Positions 1 to 64,000 of a stretch of 64,000 nt of DNA are shown here, piece after piece (position 1 is the stretch's first letter; every line of letters starts with the position of its first letter). The notes beneath the pieces were generated by a model. It was not told where the DNA came from and made no database searches. It was given only the letters and a program-made list of their open reading frames with translations. The DNA lies in NCBI GenBank assembly GCA_038087875.1, contig CM075979.1, forward strand, positions 17,174,001 through 17,238,000, read 5' to 3'. Source of the stretch: Malacoraja senta. Lineage: Eukaryota. The position numbers and the translations under genes were made by a program.

Positions 1-229
1 ATTGAAAAGTTGAACTGCCAGATACTGGATTTGAAATTATTCTGGACAAATTGTCCTACAGTGACTGAAAACAATTTCTGCAAATATGAAAATTTGAAAC
101 CTATAAACACATGCTAAAATAAATAGCAAGAAGAGAATAGACTATTAAGCACCAGAAAATAGTCTTTATTCTAATCTTCTTCAGCCCATTTATCCAGTTT
201 AAATTATTACAGCATATCTGAGGACCTAC

Positions 230-296
230 CAGCGCCACTTTGCTGCCCATTTTCTTTGTTGCTGTCCATGTCCTCAATGTTAATGTAAGTGTCCTC
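230..296 (-). CDS. IFTAP: IFTAP (C11orf74/NWC) internal coding exon, equivalent to human exon 4
   Basis: 67-nt exon with AG acceptor (298-297) and GTAGGT donor (229-224); phase 0 to 1; translates EDTYINIEDMDSNKENGQQSGA, resembling human VDNFLDLEDLDMDEEIKPQMSE (recalled) in size and phase; same strand as exon 2. Confidence 0.75.
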
Positions 297-3200
297 CTTA
301 AATGTATTAAAGACAAACAAAATGTTAATAAAAAATCTTTAAATGCAAACCATAAACTTGCTAATTTAATATGTGGTCAATTATTAAAATGTCTTCCATT
401 TGTACAATACCATAAATTAAACCTTTATAGAATAAAATTTGAAAAACAGATGTTTGATAAGAAAGCATTGCTGCATCATCTGAAAGGGTTTACTCTACAA
501 TGCTCCAAGAAATATATATTCCCAAGAAGAACAGGAACAGGTGATGGGAAGCAAGGGGTAAAGAGACAAAACATTTCCAATTTCTGCAAATCTCAAAGGC
601 TATTTAAACAATGTTAAAAATATGATTATTCCCTGAAGATTTAGTTCCTGTATTTTACTGGGAGATGAGAAGATCATATGACTGTGAAACCATAATCTAT
701 TTGGAAGATGCTGAAATTCAGGCAAATTTAATGGCAGCACATCATAAAAGTATTTTTCATTCCTGGGAACTGCATAGGTCAGCAAAGTGGCCAATAGTCT
801 GACCGTAAAGCATATGTGAAAGATTACATTGGCTGATACCCACAATGGGTGTTGAGGGGGGCGGTGACCTTGATGCACAGACATAAGGAGTAGAGAAGGG
901 CATTGCAGAATGTCAAGAAGTTGCAGAGAAAATCGCATGATTGTAGAGCGGGAGAAATTACAATAGGTTCACATGAGGAGAAAGGAAACAGCTCCATCCA
1001 CACGTCCTGCCCCACAAACAACACTCACAAATAGCTGGATCTGGCAGCTCCAATCTCACTTTAGCTGCTGCCATTCACAGATCCTGGGAAAAGTTCAGAT
1101 GGATCTCAAAATCCAAGGAAAAGAACCTGGTTTAAACATTATAACCTCTTATTCTCTTCTCTGGTGGGATCATTCATGAATAAACTGGAAATAATGCCAG
1201 TAGATTGATTTTCACGTTTTGTAACATTTGTTCATTTGCCATTTGTGGGAGATAACAAAATGGAAAGGATGGAAGTAAGCTTCCTAACTGTGAAATCATA
1301 TCTAAACTTGAAGCCATCACCTTCCCCTCCCTGCCACAAGCTCAGATATCCATCCACCACTCCCACCTTCAGCGGATCAAGTCCTGATTTGATTGGGCCT
1401 TCTCTCTCTCCCAACCCCAGGAATCATCCTACTTCCTCTTTGTACCTCTAGTATCTTTGCTTTGTACATTTCATAAGGGAAGGAAACAGCGCCACAGCCA
1501 ATTAGTAACACCTTACAACATGGTGAATGAATATATAGGCCTTTTAGTTCAAAGGTTTCAACGGTCTGTTTATTGTCACGTGTACCAATTAAGGTATGTT
1601 GATTCAACCAGAAAGTCGGGTTGTAGTGGCATTCATGTGTTATTTTCAAAAATCAAAATTCAAAATTCTAGGTTATTAATGAATCAGTCTCAAATCGATT
1701 TCACTCACTTTATTCTCATACTCAGAATTATGTGCCGGTAATTTCAGCTGGAAACTGCTCTCATTAATAAATGATGGTAGAAATTCGAAACAATTCTCAC
1801 TTTAAACTAATTTATTTAAATTTGTAAACAAAGACACAAAGTGCTGGAGTAATACAGCGGGTCATAGAAACATAGAAAAATAGGTGCAGGAGTAAGCCAT
1901 TCGGCCCTTCGAGCCATTCAATATGATCCTGGTCAAGCAGCATCTCTAGAGAACATGGATGGGTGATGTTTTGGGTCAGGAACGGCCCGGCCTGAAACTT
2001 CACCTATCCACATTCTCCAGAGGTGTTGCCAGACCAGCTGAATTACTCCAGCACTTTGTGTCTTCTTTTGTAAACCAGCATCTACAGTTCCTAGTTTCTC
2101 TATTCTTTAGGTTTGTAGTTACTTTCAAAATAATCATAGTAATATTTTGTGGATTCTGATGAATTAAGGAGAAAAATCTTAACTTAGTAATTATTTTGCA
2201 AATGCTTTTTCAGCACATTGTAACTTTTATGAATTCAAACTCACCACTGTAAAATGCTTACTAATCTTGACATTGCACAATTTAGTCAAACTAGGACACA
2301 AATTGTTCAGAGTGAATGCATTGCTTAACTTACCAAAGCAACCTACTTTGGGCTACACACTAGTTTCAGATCTGACTGCAGGGGGCATAACTGTGCTAGC
2401 ATAGGTGATTTTTCACCACTAACCCTGAAAAGTAGCCCTGGTGGTGTTCGCCCTTGGGTCATGGATGAATAAACTGAAAGATTAAAAAGTACAAAGGAAA
2501 CACCTCGCTTGACAATTGTGACATTGTGAAACTCACTATCTTTGGTGGTGTATTTGATTGTTTCAAGATTAAAATATTGAGCACACCATGATAAACAGTC
2601 ACAAGGTGGGCAGAAGCATTACTTCGTTTTTTTCTCTCTTAAGCCTACTTAATTTAAATGTTATTTATCATTCCTAATTACTTCTGCCAAATGTAAATAA
2701 AATTCACAGTACAGAATATATTTTGTTCCAAACACCATGGAATGCATTCTGTTCAGTCTACCATTAACAAAATAACAACTGTTCTATATGGTTAACAAAA
2801 ACAGGAAACATAAAAACACAAGCCAGAATGTAACATGTCACATGAGAACTAATGTGATCTCAGTTATTTAGTTGGCACAGCAATCATTAAAATTCATTCA
2901 GAAATGTGTAGTACTTATAGTCATCTACAATGCTTCACATCTTTGGAGAATATATATCATACTTTTAACAGCCAGGCTTTACCTAATTGCAATTAACACT
3001 GAGCGTATATTGCGAAGTATCACAGAAAAATTATATTGAGGAATGAGGCAACTCATTGTAGATTACAACTTTTCAAATACTTTAAAAATATGGTGAGGGT
3101 TACACTGCTACCCAATTCGAGCAACATGTTTTCACCATCTCGTTGAAAATATATTTGATGGCAACAGTTAACATATTTTGATAATACATCAATGTCTTCA

Positions 3201-3599
3201 GGAAATTACAAATATTTTGTCATTCACATTGATGCCACATTACCAAACTGAATTTGAAAAATATTTAACATGAATATTAAAATAGTTTGAAAAATATTAT
3301 CTTATTGCTGTCTTTTCTCTGCAGTAAATATCAGAAAATAAGGCATATATTTTTATCCATATAAAATTAATTGTTAGCAAAATTATTGATACATGTTCAT
3401 TTGAAATTTCATATTCCAGGCATTAAGGCACAGATGCATTATCTAGTTAGAATTAGAATTTGATCCCATTGCAACAGGTCTATACAGCAAGCACAGAATG
3501 AACAGGAAAGGGTGGGGCTGTTTTCATTAGTACAAATGATGGGAGATTTGATCGATTTAAAAATCACAAAATTTAACAATGTATACAAAAAAAGACCCA

Positions 3600-4445
3600 T
3601 ATCCTTCAATAGAAAGTCTGTATCTGGACTTTCAAAAAGCCTTTAACAAGGTCCCACACAAGAGATTAGTGTGCAAAATTAGAGCACATGGTATTGGGGG
3701 CAGGGTATTGACATGGATAGATAACTGGTTGGCAGACAGGAAGCAAAGAGTAGGAATTAACGGGTCCTTTTCAGAATGGCAGGCAGGGACTTGTGGGGTG
3801 CCACAAGGCTCGGTGCTGGGACCACAGTTGTTTTACAATATATATTAACGATTTAGACGAAGGAATTAAATGTAACATCTCTAAGTTTGCGGATGACACA
3901 AAGCTGGGTGGCAGTGTGAAACAGTGTTTCCACTTTGAAGGAAATTACCCGACATTCTGGTTGTCTTCGGGTAATTTTAGGGAAATTAAATAATTTCGGG
4001 AAATTTCCCGGCCGGGTAAGCCTTCCCCAACTGCGCATGTGCGACTGCCGCCCCAACTGCACACTCGCGGGGAGACGCAAAGGGATTTGAGGGAAATTTT
4101 TTTTTTGACCATCCGCACCTGCACAGTTGTGGGAGGCCCGTCAGCCGCGCACAATTGAAAATGGCGCCGGTGACGCGGTAGGGACACAAAATGACGCCGA
4201 CTCCTTGCGCATGCGCAGTGGGCCCGGTATCTGCGCGTGCGCAGTTGGGGCAGCAGTCGCACATGCGCAGTTGGGGAAGGCTTAAATTTCAGGAAATACC
4301 ATCAAATTCCAGGAAATTTGGGAGTCTATTTCCGGGGAAAAAAAATGGAGGTGTGGAAGCACTGTGAAAGCACAGGTGTGAGCTGCAAGGAGGATGCTAT
4401 GAGGCTGCAGGGTGACTTGGATAGGTTGGGAGAGTGTGCAGGAGA
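3600..4445 (+). mobile_element. CR1 LINE reverse-transcriptase fragment, split by a MITE
   Basis: Translations YLDFQKAFNKVPHKRL, GVPQGSVLGP and SKFADDTKLGG; continues after 4375 (EDAMRLQGDLDRLGE). Confidence 0.9.
3922..4364. mobile_element. 443-bp MITE with CAGTG termini and 5-bp TSD
   Basis: 12-bp TIR cagtgtttccac / gtggaagcactg (1 mismatch); TGAAA at 3917-3921 and 4365-4369; 44-bp internal inverted repeat 4017-4060 / 4241-4284. Confidence 0.8.
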
Positions 4446-4479
4446 GAAACAAAGTTTAACATTTTAAATTGATGATTGA

Positions 4480-4711
4480 TGAAAACTATGGTATCCCAAT
4501 TTCGCATCCATTCCCTACACACTAGGGGCAATTTATAAAGGCCAACTAACCTGCAAACCTGCATGTCATTGGATGTGGGAGAAAACCAGAGCTCCTCGAA
4601 GAAATCCATGCAGTCACAGGGAGAACATGCAGACTCCACACAGCAGCACCTGAGGCCAGAATTGTAGCTAGGTCTTTGGTGCTGTGAGGCTGCAGCTCTA
4701 CTAGCTGCATC
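4480..4711 (-). mobile_element. Degenerate tRNA-head SINE
   Basis: Reverse complement resembles the SINE at 59474-59793 (tgcagctagtagagctgcagcctcacagc...ttctccctgtgactgcatgg). Confidence 0.7.
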
Positions 4712-4716
4712 ATCAT

Positions 4717-5763
4717 GTAGGTATGTTACAATACTTACCTTCACCAGTGCTGTAATTCTGCCACTGGCCGTGTGCGCGATTTTGGCGCCTTTAAGGGGGG
4801 GGGGCGGGCTTAAAACGCGGGTTTCTCCTACCTTGTCCTGAATTATATTTCGTTGGAGTACAAGCGTTTGCTGAAAAATCGTTCCTAGGGGCGTTTTGTG
4901 AATTTTTATTTTTATTAAATCGACAATGTCAGCGCTGGAGTCACTTTAAAATCAGCTCCTGAAGCCGTCAACGCCGATAACGGGGACGGATTTCACGTAC
5001 GGGACAGGTAAACGAAAGTGGTTTATTTAAATGTATAAAAATGCTTCTTAAGAAGCCTTTAATTCACATTTTTTCTTGCGAAACGGTGATGTTATTCCCC
5101 GAACTAACGGCAGTATTTTTCATGCCAATACGGGGTTAAATTCACCGCAAATGAACGTTCCAAAAGATCGCGTTCCAGAAATCCTCACTCACAAGATGAT
5201 TTAAATGCCCATTAATTTACAGGTATTAAACATTCAATTCCTTCCATTTGGCCTGTAAGTTCATGACAATGAGATTTAAAAATTATGTTATATTGTGAAT
5301 TCTTGTGTGAATATTATTTGGACACTTAAGCTATTTAAAAATGTTAATCTATTCTTAAGAAATTGATAGATGTTTAGATCTAGTAATTGAATTTTGTAAT
5401 TAGCTACATTTAGGTAACTAACTAATTATATGCTTTAATTTCATGTCTTCTAAGTAAGATTGTTTCATATTTGTTTCAGAATGCTTCAATCTATAATAAC
5501 TGAAAATTTCTTTCAGTTCTCTTAATTTTTAAGAAAGTTATGGGCTTTTAACTGTCCTCGATCACAGCTTTTGTGTTAAGTCAATGGAAAAGCAATAGGG
5601 AACAAGATGCTAATTTCCGAGTATGAAAACGGCCATAACCTTTTTTAATACTGAAGATATGAAAGTGAATTAGGTGTCAAATTAAACTTCTTTTTATGCT
5701 TTATCTGATGGGATAAATTGCAGACTTTATTTTTAAAATCTCAAAATATTGTAACATTGCTAC
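4717..5763. mobile_element. Non-autonomous DNA transposon, copy 1 (GTAG...CTAC termini, 5-bp TSD)
   Basis: 15-bp TIR gtaggtatgttacaa / ttgtaacattgctac (2 mismatches); ATCAT at 4712-4716 and 5764-5768; collinear with 9807-10849; no ORF. Confidence 0.85.
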
Positions 5764-6675
5764 ATCATGTATGATGATATATTTTCAAGTCAGGTTGATA
5801 TGTGACTTGGAGGGCATTACCTGGTGGTGGTGTTCCAATACATTTATTGCCCTTATCCTTCTAGTTAGTAGAAGTTGTGTGTTTAGAAGGTGTTGTCTAA
5901 TGAGTCTCGGTGAGTTGCCACAGTGCATCCTGCAGATGGTACCAACTGCTGCTGCTACTGTGCATTGGTAGTGGAGTGAGTGAATATTTATGTATGGGGA
6001 GCCTATCAAGCAGGATGCCAAGCTTGAAAGTGATATAATTGGCTCCAGGAATAGGATTTAAATTTTAACAAAGAAAAATATGCACATTTGAGGGCAGAGT
6101 TTACTTTGAATGACTAAAAATACATTGAAATATTTGACAGGCAATGACTGGCACTTACGGGAATCATGCATAAACTGTTAGAAAATTATTACTTTATACA
6201 CAAAAAAAGAAAGGAAATAAGTGATTCATGCATGACTAAGGAAAATTAAAGATAGCATTATATCAAAGTACGAGATTTATCAAATTGCCAGAAATAGTAG
6301 TAGCCTGACAATTGGGACTTTTAAAACACCATAAAGTAGACCAAAGAAATTAGCTAAAGATAAAATATGCAAGTAGACAGGTGAGAAACAAAAACAGACT
6401 GTAAGATCCTCTATGAGTATGTAAAAAAGGAAAAGGACAAATGAGGGTCCCTTGGAAATGGGAGAATTTACAACAGGGAATAAGGAAATGGCAAAGAAGT
6501 CAAAGTCTTTGCAGAAGACAAAAAATCTTGCCAAAAATATTGGATAACCAAAAATGTAGCAAGAATGAGGAATCGAAGGAAATAAATACTAGTCAAGAAG
6601 TTGAAGGAAATTCGTATGTCAAGATGTAATGTAATATGTTAACATAACTCCTATGTATCTCCAGCTCAAACATGC

Positions 6676-6812
6676 CTCATCATCATCCTTAAGTGGTTGT
6701 TCTCCCTTCTCATGAAAGCGCATCAATACTTGCTTCATATCTTGGTGTTTTCCAGCATCTTCTGCTATCCCTGCAGTGGCAGGAGATGCTACCTTTTGTT
6801 TCTTCATGTCAT
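6676..6812 (-). CDS. IFTAP: IFTAP internal coding exon, equivalent to human exon 3 (GC donor predicted)
   Basis: Acceptor ccttgtttccag at 6813; phase 1 start fits the exon 2 end; open frame DDMKKQKVASPATAGIAEDAGKHQDMKQVLMRFHEKGEQPLKDDDE; phase 0 end at GAG|GCATGT joins exon 4 in frame. Weak protein similarity. Confidence 0.55.
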
Positions 6813-7738
6813 CTGGAAACAAGGACACCATATTTAGATAGAAACTTTAAAACGACTTTTGTTCACAAGTCATGAAGCTTGGCATTATGTTACATCTAGA
6901 ACGACACAATACATCTTTTATTCGATATGAAGAAGAAACAGACAAAATCTATACTCCGAATCATATAAAGTTCTACGTCAGGATTTTTGTGTGGATTTCT
7001 TAATGCAATATCAGTGGAGTCAGTGTTTTGCTGCATCATTAATAAAGAAAATCTCCACACTCATATTGCCTGCTGCCACTTATGAAAAGGAAACCAAATT
7101 CAACTCTCCTCGTCAAGAGTCTTATAACATTATTTATGCTGCAGATTGTAAGATATTAGTAATTTCTCCAATAACAGCAATTGCAGAAAGGGTAGAAATT
7201 CAGTGGGGAGAAAGAAAAGGCATTAGATGCCCATTTTTTGTGCAGAACTATAAAATTTGAGCACAGCTACAAAAAGAATAAGCAAAACCAAAACACTCAT
7301 GGACTGTTTGCATTCTATCAAAAGTCAAGATTCAACCAAAGTTCCTGTTCATTTTCCATTAGCCATTCCGATTATTTTTAATTCAAATTAAAAGTTTAAA
7401 AGTTGCTTTTCACAATAGACAGATAAACCCTTCTAGAATTAGACTCACTATCAAGAAAATATCTATACTATTACTAAAACTCTCATCTTGTCCTCTTCCG
7501 GTTTGCATTGTTTAATAAATTTGTGCAAAAACGGAACCCTATATCGCTAGGATTTTTTCCGCCACCTTACTCGCCGTTCTCTTCTGCTCCAAGCGCACCA
7601 AGTTTTGTTCCGATCGGTGACATATTACAAAAGTTATTGGTCTGTTATTCGCCGAGACGGTGACACCCCTTCCGGGACCCGCTGTCAATCACCGGCGGGG
7701 AGAATAAAACTGAAGGAGCGGAGTGCACTCGGGGGATG

Positions 7739-7899
7739 CTGTGTTCGCGGGCGGAGGCTGACTGTGTTCGCGGGCGGGGGCCGGCTGTGTTCGCGGGCGG
7801 GGGCTGGCTGTGTTCGCGGGCGGGGGCCGGCTGTGTTCGCGGGCGGGGGCCGGCTGTGTTCGCGGGCGGGGGCCGGCTGTGTTCGCGGGCGGGGGCTGT
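7739..7899. repeat. 23-bp GC-rich minisatellite, about 7 copies
   Basis: Unit tgtgttcgcgggcgggggccggc repeated in tandem. Confidence 0.95.
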
Positions 7900-8039
7900 G
7901 AGCGCGACAGGCGCTGGGGACCGGAGCATCTGAGTGTGTCCGGAGCCGCGTCCTGGAGCAGGTGAGTGCGGTCGGAGCCAGGGCCGGGAGCCGTTGAGTG
8001 CGGTCGGAGCCGGGGCCAGGAACCGGTGAGCCCACTCAC

Positions 8040-8427
8040 CCCCTCCCCTAGAACTCCCCTCCCCTACATCCCCCCTCACCTACACGCCCCCCTCCCCTAC
8101 ACGCCCCCCCTCCTCCCCTACACCCCCCCTCCCCTACACCCCCTCTCCCCTACATGCCCCCTTCCCTACACCCCCACAGCCCCCCCTCCCCCACAGCACC
8201 CCCTCCCCCACAGCCCCCCTCCTCCCTCACAGCCCCCCACCTCCCCCACAGCACCCCTCCTCCCCCACAGCACCCCCTACCCCACCCACACCCTACCCCC
8301 CCACACACCCCCTCCCCCACCACACCCCCTCCCCCACCACTCACCCCCTCCACCATACACCCTCCTCCCCCAAAAACACCCCCTCCCCCACTCCACCCCT
8401 CCCACACACACCCCTCCCTCACCTCCC
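8040..8427. repeat. C-rich low-complexity tract
   Basis: Imperfect ccccctccccacag/cccctacac repeats; source of spurious Pro-rich and Gly-rich ORFs. Confidence 0.9.
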
Positions 8428-9039
8428 CTAGTTTACACAACTTATTACATCCAAATAATCAGAAAATAAACTCTTTCTTTACATTCTCAATGATTCATCT
8501 TCCTCCCACCCAATTAGATCCTTATAATAAGATAACCTCCAAATCCAGGTGATCTTAACCTTTTTTTCCTAACCTTCTATTCTCTATGCAATTACCATTA
8601 ATTTGTTTCCTCTCAATTAAAATGACAATGGAAATAAGAATATAAGGGTCAAATTGCCTCCTTTGCTGTAAAGATGATAATTAGGAATAACACAAAATAG
8701 GCTAAAATATGTTATCAACTGTGTTAGTTAATTGCAAATTTGCCCTGGCAACATGCAAATAAATTTGAGCAGAAACAATGGGAAGAACTCACTTTTCAGA
8801 AAGTTTGCAGTTTTAGTCACAAAGATTTCTTGCCATAAGAAATCATGGGCACTCATTCCTTGGACAAAGTGGGGACATTGGTCTGGGAAAGAATGATAAC
8901 TCTGATTTGCTTATGCTGCCTATTGATTTGAATGATTATGCCAAAACACTCAACATCCAACCCCACTTAAAGCCATTAACGGGGATGAACTCATCAGGAA
9001 CTCACAGAATGTTAACATTCACTGGAAGGAACACTTGGA

Positions 9040-9260
9040 AGACCTCCTTAACTACGATTCTGTCTTGGTCCACCAAGTCAAGCTGGATCTCCTGTTTGCT
9101 AGCCAATTTAACCCCTTTTCCCATTCCTATACTGACCTTTCTGTTTTTGGCCTCCTCTGTTGCCACACACAAACATGAGGAACAGCACCTCATATTTTGC
9201 TTGGGTAGCCTACAACCTAATGATACAAATGTTGCATTCTACAATTTTAGGTAACTAATC
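9040..9260 (+). mobile_element. Penelope-like element 3' fragment
   Basis: Translation KHEEQHLIFCLGSLQPNDTNVAFYNFR matches the C-terminus of the GIY-YIG copy at 41848-42342. Confidence 0.7.
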
Positions 9261-9264
9261 TACA

Positions 9265-11190
9265 AACAAGATACAAGATACATTTATTTGTCACATGTGC
9301 CAGTTGGCACAGTGAAATGTGATCACCATACAGCCATACAATAAAATAAAGAACACAACACAAGATAGAGTTCAACATAAAACATCCCCACAAAGCAAAA
9401 TCAAAAGTTTCCCACTGTGAGGGAAGGCACCAAAGTCAGTCATCTTCCTCTAATGTTCTAGATGTTCACCCGTGGTTGGGGCCTCCGGAGGCCTCCGCAG
9501 TCGCCGCTACGGGCAGCCCGCCGCTCAGGCCCGCTCGCCGGGATGTTGGAACTCCGACGTCGGAACGGGAGGCCAACCTCAGCGGCTTGGACCTCCAAAT
9601 CAGCTGCTTCCCACCGGAGTCCGCGGCTCCCGAAGTCCCCAGGCCGCGCTGGGCGGAGATTCAACGCTGGCGGCCCTCGGCAAAGGGCCCCAGGGACTCC
9701 GCGATGTCGGTCAGCGCCGCCCGCGCTGGGAGATCCGTGAACCACAGCCCCGCGATGTTGGAGCAGCGGGCCCAACGCTCCGGAGCTTCAAACGGCGATC
9801 CAGGAAGTAGGTATGTTACAAAACTTACCTTCAGTCGCGCTGTAATTCTGCCACTGGCCGTGTGCGCGATTTTGGCGCCTTTAAGGGGGGGGCGGGGTTA
9901 AAACGCGGTTTCTCCTCCCTTGTCCTGGAAATATTTTGTTGGAGTACAAACCTTGGCTGACAAAATCGTTCCTACCGGCGTATTGTGAATTTTTTATTTT
10001 TATTAAATCGTCAATGTCAGCGCTACAGTCATTTTAAAAGCTGCTCCTGAAGCGTCAACGCCGATAACGGGGACGGATTTCACACAATGGACAGGTAAAC
10101 GAAAGTGCTTTCTTTAAATGTATAAAAGTGCTTCTTAAGAAGCCTTTAATTCACATTTTGTCATGCGACACGGTGATTTTATTCCCCGAATTAACGGCAG
10201 TATTTTTCATGCCAATACGGGGTTAAATTCACCGCAAATGAACGTTCCAAAAGATCGCGTTCCAGTAATCCTCACTCGCAAGATGAATTTAATGCCCATT
10301 AATTTACAGGTATTAAACATTCAATTCCTTTCATTTGGCCTGTAAATTCATGAAAATTAGATTTAAAAAGTATGTTATATTGTGAATTATTGTGTGAATG
10401 TTATTTGGACACTTAGGCTATTTAAAAATGTTAATCTATTCTTAAGAAATTGATAGATGTTTAGATCTAGTAATTGAATTTTGTAATTAGCTACAATTAG
10501 GTAACTAACTAATTATATGCTTTACTTTCATGTCTTCGAAGTAAGATTGTTTCATATTTGTTTCAGAATGCTTCAATCTATAATACCTGAAAATTTCTTT
10601 CAGTTATCATAATTTTTAAGAAAGTTATGGGCTTTTAACTGTCCTCGATCACAGCTTTAGTGTTAAGTCAATGGAAAAGCAATAGGGAACTAGATGCTAA
10701 TTTCTGAGTATGATAATGACCATAACCTTTTTAATACTGAAGATATGAAAGTGAATTAAGTGTCAAATTAAACTTCTTTTTATGCTTTATCTGATGGGAT
10801 AAATTGCAGACTTTATTTTTTAAATCTCAAAATTTTGTAACATTGCTACAGGAAGGCATCGCCCACTCCGCGGTGAATCCGGCGCCGCGCCGCCGCTGCC
10901 GAAGCTCTGGTCCGGTCCCCGGTCTCCGGCAGGAAAGGCCGCTCCGATCCAGTTGGTAGGTCGCGAGGAGGGGGGCGAGGAGGGGGGCGAGGACGCGACT
11001 CGGAGAAATAGTCGCATCCTCGCCAGGAAGCGACTGGGAAGCGGTTTCCCCCCTTACCCCTCCCCCCTCCCCAACATAGAAAAACGAAAGAATCTCCAAA
11101 ACAAAACTATTTAGACAAACTAAAATTTTTAAAAGGATGGAAAAAAACAGACAGGCTGTAGGCAGAGGCGCCTTCAATGCAGCGCCCCTA
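9265..11190 (-). mobile_element. Non-autonomous GC-rich retroposon, interrupted by a DNA transposon
   Basis: Shares aacatcc...cactgtg...ggaaggcaccaaagtc...tgttcacccgtgg segment and acggtttcccccttacccc motif with copies at 13902, 26777 and 44760; split at 9807-10849. Confidence 0.7.
9807..10849. mobile_element. Non-autonomous DNA transposon, copy 2 (same family as 4717-5763)
   Basis: Same TIRs; AGGAA at 9802-9806 and 10850-10854. Confidence 0.85.
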
Positions 11191-11719
11191 GTGTTCAAGG
11201 GTAGTGAACAACCCTTCCTTCCCACCCATCCCCCTCTTCCCCGTGCCCCACCTGGATTCACATCCATTTCTCCCCTTCCCCCTTCCCTTCCAACGTTCTT
11301 TCCTCTGGCTTTACAATTTGTACATCTTCTATCCTTACCTCATACATTTTGTCTTGTATCCTTACCTCATACATACATCTCTGGCCTTTGTCCAACAATT
11401 TACCTACCAAAATCCATGCTCATCTGTATCCACGCATCACTTGCCTGGCTTTGCCCTGCCCCCACTCTCTTCCAGCTTTCTCTGCTCAAATCCCCCCCCC
11501 CCCCCTTCCCCTCACCACAATCAGTCAGAAGAGGTGTCCCGACCTGAAACATCACTTATCCATGTTATCCAGAGATGCTGAGTTACTCCAGCACTTCTTG
11601 TCTTTCCTTGACATGAGCCCCCTTGATTCCATCGCACGTCACCCTGAGAGCATTTCTACCATTTCAGATTGACAAATAGTTGAAAAACCCATATCACAAC
11701 AAAAAAATAACAAGCCTTG

Positions 11720-12850
11720 AGAGCAGAATCCCCGCTAAAATCCTAAAATTCAGTGGTAAAGAGTTCCAGATAGCAATCCACAATCTCATTGTCATCACCT
11801 AGAAAGAGCAGGGCAGACCAAGGGAGCTTACAGATGCCGTAATTGTAGCAGTGGGTAACCACAGAGGAATCTTCCTCCTGTCTACGACAATGAAAGTCAT
11901 TGCCAAGGTCCTTTTGAACCATCTGCTCTGAGAGGCTGAAGAGCTGCATCTGAGTTATAGTGAGGTTTACATCTATCTGTGGGCACAATGGACATAATCT
12001 TCATGCAAAGCCTTTGATACTAACCCTCAAGAGGGACTGTAGAACACACTCCTCAAGTTCAGCTATGCACAGAAATTCAATTCAATTCTTATTTTAGCTT
12101 TATAACAATATGGAGGCTGTGGTACGCATCAATTGGTCTACGTTTGATCTCAGGATGGCCTGCATTGTTCCCCCAACACTTTTCTCAATCTTCCCCTTCA
12201 ACATTGCACCTCACCTTCAATAAAGTTAGATGGAGCTAATCTTCGGAACTATTAGAAAACTATTCACAATCTAAAGATCACTCCAACACCTGGAGTCAAG
12301 GTACAATGTACAGAAAAAGCATATGTTTGCGCACACTGATGGTTGCAAACCATCATAGACTCATGAACTTAAGCACATGAGAGGATTAGCTGTACCCACA
12401 CATCCACAAGGCAAAAGGTCCTCGACCAACCTGTCCCCACTGCATCACAATAGCCTCCAACAATAAAAAATCATCATGAGGCTCTGGAAAAGATGGACTG
12501 CTTCCTGTATCTCAAATGCCAACTCTCTGGGAAGGCAGGCATCAGTGAGGAAATTCAACACCAGTTCATTTTGGTCAAATGAGGAAAAGATATTTGAAAA
12601 TTACAACCTCAACATGCCACAAAACGCATGGTCTGAAGAAGAGATCATGCCCATTCTTCAGGGTGGTCAACAGTTGACATCTCAAAGCACTGGATGAAAT
12701 ATCACAAACACCGCCTCTGATAAATCTTCCAAATTAATTGGAAAGATAATCAACCCAACATCACTGTTCCCCTGAGGCCAAAATCCCCCAGCATCTAGGC
12801 TGTTACATTCAGACCACTACATTTGTACACCCAAGATCAGACCCCATTAC
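11720..12850 (+). mobile_element. Highly degenerate RTE-clade LINE
   Basis: Broken frames GNHRGIFLLSTTMKVIAKVLLNHL, GTMDIIF and KAFDT resemble RTE reverse transcriptase. Confidence 0.6.
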
Positions 12851-13079
12851 TGTTAAATCTGATCTATTTTAGATTCCAGTCCACAGCCTTAATGAGCAGG
12901 TTTGTTCAAAAACTGTTAATTATGGATGATAGTGGCTCTTAAAGATAGCGGAGTCAGGGGATATGGGGAGAAGGCAGGAACGGGGTACTGATTGGGGATG
13001 ATCAGCCATGATCACATTGAATGGCGGTGCTGGCTCGAAGGGCCGAATGACCTATTCCTGCACCTATTGTCTGTTGTCT

Positions 13080-13803
13080 TGATAAAGCTGAATTATGTTA
13101 AAAATATAAGAAAAGCTTACAGCTTATATTTAGTCTCAAATCAGGCTTTTCTCCAGTAGAATAATACAGAAAGGCAAGTTAAGTTGCCTCAGGTTTTGGG
13201 GTATTGAGATAATAAATACCATAACATTGTCTCCCAAGTGAGGAAGTGACAGAGAAAGAAACAGCTAGTCACATCTTTGAAGTAAGATGCCATAAGACAA
13301 ATGGCCAATGTTTATGGGGGAGGAGGTGATGAGAGAGGAACCAGGGAAGTGGAAAGATAAGATGCCATAAACCAAATGGCCTATGTTTATGAGGGACCAA
13401 GTGACAGAGAGGAAGTAGCGAAAGAGCTAGGGTGATCTCTTTTAAGATAAAATGACCTAAGACAAATGGCCAATGTTTTCAGTATATCTTGTACCATGTA
13501 AACAAAAGGCCTTTGATGTGATGCATTCTGTGGAAACCTTTTCCTGTACCTCTGACCATGACTAATGTCTGTGGAATGTGCTAATGTGACAAAGAAACAC
13601 TATATAATGCGATGTAATTCTGTTGTTCAGAGAAGGGGACCGAGGACAGTCGAGTGTCTACATTGGTCACTTAGCTGGAATTCTCGCTCCCTTCCATCGG
13701 CCGATGTTAAGTAAAGTTTTGAACTGGTCTACCAAACAGTTTGTGTGGTGTCTGTTTATTGAGAAGCGAACCTGGTTTAGTAGTTATAAAAGTAACTTTT
13801 TCA
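13080..13803 (+). mobile_element. Solo LTR of an endogenous retrovirus or LTR element
   Basis: TG...CA ends (tgataaag / cttttca); 4-bp TSD GTCT at 13076-13079 and 13804-13807, inside a CR1 (ctattgt)n tail; three agacaaatggccaatgttt-like repeats; TATATAA 13601-13607; AGTAAA 13710-13715. Confidence 0.8.
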
Positions 13804-13901
13804 GTCTATTGTCTATAGATTTTAGATAGGCACATGGATATGCCATGGATGGAGAGATATGGATCATGTGCAGGCAGATGAGATTAATTTATCATGGCAT
13901 C

Positions 13902-14718
13902 ATACAATACAATACAATACAATACGGTTTTATTCGTCACATTGCACATAAAGTGCAAGTGAAATGAATTTGCCAGCAGCGGTACAATAATAAACAACAC
14001 ACAATACACAATAAAAATTTAACACAAACATCCACCACAGCATTCATCACTGTGGTGCAAGGCACAAAATTTGGCCAGTCCTCCTCCATTTTCCCCCGTG
14101 GTCGGGACCTCAACCCTCCGCAGCCGTCGCTGCGGGCGTCCAGAAGTGCAGACAGGTAAAAGTCCAGATAAGTCCAGAGTCGGCTCTTCCCCACCGGAGA
14201 CCGCGGCTTTAGGTTGGTGTAGGCCGCAGGCCGGCGGTCGGTGATATAAAGTTCCCGCCGCGCCGCAGCCAGAAGCACCGCAGACTGCAGGGCCGGTGGT
14301 CAAAGCTCCCCTCCAGGGGTCCCCGGCGAGGGACCCCACTCCTGATGGTAAGTCCATGCCGGGCCCGCGGTAGAAGTTGGCCGCGGGCCGGCAGTGGTGG
14401 CTTCTTTTTCCCCCGGGTCCCCCACGAGGGATCCCAGGCTGCGGACGCCGCGCCAGCTGGAGCTCTGCAGACAGCGGCTTCAGGCTGCCGGCTGTCGCGG
14501 GCCAACGAAATGGAGCGCTCCCCTCCGGCGAGCCCCAGCGAGGGCTCGCCCACTCCACGCCGAGAGTCCGCTCTGCGCCCGCCGCTGAAGCCCCAGGCGC
14601 GTCTCCGGGAAAGGCCGCCCAATCCTTGCTGTTAGGCCACGGGGGAGGCAACATGGAAAAAGTCGCCTCTCTGTGGAGGAGGCGACCGAAACGGTTTCCC
14701 CCTTACCCCCCCATACCT
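13902..14718 (-). mobile_element. Non-autonomous GC-rich retroposon, 5'-truncated, with (ATACA)n tail
   Basis: Microsatellite tail at 13902-13925; family homology as above. Confidence 0.7.
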
Positions 14719-14720
14719 AC

Positions 14721-14949
14721 ACATCTAAATCTAATTTTCTCAACTTTGAAAGTTCCAATTTAGCTAGACTTAGTAGCGTCTTGGTGGCAAGGTGGGAAAG
14801 TGAAGTTGAGGTAAATGTTCGACCATGGTCTTATCGATTGAAGAAGCAGGTCCATGAAAGTGTATGGGCCTCTTCTTTTATTGACATTTTCCAGCCATCG
14901 TTTTTGAATGCCACATCTCTATTTGTAAAGTTATGCCAGTGTTTTGGAC
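14721..14949. repeat. Left arm of a 229-bp inverted duplication (partner 15742-15970)
   Basis: Base-by-base comparison gives about 4 mismatches in 229 bp. Confidence 0.95.
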
Positions 14950-15053
14950 ATGTGGTGTACTCTTCATTGTTCTATATTCTATGGACAGCGATGCTAACAT
15001 CTTTTGAATGGATAAAAAGAGATTTTTGTTTTTATCCAATCTGACGGGCTTAC

Positions 15054-15156
15054 CTTTTTTAAGATGTATAAATGATTCTAGAAATTCCTCATATGTTTGT
15101 TCATGGCTCCTGCAGAACCTTTCTAAAACATCACAGGTTATTTCTTCCTTCTCCAT
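15054..15156 (-). CDS. IFTAP: IFTAP first coding exon (exon spans 15054-15198)
   Basis: MEKEEITCDVLERFCRSHEQTYEEFLESFIHLKK resembles human [33 protein letters not shown] (recalled); acceptor tttttccatttcag, donor AAG|GTAAGC; head-to-head synteny with RAG2. Confidence 0.9.
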
Positions 15157-15741
15157 TGTTTATGATCCTGACAACAATGGCATGTCTGATGCATTATTCT
15201 GAAATGGAAAAAAGTATAGTTAGAGATATAGCATTCAATAATTTCAAACAAAAAAACGAATTAATTTTAAGTAAGTGTAAGGTGAAGGGTTGTATCCATT
15301 CTCATCCTATTATTTCTAAACATTGATAATTCAGGAATTATGGAGAAACATATGTATACTAAAGTATAGAAATTAAATAAAACTAGTGGTAAATAAAAAA
15401 AAGTATGAACAATTGATATGCCCTTATCTTTAGAGAGCATGAATGAAAAGGGAAAGAATTTATGTGACTGTTGTCTGAAAGTTTAGATAGAATCAGATTT
15501 AGAGTATCCAGTTAAGTTTGAGACACTGTTTCTCAGGAAGGATATATTGAGCTATGTTGGTCTTTTGTGAGTTAAAGGGGAGAGGAAACAGGGGAGAGTG
15601 CATACAGATTTACCAGAATGATATAGGGATGAAAACAGGTGGCACCACTGAAGCTTATCTTCTTTGACTAAAGATTAGAGGTGATCTAATTGATGTATCT
15701 GAGATAAGTAAAGATGTGCTGTGTTTTCTCCTATGGGGAAA

Positions 15742-15970
15742 GTCCAAAACACTGGCATAACTTTACAAATAGAGATGTGGCATTCAAAAACGATGGCTGG
15801 AAAATGTCCTTAAAAGAAGAGGCCCATACACTTTCATGGACCTGCTTCTTCAATCGATAAGACCATGGTCGAACATTTACCTCAACTTCACTTTCCCACC
15901 TTGCCACCAAGACGCTACTAACTCTAGCTAAATTGGAACTTTCAGAGTTGAGAAAATTAGATTTAGATGT
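15742..15970. repeat. Right arm of the inverted duplication; part of an old CR1 3' remnant (about 15420-15970)
   Basis: Reverse complement of 14721-14949. Confidence 0.95.
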
Positions 15971-16204
15971 TAAATAAGGTATTACAGGTAACAGATTGAT
16001 GCCACTGAAATAAAGATATAGTTCAGCCATGATCAAGCTGAATGCAGCAGCAAGCTCCACGGTTTCTATGAGGCAGAGTTTCATCTATGAAATAATACTT
16101 CCAATAATATAGCACTCTCTAAATAGCACTTCCAGACTTGTGTCACGTTAAACCATAGTTCCCTTGTTTAAAAACTTAAATGTACCACCAACTAAACAAA
16201 GCAA

Positions 16205-19200
16205 ACATCCAGGTTTATGTGTTACATACACATACAAGATGTGCAGTGAAATGAAAGTGCCAATGCCTGCGGATTGTGCAAAAAACTACAGAACAGAATC
16301 AGTAATTACATATTAGAAAACCCCCCAGCAATTTTTAAGAAGACACAACATAACAGTAAATTGGTACAGTAAATTAGTCCCTGGTGAGATAAGAGTGTAC
16401 AGTTCTAATGGCCTGTGGGAAGAAACTCCGTCTCATCCTCTCTGTTTTCACAGAATGACAGCAGAGGCGTAGCAGCTGGAACAGACAGTTGCTGGGGTGG
16501 TAGGGGTCCCCCATAATGTTGCTGGCTCTGGATCTGCACCTCTGATGTATAGGTCCTGCAGGAGGGCGAGTGTAGTTCCCATAGTGCGTTCGGCCGAACG
16601 CACTACTCTGCAAAGCCTTCTTGTCCTGGGCAGATCAGTTCCCAAACCAGATTGTGATGTTGCCGGACAAGATGCTTTCTACAGCTGCTGAGTAGAAGCA
16701 CTGAAGGATCCTCAGAGACCCTGAATTTCCTCAGCTGCCTGAGGTAGTAAAGGCGCTGTCTTGCCTTACTCACCGTGTGATGTCCATGTCAGATCCTCTG
16801 TGATGTGGACTCCCAAGTATTTAAAGCAGCTCACCCTGTCCACAGTAGCCCCATTTATCTTCAGTGGCATATACGTCCTCGGATGTTGTGCCTTCCTAAG
16901 GTCCACGATCAGCTCCTTCGTTTTTTTGACATTCAAGAGGAGGCTGTTGTCCTAACGCCAGAGTGCCAGATTAGCCACCTCTTCCCGGTAGGCCTTCTCA
17001 TTATTATCGGAGATCAGGCCCACCACCACAGTGTCGTCAGCAAACTTGATTATAGTTGGAGCTGAATCTGGCCACACAGTCATGTATGTACAGGGAGTAC
17101 AGTAGGGGACTGAGGACGCAACCCTGGGGGGATCCTGTGTTCAGGGTGAGGGTCTTCGATGTATTTCCTTCCATCTTGACTACCTGGGGCCTGGCGGTGA
17201 GGAAGTCCAGGACCCAGGTATACAGAGGAGTGTTAAGCCCCAATTCCAGCAGCTTCTCAGCAAGTCTGGTGGGGACTATCATGTTGAAGGCTGAACTGTA
17301 GTCAATGAACAGCATCCTCACATAGCTCCCCTTCTGGCTGTCAAGGTGAGAGAGAGCGGTATGCAGGACCTGGGAGACCGCATCGTCCGTGGATCTGTTC
17401 GGACGGTATGCGAACTGTAGTGGGTCCATGTTGTGAGGGAGGAAGGCGCCGATGTGGTTCTTGACCAGCCTCTCGAAGCATTTCATGACTACCGAGGTGA
17501 GGGCCACCGGTCGGTAATCATTCAAACAAGCTGGAGAGGCATTCTTTGGTATAGGTACAATGATGGATCTTTTGACGCAGGCAGGGACCACGGACTTGGC
17601 CAGGGAGAGGTTGAATATTGTAGTGAGCACTGGAGCTAGCTGAGTAGCACAAAACTTAAGTACTCGCCCAGATATGCCATCTGGGCCTACAGCTTTCCTC
17701 GTGTTCACACGTGTCAGAGCCCTCCTCACGTCGTGCTCGGACGAGAATGTGTGCCCATCCACAGCGGAGGACCTCCCTCCAGCCTCGCTAGCCAGCGCGC
17801 TGGCAGTGTTGTTGTTAGCCGGCAAGCTAGGGGTGATGTTGCCCGTCTCGAAACGTGCGTAGAAAGAGTTCAGGTCATCAGCTAGGGAGGTGCCAGCACT
17901 TCCTGTAGAGGGGGGGCTGCTCCGGTAGTTAGTTATAGTCCGTAGCCCCTGCCAAAGGCCTCTGGTGTCCTGCTGCTCCATCTGCGACTCCATCCTGTCC
18001 CTGTACCTCCTTTTTGCGTCCTTCACCGCCCTTCGCAGTCGGTAGGACTCTACCTTGTAGACGTCCATATTTCTGGATGCCAGGCCAGAGTTGTAAGCAG
18101 CGGTGCGAGCATTCAAGGCAACGCAAATGGTCCTGCCCACCCAGAGTGTTTGATTAGGGAAGATGCTAACCCTTACCGTGGGGACGATGTGATCGGCTAT
18201 TGTTGCAATGACGTCCGTGACCGCTTCCGCGAACTCACTGACGTCCCTGGAACTTGCTTGGAACATATTCCAGTCAACATCGGTCAGTGCATCCTGCAGC
18301 ATGGCCTCTGACTGGTCAGACCACCGCTTTACGTCCCTCGTCACTGTCGCTTCCCGTACTATTTGTTGTTTATACTCCGGCAGCAGGAAAATAGCAGTGT
18401 GATCAGATTTTCCAAAAGGAGGGAGTGAAACGGCCTTGTAGCCTTTCTTGAACGGCGTATAGCAGTGGTCCAAAGTTCTTTCCCCCCTGGTGACACACGT
18501 GATGTGTTGGCAGAAGTTAGGCATGACGTTTTTGAGATTTGATTTATTAAAATCTCCAGCCACCACCATAGCCGCATCTGGGTTCTTGTTTTGGTGTCGA
18601 CATAGCACATCGTGTAGGGCCGGTAGTGCCACTTCTGTATCCGCATGTGCTGGAATGTAGACGGCAGTGATGATCACTGAGCTGAACTCACGGGGAAGGT
18701 AGAATGGACGGCATGAGATCGGCAGATGCTCCAGGTCCGGCGAGCAGGAACGAGAAAGCGTCTTAATATTTCCAGGGTTGCACCAGTTATTATTGGTCAA
18801 GGAGCAGACTCCTCCACCCTTGGATTTCCCAGATTCTTCGATTCTGTCAGCACGGTAAACAGTGAAGGACAGTTGGGCAGATTATCTGATCCGGCACCAG
18901 CGAGGTCAGCCATGTCTCAGTCAGACAGAGGATGTTGCAGTCCCTTATGTCCCGCTGGAATCTGATCCTCGCCCTGAGGTCATCCAGCTTGTTCTCCAGG
19001 GACTGGACGTTCGCCAGAAGAATGCTGAGCAGAGGTGAACGGAAGGCTTGGGCTCTCAGCCTATTCCGAATCCGCCCCCCCACCCCCGCTTGCCCCGATG
19101 TTTTCTCCGGGTTTTTCTAGGAGCCCCGCTCCCATTGTTGTTGCCTCTGTTGATCTCTGCCGGCCACGCTGGATCGGTGAGTACAGTGTTTAAAAAGTGT

Positions 19201-19362
19201 CCGGTTGCGCTAAAGTTTTGTTTTACAAGAGTTTCCCGGTCGTACGTTGTTAATGCTAGAGTGTTAGTACTTAGAAATAAATTTAAAACGAACATGCAAG
19301 TTAAAAATACGCAGTTTCCGCGGAGCTACCACAACGGCGACTGGAACCGGCCACGCCATCTT
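16205..19362 (-). mobile_element. Near full-length Rex1/Babar-clade LINE (APE + RT), disrupted
   Basis: 587-aa ORF 18800-17037 with CRPFYLPREFS, GDFN, TLDHCYT, SDH, NDYRPVALTS and GSPQGCVLSPLLYSLY; frameshift at the KFADD motif and a nearby in-frame stop; N- and C-terminal parts in other frames. Confidence 0.92.
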
Positions 19363-19685
19363 TGGAATTTGCACAGACCTCGAGTAACCCATTCATTAAC
19401 AACTCATTCTGAAGAACGGTCTCAACCCGAAACGTCACCCATTCCTTCTATCCAGAGATGCTGCCTGTCCCGCTGAGTTACTCCAGCATTTTGTGTCCAT
19501 CTATTGACTAGATATTCTTTCAATTCATAATCACTGAGTGGGAACTATTCCGAACATAACTGATTGTTTGATATCATAATGTGACATTACACAAACAGGA
19601 TAGTAAAGGAGTAAACAAATTCATGATCAATTTGAATAATTTGTACATTAGATATACAGGGGATAATGTCTGAGAAGTTATCCTC

Positions 19686-21577
19686 AAACCCGTCTCACTG
19701 TGCGAGCTGACCCACGAGGTACCCCGAGTTTAAAACAAATTTAACTCGTGGTAATCACGTACAATTAACGTAGCGGGAACGTCGGAACTCGTGGACGCAA
19801 CTTAGCGACTCTTGGCGCTAATGGCAGGTACCCTGTGAAACTTGTTAACTCTTGAAAAAGTTCAAACATGTTTAAACTTTTCCACGAGTAAAATGTACTC
19901 TTGAGGTTAAAATTTGAAACATTTAAACTCATTGTAAGAACATAGTGGCCGCTTGCGTTTACCTTTGTGACTCGTGAGTCTACCGTGGGAACTCTTTTTA
20001 GAAACAATAATCAGGGACAGAAATATCAGTTACTTGGATAAGTATGGATCAGTTAAGGAACACCAACATAGACTTTTTAAAGACAAATTCTGCTTAACAA
20101 AGTTAAGCAAGTTATTGATAAGGTGACAGAGTGGGTTGAAAAGAAAAAATTGCTTGAAGTTTATATATTGATTTTGTGTATTTGGGACTGAGCTCACAAC
20201 CTTAAGACAAACCAGTATTGAGGAACAGCGTGAGAACATTTTATGACACTTCATGGCAGCCAACATGAGGTTTGCCAGTCACGTCCAGAAGCCATCTCTA
20301 CCAGTGCTGTTGAAGAAGACAGGGTTGTGTTCACCTCTCCTGCACCCCTGTTCCGTAGGACAACACCAACTCTTTCATTATGCGGATGTTAAAGGCTGGG
20401 TTTTATTCTCAAGCCATGATGCCAGATTCCCGATCTCTTTACTGAACTTTACTGAATCAAAGGGTTCTATAGGAGGTGCTGCCTCAAAAAGGCAGCCAGC
20501 ATTGTCATGGACCCACACTACCCTGGCCATGCTCTCATTTCATTCCTGCTTTCACCCCCCATCACCACTCAGTTATACAGAACTGCAGCCTGCTTTGCAA
20601 TCTGAATATGGAGACGGCCGTCTTAGTGGAGCAGAATCACCATTTGACGAAGGGACAGACCTGGGAGATTAGTTCCGTTATCCCTCTGATGTTCATTCTT
20701 ATCTGTATGTTTATGTTGTTTTTTGCCTGTTTGATCATATTTTAGTATCTTTTGGATACTCCCACTTTTTCTAATAGCTTAAAGTGTTGAAAAGCTTTTT
20801 ACTAATCCGTTTGATTCTCACTGTTTGTTTACTTCATTGCACAATAAAAGAGAGTTCTTTGCTATCAAGATCAAATTGATGTCTGGAAGTCTTCATTTTA
20901 ATATCACTACAAAGTCTCATGACTTGAATGTAATATTCCTTTCATCATAAAACACAAAATAGAGGAAGGCAAAATATATTCACATCTTATTCTCACAATC
21001 ATTTGTGAGAGTTAAGGACTCTGGTGCCTCATATGCTGTGCTTTTTAAATGTTAGAAAGTGTCACCTCTCTGTAGATCAGAAAATAAAACAAACAGCACG
21101 GTGAATGAGAAACAAAGTCTTTATTAATCTTGTTCAATATCATAAACACTTTTTTGCACATATTGAGAAAAGGAGCACCACAGCAAACAACACAATGGTC
21201 TGAAAAAGGGCTTCTCAAACATGCAAATCAACAAATGAAGCACAAATAAAAGTATTTCCACTATATACTAATTCAGCTGAGAAATGCACAAGCCTAAATT
21301 CAGGCAATAAAAGAGACAATGCAATGCAATGACAAGTTTTGAGATCTACCATCAGATAAGCAGATGCATTGTTGCCTCAAGATTAACGGGAGAGGAACTT
21401 GGTACACTCGGGAGACGAACTTGGAACATCGCAGAAATGAGAAGTAAACGGCAAACTTAGACATACCCGTGGGAACTCGGTTAAACTCTTGATCATAAAC
21501 TTGGAGTCTCGTACGCAACCACGAGTCTTTCACTCGGGGTCACTCGTGGGTCAACTCGCACAGTGAGACAGGGATTT
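19686..21577. mobile_element. PIF/Harbinger-family non-autonomous element, copy 1
   Basis: TIR core gtctcactgtgcgag(c/t)tgacccacgag at both ends; both terminal regions collinear with 29660-30998; TSD not clear. Confidence 0.8.
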
Positions 21578-21578
21578 C

Positions 21579-21910
21579 AGGGTGGCACAATGACACAGCT
21601 GTTAGAGCTGTTGCCTCACAGCACCAAAGACCCGGGTTCAAACGTGACCTCGAGTGCTGTCGGTGTGGAATTTACACGTTCTCCCTATGACCGCCTACGT
21701 TTCCTCTGGATGCTCTGGTTTCTTTCAACATCCCAAAGACATGTGGGTTTGAACGTTAATTGGCTTCCGTATATTGCCCCAAATCTGTAGGGAGTGGATA
21801 AGAAGGGGGTTAAAGGGGAACTAGCATAAACGGGTGATCAATGGCTGGATGGACACGAGAGGCCGAATGGCCTGTTTCCATGCTGCATCTCTAAATTAAG
21901 CTAAATAAAA
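21579..21910 (+). mobile_element. tRNA-head SINE, diverged
   Basis: B-box-like gggttcaaac, body gttctccc..tgacc, ctaaa-type tail; homologous to 59474-59793. Confidence 0.75.
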
Positions 21911-21954
21911 GAACTAATTTACAAAAATTGCTACAGATGAAAAGTAAAAACACA

Positions 21955-22960
21955 TGAACCAGGAGTAGGAATAAGCCAATTGCCTCCTGAAGCCTTCACC
22001 TTCACGGTTGATCCAAGCTTGACCCTCACACCACTTAACCTTGCTCCCCAAACTCCTCAGCGTCCTTAAGATTCAAGTGTCTGTCAGACTCTGCCTTGAA
22101 TATATCAATGACTGGATATATAGCTCCCTGGGGTCCAGAATTTCAAAGATTCACGAAATTTATAGAAGAAATTCTTCCTCATCTCCTTCATAAATGAGTA
22201 GTATCCCCTTATCTCAAATTGGACTCCCCAGTTCCTGATATCTGTGCTAAAAGAAACCTAACTAGTTTTCATCTATTAATTCCCTTCAAATATCTTGTGG
22301 TTCAATAAGTTCACTAATCATTCTTCTAAATTACAATAAGCATAGGCACAACCTGCTTAACTTCTTTACCTGGGTCGACTCCATAATTCCAGAGATTAAC
22401 CTAGTGACATTCTCTATAAAGCTTCCAATGCATATGTAGTATTTTTTTAAATAAAGATATTAAATCTATATGCAATTATCTAGCTGCAGTGTGAAGTACC
22501 AGAGTTGCAAGGTAGCAGCAAAGATCGATCTTCCATTATTCTATGACCCAACATATCATTAACCTTCCCAATTTCCTCCGGTATGCCTTTGTTTCACAGC
22601 AAGAACCCCCAGATCTCTTTCTATCATGTCATTTTGTAGTCTCAATCTGTTTTTTTTTTTTTTTTTCTCATTCTTTCTTCCAAAGTAGATTCCTTCACAG
22701 TTCACAATTCCCCACATTATAGTCCATCTACCAAATTCTTGCACACTCAATTAAGCTATATGTATATAGTCGGAAACTCTAATATGTCATACTCACTACT
22801 TGCAAACTTACCTACCTTTGAATCATCAGCAAATTTGGCTACAATACACTGGGTCCCTTCATCTAAGTTATTAACATAGATTATTAATAGTTGAAGCCTT
22901 AGGTCTAATCCTTGTGAAATCTCTTTAGGTGCTGATTGCCAATTCAAAGATAACCCATTT
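21955..22960 (-). mobile_element. Degenerate CR1 LINE 3' portion
   Basis: Reverse frames IYVNNLDEG and KFADDSKVG; CR1 3' tail motif at 21955-22010. Confidence 0.7.
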
Positions 22961-23310
22961 CATAGATGTAGAGCTATTAACAAATACTCCAAGTAGCAAT
23001 CCAATAAGTTTATTAGCATATAGTAAAGTTACACTACAAGTTGTCACCACTGTGACGACATCCCGACTAACCACTAGTGTCTGGAATCGTTAGTAATGTA
23101 TGGTGACTGTATGGTAAAACCTGGACTGGATTTATATATCCGAATGGTGTGTGTTAGTTTTCGGTAGAGCATATCTACCTACATATTTCCTCTTAAGAAA
23201 ATAACGTAACTACGAATATATATATGAGCACAACTAATCAAGTTTAACAGGCGTATATAAGAATAGGCAGTCGCTTCAGCACTGGAGCAGGTTAAACATA
23301 ATCCCCGTAT

Positions 23311-26300
23311 CTAAAGGTAGGTTTGCAAACGGGACCCGCACACGTACGGTACAAGCTCGCATCTCCAGCCTTCACCAGCAAGAACTGTGAGCTGTTGGAG
23401 CATCGGAGATCCGAGAGATGGGTGAGGTGAGACTGGAGACCGGGACACTAACCGTGGTGATGAGAAGGCAGGATACATGCCAGGCGCAGACTCCGCAAAT
23501 GGACGCCTGGCCGGGGAGGAGAGGATATCGGAAGCGGTGACACAGTCCAGGAACATCCGGATACGGAATCGTGGGTTGTGGTTCCTTCACTGGTAGAAGG
23601 TGTTGATGGTTTCGCTGGTAAGTCGAAATTTTGAATCGACCATGTACAAACGTGGTTCTGGTGCAGCGCTGCGGATTAAACCAAGGCGTCCATGACCCTT
23701 GTCGGTTTGAAGTCGTACAACTTGACCACTTGCCAGCGGCTCGAGTGGCCTACTTGTGTCGTACGAGTGTTTCTGGAGTTCGTGCTTATGCTGAAGTTAT
23801 GCTTGAGTTACCGATGGCTTGCGAACCTGTGGTTGTGGTAGTTGCTTGGGTACGGGCAACGTGGTACGGGTCTGCATTGACATCAGGCGTTGGGCAGGAG
23901 ACCCTAGCACTGGGTCGCAGGCAATGTTTCTTAAGTTGAAACAAGTCCAGATAAACGACAGATTTTTGCTAAATGAGATCTTTCCATAACCTGTTTGGCA
24001 CTCCGGACTGCCCGCTCGGCCAGCCCGTTCGATTGAGGGAATTCGGGACTGCTGGTAATGTGATGAAAGTCCCATCGTTGGGCAAAATTCTTGAAGCACT
24101 GGCTGGTGAACTGGCTTCCGTTGTCAGACAGGAGTTTTGCGGGCGCCCCATGACTTGAAAAGTGTTGCGCTAGTTTTTTAACTACCACTGCTGAAGTGGG
24201 GCTGGGAAGCAGATCGATCTCAAACCAGCCCAAGTACGAGTCGACCAGAACCAAGTACTGTTTACGCCATTCAAAAATGTCTGTTGCCAGCGTGGACCAT
24301 GGTAGGGCAGGGACTGGGTGAGGGAGAAGCGGCTGCTTGGGTTGATGGGGCACCAGGCTATTGCAGATCGCGCAGGTTTCCACCTTCTCTTGTATAAACT
24401 CGGTCATTCCGGGCCAGAATAACATGCTCTTGGCTCGAAGGATGGTTGCCTCGATGCCGGGATGTCCCCCGTGGACAGAGTCAAAATATTTGTCTTGTAA
24501 CGCAGTTGGAATGACCGCCTTGTGTCCCTTAACAATCACACCGTTCTGGAGAACAAGCTCATTACGAACCGGAAAGTACGGGCGAACTGCAGCAGGTACC
24601 TTGTGCTGTTTATCCGGCCAGCCATGCCGGATGATCGAGGACAGGGACTGTAGGGTGTCATCGGCTGCTGTCTGGGCAGCCAAGGCGTCCAGGCACTCTG
24701 TGGGAAGGTAAGACACAGTCATCACAATGTAGATGTCGTTGTGTGACGGTTGTTGCTCGCAGATCTTGCGTGGGGCTCTGGATAGAGTGTCGGCTAGGTG
24801 CATGTCTTTGCCTGGTTTGTAAACTAGTTTGATATCGTACCTTTAAAGCTGCATCATCATCCGCTGCAGCCGGGCAGGAGCAGCATGGATTGGCTTGTTC
24901 AAAATGCTGATCAGGGGCTGGTGGTCTGTTTCAACAGTCACAGTCTTTCCAAAAATAAAGTCTTTGAATTTCCCACAGGCGAAAACCACTGCCAGTAGTT
25001 CCTTTTCGATTTGAGCATAGCGTTGCTCAATTTCAGACATTGTGCAAGAGGCATATGCCACGGATCTGTTGTCACCTTCACTGGTGCTCTGAAGACAAGC
25101 AGCACCCAATCCGTACTGGGAGGCATCACAGGTTAACGTTACAGGCAGTTTTACATCAAAGTAAACCAGAGTCGGGGCACAGGACAACTGCTGTTTTAGG
25201 GTATCGAATGCTCCCTGGTGTTGTGTGTACCAGGACCAGGTTGCGTCCTTGTGTGTTAGTTGCCGCAGTGGTGCTGACAGCTCGCTGAAGTTCGGAATGA
25301 ACTTACCCAGGTAATTCACCATGCCTAGGAATCTTTGAAGGCTAGTTACGTCTGTTGGAACCGGCAGTTCGTTGATGGCAATGGTCTTGGAAGGATCTGG
25401 TTTGTATCCATCACTAGTGAAAACGTGTCCCACATACTTCACTTTCCTGACGCGAAATCTGCATTTTGGGGGGTTGAGCTTGAGGTTGATGACCTTGGCA
25501 TGATCCAGTACTTTCTTTAAATTGGCATCGTGTTCTGACATGTCGCGGCTAGCAACGAGAATGTCATCGACAATAATGGCTCAGGGGTGTCCTGTGAACA
25601 ACTGTTCCATCGTGCACTGGAAGACTTCACTGACAGAGTTGATGCCAAAGGGCATTCGCAGAAACCTGTAGCGGCCAAAATGTGTGCCAAAAGTGGTAAG
25701 TTCAGATGATTTGTGGTCTAAAGGGATTTGCCAGAATGAACTTTTGCCATCCAAAACAGAGAACACAGTCGCGTTGCCCAAGTGTGCTGCTACCTCTTCT
25801 ACTGTGCGCATTGGGTAGTGCGGGTGCTTGATCGCAGTATTCAGATCTCTGGGGTTGATACAGATTCGTATTTCGTCTTTGTTTTTGTTGGTGGCCACCA
25901 CCATGGTTGAGATCCAATCCGACGGGTCATTGACTGCAGCGATGATGCCTAGGGATTCCATTCTTTGAAGTTTGTTTTGTACGCGGTCGCACATGGCATG
26001 CGGAATTCAGTGAGGGGCTCGCACAACGGGCATTATGTCAGGGTCAGCTACAATAGAGTACTTGAGGGGTAGTTTGCCAGGTTTGTTATCGAAGATTTCT
26101 TTGTACTGAGAATCTGTTCGGTGGTATCTTGGGCAGGGGAAAGTTGGTGTACTTCTTCTGCAAGGCTTACCAATCCCAGATCCTGACAGGCATCAATACC
26201 GAGTAGGGTTGTTACATTTCCTGGGACAATGAAAAAGTTCAGCTTGTGCATACCTGTCGCTAGGTGGCACTGCAGGTCAGCCCTGCCGAAGGGAATTAAC

Positions 26301-26545
26301 GAGCCTTTTGTGTTTATAACAGTTTATGCGTTTCTGACCCTGGAAAATTCGGCCAGAGACATAACATTACAGCGAGCCCCAGTGTCGATCTTTGCCACAG
26401 CAGTAGTCTTATTGATTCGAAATGTGACTTCAGGGTCTCGTAGTTTACAAGAAATCTCGGATAGAGAATGTATGTTTAGGCTGGAAATATCAGGTTCCGA
26501 CAAATTCCCACAAGGAGACAGCACAGCTTGAGCTGGATCGGTCAA
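23311..26545 (-). pseudogene. Gypsy pol remnants: protease, RT, RNase H, integrase
   Basis: KIDTGARCNV (protease); RICINPRDLN and YRFLRMPFG (RT); TCDASQYGLG and YAQIEKELLA (RNase H); HGGHPG..CAIC, ATDIF, SDNGSQF, SNGLAER (integrase); several frameshifts and stops. Confidence 0.93.
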
Positions 26546-26776
26546 GCATGGGAACTATCTTGCTGGAGCAGATTTACCTGCTGTTTGGGTTCTGTACGAA
26601 TTCTGCGGGCACGACAGCACCGAATAAAGTGGTTTCTTCGTTTACAATAGTGGCAAACTTTCCCGTTGGCTGGGCATTGCTCGCGGACAGCGGAGTGAGA
26701 ACTACCACAATTATTACACTGAATAAGAACCTTGCTGGGCTGTTTCTCTTCTGGTGGCAGGCGTGGGGCACGGTAA

Positions 26777-27735
26777 TAATAATAATAATACATTTTATTT
26801 ATAGGGCGCCTTTCAGGACTCTCAAGGACACCTTACAATTAAAACAAACATGACACCTTACAATTAAACAAGCATGAAACAGCAACAATACACAATTCGG
26901 AGAGAGAGCAGCGGCAGCCAATCATGCCAGCGTTCACTCTCACCTCCAGCAGCCATGTTTTCCGAGCCATCTGCAGCACACCAATAAAATTAAAACACAA
27001 CATTAAAGAATTTAACATAAAACATAAACATCCCCCCACAATGGTTCCCACTTTGAGGGAAGGCAACAAAGTCCAGTCCTCTTCCTCTTGTTCACCCATG
27101 GTCGGGCCTATTGAGGCCACCGCAGTCGTCGCAACGGCAGCCCGTTGTTGCAGGCCCTCTCGCCGGATGATGGAGTTCCAGCGTCGGGAGAACACTCTCA
27201 GCGGCTTGGAGTGCCTGGAACGGCAGCTTCCTCCCCGGAGACCGCGGTTCCCGATGTCCACAGGCCACGCTGGTCGGAGCTCCAACACTGGCGATCTCGG
27301 CGAGAGATCCCAGGCTCCGCGGTGTTTAAACTCAGCGCCGCTCCCAGCTGGACGCCCCACGACCACAGCTCCGCAATGTTAGAGTCGGCGGGCTTAGCAC
27401 TCCGGAGCTTACCATACGGCGACCCGGATAAGGCATCGCCCGTTCCGCGATGGTTTTTCAGTCGAAGTTCTGGCCGGTCCCGGCAGGAAACGCCGCTCCA
27501 GACCCGTTGGTAGGCCGCGAGGAAGGGGCGAAGATGCGGCTCGGTGGAAAGCCGCAACTCCGACAAGGTAGGGACAGAGAATACAGTTTCCCCCTTCCCC
27601 CCTTCCCACCCCCCCCCCCCACATAAAAAAGACTAGAGCTCAAAACAAAACATTTAAGGCACTAAAAACAAAAAAAAGGGTGAAAAGGACAGACAGCTGC
27701 AGGCAGAGCAGCCATACTCGACGGCGCCCCCTCTT
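26777..27735 (-). mobile_element. Non-autonomous GC-rich retroposon with (TAA)n tail inserted in gag
   Basis: taataataata tail at about 26774-26790; family core 27000-27700; 5' end gggcgcc at about 27730. Confidence 0.7.
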
Positions 27736-27836
27736 CCCAGAGCGGGTTGGCAACACTCACATGGTACGATGACTGCGGACCCAGCCCTGTGAGGCGGATA
27801 TGAGAGTCAGTAGCTTCAGCAATGCGGCTGACATTC

Positions 27837-30800
27837 AAAGAATGGAAAAACACCAGGTCCGGATGGATTTACTAATGAATTTTATAAAAGCTTCTATGAT
27901 AAAATTATACCAAGATTACAAAAAATGTACCAATATGCTTTTAAAAAACAAATACTACCTGATACATTAGCGGAATCAACGATTACACTAATACTTAAGA
28001 AAGACAAAGATTTAGAAGAACCGGGTTCATATAGAGCTATAGCATTTTTAAACACAGATCAAAAAATATTAGCGAAAACATTATCTAGAAGATTAAGTAA
28101 ATATATTAGTAAATTAATAAACCCAGATCAGACGGGGTTTATCCCTAAGAGATACTCATCTAACAATATGAGACGTTTACTCAACATAATGCACTCACAC
28201 AAATCTGAAGAACAAGAATTATCAATTATCTCGCTGGATGCTGAAAAAGCATTTGACCAAGTAGAATGGAATTATATGGATAAAGTATTACAAAAATTCC
28301 AACTGGGAGCGAATTTTATTCTATGGATTAAATTATTATATAATAAACCTACAGCTAGAATATTAACTAATAACATATTATCCTTGAAATTCCAACTATC
28401 AATGGGAAACAGACAAGGATGCTCATTATCACCATAGTTGTTTGCTCTTATTATTGAACCGCTAGCAGAAAAAATTTAGAATACACCCTGATATCCATGG
28501 GTATAATACTAAAGATTCAAATAATAAAATATCTTTATACGCGGATGACATATTACTGTACATTGCAAAACCTCAAATCACTATACCAAATATATTAAAT
28601 TTAATTGAAGACTTTGGATCTTTTTCTGGATACAGAATAAATTGGAATAAAAGTGAAATTATGTCAATAAAACCGAAAGATACAACACATCTTTTAAAAT
28701 TCCCTTTTAAAATAGCTACAGAAAAATTTAAATACTTGGGAATCGAAATTACTAGAACATACCAAGGTATGTTTAAAGCAAATTTTGATCCCCTACTTAA
28801 TAAATTAAACACACTCATTAAATTTTGGAAAACGCTCCCGATGTCTTTAATAGGCCGAATAAATGCAATAAAAATGATCTTTCTACCACAAATTTTATAC
28901 CTATTTCAATCGATTCCTATATACTTACCAAATAAGTTTTTTTTTAAACTGGACTCAGATATCACTAATTTTATATGGGACTATAAATCACATAGAATAC
29001 AAAAAACTCACTTGAATAAACCTAAAGTATTAGGGGGTTTAGCACTACCTAATTTCATGTATTATTATTGGTCAGTAAATAATAAAAATATGATTCAACT
29101 GATGGATAACTCTGCCCAGCAAGTGGACTGGATTGTAATGGAGAAAGAGGATTGCTCCTCTGGAAACATTGGAGCGATCCTCCTCTCACCAATGAAACTG
29201 AATAATATAAATTATAATAAGAACCCAATTATACATAGCACAATCCGAATTCGGAAACAAATAAAACAAAATTTAAAATTAAGAAATTTATCACTTTTAT
29301 CTCCCATAGTTAATAACCCTTCGTTTAATCCCTCTACTATAGATAAATCTTTCATACATTGGGATAGACTAGGAATTAAAACGTTCGGTGACTTATATGA
29401 AACTGGAAAATTACTTTCATTTCAACAATTACAAATAAAATATAATCTCGGAAATAATCAATATTTTAAATATTTTCAAATATGCGACTATTTGAAAAAA
29501 TATACAAAAGATCATTATAATAGCTCAGCAGATGTATTGGATGATGCAATGCAGATAAAAGCTGAATCAGCAAACTTAATATCATATTTGTATAATATTA
29601 TCTTAAATGTAGAAATACCATCTACGGAGGGTATCAGAAGGGACTGGGAACAAGAGTTAAAGGGCTGTCTCACTGTGCGAGTTGACCCACGAGTGACCCC
29701 GAGTTTAAAACAAATTTAACTCGTGGTAATCACGTACAATTAACGTAGCGGAAACGTCTGAACTCGTGGACGCAACTTGGCAACTCTTGGTGCTAACGGG
29801 AGGTACACGTGAAACTTGTTAACTCTTGCAAAAGTTCAAACATGTTTGAACTTTTCCACGAGTAAAATGTACTCTTGTGGTTAAAAATTGAAACATTTAA
29901 ACTCGTTGTAAGAACGTAGTGGCCCGTGCGTTTAACTTTGTGACTCGTGATTCTACCGTGGGAACTCTTTTTAGAAACAATAATCAGGGACAGAAATATC
30001 AGTTACTTAGACTTTTTAAAGACAAATTCTGCTTAACAAAGTTAAGCAAGTTATTGATAAGGTGACAGAGTGGGTTGAAAAGAAAAGGGCTTCTCATACA
30101 TGAAAATCAACAAATGAAGCACAAATAAAAGTATTTCCACTATATACTAATTCAGCTGAGAAATGCACAAGTCTAAATTCAGGCAATAAAAGATACAATG
30201 CAATGCGCTAAATGACAAGTTTTGAGATCTACAATCAGATAAGCAGATGCATGATAACCACGTTTTAAAGGAAAGACAGATGCAATGAAATTACTTTTAC
30301 ACCACAATAAAAAATAAAATCCACACTTAAAGTTAAACAATGAAAAGTCAGCAGGATTTAAACTAAACATGAAATTAACTGGATTTTTCTGCATGTGAGC
30401 TCTCCTCATGCAGTGATGTACCTGTGGTCGGCAGCCGCTCAAAATAAGCTGTCCTGCCACGGCACACTGCCCAATTCTGAATTATAGTAGGAGCAGAGAT
30501 GGTCTCTCTGCTCTTTTGCACTGTTGGTCCCCGTGTTACCTCGAAAACACTGCAGTGGCACCAAAGTCTCGTCGTTTGTACCACTCCTCCACGCACCTAG
30601 TGTTATTCTCCCTGTTTGACTGTCCACTAAGTCACCGTCCTGCATGGCTGTTGCTGATCCTGAAGCTGCACCTCTGATACGGATCAGGTTGTGCAGAACA
30701 CATGCAGCAAACACAATAGTCTCTACGTTCTTTGGCTGGCATGACATCATTTTTTTAACATGAGATGATTTTTCAACACTTCGATATACATTGTTGCCTC

Positions 30801-31959
30801 AAGATTAACGGGAGAGGAACTTGGTACACTCGGGAGACGAACTTGGAACATCGCAGAAATGAGAAGTAAACGGGAAACTTAGACATACCCGTGGGAACTC
30901 GGTTAAACTCTGGATCATAAACTTGTAGTCTCGTACGCAACCACGAGTCTTTCACTCGGGGTCACTCGTGGGTCAACTTGCACAGTGAGACAGACCTTTT
31001 AGCTATTAAAATTTCAAAGGAAAGGTGGAATGAACATTTATTAAACGTGCATAAATGTTCGATTAATGTAAGACACACTTTAATACAATTTAAAATTTTA
31101 CATAGATTATATTATTCCAAAACTAAAATCCATAAAATTTTCCCAAATGTATCATCCATTTGTGATAAATGTCAATCCCAAGAAGCTACTATAGCGCACT
31201 CATTTGTTTTCTGTACAAAAATTCAAAAATTTTGGATTGAAATTTTCGAGATCTTTACAAAATTATTTAAAATAAAACTGATACCCAAAGCAGAATGGAT
31301 TATCTTCGGAATAACGGAAGATGGTCCAGAACTAAATGTGTTTCAAAAGAAACTAATAGACTACGGGTTAATAACCGGAAAAAAGCTAATCCTAAAATTT
31401 TGGAAGAAGGCTCCAATACCAACTATAAACATGTGGATTTCAAATATGTTCGAAACATTACACCTAGAAGAGATAAGACTCCTCCTGGCAGGTAAACCAG
31501 ATCACTTCCACCTGACGTGGTCTGTATTTATAGAATTATTACAAAAATAGGGTGCAAAGGTACTTTAAAAAAAAAACTGAGCTCAGGTAAGGGGGGATGA
31601 AAGTTGGAGAGTTGGTATGTCCCATTTGCGTAATGCTCATAAAAACTATTTGTTTTTCTCTTTTCCCTCTTTCTCTTTCTCTTTCTTTTCTAGGGTCTAT
31701 TTCTTAACTCTTTTTCTTTTGTTTTTAATTTTGTTCTTATAGGGTCTTCGTTCTTTCTTGTTGTCACATTTTCTACACTTTCACTTTTTCCTTCACTTTC
31801 TTCTTCTTTCTCTCAATCTCATCCTTTCCCTTTTCTAGTGTAAAAAACAAACGGAGTACATTAATTATAAGAAGATATAAGTGACGAGTACTAATGTATG
31901 TGGTTGTAATGTAATGTACTTCTAATAAATAAATACATTAAAAAAAAAAATTTTTTTAA
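27837..31959 (+). mobile_element. 5'-truncated L1-clade LINE (ORF2 RT to C-terminus) inside Gypsy gag
   Basis: GKTPGPDGF, SLDAEKAFD, RQGCSLSP, YADD, CDKC..H..C; AATAAA 31924-31929 then poly(A); 7-bp TSD GACATTC at 27830-27836 and 31960-31966. Confidence 0.93.
29660..30998. mobile_element. PIF/Harbinger element, copy 2, with transposase C-terminal remnant (30439-30750, - strand)
   Basis: 45-bp TIRs (2 mismatches); TTA TSD at 29657-29659 and 30999-31001; removal restores L1 EQELAIKISKERW; remnant AACVLHNLIR...RDHLCSYYNSELGSVPWQ is typical of Harbinger DDE C-termini. Confidence 0.92.
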
Positions 31960-34900
31960 GACATTCTCTGCTCCGATGAGAGTTAAATCAGCATCCTGTA
32001 GTAGTTCACTTTTCACTTTATCATTCAAGATGCCACTCACCAGGCTATCGCAGACAGGCTCATCACACAGGTCTCCAAAACGACACCGGATTGCAATGTG
32101 TTTTATGATACTGATGTAAGCCTCGACAGGCTCGCCAGAGAGCTAGTTTCTTTGATAGAATTTGTTGCGTTCCATAACCATGTTAGTCCGAAGTTCACAC
32201 AGGTGTCTGAACTTGGTCATTAGACAGACTGGGTCGTTTATAGACTCTTGGGGAGTGGTCTCCTCATTGTTGTCGCCCATTACAGTCGGGGAATAGTGGA
32301 ACCGCTCAGCTCGTTGAATAGCTTCAGATCCGGCGACATTGAGAAGTACAGCAGCTATCTGGTCTGGAGGCACTCAGCGTTGGGCAGCTCGAATGTAGAC
32401 ATTGAAATCCCTTTCAAAAATCTGCCAATGCTTACTGAGGTCGGCTTTGAAAACTAGCGGGTCGGGCTTCTTAAACGATTGAGCCATAATAAAGTGGGAA
32501 GGGGAAAAAAAACTGAGGAATGAAAATGAAAAAATGATAAACGAGGAGCAGAATGGGTCCAAAAACTCTGACATCATGTAGAGCTATTAACAAATACTCC
32601 AAGTAGCAATCCAACAAGTTTATTAGCATATAATAATCGTTAGTTATATAAGATGACTGCGGGTAAAATGCGGACTGGATTATAAATCCGAATGGTGTGT
32701 GTTAGTATTCGGTAGAGCAGATCTACAATAGAGTCATAGAGTCACACAGCAGGGAAACAGGCCCTTCGGCCCAACTTGCCCATGCCGACCAACTTGCTCC
32801 ATCTACAGTACACTTTGCCTGCCTTTGGCCCATTTATCTCAACTATCTGTACTCTGTCAGTTGCCAATGCCCTATCCATGCCAATTTGTAATCCCTAACC
32901 GTGCGCACTCCTTATGCTGTGCAAACATTTTAGTAGCACTTTATTGATACATTTTGAGAATCTAAACATATTACATCCACTGGTAGACAAAAGTGCTGGA
33001 GAAACTCAGCGGGTGTGGCAGCATCTATGGAGCAAAGGAAATAGGCAATGTTTCGGGCCGAAACCTTTCTTCAGTCTTATTCGAGGGCAAACTCTTCTAA
33101 ACTCGCGAATTAGGTCCCCGCAGTGGGACAGGCCCTTAATCTGGAGAGAAAGAATGGGTGACATTTTGGGTCGAGACCCTTCTCCAGACTCAAGCCCACT
33201 GATTATCTATAGTTATTGGGATGATTTTAGTGTTCTATCATGAAGACTAATCCAAAATAATCATTCAGAACCTCTGCAAATTCTCCATTTTCCTTAATTA
33301 ATTCCCATTCTCATCTTCTAAGGGAACAACATTTATCAAAATCCCGCAAAAAGATGGCACAAATCTTGCTGAAAATAATACTGAGAGATTTTGTATTGAA
33401 AATAATGTTATTGCCTAGTTTTGTACTTAATGTTTCCTATAAGAGATAAAATCAAATAAATTGTTAAAAAAATAAATTTCTAGTGTTTTAACTGGAAAAA
33501 CTCAAAGCAAATTATGAATCTGAATATAGCTGATGTTTCCAAAATTAATTGATTTTTAACCTGGAAACCGAGATGCTACATCATAAGTCATCTTAAAACA
33601 CAACAGTTAAAATCTGCACTAGGAACACGTATCCAACTTCTGCAAATGCGTTCTCTGGGGAATCGTGAATGAACCAGTACAAACTGTTTACACAAGGCAA
33701 TCTCCATGATTTATGCAAAACTTGGTGGTTTTGAAGCAGGAAATCTTCTTATCTATTGTTCTGACTTCTACCATTGATAAGTTGGTGTACATACAAACTG
33801 CTGCAGTAATTTTAAAACTTGTCTGAAAAAGTTCTAGGTTATACCTTTGATTAATTATACAATTTATTTGTTGATGTAATAACTGACATCCGGAATTGAA
33901 AATGATCCCCTGGAGAACATATGTGTTATCAAGTAAGTGATCAAGTTATTTCTTTGCACTGTGACTATATTATACAAATAATTGTGTGGGAATACAAACT
34001 GAGCTAAATCAGAATGTTTGGTAATCTTTCATTGCACTGTTTGTTTTTTCACAAGAGCAATCTTCCTCAAAAGAAATAAAGAACTGCAATTATATTGTGC
34101 TTTTCATCCTCTACAATGCCCTAAAATGTGTCTCTGTTAGTGCAGATTTCACATACAGCAATTGAGATGCAGTAACCTGCTTCTGTTTTGCAAGGTGGAA
34201 AAATGTTGGCAAGGAAACTGGAAGAATTCATCACTCCTCTGTAGAAAGTGCCACGATAACCTTCAGGTCCATGGAGTCGGTCATATGGGCTAACAAGTTG
34301 TCCTACAACTTTAGGCTGTGCACGCCATACGCAAGAAGAAGAAGTCATATGGCTCACTGAGTTCACATCAAGCATTCAAGTGCCCATATAATTTAATCCC
34401 ACTCAAATCCCTTTTTTAACCACCCCCTCATCCCCATCTCCACCAGTTTCCCCGAGATACTGACATGCACCATACACTAGGACAAATTAGCCTACCAACC
34501 TGCACATCTTTAGAATGTGTGAAACATAAGCAAACCTAAGCAGAGGCTGTACCTTGTTGGTCCTCAACTTCCCACAATCATTACAATTTAGAAAATATCA
34601 GTATATTTTTCTGCTCATCAAGGCCTCGTAGTGATTTATACACCCCACCATGCTTTGCTGTGTTTGTACCACTCCTACGCACAGGACAACAATCTCATTT
34701 CCCAGATTCCATGAATAGCAACAGGTAAACATTTTTAATTGTGATGGGCAAAGGACAAATGATCTCAGGACAACTTGTTCTCCATCAGATACTGGCATGA
34801 AATATTTAAGGTCAACCTGAAAGGGCATAAAAAACTTTGGTTAAATGTCTCCCCCAAGAAGCACCCTCACATATGGACCTTCCAACTCAAAAGCAACTAG

Positions 34901-35020
34901 TGAACCAATATTCACATCAGTTTTGTATGATACTCGTGAAAATACTGCAACTGCACTTTGCACCAAATGCAGTTGATCAACATCAACTTATCTTGCCTCC
35001 TTTACAAATCTGTAACCACA

Positions 35021-35396
35021 AAGGGCCTGTCCCATTTTCCAGAGTAATTCACGAATTCTCCTGAGTTTATCAAACTCGCAGATTGTTCGTAACGAGTCCG
35101 TAGGAGGCCGTAGGAGTCCGTGGATATATCATAGCAGCTCGTTATGCCAGCCGTAGGTACTCGGGGCTATGTTTTTACTCGTGGACATTAATTCATCAGG
35201 CTGGAAAAAAACATTCCGACTTACCTGATGCCCCGAGTGCCTACAGCTGGCATAACGAGCCGCTACAATATATCCACGGACTCCTACGGCCTCCTACGGA
35301 CTCGTTACGAACATTCTGCAAGTTTGAAAACTCGGGAAAATTCGTGAATAACTCAGGAGAATTTGTGAATAACTCTGGAAAGTGGGACAGGCCCTT
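35021..35396. mobile_element. Near-palindromic Harbinger-type MITE
   Basis: aagggcctgtccca / tgggacaggccctt termini; 3-bp TSD ACA (35018-35020, 35397-35399); long internal inverted arms. Confidence 0.9.
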
Positions 35397-37195
35397 ACAG
35401 TTCACTTACACTTAAGGTTTTCAAAATTATGCTACAAGCCCACCACCGATTTTCCAGCAACTGGCTGTCCGCACCCCCAACCCTCGAATCCGGACAAATT
35501 GCCCCCCTGAAAATGTGACGCCTAAGTCGGGTGAGGCGGCTGATCTCAACCTCATCGGGACTTCCGCGACATCTGGGGGTCAATTCTGCCCCCTGCGATC
35601 TATTCTCATGACAAACTCTTCCATACCCAGCTTTGCGGCCCGGTATCTGCTACCCCGTCCCCCCATCCCTCACATGACCTCTGTTGGTCTGGCAACACAG
35701 ATAATCCAGAAAGGCTCTGGAACCAAGGGTAAATACTTCATCATCTTGTCAATGTCATCGTAAAGTGTTCACTTTCTTCAAAATATTTGTGCTGCCAAGT
35801 TTTATACCTCCTGCTAACGCCAAAATTAATCAATTTAAAACAATAATGCAAAATATAATACATACAAAATTGACTATTAGGCAAGTATTGCAAATAATCT
35901 CCCATGCTGAAAACATCCATCCAACTTCAAACTTTGTTTCCCATAACTGAGTTAATTCTGAATCAACACAGCTTTTTTTTATTATTCATTCCATAATAAC
36001 CCAGCTCTGTGGTACTGCAACAACCAATGATTCAAATGATCAGGATTTTTTCTAAAAGGCATCTATCTCCAAAATCAGTCTGCTTTCTTCATGATCATTG
36101 GATCTGGAAAGGCAAATCTCATGGTCCTGGACTGAGCACTGAACCCGCAGTGGTGAAGAGGGCCACAAACAACTTAATAGAATAATAGCAGAACAAGCCC
36201 TATTCACAAAGCTTCCTACACAGAGATCTGTCAACCGTCCAACAGCAGAGTGTAGACAGGAAATAACCTGCAGAGATTGGTCTGCAAATTAATTTCAAGA
36301 ATTGCTATGGTTTGTCGGAACTGCTTGCAATAAACAGTGAAATCAGAGTAAATATCTTTCCTACCTAATCTACTACTTTTTTGAAAATCATTTTAAGACC
36401 TTGATATAAATCAACATCATTTTGGTTTGGATCTTCACTTACCATGATTCTTGGTTTCACACATCAGAACTCTGTCTTTTTATTTGATTAGTATCCTGCA
36501 TCAATTTCTTACCAGTGGGTTGCAAACAAAAGGAGCACATCCTATCTGTTAGAATTTCTCTCCAGCATCCTTTGGCTTAAAATACTTTGCACTTTAAGTT
36601 GTTAACAGCATAGCGAGGGGCCTTTATGAACATTGAGACTAGTCTAGCTCCGTAACCAAGATTAAAAAATGAACAAATAAATGAGAAACCAAGTGCACAG
36701 AATCACTATCCTGGTGTCCACCATTTCTGTATGTATTTTGAGGGCAACATTTAGCTAATATCTCTTCACACAGCTGCTGTGAATATTCAACTCACCAACC
36801 TGTGCAGTGCCCCGAAGTAATTGCTGCAAACAGTGAGCATCTTTCCTTTAAGAGGTGCAAGCAATTAATATGTTACTTTCAGTTGCTGGTTAGAACTCCC
36901 ATAACCGATCCCCTTTAATGTCAAAAAGAATGGCATGAATAACACTTCAGAAGGTACAAACAGCATCAAGTCAAACCAGCATGGATCCCAGCACAGTCAT
37001 TTCAACATGTGATTTCCAGCATGAGCATATTTCTAGCCCTTATGTGTCCTTTAGCCTACGGTAATCCATTAGATCATTTTGGGGACCAAATATTTCTTAC
37101 AATGAGATGACTCACATTGCAATTTATACTGATAACAATCTTGTTATCTTTAATACAGAAGGATTTCATTGTATGATTGAGGGATTCATATTAAA

Positions 37196-38696
37196 TCTAT
37201 ATTACTAAAAGTCTGATCTTGAACACTTCCTGTTGTTCTGTATATTGATTTTAGAAAAAACGCTGCCACTTACGGCTGTGATTTTTGGCCATCTTACTCA
37301 AGAGTCCCCCTCCGCTGCGCAGGACAAGAGGATTTTTCCTATCGATGAAAAATAAGAGTTATTAGTGTTTTAAAAATGTTGAGATTCTCTCTCCTGAAGG
37401 CCACGCCCCTTCCGGAGGGACTATAAAACCCAGAAGTGTTGAGTGCCTCAGTCAGTCTCTGCAAGATGGGGGAGCGAGAGGGTCACGTCTCTCAGTCTGA
37501 GCTGTGAATAACACGGAACACATGTCTACTAAACTGTGAGTGGTTTTACTGACCTGTCAGTGCCCTTAATGTAGTTTGAAAATATAGTTTGGAAATGCTA
37601 AAGCTGTGTTGCCTTTGGTTTGGAAATGCTAAAGCTATGTTGCCTTTGGTTTGGAAATGCTAAAGCTGTGTTGCCTTTGGTTTGGAAATGCTAAAGCTGT
37701 GTTGCCTTTGGTTTGGAAATGCTAAAGCTGTGTTGCCTTTGGTTTGGAAATGCTAAAGCTGTGTTGCCTTTGGTTTGGAAATGCTAAAGCTGTGTTGCCT
37801 TTGCTTTGGAAATGCTAAAGCTGTGTTGCCTTTGGTTTGGAAATGCTAAAGCTGTGTTGCCTTTGGTTTGGAAATGCTAAAGCTGTGTTGCCTTTGGTTT
37901 GGAAATGCTAAAGCTGTGTTGCCTTTGGTTTGTTAATGCTAAAGCTGTGTTGCCTTGCCTAATTAAAGTTGCCTTGCCTAATTAAAGTTGCCTTGCCTTC
38001 TATATAATTAAAAGTCTAATCTTCACCCTGTTTGCGTTTTATATTGATTTTAGAAAAAACGCTACCATGTACGGCTGTGATCATTGGCCATCTTACTCGG
38101 AGTCCCCCTCCGCTCATCAGGTGCCGAGGATTTTTCCCATCGATGAAAAATAAAAGACTTATTAGTGTTTAAAAAATGTTGAGATTCTTTCTCCTGTCAA
38201 TCACGCCATGAAGGCCATGCCCCTTCCGATGGGAGGGAGGGAGGGACTATAAAACCCAGAAGTGTGGGCGTGGCTCAGTCTCTGCAAGATGGAGGAGGGA
38301 GAGGTCATGACTCGCTGTCTTTAGTGGCCTTGCACCATGCTTGAAGTGGTAAGAAACTGCACTTGAATTTGGTGGCCTTGCACCCTGCTTGAAATGGAAT
38401 TTCAAGGAATAGCTGTGTCAACTGCCAGCCCACCAGCCGTGAGTGAATGAGCTGCCAGCACAACAGGCTTGAGTGACTGAGCCACCAGCCCATGAATCCA
38501 TTCGGCCCACAATGTCCATACTAGCCCTTTGGAAACCAGTCCCTTCAGCCCACAACACCCATACTAGCGCTCCAGAAAGCCCCCCCCCCCACCCCACTGG
38601 CCACCAATATTGGAATTGGTGGAGAGGTGGAATATTGCGTTGGGGGACCAGCCCTCCCGTGTGATGTTGGGACCCAACGGGTCCCACTTAGTCTAG
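37196..38696 (+). mobile_element. Non-autonomous Helitron with duplicated 5' end
   Basis: Inserted A|TC...CTAG|T; 3' hairpin tgggaccc-aac-gggtccca (38668-38686) 6 bp before CTAG; second 5'-end copy at 37999. Confidence 0.9.
37590..37956. repeat. 31-bp minisatellite, about 12 copies
   Basis: Unit tggaaatgctaaagctgtgttgcctttggtt. Confidence 0.97.
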
Positions 38697-39619
38697 TACC
38701 TAATAAAAATGTAGTTATAAACTACGGACAAATTTAATAAAATCTATGGCGAAGTGCTCAGATGAATTACAGGAAGCATAGAGCTTCTCTTCATTCTGTG
38801 GTTTGAACTGATGAATCCATGGGCATCTGTCAACTTCTTTTCTTGGAAGAACACTTATACAGTGACAACCACAAAAAAAATCTATGTTTGGCGACATACA
38901 ATATGCAGAATGTGAGGTGATCAAAGAAAGTCAGTGTGTGCTCTTTTCAGTCATATCATTACAGAATAGTAAACATTCTATTCCACAAGCTAATTTTGAA
39001 AATGATTAATTCACAGAATATTGTCCAGTACAAACCAGATTTAGAATGTTGTATTTCTTCAATTTTTTTGTAGGCGCATTTGAAATCATTCACAGAAGCA
39101 AGGTCAGTATGATCTATACTAGAGGAGTATATAGTTCTGAAGATACCTTAAGCAAACACAGACTGGATTAGGAACTCCATTTTATGAGGACAGTATACCA
39201 GCCACCAAACCGTACCAATATTGCTTAGGCAAGAAACAAGACGTGTTCATTTTCAGATGAACTGGAGAAACAATACTTGAATCATTGCAAGACATCTTAA
39301 AGAAAAAAGGTAAGCAATTTAATGTATCTTTACTTTAGTCTCTTTTTTAAAATCTTTGAATCTTAAGTAGAAAACGTTTAGACAACTGTCCGTGGCAGCC
39401 CACTGCCCTACTTTCTCTTTCTGCAATTCATTGTTCCACATTCTTCTAAATGTTTTGATCAACCTCTGTAAACCATAAAATATCCAGTGTCACAGATGCT
39501 TCTCATGCTAAAAAAATACCTGTTCCAGCAACCTTTTCCATGAAACAACTCCCTCCAACTTTATGTGTAAGAAGGAACTGCAGATACCGGTTTAAACCGA
39601 TGATAGACACAAAAAGAGT

Positions 39620-40990
39620 CAAGAGTTGTTTTATTGTCATATGTCCCAGATAGAACAATGAAATTCTTACTTGCTGCAGCACAACAGAATATGTAAACAT
39701 TGTACACTGTAAACAATATGATAAAGAGAAGACAAAATTTCAGTGTGCATACTCACAAGTACACCCACACAAAATATATATATATATATATATATATATT
39801 CACACATACTCAAAAAACAAACAATAGTAGTGCAATAATAATAATAATAGTCTATTGTAGTTCAGAGCTTATTTGAAGTTGTAGTGTAATAGCTTGATGC
39901 CTGTAGGTAAGAAGCTGTTCCTGAACCTGGATGTTAGTTTTCAGGCTTATGTACCTTCTTCCCGATGGCAGGGGTGAAATGAGTGTGTGGTAAGGACGGT
40001 GTGGGTCTCTGATGATGCTGGCTGCCTTTTTGAAGCAGCGACTCCGATAAATTCCTTCGATGGTGGGGAGGTCAGATCCAGTGATGGACTGGGCAGTGTT
40101 CACAACTTTTTGCAGTCTTTTCCGCTCTTGGGTGTTCAAATTGCCGAACCAGGCCATGATGCAACCAATCAATATGCTCTCTACTATACATCTGTAGAAG
40201 TTCAAGAGAATCCTCTCAGACATACCAAATCTCCGTAACCTTCTCAGGAAGTAGAGACATTGATGTGCTTTATTTATAATTGCATCAGTGTGCTGGGTCC
40301 AGGAAAGATCTTCGGAAATATGCACGAGCAGGAATTTGAAGTTTTTTACTCCCCCCCCACTGAGATGAGGAAACACTTTTTCACACAGAGAGTTGTGAGT
40401 CTGTGGAATTCTCTGCCTCAGAGGGCAGTGGAGGCCGGTTCTCTGGATACTTTCAAGGGAGAGCTAGATAGGGCTCTTAAAGATAGCGGAGTCAGGAGAT
40501 ATGGGGAGAAGGCAGGAACGGGGTACTGATTGTGGATAATCAGCCAGGATCACATTTAATGGCGGTGCTGGCTTGAAGGGCCGAATGACCCACTCCTGCA
40601 CCTATTGTCTATTGTTAATTGGCTATCGTCATCCTTCCTCTTCCAAAGTCCACAATCAGTTCATTGGTTTTACTGATATTGAGAGCCAAGTGTTATGCTG
40701 GCACCATTTGGTCAATCGGTCGATCTCACTTCTATACTCTGACAACAACGGTGGTGTCATCGGCGAACTTGAAGATGGAGATCGCACTGTGTCCGGCTAC
40801 ACAGTCATGGGTACAGAGTGAGTAGAGCAGGGAGCTGAGCACGCAGCCTTGAGGTGCTCCCGTACTGATTGTTAATGAGGAAGAAGTATTTCTGCCAATT
40901 CAAACAGACTGTGTTCTGTGGATGAGGAAGTCAAGGATCCAATTGCAGAGCGATGCGCAGAAACCCAGTTCCGTGAGCTTGATAACCAGC
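39620..40990 (-). mobile_element. Rex1/Babar LINE 3' remnant with a CR1 tail inserted (about 40361-40615, +)
   Basis: Translation FKFL.VHISEDLSW..HT..IINKAHQCLYFLRRLRR..FYRCIVESIL. Confidence 0.85.
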
Positions 40991-41750
40991 TTTTTTTTAA
41001 ATCAAAAATATTTATTCAAATATTAAAATAATATATACAGTATAGTAAAAAACAAAACAGAACCCACCACCCACATGACAAACGATAAACTATTATACAA
41101 CTATCTTACACTCCTTGTCAAGGATGCATTCAACCCCCCACGGTGCCCAACGGTCCCGGAAATCCCCCAGGGCGCCCGTGGACAGCGCGTAGTCCCTCTC
41201 TATCACCACCCAGGCACGGACGTAACCCCGGAAAAGGGGCAGGCAGCCGGCTCGGGCGGAGCCCTCTTCCACCTGGCGCCGTGACTCGCAGATGGCCAGC
41301 TGGGCCAGGCCCAGGAGCAACCCAACCAGAACAACCTCGGCCCTACCCTCTCCCCTACGCACAGGGTGTCCGAAGATGAGGATGGTGGGTGAGAAGTGCA
41401 GCCAGAAGGCAAGGAGCAGCCTCTTTAGATAATGGAACAGGGCTGAAACCTCACACACTCCATATACACGTGGTACACAGACTCTTCCAGCCCGCAAAAT
41501 GGCAGGTGGCTGGCGAGTCTGTGAACCGCGAGAGAAACAGGTTGCAAGGGACTCCTTAGTACAGTACCCTCCACCCCAGGTCCCCGATGTGGTAACCAGC
41601 TTTTTTTTTAATCAAAAATATTTATTCAAATATTAAAATAATATATACAGTAGACAAAAAACACTATAATACATGACAAATGATAAACTACTATACAACT
41701 ATCTTACACTCCTTGTCAAGGATGCATTCGACCCCCCTGCGGTGCCCAGG
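40991..41750 (-). mobile_element. Two tandem 5'-truncated Tx1-like LINE 3' ends (40991-41592, 41601-41750)
   Basis: Poly(T) starts and near-identical 3' UTRs; C-terminus FRDRWAPWGVECILDKECKIVV; TAACCAGC precedes both. Confidence 0.75.
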
Positions 41751-41754
41751 GAGT

Positions 41755-42620
41755 TGTGGAGAGAACTGCGGAAGGCGGAAAGGGGTGTAGAAGGGAAGAT
41801 GTGGCTACTGGTGGGATCCCGTTGGAGGTGGCGGAAATTTCGGAGGATTGATTATGTGTTGTATGCGACAGCTGATGGGGTGGAACCTGGTTAACTTATC
41901 CCTTCACACCCAAACCACTCCCTACCCAGGTACCTTCCCCTGCAACCGCAGAAGATGCAACTGTCGCTATACCTCCTCCCTTGACTCTGTACAGGGACCC
42001 CTACAGTCCTTTCAGGTTCGGCAGAGGTTCACTTGCACCTCCTCCAACTTCATCTACAGTATCCGTTATTCAAGATGTGGGCTCTTATACATCAGCGAGA
42101 CCAAACACAGACTGGGCGATCGTTTTGCGGAACACCTTCACTCAGTCTGCCTGAACCAACCTGAGCTCCCAGTTGCTGAACACTTTAATTCTCCTTCCCA
42201 TTCCTACACAGACCTTTCTGTCCTCGGTCTCCTCCATTGTCAGAGTAGGGTTAAACGCAAATTGGAGGAACAGCATCTCATATTCCACTTTGGCAGCTTA
42301 CAGCCCAGTGGTATAAATATTGATTTCTCTCACTTCAGGTAGCCCCGGCATTCCCTCTCTTTCTATCCCTCCCCCACCCAAGTCACACTAGCTTCCCATT
42401 TTCATCCTTCAAACAGCTCACAATGGCCTGTTTCCATTATCATCGTTACTTTTTTGCATATCTTTCATTCGTTGTTCTTTATCTCTCCACATTACAGTCT
42501 ATATCTCATGTTTACCTTATCCCTAACCAGTCTGAAAAAGGGATTCAACACGAAACATAACCCATTCCTTCTCTCCAGAGATGCTGCCTATCCCGCTGAG
42601 TTACTCCAGCTGTTTGTGTC
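41755..42620 (+). mobile_element. Penelope-like element (GIY-YIG endonuclease region and terminal repeat)
   Basis: ORF 41848-42342 contains GTFPCNRRRC, IYSIRYSRCGLLYISETKHRLGDRFAEH and LEEQHLIF. Confidence 0.88.
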
Positions 42621-43194
42621 TATCTTCCCTCCAACTTTATCCTCAGTGTCTCCAAACAATTTAAAATTAATTACTCCCCTCACTGACTTGTCAGTCTGTG
42701 GGCCTACAGCCCAACTGTGCTTTGTAAAAACACAATAGGGTCAATACATCTGACAGCACACACAGGATGTAACATCACTGCCCTCTTAGCACAAGCCTAA
42801 TCTAGGGTTGAATCCTATAGCTGAAAATCCAACACTAAACATTTGATTAGACCATTAAAGAAAAATCAATCTTGCTTCAACGCCTTTGGACTGCCCCAGA
42901 TAATCCATTGAATCTCATAAAATCTCCAGTGATGAGGAGCCCTTCTGCTGGCTTCTGCAAACATCTCTCCTCTATGTGGAAATGATCGCAGTGAAAGGAA
43001 ATTGCACACGTAGTACTGCCTCCCACCTCACTGATTATGGTTGTAGCCTCACAGGGTTGTTGCAGTGGATGACTTTCACTTCCCCAATATTGATTGGGAC
43101 TTACTCAGGGCAAGAGGATTCGATGGGGCAGAATTTGTCAGGTGTACTCAAGAAGGTTGACTTAAACATTCCGACTCAAGGAGGGTTCATACTG

Positions 43195-44590
43195 GACCCT
43201 GGTATTGAGAACTGAGCCTGGCCAGGTGACTGGCGATGCAATGGAAGAATTGGAAGATAGTAATCCCAACTCCAAGTTTTAAGATTGTTTTGAATAGGGA
43301 TGTCTGGATGTTGGAGAAAATTATTCGAGAAAGGATTTACTCCCCTTTGGAAGAGAATGGGCTAATTATAGATAGCCAGCATGCTTTGCACATGGCAAGT
43401 GGTGTCTCACTAACGATTGAGTTTTTTTGAGATGACGAAGGAGTTTGGTGAAGGTAGGACGATGCATGTTGTATACATGGATTTTAGCATGGTTTTTGAT
43501 AATCCCTCATGGTAGGCTGATCCAGAATTAAGATTTGGAGGATTCATGATGACTTAAGTCATATGGATTCAGAAATGACATTCATAGAAGACAGAGGGTT
43601 GCGGTGGAAGGTAGATATTCTGGCTGGAGGTCTTGACCAGTGGAGTTCCATAGTGCTGTTTGTCATAAATGATATAGACATAAATGTAGATGAGTCGGTG
43701 AGTAAGTTTGCTGATGACACCAAAATTGGAGGAGTTACACACATTGAGAAATTCTGTCAGAATATTCAGCAGGATCTAGATAAGCTGCAGAAATGGGCGT
43801 ATAAATGGCAGATGGAGTTTAACTCGAGCAAGTGTGAAGTGTTGTACTTTGGGAGGTTGAATGTAAGGAGAGTATGCAATTAATGGCAAGACCTTTAACA
43901 ACATTGATGCACAGTGGGATCTTGGGAGCAAGTTCGTAGCTCACTAAAGGTGGCAGCACAGGTGGATGGGGTGGTAGAAATGGTGTAAGCTATGCTTGCC
44001 TTCATTGCTAAGGGCATTGAATATGAGTCAGGAAGTCATGATGCACCTTTACAGAACTTAGGTTAGGATGCACGGAGTATAGTGTGCAGTTCTGGTAGCC
44101 CCATTACACAAAAGATGTGGAGGCTTTGGAGAGGGTGCAGAGGTTTACCAGAATACTGCCTGGATTAGAGGGTTTCGGGGACACCTTGGATAGAATTGGA
44201 TTTTTTTCTCTGGAACGTTGGAGGTTGAGGGGAGATTTGATGGAAGTAAAATTATGAGAGGGATAGATAGGAGAAACAGTCAGAAACTTTTTCCCCAGGA
44301 TGGAAATCGCCAATACTATGGGCATAGAAGCCACTGAGAGGGGGAAAGTTTAATGGTGATTTTTTTTAAAGTTTTTTTTTTACACAGAGAATAGTGAGGG
44401 CCTAGAATGCTTTGCCAGAGGTGGTTGTGGAGGCAGATACGATAGTAGCGTTTAAGAGGCTTTTAGATAGGCACATAGAAGTGCAGGGAATAGAAGGAAA
44501 TGGCAGGTAATGTAGAGGCAGTTGACATCAGTTGAACTAGGCATCATATTCGGCACAAATATTGTGGGCCAAAGTGCCCTTTCCTGTGCT
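43195..44590 (+). mobile_element. Degenerate CR1 LINE 3' half
   Basis: SKFADDTKIGG..QQDLDKLQKWAYKWQMEFNSSKCEV followed by CR1 3' UTR. Confidence 0.85.
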
Positions 44591-44759
44591 GTACTGTTTT
44601 ATGTGACATTTGGCCGGCTTCTCCTCTGTCATGCTAGTTTACTGTTTTTATTAACATACAGGATTCTCTGAAAAACATGACAAGATGCAACGTAGGGTGA
44701 AGATCTTACAGGTATGCTGTCCTATTTTCCATCACTAAACAGAAACCAACAAATCCACC

Positions 44760-45520
44760 AGGGGGCACTGCACAGTGGCAGCCTCACCAACAGTCTAGTC
44801 TGTCTGTCTTTTTTTTGTGTGTTTTTAAAGTTTGTGTTAATGTTCTCTGGTTTGTTTTATGTGGGGGGTGGGGTCGGAGGAAACTTTTTTTTCAATCTCT
44901 TACCTTGCCGAAGATGCGATTGTTTTCCGGATCGTATCTCCGGTCGCTCTGCGGTCTAACATCATGGAGCTGGAGGCCTTGCTCGGGACTGACTTTGAGC
45001 CCCACCACGGTACCGTGGACTTACCATCGGAGCCAATCCCTTCCCTGGGATCGACGCTCCAACCGCGGCATGCGGATTTCACCATCGAGGAGCTCGCAGT
45101 CTCGGGTAGAGACGGATGTCGGGAAGCTCCATATGACGCAGAAGGTTCGACCAGCCCCGACCCAGGGTCAGATCGCCCGGCGCGGGTGTGCTGACATCCC
45201 CCCCCCCCCCCCCCCGATGCGGGAGCTTGATCGCCCCGAACTCGGAGGGCCTGAACACCGTTGGCTACGGGTGCCAAGATCGTCCCGTCAATGGAAGACT
45301 CGAGGCCCCTGACCACGGAAGAACAAAGAAGGGAAGATATTGAACTTTTTTTCACCTTCCATCACAGTAAGGAATGTGGAGGAGTAACTGTGGTGGATGT
45401 TTATGTTAAAATGTATTTTGTGTGTTTTGTTGCTTTTTAATGGTATGAAAGTATGGCAAATCACATTCCTCGTATGTTGCAAAACATACTTGGCTAATAA
45501 AGTATGATTATGATTATTTT
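44760..45520 (+). mobile_element. Non-autonomous GC-rich retroposon (same family as 9265, 13902, 26777)
   Basis: 5' agggggcactgc...gcagcctc; 3' ccttccatcacagt...gtggatgtttatgtt and (atgatt)n tail. Confidence 0.7.
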
Positions 45521-47498
45521 TACCTTTTCCTTATAATAGAATTATAGGAATCCAGGAGGAGGGGTGGTAGAGGTGGATGACAGGGTGAATGGTGTATAGT
45601 CGATTTCCCTACAGAGTGAATCTAGAGTTAGAGAGTACGGCTCATAATTCTCAGGATAATGGGAAACCTGTTTAGGATTAAAATGAGACAGAATTTCAAC
45701 AGCTTAAAGTCTTTGCAATTCTTTAGCTCAGAGAACTGTGAACACTGAGTTATTAAGTACATTCACAGTTTGAGATGGATGTATTATTAACCACGGGAAA
45801 TGAAACAGGAAGGTGGAGTTGTGGCTGACAAGCAGATAAGCCATAATCTTATGGAATGGCAGAGAATGAGGGCTCATGCTGCTCATGGCTCATGCAGCCT
45901 CCTCCATAGCTATTTATATTTTCTAATCCAAATGCTTAATAATTTTATAAGAATCCACATTACATCTCAATGCTTTATTTCATGCAAATACTAATTTAGG
46001 ATTGGTCGAGAAAGAATTATATATTTTAAATATTCCATTATAATTAACCACAGTGCACCTATTAACTGATAGACTCACAATACTACAAAAGCTTTGAACA
46101 ATGGTGGGTTGCAGAACAATGATCCAAACAGTGAAAACGGACCAAGGCCTCAGTAAAAGTGTTTTACAAAGTCAATCACACATCATTCCTTCTTCAAAAT
46201 TTCACCTGTTCCTACCTGAACAAATTAAAACTGGGTGCCCTTATAGATCTATAATACCAATCAAGAGGAAAAGATTTATGCTAAGCATAGTAAAAATGAT
46301 TACTGCACATTTTTTTCATTTAAAACATGACCTCAATGTTAAGGATTATGACAGCAAAATCACAGTATTTTACATCATTATTTTGCTTAACTGAGAGGAA
46401 TGTCAGGACTGACAAAAATCATGTGAAAAAGTGGAAATCCAAAGGTGCCATCAGCAATTCGCTTCTGGACCATTGGCTGTGTTCCATTATGATTCATCAT
46501 GAAGTTCAATATAACAAACTGTGTTAAAGACATTCAAGATGTTTTTAAAAGATCAAAGCCCTGGCTAAGGTTGGGGGTGAGACATATAAGCTGGTTTTGT
46601 TTAAGGAATTACTGAGGCAGAACTTGATTAGGTCAGCCCAAGTGATGTTTATGACACAGAAAACTCTTCAACAATTAGGCCTTGAATGTAGACTATCCCC
46701 CCAATAATTTCCTCGGGTCAATTCTGGGAGAATCACCCACAATAAATTTGTTACTTGGAATACTGAAATCAGTAGCATACTAGCAGTGTTTGCTGTAAAC
46801 ATAATTGGAAATATTTTGCAAAAATCATTTTAAATTGGCATATTCATCTGTGCCACAATCAAGAAACTGGTCCCCAATTTATTCCCAACTGTACAATCTA
46901 CCTTCCAATTCAAATAATTCTTAATTAAATTGCATAATCAGAAATCCCAGCACAAGTATGCAGCATTTTTTTTCCAGAAAATGTATTCCCTGATCTTTTC
47001 AGCAGTGGTAACACGGAGCAGAATTCTGCTCAAATCTGCTTTATTACCAAATATAAGCATTATTTAATAAGGCATTTCTCTAAAACTAAAATAAGCTTTA
47101 AAATATGTTTTCTCTTGATAGAGACTGATAAACCAGAACAATCCTTGACGGGGTCAAGACTATTGTTGTGGGTGATACCTAAAGTGGGCAGATTTAAGCT
47201 TAAACCAGTATAAACATTTATGGCTGTTATTCCCATTTAAAGTTCATCAATTGTTCCGTGCTGATTTAACAAATTCTTCAGATTGTGCTGATGTTATGGG
47301 TCCAAACATATAGAACATCAATGCCCATTGTTTAATTCAGAATAAGATTTAACATTAAGAGAGTTAAAAAAGGAATTTATTTTGCAGAATAAACATGCAG
47401 GAGATAACATGTTATTATTTATATAGTTATTATATACAATATATTAGTTATATAGTAATGTACACCTAAACATTTATTATCTTGCATATTTGAAACAC

Positions 47499-47689
47499 AC
47501 CACATCATTGATGCATCTGCTGTGCACCGGCATTTGGTCTCATCAAGGAAGTGCTTGGTATCATCTGCACCAGCTGTAAACGCTCTCAGAAATATCCTAC
47601 ATTGCCTGTGTACTACATATTTACCAAGTGTTCTGCGACTTCAGCAAGCATTTCCAGTCTCTTCAACTTCTTGCACTTTACAGGTAATT
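47499..47689 (+). promoter_or_regulatory. Candidate RAG2 upstream promoter/enhancer or non-coding exon
   Basis: ACCACA, CATCTG x2, CATTTG, CAGCTG and AGGAAGTG within 78 bp; CAG|GTAATT donor-like site at 47683. Motif-level support only. Confidence 0.35.
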
Positions 47690-50379
47690 TTGTTTTGGTA
47701 TTATGCTCAAATTATAGGCAGTAGAACTATTGTGACAACAACTATCGTCACAGTAGTTGATCTAACTAACAGCTGTCTTGTATGGACAATAGGTTTATAT
47801 TACAACCATTTAAAGTTTAGAACAGGTGTCAAGTGATACCCAGCGTAATAAAACAGAGCCAAACTTGTAGTCAACTTACTACAATTGTTTTAACAAGTAT
47901 TAATTACGTTTATCCAGTGGTTATAAGGTTAATTGACAGTGCTAACATTATATTACATCTGCTAAGCAATAAACTGAAAAGAAAATTAGACCATTCTAAT
48001 AATTATCATAATAATTGTGGTGAAAATGTAATTTCCTTCTGTAGGCAATGGTAGCTGAGAATCGTAATATAACTATGTCTAAGGACAATGGAAGTCTATA
48101 TGTTAAAACACAACAGATTATACTGTAATAACCAATTCAGACCAATTGTAGTTTTATTGAAAGAATGCAAAATTGGAAAAGATGCTAAAAGGAAATTCTG
48201 TAATTCCTAATTATCATGTTATTGATAAGAAGCAAAGTTATCTTGAAATACATCTGGTAAAGAAGAAACAGAGAAAAGATGAAAAGAATAAATTGCATTT
48301 GTGCAAGGCTTTTCACATTCCTGTTATGGTCCAGAAGTTATTTACACCTAGAGATCTGGAGTACTTCTTGGACAATGTAGTAATTGTTCATTGAAACACA
48401 GAAATTAACAGATCAACTCAATGTGTGCAGGTCAGCCAAAAAAGAGATAATTAATTTAATCTAATTTTCCAATTTAATCTGTAATCTTGCGAATTGATGC
48501 GCTTTGTGTGCTCCACCAGCAATGCACGCAATGTTTTAAAATGCGTTTATGTTTTTGTCACCACAATTCTTTGGATGGAAAATCTTTCCTCAGTTCATTT
48601 CTAATCCTTTGCCCAATTACCTGACCAGTCCACTAACAAAAATTAACCTTCCTTTTCACCCTGGCCTCTTGTCATCTTGTCCATCTCAAATATACAAAGA
48701 ATTGTCAAATATGAAGGGTGATGGACAACCTGTTCATTATTTCAAATCTACATGAAAGCAAAATGGGGCAAGAATTGGTAGATAGTTCCCAAAACTAACA
48801 TGGCTTGTATCACTAGTTATCAAAGACTAAATAGCAGTTGGTTTTCTGTAAAATAAAACAGAGATGCTGATTTTTTAAATGAAAAGTAACCAAATTATTT
48901 GTAAGTAAAAGCCAAATTAATTACTGTATTAATTTAATTTAAGTATTGCTAAGCATAAATAATGTTAAGATTAAATGTCAAATTATCTTTTAACATCAAA
49001 GTAAGAACTAAATTTTAAATGGATAAAATTGATAATAAATTTGCCTCATTTATCATTAACCATAAAAATGACAAAATCAATTTCAATATTTCTGATTATG
49101 TGGATTCCTACTATGTTCAAGTTTTGATGTTAAACAAGATAGACACAATTAAGACCGAAACCCCCATCCAAAGCCACAGGACAAAATGCCAAAGTTTGAA
49201 ATTTAAATAAAAACATCTTATCATTATAGCTGCAATGATTTTAGCTTCTATCCCTCTAAACCTTTTCTATCCAGATACCCATCCAAATTATTTTAATCAT
49301 TGTAATTGCATCTGCTTCGAAAGCTTGCTCTGGCAGCTCATACCATATACCTGTACTTACCATCCTCTGTGTGGAGAAAGTTGCCCTCAGGTCCTTTTAA
49401 AATCTTTTATTTCTCTCTTTATCACTGCCCTCTAACTTTAGACTCCCCTACCATCCACCTTATCTATGCCCCTCATGATTTTATAAACCTCAATAAAGTA
49501 ATTCCCTCAGCCTCCTAGGCTCCATGGAAAAGATCCATACCCTCCTTATAACTCAAGTTTCAGTAACATCGTTGTGAATATATTTTGCACCCTTTCCAGC
49601 TTAATTACATTGTTCCTGCAGTAGCCATTTATAGTTGGACGAACAGAACTGTGCGTAATACGCCAAGTGCAGTCTCACCAATGGCTTCTATAGTTGCAAC
49701 TCCTGTACTCTCTCAATATGCAAAGGCAAATGTGCCAAATACTTTCTTCACCATCCTGTCTACCTGTGTCACCACTTTCAGGGATTATGTACCAGTACTT
49801 CTAGGTGTCACGCTTCTCCAATGCCCTCCCATTTACTGTGCAAAGAATTTAGATTCATACTACAGGAAATCACTTTTTCAGACATATTGCCTTATACACC
49901 ATGCTTACAAATTGAAGTTGTAATATAAAGATTTAGTGCACGTTGTCAGCACGTTTCCTGAGAAAAATACCAGGTTTTAATCACCGTCCAATTGCCAGGA
50001 GCATCCCTGACATACATATTCATAAGGATATAAATTAACAAATTAAATAACACTCAACATTCTCTCTAACATTATGGTGTACAATCAAGCTATCCACAGT
50101 GTACAGATAAATGATGATGGGTACAAGATAAGGATTGTAGGGAAATATGGATGTACATATTTGGACCAAAAGAGTACAGGGAAATAATTAGAGAATATAT
50201 AGAGAATTATTTCAAAACAATGAAAACATAATCTGGCAGATCGGTTTCTTGGGATTGTAAAACTTTGACTGCACGGTGTTGCACAAAATATCATTGAATC
50301 ATTGAGAGTGGCCAGTTGAAGCCCATAGAAATTCACAGTTTCTGCGTACAAAGATGTAAGATGTCGTGCGTTTTGTGTA

Positions 50380-50860
50380 ATCCCATCCCCCCGGGCAGAG
50401 TGCACGCTCTCGCACCAGGCCACTGGTACTTTCGGTGGGTCCGTGTGTGTGTTTGTGGGTCTGGAGTGGACGAGGAGAGGTGAATGAGCGGCGATGATGA
50501 TGAAGAGCATCGTAGGCCACGGCTCACTCACTAAACCCCTGATAGATTTAACACTGCAAGAGGCTGGGCTGCGCCAGAAAATCAACCACTGCGTTTATTG
50601 GGGTGGCGGATCAAACGGTCAGTTTAAGCATTTCAAAAGAGGCGATGGCCAACTTTAGAGCCGCCACTTCACTTCAGCCAGGTTTTACTCACTCGCCCGA
50701 CAATCTCGGCGTCGCTCTCCCATCCCGTGGCCCTGGCAACGCCGCGCCGTGACGCGGTGCCCGCCGGGAGATGGAGTCCATTGCGCCCAAAATTAAACTA
50801 CAATTTCCATCAGGTACCGCGGCGCCCACGTTCATTTGAATTGGGTCCGCTTGGAAAATA
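50380..50860. promoter_or_regulatory. CpG island; probable bidirectional IFTAP(NWC)/RAG2 promoter
   Basis: CpG-dense non-repeat segment about 1 kb upstream of the RAG2 coding exon, where the mammalian NWC promoter lies; ZNF143-like ACTACAATTTCCAT 50797-50810; X-box 50727-50740. Confidence 0.75.
50693..50780 (-). other. IFTAP: Probable non-coding first exon of IFTAP (5' end approximate)
   Basis: Donor CGA|GTGAGT at 50692-50687 inside the CpG island; alternative donor TTA|GTGAGT at 50531-50526. Confidence 0.5.
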
Positions 50861-51878
50861 AACCTTCAACTTAGTTCCCGAACCAAATGTAAGGAAGAGC
50901 GGGAAAAACATAGATCATTTTTAAATCCCAATATTTGTATTTGCATTCAAACCAATTTAAATAAAATAATAAGAATAGAAACCGCTGGAAGTCGACTTTG
51001 AACGTTCACCAAAAGTGCCATCTAGCTTATGGAGTATTTCTAGCATATATTGCCTACTGTTTCCATTATGTATCTCTAAACTAAACTAAACATAAATATT
51101 CAGCTCCAATTGGCTCCAGGTTAAGACAAAGTTAAAAGCTGTAGATTAAGGCCAGACGCCACTCAACCTTTTATCCTGATTAGTTTATCCAGCCTTCACA
51201 AATATTAATTTTCTAAACCATCCCACAATCAATTCGTTCCTTTGATCAAACCAACGTTAATTCTCATTACTCCCCTCCGAAGACCTACCTGAGGGCTGTT
51301 TTTTATAATTCAGGAACACATTTGGGAATGCCTAGCAATGATCTACCTATTCCAGCCTTCACTGCCACCATGATTTTGAGGTCATAATCTCCATCTGATG
51401 CACATGCAACCAATACTGCTCTCTAAAGATGGAAAATTCCTTTGCATCTTTTCCCATCAATGTTACAAATAAAGAACAAATACTGAAAAACAGAAAAAAG
51501 TATCCTGAACTAGAATTCCAAAAATGTAGAGTTGGCTGAATGAAGATTTATTGACACTGAATTACTGTATCAATGTGAGGTGCAATCATAATTTGCCAGT
51601 TAATTTTCTTGAAGTTAATGAATATAATGCTTTCATCAATAAACCATGAGGAAAGCATGAACCCCAAATAATTCCGCTTAAATATATGTTTTCTTAATCA
51701 TTGGCTTATCATTAAAATAATGATAAATGGCAGCAACTATGCAAATTGTCTTGTAGAATGGTCAGTTTTGCATCATCACAGTCTGTAATAAAATATACAT
51801 CTTGATTTTCTTTTCATTTCTAACATAATGTTACATTCAGTTTCCTTTCAAAGGTCCAGCCAGCTATCGACTACAACA

Positions 51879-53438
51879 ATGTCCCTGCAAATGGTTTCAG
51901 AGAAGAGCAGTACCAACCTAATACAGCCAGGATTCTCCTTACTCAATTTTCATGGTGAAGTCTTTCTTTTTGGGCAGAAAGGGTGGCCTAAACGATCCTG
52001 CAGCACAGGCGTTTTTCTTCTTCATCTCAAGGACCATCTACTGAAACTTAAACCAGTTTCATTTCCATCGGAATCATGCTACCTTCCACCGCTGCGCCGG
52101 CCTGCAATAACTCATTACTCGGATCCCTCAGAAACAGGAAGCCTTTATTATATCATTCACGGTGGGAGAACTCCGAATAGTGAAGTGCCTAATTCACTTT
52201 ACGTCATGAGGGTTTATGACAATACTGCCAAAAAGAGAACATCTCTTTGTTGCAGTGAAAAAAATCTAAAAGGAGATGTCCCCACAGGAAGATATGGCCA
52301 CACAATCAATGTGATTCAGAACAAGGGACAAACTATATGTGTCTTGTTTGGGGGTAGATCCTACCAGCCTCCTGGGCAAAGAACCACACAAAACTGGAAC
52401 AGCTTAGTCGATTGTTTGCCTGAGGTTTTTCTGATTGATATGAACACTGGCCATTGCACATCCCACATGCTACCAGAAATAGAAGAAGGATTTTCATTCC
52501 ATGTTGCTGTTTCAAAAATTGACACCATCTATATATTAGGTGGCCACTCCATCAAAGACAATCTTCGCCCTGAAAGATTGCTTAGTCTAAAAGTAGATCT
52601 TTCAGGCATCCATCCCAGTGTTAAATGTACAGTACTGCATGGGGGTATCTCTGTATCAAGTGCAATAGTGACCCAAGCTGTCAAAGATGAATTCATCATT
52701 GTTGGCGGCTATGAATCTGAGAGCAAGAAGCGAATCATTTGTAACACCATCGTTTTGGAGAATGATAGCATTCAGATATTGGAAAAAGATCCCCCAATGT
52801 GGACTAGTGATATAAACACAAGCAAAACCTGGTTTGGCAGCGATATGGGAAGTGGTGCAGTGTTAATAGGAATTCCTGGAAATACAAAACAGGATACATC
52901 AGAAGCAAACTACTTCTATACAGCAAATTTTGGACAGCCAAAAGAAGAGAGCCAAATGTCTGCCAGCCAGGAATCCTTTACTGATCCTGAGGAATGCAGT
53001 GCATTTGAAGATTCAGAAGAATTTCACTTTGTAGTGGAGCCAGATCCCTCTGAATATGTGGAAAACTTGAATGAAGGTGATGAAGAAGGATATTGGATAA
53101 AATGCAGTGCCAACTGCAATATGAATATCAAGATCTGGGTGCCCTATTATTCCACAGAACTCAATAAACCAGCAATGATCTTCTGTTCAAATGCAGGTGA
53201 TGATGGACACTGGGTACATGCTCAGTGCATGAATCTCACAGAATCACAGCTAATCCAGTTTTCTCAGGAGAACATAAAGTACTTTTGCAATGAACACTTT
53301 ATTGATAGAGGCATTAAAACTCCACCAAAGAAAAAGCAGATAAAGCGAACACCAATAAAAACCCCACGTAAGAAGTCACCAGCAACACTGAAAAGGACAC
53401 CAATGAAGAAAAGCTTCCTGAAGAGACTGTTTGATTGA
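51879..53438 (+). CDS. RAG2: V(D)J recombination-activating protein 2, intact single coding exon, 519 aa
   Basis: MSLQMV..LIQPGFSL..FGQKGWPKRSC, CYLPPLR, HGGRTPN, RYGHT, FGGRSY, FEDSEEF, PHD GHWVHAQCM..YFCNEH, C-terminus KKSFLKRLFD; acceptor tttcctttcaaag at 51853 lies 25 nt before this ATG. Confidence 0.99.
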   Translation: MSLQMVSEKSSTNLIQPGFSLLNFHGEVFLFGQKGWPKRSCSTGVFLLHLKDHLLKLKPVSFPSESCYLPPLRRPAITHYSDPSETGSLYYIIHGGRTPNSEVPNSLYVMRVYDNTAKKRTSLCCSEKNLKGDVPTGRYGHTINVIQNKGQTICVLFGGRSYQPPGQRTTQNWNSLVDCLPEVFLIDMNTGHCTSHMLPEIEEGFSFHVAVSKIDTIYILGGHSIKDNLRPERLLSLKVDLSGIHPSVKCTVLHGGISVSSAIVTQAVKDEFIIVGGYESESKKRIICNTIVLENDSIQILEKDPPMWTSDINTSKTWFGSDMGSGAVLIGIPGNTKQDTSEANYFYTANFGQPKEESQMSASQESFTDPEECSAFEDSEEFHFVVEPDPSEYVENLNEGDEEGYWIKCSANCNMNIKIWVPYYSTELNKPAMIFCSNAGDDGHWVHAQCMNLTESQLIQFSQENIKYFCNEHFIDRGIKTPPKKKQIKRTPIKTPRKKSPATLKRTPMKKSFLKRLFD

Positions 53439-53658
53439 AATTGTAAAACGTATAACAAAAATACTGCATGCAGAAAATTATAAACAGTACAGGGTTCTGA
53501 CTTTTAGCATATTCCAGACCTATTACTGTGTTAAGATATCAGTCATTATTTTGTGGAATATAAATGCAGCAACCAGGCGGCCAAAGGCCATCTCTGGATT
53601 AGTTAACGTCATTTACTGATAACAAGGTGGAAATTCTTTCTTATTGAACAAAAGTTTA

Positions 53659-53768
53659 AATAAACTGATTTACCAAAAGATGCCGTTTGGTCAAATGTGA
53701 CTATTATATTGTAAATTGCACAAGGTTCTCAGAATATAATAAAGCACGACACATTAAAAAGCAATAAA
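53659..53768 (+). terminator. Candidate RAG2 polyadenylation signals
   Basis: AATAAA at 53659, 53738 and 53763, just before a CR1 remnant begins at about 53790. Confidence 0.5.
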
Positions 53769-53789
53769 CCCTGTTGTATAATGGGTCAT

Positions 53790-54465
53790 AAGGAATAGGA
53801 GTAGAATTAGGCCATTCGGCTCATCAAGTCTATTCTGTCATTCAATCATGGCTGATCTATCTCTCCCTCCCAACCCCATTCTCCTGCCTTCTCCCCATAA
53901 CCTCTGACACCTATACTAATCAAGAATCTATGTATCTCTGCCTTACAAATATCTGCTGACTTGACATCCACAGCCTTCTGTGACAAAGAATTCCACAGAT
54001 TCACCACCCTCTGACTAAATAAATTTCTCATCTCCTTCCTAAAAGAACGCCCTTTAATTCTGAGGCTATGACCTCTAGTCCTAGACTCTCCCACTCATGG
54101 AAACATCCTCTCCACATCCACTCTATCCAACCCTTTCACTATTCTGTATGTTCCAATTAGGTTCCCCCTCATTCTTCTAAACTCCAGCGAGTCCAGTCCC
54201 AGTGCCGACAAACGCTCATCATAGGTTAACCTACTCATTCCTGGGATCATTCTTGTAAACCTTCTCTGAACCCTCTCCAGAGTCAGCACATCCTTCCTCA
54301 GATATGGTGCCCAAAATTGCTCACAAAATTCCAAATGCAGCCTTACCAGCGCCTTATAGAGCCTCAACATTACATCCCTGTTTTTGTATACAAGCCCTCT
54401 TGAAATAAATGCTAGCATTGAGTTTGCTTTCTTTATTACAAATGGGAACCTATGTTTAAATGACA
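53790..54465 (-). mobile_element. CR1 LINE 3' end
   Basis: KANSMLAFISRG..LYKALVRLHLEFC.QFWAPYLRKD and ESRTRGHSLRI; typical tail. Confidence 0.92.
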
Positions 54466-56137
54466 TTTAAATATTATTTGATCTTAAACAATTTCATAAG
54501 GTTACCGTCACTATTTCTTTGTGTTACTGCCTTGAATGCTACATTATGGGGAGAAGGCAGGAGAATGGGGTTGAGAGGGATAGATCAGCTATGATTGAAT
54601 GGCAGAGTAGACTCGATAGGTTGAATGGTCTAATTCTGCTCCTATGACTTATGAACCTATGAACATATTTGATGCTCAGATGAATTACTAAAGAAACTGA
54701 TAGCAAAATAAATTCTGGTACTCTGTTTGTAAGACAACAATTATTAAATCAGTGGTGCTAATGTGGTAAAGGAAAAAAAATGATAATCATGCTTGAACTG
54801 CGACTTTTTGAAATCTACACAATAAATTTAATTCATCACGAGCACTAATATGTATGATTCTATGAAAAGTATAAGGTAACAAAAAGTCCAAAAGTGCAGT
54901 GATCATCAAAAAATAAGTTAATAAATAAATCGCAACATTTGTGTTCATTCCGATGTCCCACTTGCCTTGGAGATGTCTTGAAGATTATTTTGTAATGGCC
55001 TCCAGCTCTAGTTGTTGTTTTAGTTTTCTAACTTTGCTCAAAGTATTTTCATGTGTTTAGTAATGCAAGTCATAGTACGGGCATGTAGGTTTTGCATTCT
55101 CTGCAAACCAAAATCATTTAGGCATAGTAACAAATTCTGCTGCCAAATCCTAATTTGTACAAACTCACATTCAGCAATTACATGTGACCTATCCAGCTCA
55201 CATATATATACACATATATCCTATATATGTGATTACTGATCCAGCGATGTCTCAATTTTAAATTTCTGATCCTATCTTCCAAATCCCTTCTTGGCTGCAC
55301 ATTCCATATTCCTGCAACCCCTCCAGTAAAACAATATCCCAAAGTGACCTAAAAGCTTGTGCATGCTTAAAACTCCAGCGTCGCTGATTTTAATTCTTTC
55401 ATCATTCACGGCTTGCTTTTAAGATCTGGAATCCCCTCGTGACCACATCTGCCAAGCTTTGGTCACCCAAGATAATGGCTTGTGTTAGTAGAAGCTTTTC
55501 TATAAAGGAGTTTGGCACTGTTAATTTAATTAAAGTTGTGTAGGAAGGAGCTGCAGATGCTAGTTTAAACCAAAGATAGACACAAAAAGCTGGAGTAACT
55601 CAGTGGGACATGCAGCATCTCTGCAGAGAAGGAATGGGTGATGTTTCGGTCGAGATCCTTCTTCGGAAAATTGTCCTGATGCACTGTACCATTTCTACTA
55701 CTACATTAATAACAATAATTTGAAATATTACAACACCATTGACATACCAGTTCTATTCCAAAAATATTGATGCTGAGCCACAGAAAGAAATGTTAAGGAA
55801 GATGACTAAAGGCTTGATCGAAAAGGTTGGTCTTAGCAAGCAGCTTGAAGAAACAGAGATCAAAACAGAAAAATAAAGGGTCTGTCCTGCTGCGGCGACC
55901 TAATCCGCGAGTTAAGAAGAGTGTCTTTGACCTTCAAGCTCGAGGGCACTCGCCTGGAAAACCTCGAGCTGGATCGACCGTCCGCATTGAAACCGCGAGC
56001 TGGATCGACCGACCGCACACACACACAAACACAAACACATCACAAAGGCGGGGGCCAGCGCTGTCTGAAATTCATACCCGCGAAGAAGAGGATGATAAAA
56101 GACGGCTGCACAGTGTACAGTAAGTCCTTTAGAGAGC

Positions 56138-56279
56138 NNNNNNNNNNNNNNNNNNNNNNNNNNNNNNNNNNNNNNNNNNNNNNNNNNNNNNNNNNNNNNN
56201 NNNNNNNNNNNNNNNNNNNNNNNNNNNNNNNNNNNNNNNNNNNNNNNNNNNNNNNNNNNNNNNNNNNNNNNNNNNNNNN
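56138..56279. other. Assembly gap
   Basis: Run of 142 N. Confidence 1.
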
Positions 56280-56696
56280 TGGAGACACCTTTAAGAAGTA
56301 TAATAAAGTTTAGCGGGCATTTAACCTACCGGTCGGTTTTCTTTGGTCCTGAAAACTCCAATGAGCCAATCAAAATGCCCGGTCAGCGAAGGAGATTGCC
56401 TACGGCTGCCCTTGACTGCCTGTAACTAAATAGCGACCCCACTCCACTGCACTACTAGTTAAAAAGAACCATGCCGACCAAATTTTACTTGCGGAAAATG
56501 TTTCAACATGCTGAAAATTTTTCCCGAACCTAGCTGAGGCCGCGAGTTTGCAGGAACTTTCCTCGAGCATGAAAGAGAGTTCCAGTGACCTCAGAGGACC
56601 TCCTAGGACCACATGTCGGCCATGTTGCGAGTTTGAGTCGAGGGCAAACTCTTCTAAACTCGCAGATTAGGTCGCCACAGTGGGACAGCCCCTTAA
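56280..56696. mobile_element. Right part of a Harbinger-type MITE, cut by the gap
   Basis: Ends cacagtgggacagcccctt; shares tcgagggcaaactcttctaaactcgc with the fragment at about 33083-33137. Confidence 0.7.
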
Positions 56697-59099
56697 AGAG
56701 GAGGAGTTGGCTATTCGGTTCATCCAGCCTTCTCTAGCAATCAGCACAAGCACAAGTGATTAGAAACATAAAAACAGAAATATAGAAATATAGGTGCAGG
56801 AGTAGGCCATTCGGCCCTTTGAGCCAACACCGCCATTCAATATGATCATGGCTGATCATCTAAAATCAGTACCCCGTTCCTGCTTTTTCCCCATATCTCT
56901 TGATTCCTTTAACCCTAAGAGCTAAATCTAACTCTCTCTTGAAAATTAACCATCATATAGATGACACCATCATGGAGATGTACAGCACAGAAATGGGCCT
57001 TTCAGCCCACCACATCCACACTCACCTTTTTGGCTATCTACATTAATCCTGTGTACCCAACTCTGTATTTTAGTACCATATTCCTGTATCTTGATCAGTC
57101 TTGTGTCTATACATCTATCTTCTTACATATATTTAGTATATCATGATATATATATGCCTTCTGTGGATGAAATTACCGCTTGAGTGAAGAACTTTCTCAT
57201 CGCATTCCTGAATCATTTACCTCATATTTTGAGTCTGTGACCCCTGGTCTCCCACTGACCCATTGGAAACAGCCACCCTGAATCCCAGCTGTCAAGCCCA
57301 GTTAATTTCAATAAGATCTTCTCTCATTCTACTGAATGCCAGCAAATGTAAGCCTAATTAAACCAATCCTTCTTGATACGCCTTGCCATCACGGGAATAG
57401 GTTTAGTGAACCTCTGTTACACTGCCTTTATGGTGAGAATATTGTTTCTGAAGTGAGGAGTGCACTCCAAAGACGTACAGGTATGTAGGTAAATTGGCTT
57501 TGTATAAATATAAATTGTCCCTAATGTGTGTAGCATCGTGTTAATAGCGCGGGGTGGACTCGGTGGGCCGAAGGGCCTGTTTCTGCTCGGTTTCTCTAAA
57601 ACTAAACCGAAAAACCAGAACTGTATGCAGTACTCCAGGTGTGTGCTCAGTAAGGTTCTACATAATAGTAGCTAGACAGCTTGTTCCTGTACACAAAACC
57701 TCAAAGCCATTGAAAGCCAACTCACCATTTGTCTTAACTGCTTGCTACATCTGCTTATTTGCTTTCATCGGCAGGTGTACAAGATCACCCAGATTCCTTT
57801 GCGCATCAACACTTATATAGTACTCTGCCTTTATGTTTTTTCCTACCAAAGGGAATAACTTCACATTTTTCCACAATGCCGTTGTGCTACATTTGCTGCA
57901 TTCCTATTCGTTTGAGCAATTTCAAAATCTGTAGAATTTTGCAAGGTGATAAGTAGACAACAACAAGAAGAGGTGGTGATGTTTAGGGATGGAATTCCAG
58001 AGCCAAAAGATTTTGATGCAGAGGCATTACTGCAAATTAGGGTGAGATTCATATTTGGGATGTGCAAGAGCCGGGAATTGTAGGAACCAGATATCTTAAA
58101 GCATTGTAGGTCTGGAAGGTTTGAATGCAAGGATGATTTTTTTTTAAATCGAGACATTCAATGAACACAGAGCTGATGCATTAAGATGATTTGGTACAAT
58201 TCAGGACAAAAGCAGCAAGTTTTCAAATTTACAACACATCAAAAATGCTAAGCTGGCCAGATGGATTGGAATGATCAGGTCATAAGAGACGTATGAATAA
58301 GGGTTTCAATGGTAGGCTAACTGAGATTAGGAACCAGGCATGTGGGCAGAAATTCCAGGAGAGAGATAGGGTCAATGGCCAGGGGTTAGAGCATATTGTA
58401 AAGACCAAACTTCAGACTACACGATATTTAGTGAGAAGACATTTCCGCATATATACATTATGTTGGACAGGCTTGGGTCCAGAGATCCAACAGAAATCTT
58501 GCAGGCCAGCGAACAGGAGGTGCATGGAAAAGCATAGAAGGTCACTAGCTGATGCCATGGCATGTCCAGACCATCTTTGACCGAACAACCAATCCCCAAT
58601 GGAGCGAAGAACAGGGGAGAGCACAAGGACAGTGCAGTCATCAAATGCTGGAAGAACATTGAAGACTTCAACCAACACTCAGCCTTTGATGTGAATGTCC
58701 TTCCCTTCATTCTACAGAATGTTATTTATTACAATCTCAATGTTATTGTTAACCCAACGAGAGGTTGACAAGTTGAAAAATAACAAACACTTTCAAACAG
58801 ATGAAAGCTCTGCTGTGATAAAGTATCTCCAACCTGAACCATCAGCTCTGCTTCTCTTTCCATGGATGTCTCCTGGTTATCAAGTGTTTCCAGCATTTTC
58901 TGTTGTAATTTCAAGGTCATAACAAATTCAGTAATTTGGCTGAACTACAAACTATTCTCGGAAGCATACTAAATAAAGATTCAAAAGCCATGGTATTACT
59001 GTACACACCACACAGCACCATCCCCAAAAGTTAGAATCAATAAAGAGATAATGTTGGAACACTGATAAAAAATTCAAACCATATCTTAAGAGGAGTAAT

Positions 59100-60060
59100 A
59101 TTCAACAAATTCACCAAATCATTGATATCGAACCTGAAGAAAAGTGGCCCTAGCACCAACTCCTGCGGAACACTAGTTACTAGCAGCAAAGCAGAAAAAG
59201 CCCCCTGCTTTGCCTTCCGCCATCTTTGCCTTCCGCCATCCAGCCAACCTGCTACCCATCATCTTCCCTCTGATACCATGGGCTCTCATCTTCTTTAGCA
59301 GACTCACATGCGGCACCTTATCAAAGGCCTTCTGAAAATCCAAGCAAATAACACCCACTGACTCTCCTTTGTCTATCCTGCTATTTACTTCCTCAAAAAA
59401 TTCCAACAAATTCATCCCTTTCACAAAACCATGCTGACTTTTTCCTATGTTATTATGAGCTTCTAAGTACGCAGGGCAGTCATGGTGGCGCAGCGGTAGA
59501 ATTGCTACCTTACAGCGAATGCAGCGCCGGAGACCCGGGTTCAATCCTGACTACGGGTGCTGTCTGTACGGAGTTTGTACGTTCTCCCCGTGATCTGCGT
59601 GGGTTTTCTCCGAGATCTTCGGTTTCCTCCCATACTCCAAAGACGTACAGGTTTTTAGGTTAATTGGCTTGGTAAATGTAAAAATTGTCCCCGACGGGTG
59701 TAGGATAGTGTTTCTGTGCAAGGATCACTGGTCTGCACGGACCTGGTGGGCCAAAGGGTCTGTTTCCGCGCTGTATCTCTAAACTAATCTAAACCTCATC
59801 CTTTATAATGGACTCTAAAAGCTTACCAACCACTGAAGTCAGGCTCACCGGCCTATAGTTTCCAGTCTTCTGCTTCGCTTCATTCTTGAACAGCAGAGTA
59901 ATAGTTGCAATTTTCCAATCATCTGGAACCACTCCTGACTCGTGATTCTTGAAAGCTCACAACGAATGCCTCCACAATCTCTAAAGCCACCACTTTCAGA
60001 ACCCTGCGGTGAAGTCCATCTGGTTCAGGTGACATCATCTTTCTGCTTCCCAAGCACCTT
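59100..60060 (-). mobile_element. CR1 LINE RT fragment interrupted by a SINE
   Basis: SQHGFVKG..LLEFFEEV..CLDFQKAFDKVPH and SPEPDGLH.RVLK.VA.EIVEA. Confidence 0.88.
59474..59793 (+). mobile_element. tRNA-head SINE, near full length
   Basis: A-box tggcgcagcggt, B-box ggttcaatcc, body tttgtacgttctccccgtga, ctaaa tail. Confidence 0.88.
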
Positions 60061-60179
60061 CTTCCCCTCCCCACCCTCCCCCACCCCACCCATTTTAGCA
60101 TTTTAGTACAGTTATGACACTGACATCGACTCAACAATGTAAACAATTGCCAAGTTATATTTTCATTCACAGAAGCAGG

Positions 60180-60830
60180 ATAATTCCAACCCAGCTAATT
60201 ACCACCTAAATAGTCTATGCTCAATCATCAGTGAGGTGATGGAAGCTATCGTCAAGAGCACTCTCAAATTCCGCTTATTCATGAACAACCTATTAGCAGA
60301 TGCCCAGTTTGGGTTCTTCCAAGATCACTTGGCTTCAGACCTCATTACAACCTTGGTCCAAACATGGATTAAACTGCTAAATTTCAGAGGTGAGATAAGA
60401 GTGACTTCCCTTGCTGTCAAGGTAAAGTTTTACAGTGTAGCATGAAGAAGACTTGGCTAAAGCTAAAGTCAATGGTCACTTGGGGTAAAACACTCAAGTG
60501 GTTGGAGACATACGTTAATAAAGAAAAATAGTTGTCATTGTAGGCTATCTCAACCCAGGACATCACTGTGGGAGTTCCTACATTCAAACATCTTTATAAG
60601 TTTCATCAGTGACTTTGTTTTCAGTTTGTCAGAAGTGGGGGTGTTCCTGATGATTTCACTGGCTACAACAACGCATGTAGGTAATCCACAACTGCATGCA
60701 GCAAGTCCTAGACAACATTTAAGCAAAAGTTGGTAAGTGACAAGTAACATTCACGCCACATAAGGACCAGGCACTGACCATCTGCAGCAAGAGAGAGTCT
60801 AATTACCCATCACTAAAACATAATGGAATT
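60180..60830 (+). mobile_element. Old L2/CR1-group LINE RT remnant
   Basis: MEAIV..QFGFFQDHLASDLITTLVQTW..RGEIRVT resembles LINE RT. Confidence 0.6.
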
Positions 60831-61184
60831 ACATTGCCAGATCTCCCAGCATCTGACAGGAGAAGAAGAAGGAGGGTCTGATGGGATCAGAAGATGAAGG
60901 TCTCAACCCGAAACATCACCCATTCCTTCTATCCAGAAATGCTGCCTGAGTTACTCCAGAATTTTGTGTCTAACATTACTATGAGTCTGGAGTCAAAAGT
61001 AGGAGGGGTGTCAAATGGGATAGTCAAGGACGGAGTTAAAGGGAAAGAGAGTAAAGGGATAGTTAATGACCCCAGAATTAACGGGAAAGAAAGCTCACAA
61101 AGGGATAGGAGAGTATGGCCAAGTGTAATAGGGATCGTTGTGAAAGGTGAGATGCGTAAGGAATTAAAAGTAGGGAAGACATAG

Positions 61185-63835
61185 GTACTGACGAGGTAGA
61201 GTCACTGTGGATTGAGTTGAGGAATTGTAAAGGCAAGAAGACACTAATTGGTGTTATCTACAGACCCCCAAATAGTAGCCCGGATGTAGGATGTAAGTTG
61301 CAGCAGGAGTTAAAACTGGCATGTAACAAAGGTAATGCCACTGTGGTGATGGGGGATTTCAATATGCAGGTAGACTGGGAAAATCAAGTTGGTTCAGGAC
61401 CTCAAGAAAGAGAGTTTGTAGAGTGCCTCCGAGATGGATTCTTAGAGCAGCTTGTAATGGAGCCGACCAGAGAAAAGGCAATTCTGGATTTAGTGTTGTC
61501 CAATTAACCAGATATGATAAGAGAACTCAAGGTAAAGGAACCGCTTGGAGGTAGTGATCATAATATGATTAGTTTAATCTGCAATTTGAGAAGGAGAAGG
61601 TTAAATCGGAAATGTCAGTGATGCAGTTGAACAAAGGGGACTATGAAGGCATGAGAGAAGAGCTGGCCAAGGTAGACTGGAAAGGGATCCTAGCAGGAAT
61701 GACGGTGGAACAGCAATGGCAGGAATTTCTGGGCATAATCCGGAAGACGCAGGATCATTTCATTCCAAAAAGGAAGAAATATTCTGAGGGGAGTAGGAGG
61801 CAACCGTGGTTGACAAGAGAAGTTAGGGATAGAATAAAACTAAGAGAAAAGATGTATAACACAGCAAAGAGTAGCCGGAAGCCAGAGGATTGGGAAACTT
61901 TCATAGGACAACAGAAGGAAACAAAACGGGCAATGCGGGCTGAAAAGATGAAGTACGAATGGAAGCTGGCCAGGAATATAAAGAAGGACAGTAAAAGCTT
62001 CTTTAGATATGTTAAGGGAAAAAGAGTAGCAAAGTCAAATGTGGGTCCCTTGAAGGCAGACACGGGTGAAATTATTATGGGTAACAAGGAAATGGCAGAA
62101 GAGTTGAACAAGTACTTCGGATCTGTCTTCACTAAGGAAGACACAAACAATCTTCCAGATGTACGGGAGGACAGAGGATCTAAGGGGGTAGAGGAACTGA
62201 GAGAAATTTTCATTAGGCGAGAAATAGTATTGGGTAGGCTAATGGGACTGAAGGATGATAAATCCCCTGGGCCTGATGGTCTGCATCCCAGGGTCCTCAG
62301 GGAGGTGGCTCTAGAAATAGTGGACGCATTGGTGATTATTTTCCAATGTTCGATCGATTCAGGATCAGTTACTGTGGATTGGAGGATAGCTAACGTTATC
62401 CCACTTTTCAAGAAAGGAGCGAGAGAGAAAACGGGGAATTACAGACCAGTTAGCCTGCCTTCAGTGGTGGGAAAGATGCTGGAGTCAATTATTAAAGAGG
62501 TAATAATGGGGCATTTGGATAGCAGTAAAAGGATTAGTCCAAGTCAACATGGATTTATGAAAGGGAAATCATGCTTGACTAATCTTCTGGAATTTTTTGA
62601 GGATGTGACAAGTAAAATGGATGAAAGGGTGCCAGTGTATCTAGACTTTCAGAAAGCGTTTGATAAGGTCTCGCACGGAAGACTGGTGACTAAAATTAGA
62701 GCACATGGTATTGGGGGTAGGGTGTTGACATGGATACAAAATTGGTTGGCAGACAGGACGCAAAGTGTAGGAGTGAACGGGTCCTTTTCAGAATGGCAGG
62801 CAGTGACGAGTGGAGTGCCGCAAGGCTCGGTGTTGGGGCCGTAACTGTTTACCATATATATTAATGATTTGGAAGAGGGAATTAGGAGCAACACTAGCAA
62901 GTTTGCAGATGACACGAAGCTGGGTGGCAGTGTGAACTGTGAAGAGGATGTTAGGAGGTTGCAGGGTGACCTGGACAGGTTGAGTGAGTGGGCAGATGCG
63001 TGGCAGATGCAGTATAATATAGATAAATGTGAGGTTATCCAATTTGATGCCAAAAATAAGGGGGCAGATTATTATCTCAATGGGGTTAGGTTAGGCAAGG
63101 GGGAGGTGCAGCGAGACCTGGGCTTCCTTGTACACCAGTCACTGAAAGTTGGCGTGCAGGTACAGCAGGCAGTGAAGAAAGCTAATGGAATGTTGGCCTT
63201 CATAACAAGAGGATTTCAGTATAGGAGTAAAGAGGTTCTTCTGCAGTTGTATAGGGCTCTGGTGAGACCACATCTGGAGTATTGTGTCCAGTTTTGGTCT
63301 CCGAATTTGAGGAAGGACATCCTTGTGATTGAGGCAGTGCAGCGTAGGTTCACGAGATTGATCCCTGGGATGGGGGGACTGTCATATGAGGAAAGATTGA
63401 AAAGACTAGGCTTGTGTTCACTGGAGTTTAGAAGGATGAGGGGGATCTTATAGAAACATATAAAATTATAAAAGGACTGGACAAGCTAGATGCAGGAAAA
63501 ATGTTTGCAATGTTGGGCGACTCCAGAACCAGGGGCCACAGTCTTAGAATAACGGGGAAGCCATTTAAGACTGAGGTGAGAAAAAAACGTTTTCACCCAG
63601 AGAGTTGTGAATTTGTGGAATTCCCTGCCACAGAATGCAGTGAACGCCAAGTCACTGGATGGATTTAAGAGAGAGTTAGATAGAGCTCTATGGGCTAGTG
63701 GAATCAAGGGATATGGGGACAAGGCAGGCACGGGTTATTGATTGGGTACGATCAGCCATGTTCACAATGAATGGCGGTGCTGGCTCGAAGGGCCGAATGG
63801 CCTCCTCCTGCACCTATTTTCTGTGTTTCCATGTT
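61185..63835 (+). mobile_element. 5'-truncated CR1 LINE ORF2 (endonuclease end, RT, 3' tail), young but disrupted
   Basis: GVIYRPPN..GDFN; 410-aa ORF 61612-62844 with KSPGPDG, NYRPVSL, QHGF, LDFQKAFDKV and GVPQGSVLGP; FADDTK; (ctatttt/tttctat) tail; several frameshifts and stops. Confidence 0.95.
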
Positions 63836-64000
63836 TCTATGTAGACCAGTTATGAGTGAAACATATGAGTTTTTACAACTTTCTAATCTAATAGGCTTTC
63901 AAGGCTTTCACTATTGAGGTCAATCTTTTTTTAATGCAATTCTCTGAATTGCAGGACCAGTAATTTAACCACCACACTCCCAATCCTAACTGCAGAATTT

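Follow-up and report, generated by a model that had tools for sequence, protein, structure and literature searches.

The window, a stretch of 64,000 nucleotides from the skate Malacoraja senta, carries exons 1–4 of the gene IFTAP, and the second of these exons, which holds the translation start, is enclosed by two long and nearly perfect inverted copies of one sequence. How two such copies came to lie on either side of a single exon, and whether the stem that they could form in the pre-mRNA would alter the output of the gene, are the questions raised by this locus.

Both a repeat search and a direct comparison reveal that positions 14721–14949 and 15742–15970 are reverse complements over 229 nt, with 98% complementarity, a spacer of 792 nt between them, and a sharp break in complementarity at all four ends. 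Exactly four mismatches are found by direct comparison (at 14746, 14769, 14881, and 14882), bearing out an earlier, sequence-only reading that had described a near-perfect 229-bp inverted duplication with about four mismatches. Two further elements of that description, a 792-bp loop that includes exon 2 (15054–15198) and a left arm ending 104 nt from the exon 2 donor, are likewise in agreement with our data. Chance cannot account for an inverted repeat of 229 nt. The left arm is located in intron 2 and follows the donor of exon 2, the right arm lies in intron 1, 543 nt upstream of the acceptor (neither arm being assigned a strand), and the loop between them (14950–15741, minus strand) consists of 104 nt of intron 2, exon 2 itself, and the 543 nt that end intron 1. 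This loop is single copy and orthologous in related species. No third copy of the arm is found in the 64-kb window by either blastn or a scan of its whole length, nor are other copies present in two orthologous skate loci. Target duplications and microhomology, when tested at each arm separately, do not exceed chance; an 8-mer, TGGCATCA, is found at 13895 and, inverted, at 15997, with a chance expectation of ~0.1. An open frame of 76 codons that runs across the arm belongs to no Pfam family, and all four differences between the arms alter an amino acid in it; this frame has been treated as a chance occurrence.

Two other repeats were observed in the same introns. In the bin 14898–15004, the summed contig depth is 5–8 times the single-copy level in three species (20 vs. 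2.5, 61 vs. 12, and 311 vs. 38), and thus a short piece of a low-copy repeat must be present inside this bin. Intron 1 contains a second inverted repeat (35067–35167 and 35230–35330), with 101-nt arms that are 92% complementary and a 62-nt spacer. Its sole Rfam match, WsnRNA46, is far under the threshold (31 bits vs. 65), and it is possibly a small fold-back element.

The assignment of the gene is based on the protein family as well as on a transcript. Exon 2 (15054–15198, minus strand) starts after an acceptor (...ttccatttcag/) at 15198 and ends before a donor (/gtaagc) at 15054, and its 34 codons match the Pfam family PF17722, IFTAP (E = 6e-11, 43.1 bits vs. a gathering cut-off of 29.3), covering positions 11–44 of that family, the best-conserved part of the protein. 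In L003, a transcript contig of a relative, exons 1, 2, 3, and 4 are spliced in this order, and the identity to skate IFTAP exons is 96–100%. The non-coding exon 1 is found at 50533–50721 (minus strand), where bases 1–192 of the transcript align at 96%, and intron 1 is thus ~35.3 kb long. Exon 3 (6675–6812, minus strand) includes at 6807 the in-frame ATG (MKKQKV) that had been noticed in the sequence-only reading, and it is joined in the transcript to exon 4 (225–298). The donor of intron 3 (6673–6674, minus strand) is GC rather than GT (GAG/GCATGT). Since this GC donor is kept in Amblyraja radiata and Leucoraja erinacea, intron 3 is, to judge from its conservation, a genuine GC–AG intron. Exons 2–4 and their splice sites are intact in the window. 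In L. erinacea, the RAG2 gene adjoins IFTAP, and exon 1 of the latter (4208–4399 in the orthologous locus L002) lies within the range of RAG2 (1495–10301) on the opposite strand. Intron 2 (6813–15053) is ~8.2 kb long here, compared to ~1.6 kb in A. radiata, and both a segment of 740 nt (13080–13819) and ~4.9 kb within 6815–12005 are without a counterpart in A. radiata or L. erinacea.

Exon 2 had been regarded as the only start exon of the gene, a view that holds insofar as the usable ATG (15156–15154) lies there, but the ancestral ATG of the same exon (15183–15181) is closed in Malacoraja senta by a TAA at codon 8 (15162–15160). The codon at this position is CAA (Gln8) in A. radiata, L. erinacea, and two further organisms represented by contigs (organisms C and I), and the TAA is confirmed by a short-read contig of the same species. 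The start of the protein has the form MP(A/L)..GSQ.ME... in sharks, L. erinacea, and A. radiata; the IFTAP protein of L. erinacea begins with MPLLSGSQTMEKEE..., and the ancestral start reads MPLLSGSQ.... Because of the stop codon, the ancestral ATG is reduced in Malacoraja senta to the opening of an upstream open reading frame of seven codons, and translation, as read from the genomic sequence, would have to start at the ATG at 15156. In organism C, the ancestral ATG has independently been changed to ATA (at 15181). In view of these two changes, the first nine residues of IFTAP seem to be dispensable in skates. Additionally, the segment 45045–45071 (minus strand) encodes an exact match to MPRLERRSQ, the first nine residues of isoform X1 of L. 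erinacea IFTAP, and is probably an alternative coding first exon; its frame would meet the TAA of exon 2 in Malacoraja senta.

The origin of the repeat can be approached by comparison with the orthologous introns of other skates, as had been suggested in the sequence-only reading. The loci of A. radiata (L001) and L. erinacea (L002) were reached via their annotated IFTAP proteins, along a route that led from the exon 2 peptide to shark IFTAP, then to a skate cluster, and from there to the two loci; a search for contigs of relatives with the read-through open reading frame 14878–15156 returned no candidates. In both species the right arm is present and the left arm is absent. The right arm is found in its orthologous context (9224–9437 in L001 of A. 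radiata and 22552–22765 in L002 of L. erinacea), whereas on the side of intron 2 the segment equivalent to 13820–13903 is joined directly to the sequence from 14949 onward. Not only the left arm but also a retroposon that precedes it (13906–14720, minus strand) is missing there. The empty site reads ...TTGGCATC/ATGTGGTGTAC... (also ...TTGGCATC/ATGTGGTG...), that is ...GGCATC/ATGTGG..., in both relatives, and the corresponding junctions in Malacoraja senta are ...GGCATCAT/ACAATACAAT... on the left and ...TTTTGGAC/ATGTGGTG... on the right. Since positions 13903–13905 of the window abut 14950 in this empty site, the retroposon and the left arm share a single insertion point, and together they form one insertion of ~1,045 nt that was accompanied by no loss of target sequence. 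A target-site duplication of 2 nt, AT, flanks the insertion (13904–13905 on the left and 14950–14951 on the right, no strand being assigned), or one of 3 nt, CAT, if positions 13903 and 14949 are included. For organisms C and I, single-copy contigs span the loop together with its exon 2, the right arm, and the region beyond it, and the homology stops exactly at 14949.

A four-way alignment establishes which of the arms served as the source. Compared with the relatives, the two arms of Malacoraja senta have four substitutions and two indels (11 nt and 1 nt) in common. As these lineage-specific changes are found in both, the left arm was copied from the right arm of the same lineage, the latter being ancestral and the former a derived, inverted copy of 15742–15970. 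The left arm has the ancestral letter at three of the four mismatches; the derived letters are those of the right arm at 15809–15810 (a single dinucleotide change) and at 15945, and that of the left arm at 14769. The presence of ancestral letters in the left arm excludes, on the evidence of the alignment, a very recent gene conversion across these sites. The divergence between the arms is 1.3% when counted in events and 1.75% when counted in letters, while the substitution divergence over 14950–16180 is 3.4% from A. radiata and 3.9% from L. erinacea, and these two species differ from each other by 1.7%. Judged by these values, the age of the copy is roughly one-third to one-half that of the split from Amblyraja and Leucoraja, an estimate that is based on few differences and has a wide interval. 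The opinion that the arms represent a recent local inverted copy and not two independent insertions is thus upheld as far as the local copy is concerned, in accord with the lineage-specific letters shared by the arms, but the divergence of 1.3–1.75% indicates that the copy is not very recent.

The same letters bear on the question of whether the left arm, or even the whole insertion, could be an artefact of the assembly. Among the short-read contigs listed for organism A, which is the same species and possibly the same sample, the segment 14791–14897 is uncovered and the junction 14720/14721 is not seen, nor are the variants of the left arm, as might be expected of an artefact; the coverage is low (depth 2.5–4), and such holes prove nothing. 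Three of these contigs (14920–15314, 15314–15771, and 15742–16249) come together in a 30-mer where the arm borders the loop, the kind of branching in the contig graph that a true inverted repeat should give, its inner end having two continuations. Furthermore, one contig crosses the junction 14949/14950 with 30 nt of the arm. At three of the four mismatches, the left arm retains letters of A. radiata and L. erinacea that have since been lost from the right arm, and an artefact copied from the right arm as it is today could not have them. An artefact is therefore very improbable.

The equal length and the sharp ends of the arms could also be explained by two opposite insertions of one young transposon family, or by a fold-back or MITE element with terminal repeats of 229 nt. 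Such an origin is extremely unlikely, since the right arm and its surroundings (15005–16181) are at single-copy depth in three species at a likeness of at least 85%, and since no pile-up of contigs of a repeat family is found on the left arm, the only bin wholly inside of which (14791–14897) has zero depth. The absence of further copies from the window and from the two orthologous loci, the orthology of the right arm in the relatives, and the lineage-specific indels that it shares with the left arm are also at odds with a transposon. Moreover, the putative element would have to contain an exon conserved among vertebrates, its outer limits (14720/15971) have no target duplication, and no hammerhead or other Rfam family is present. 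Searches of 10000–22000 and 13400–16400 against Rfam gave no match, with neither a hammerhead nor a Penelope signature.

The single-copy depth of 15005–16181 also lends no support to the earlier assignment of the right arm to an old CR1 remnant. A LINE does lie nearby (~16213–19100, minus strand), and the right arm was considered as a part of it, or of a CR1 element, but the LINE ends at ~16213 and the intervening segment 15971–16181 is single copy, and this candidate is not supported. The LINE itself includes an open reading frame for a reverse transcriptase (17037–18800, Pfam RVT_1, E = 4e-22), preceded by an endonuclease-like N-terminal stretch with a weak Pfam match (E = 0.14). Reads of its family indicate a tail of the (GACTT)n type, and the family is present in high copy in three species and is abundant in polyA RNA of organism I.

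The retroposon at 13906–14720 is G+C-rich. Its 3' end (13906–13930) bears AATAAA and, as a tail, (ATTGT)4. At the 5' side the element breaks off at ~14717–14720, where the three letters TAC (14718–14720) could not be placed. Summed contig depths for its family range from thousands to hundreds of thousands in three skate species, with a bias to the 3' end. RNA reads of the family run past 14712/14717 with other letters, and the segment is thus a 5'-truncated member of a retroposon family that is expressed and present in high copy. The 5' truncation and the tail are LINE-like; the open reading frame of the element (211 aa) has no match in Pfam or the Atlas, either to a LINE clade or to any other entry, and no second copy of the element was found in the sequences gathered for comparison. 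The sequence-only reading had noted that the left arm starts where a retroposon is truncated, and the end of the element at ~14717–14720 does indeed abut the arm. From this nucleotide-exact adjacency we infer that the retroposon and the left arm arose together. Two points go beyond that reading, namely the direction of copying, from the right arm to the left as judged by the alignment, and the tie of the copy to the insertion of the retroposon, as judged by the shared insertion point.

We consider it quite probable that the inverted repeat was left behind by one complex insertion in this skate lineage, completed by a fold-back route, and that the stem around the start exon is its by-product. 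The process would begin with a cut of the target in intron 2 of IFTAP at ...GGCATC/ATGTGG..., 104 nt downstream of exon 2, after which the 3'-OH of the plus strand at ...GGCATCAT would prime reverse transcription on the (AUUGU)n tail. The retroposon cDNA would reach ~14717–14720, which would yield the 5'-truncated end. The reciprocal (right) end of the break, starting at 14950, would be resected, and the resulting 3' single strand would fold back at 15742 and prime DNA synthesis up to 15970. Finally, the extended end would be released and joined to the end of the retroposon cDNA. The layout of the locus is consistent with these steps, with the left arm positioned between 14720 and 14950 and with its source, 15742–15970, at a distance of 792–1,021 nt on the reciprocal side. 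What follows the minus-strand 3' end at 14950 is the exact complement of the same strand from 15742 to 15970, which is the product expected of fold-back priming.

A similar remodelling of the ends of a double-strand break has been modelled for human L1, where some insertions carry an inverted duplication on the reciprocal break end, placed between the 5' end of the element and the reciprocal flank, with the target duplication kept (bioRxiv 10.1101/2024.12.14.628481, Figure 4A/D/E). The insertion in IFTAP resembles the human cases in having a 5'-truncated element, a 3' tail at the primary end, and an inverted copy of flanking sequence just before the reciprocal flank, as well as a source that lies on the reciprocal side within the range of resection and a target-site duplication that is preserved. 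Several differences weigh against the fold-back proposal or at least set this locus apart. The microhomology at the fold-back junction is only 0–1 nt, since the C at 14949 fits both sides and the next positions are unpaired, compared to 2 nt in L1, and both the loop (792 nt) and the copied tract (229 nt) far exceed the small hairpins of L1 in size. The element is not an L1, its tail being (ATTGT)n and not poly(A), and the retroposon is without a match to any LINE clade. In addition, the event described here took place in the germline and has long been kept in a cartilaginous fish. Twin priming, which creates the 5' inversions of L1, is also comparable in that an inversion arises at the 5' side of a truncated insertion during the processing of the second break end; there, however, the inverted piece is element sequence primed on element RNA, whereas here it is host intron DNA from 792 nt away.

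The position of the arm exactly at the 5' end of the element, and the three unplaced letters TAC at the junction, would also be accounted for by a template switch at the truncated end, in which a reverse transcriptase or repair polymerase would copy the plus-strand DNA or an antisense RNA from 15970 to 15742, the product being joined at 14950. The template jumping of LINE reverse transcriptases leads to the ends of templates and is not known to lead to internal sites, which counts against such a switch. Copying would have to start internally, on the very strand that would be removed, and not exposed, when the reciprocal end is resected, and no microhomology is found at 14720/15971. This explanation is unlikely.

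It can also be supposed that two separate events happened to abut, with an inverted copy made first and a retroposon inserted at its edge, or in the reverse order. Small inverted duplications without a mobile element are indeed common in humans, where 277 such events outside mobile-element insertions, with a median size of 284 bp and mostly with 1–15 bp of microhomology, have been attributed to replicative errors (PMC12350158). The copy in IFTAP belongs to the same size class and has the same local inverted layout, but it abuts the 5' end of a retroposon. Two events would require two independent breaks at the same nucleotide, although the relatives have one empty site and a single duplication of 2–3 nt flanks the composite, and we regard this course as decidedly unlikely. 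Both the template switch and the two abutting events are possible explanations that fit less well than the fold-back route.

Although the fold-back route is concerned with DNA only, its product may also matter for the RNA of IFTAP. The minimum-energy fold computed for the pre-mRNA stretch is the full stem of 229 bp, a trivial result for a repeat of this kind. Long perfect duplexes are substrates of ADAR, and the predicted stem would be expected to be one as well and to promote a certain amount of exon 2 skipping or back-splicing. The arrangement is like that of inverted intronic repeats, for example pairs of Alu elements, around circularised or skipped exons (PMC4201285), with complementary stretches near the splice sites in both introns that flank one exon. 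Here, however, the arms are not members of a repeat family but a unique duplication of local sequence, and both their length and their degree of complementarity greatly exceed what is needed. An exon of 145 nt is short for a single-exon circle, which counts against a circle of exon 2.

It seems doubtful on present evidence, although plausible in silico, that exon 2 is looped out by the stem at a rate of any consequence, resulting in an mRNA with exon 1 joined to exon 3 and translated from MKKQKV, in a circle of exon 2, or in heavy editing. The predicted stem of 229 bp is only 104 and 543 nt away from the splice sites, exon 3 has an in-frame ATG, and inverted repeats of 30–40 nt suffice for the circularisation of exons in reporters (PMC4201285). 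On the other hand, the repeat has long been retained even though the exon that it encloses encodes the best-conserved part of the protein. Together with the intact exons 2–4 and the conservation of the splice sites, among them the GC donor of intron 3, this persistence speaks against a drastic loss of the normal mRNA. A strongly harmful effect of the repeat on IFTAP is likewise unlikely, as it is old enough to have gathered three changes. Assembled transcripts of relatives that lack the left arm (L003, P0024-26) contain exon 2. In polyA RNA of organism I, a species that also has no left arm, 0 reads were found on exon 2 in 6% of the run, a result that carries little information.

A stronger form of the proposal can be put forward as a speculation. 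A clamp of 229 bp of double-stranded RNA, created in one step, might measurably redirect the output of IFTAP, a cilia gene, to a circle of exon 2, to an N-terminally truncated protein started at MKKQKV, or to hyper-edited RNA retained in the nucleus, and it may act together with the lineage-specific TAA at the ancestral start. We hold this to be improbable; if true, it would provide a natural case in which a by-product of the repair of a retroelement insertion became a new regulator of splicing. If there is an effect of any kind on the RNA of exon 2, the comparison of three species, with and without the left arm, would amount to a natural experiment on back-splicing, skipping, and editing.

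When only the structure of the DNA is considered, the repeat is a structural scar of modest importance. Nevertheless, the locus represents a clean germline case from outside the mammals, resolved to the nucleotide, of a retroelement insertion in which neighbouring host DNA would have been copied in inverted orientation, a process hitherto documented mainly in experiments with L1 and in cancer genomes. It suggests that inverted copies linked to retroposons can become fixed and persist inside a gene, and that a long intronic inverted repeat around an exon can arise from one retroelement insertion, with no need for two copies of a transposon.
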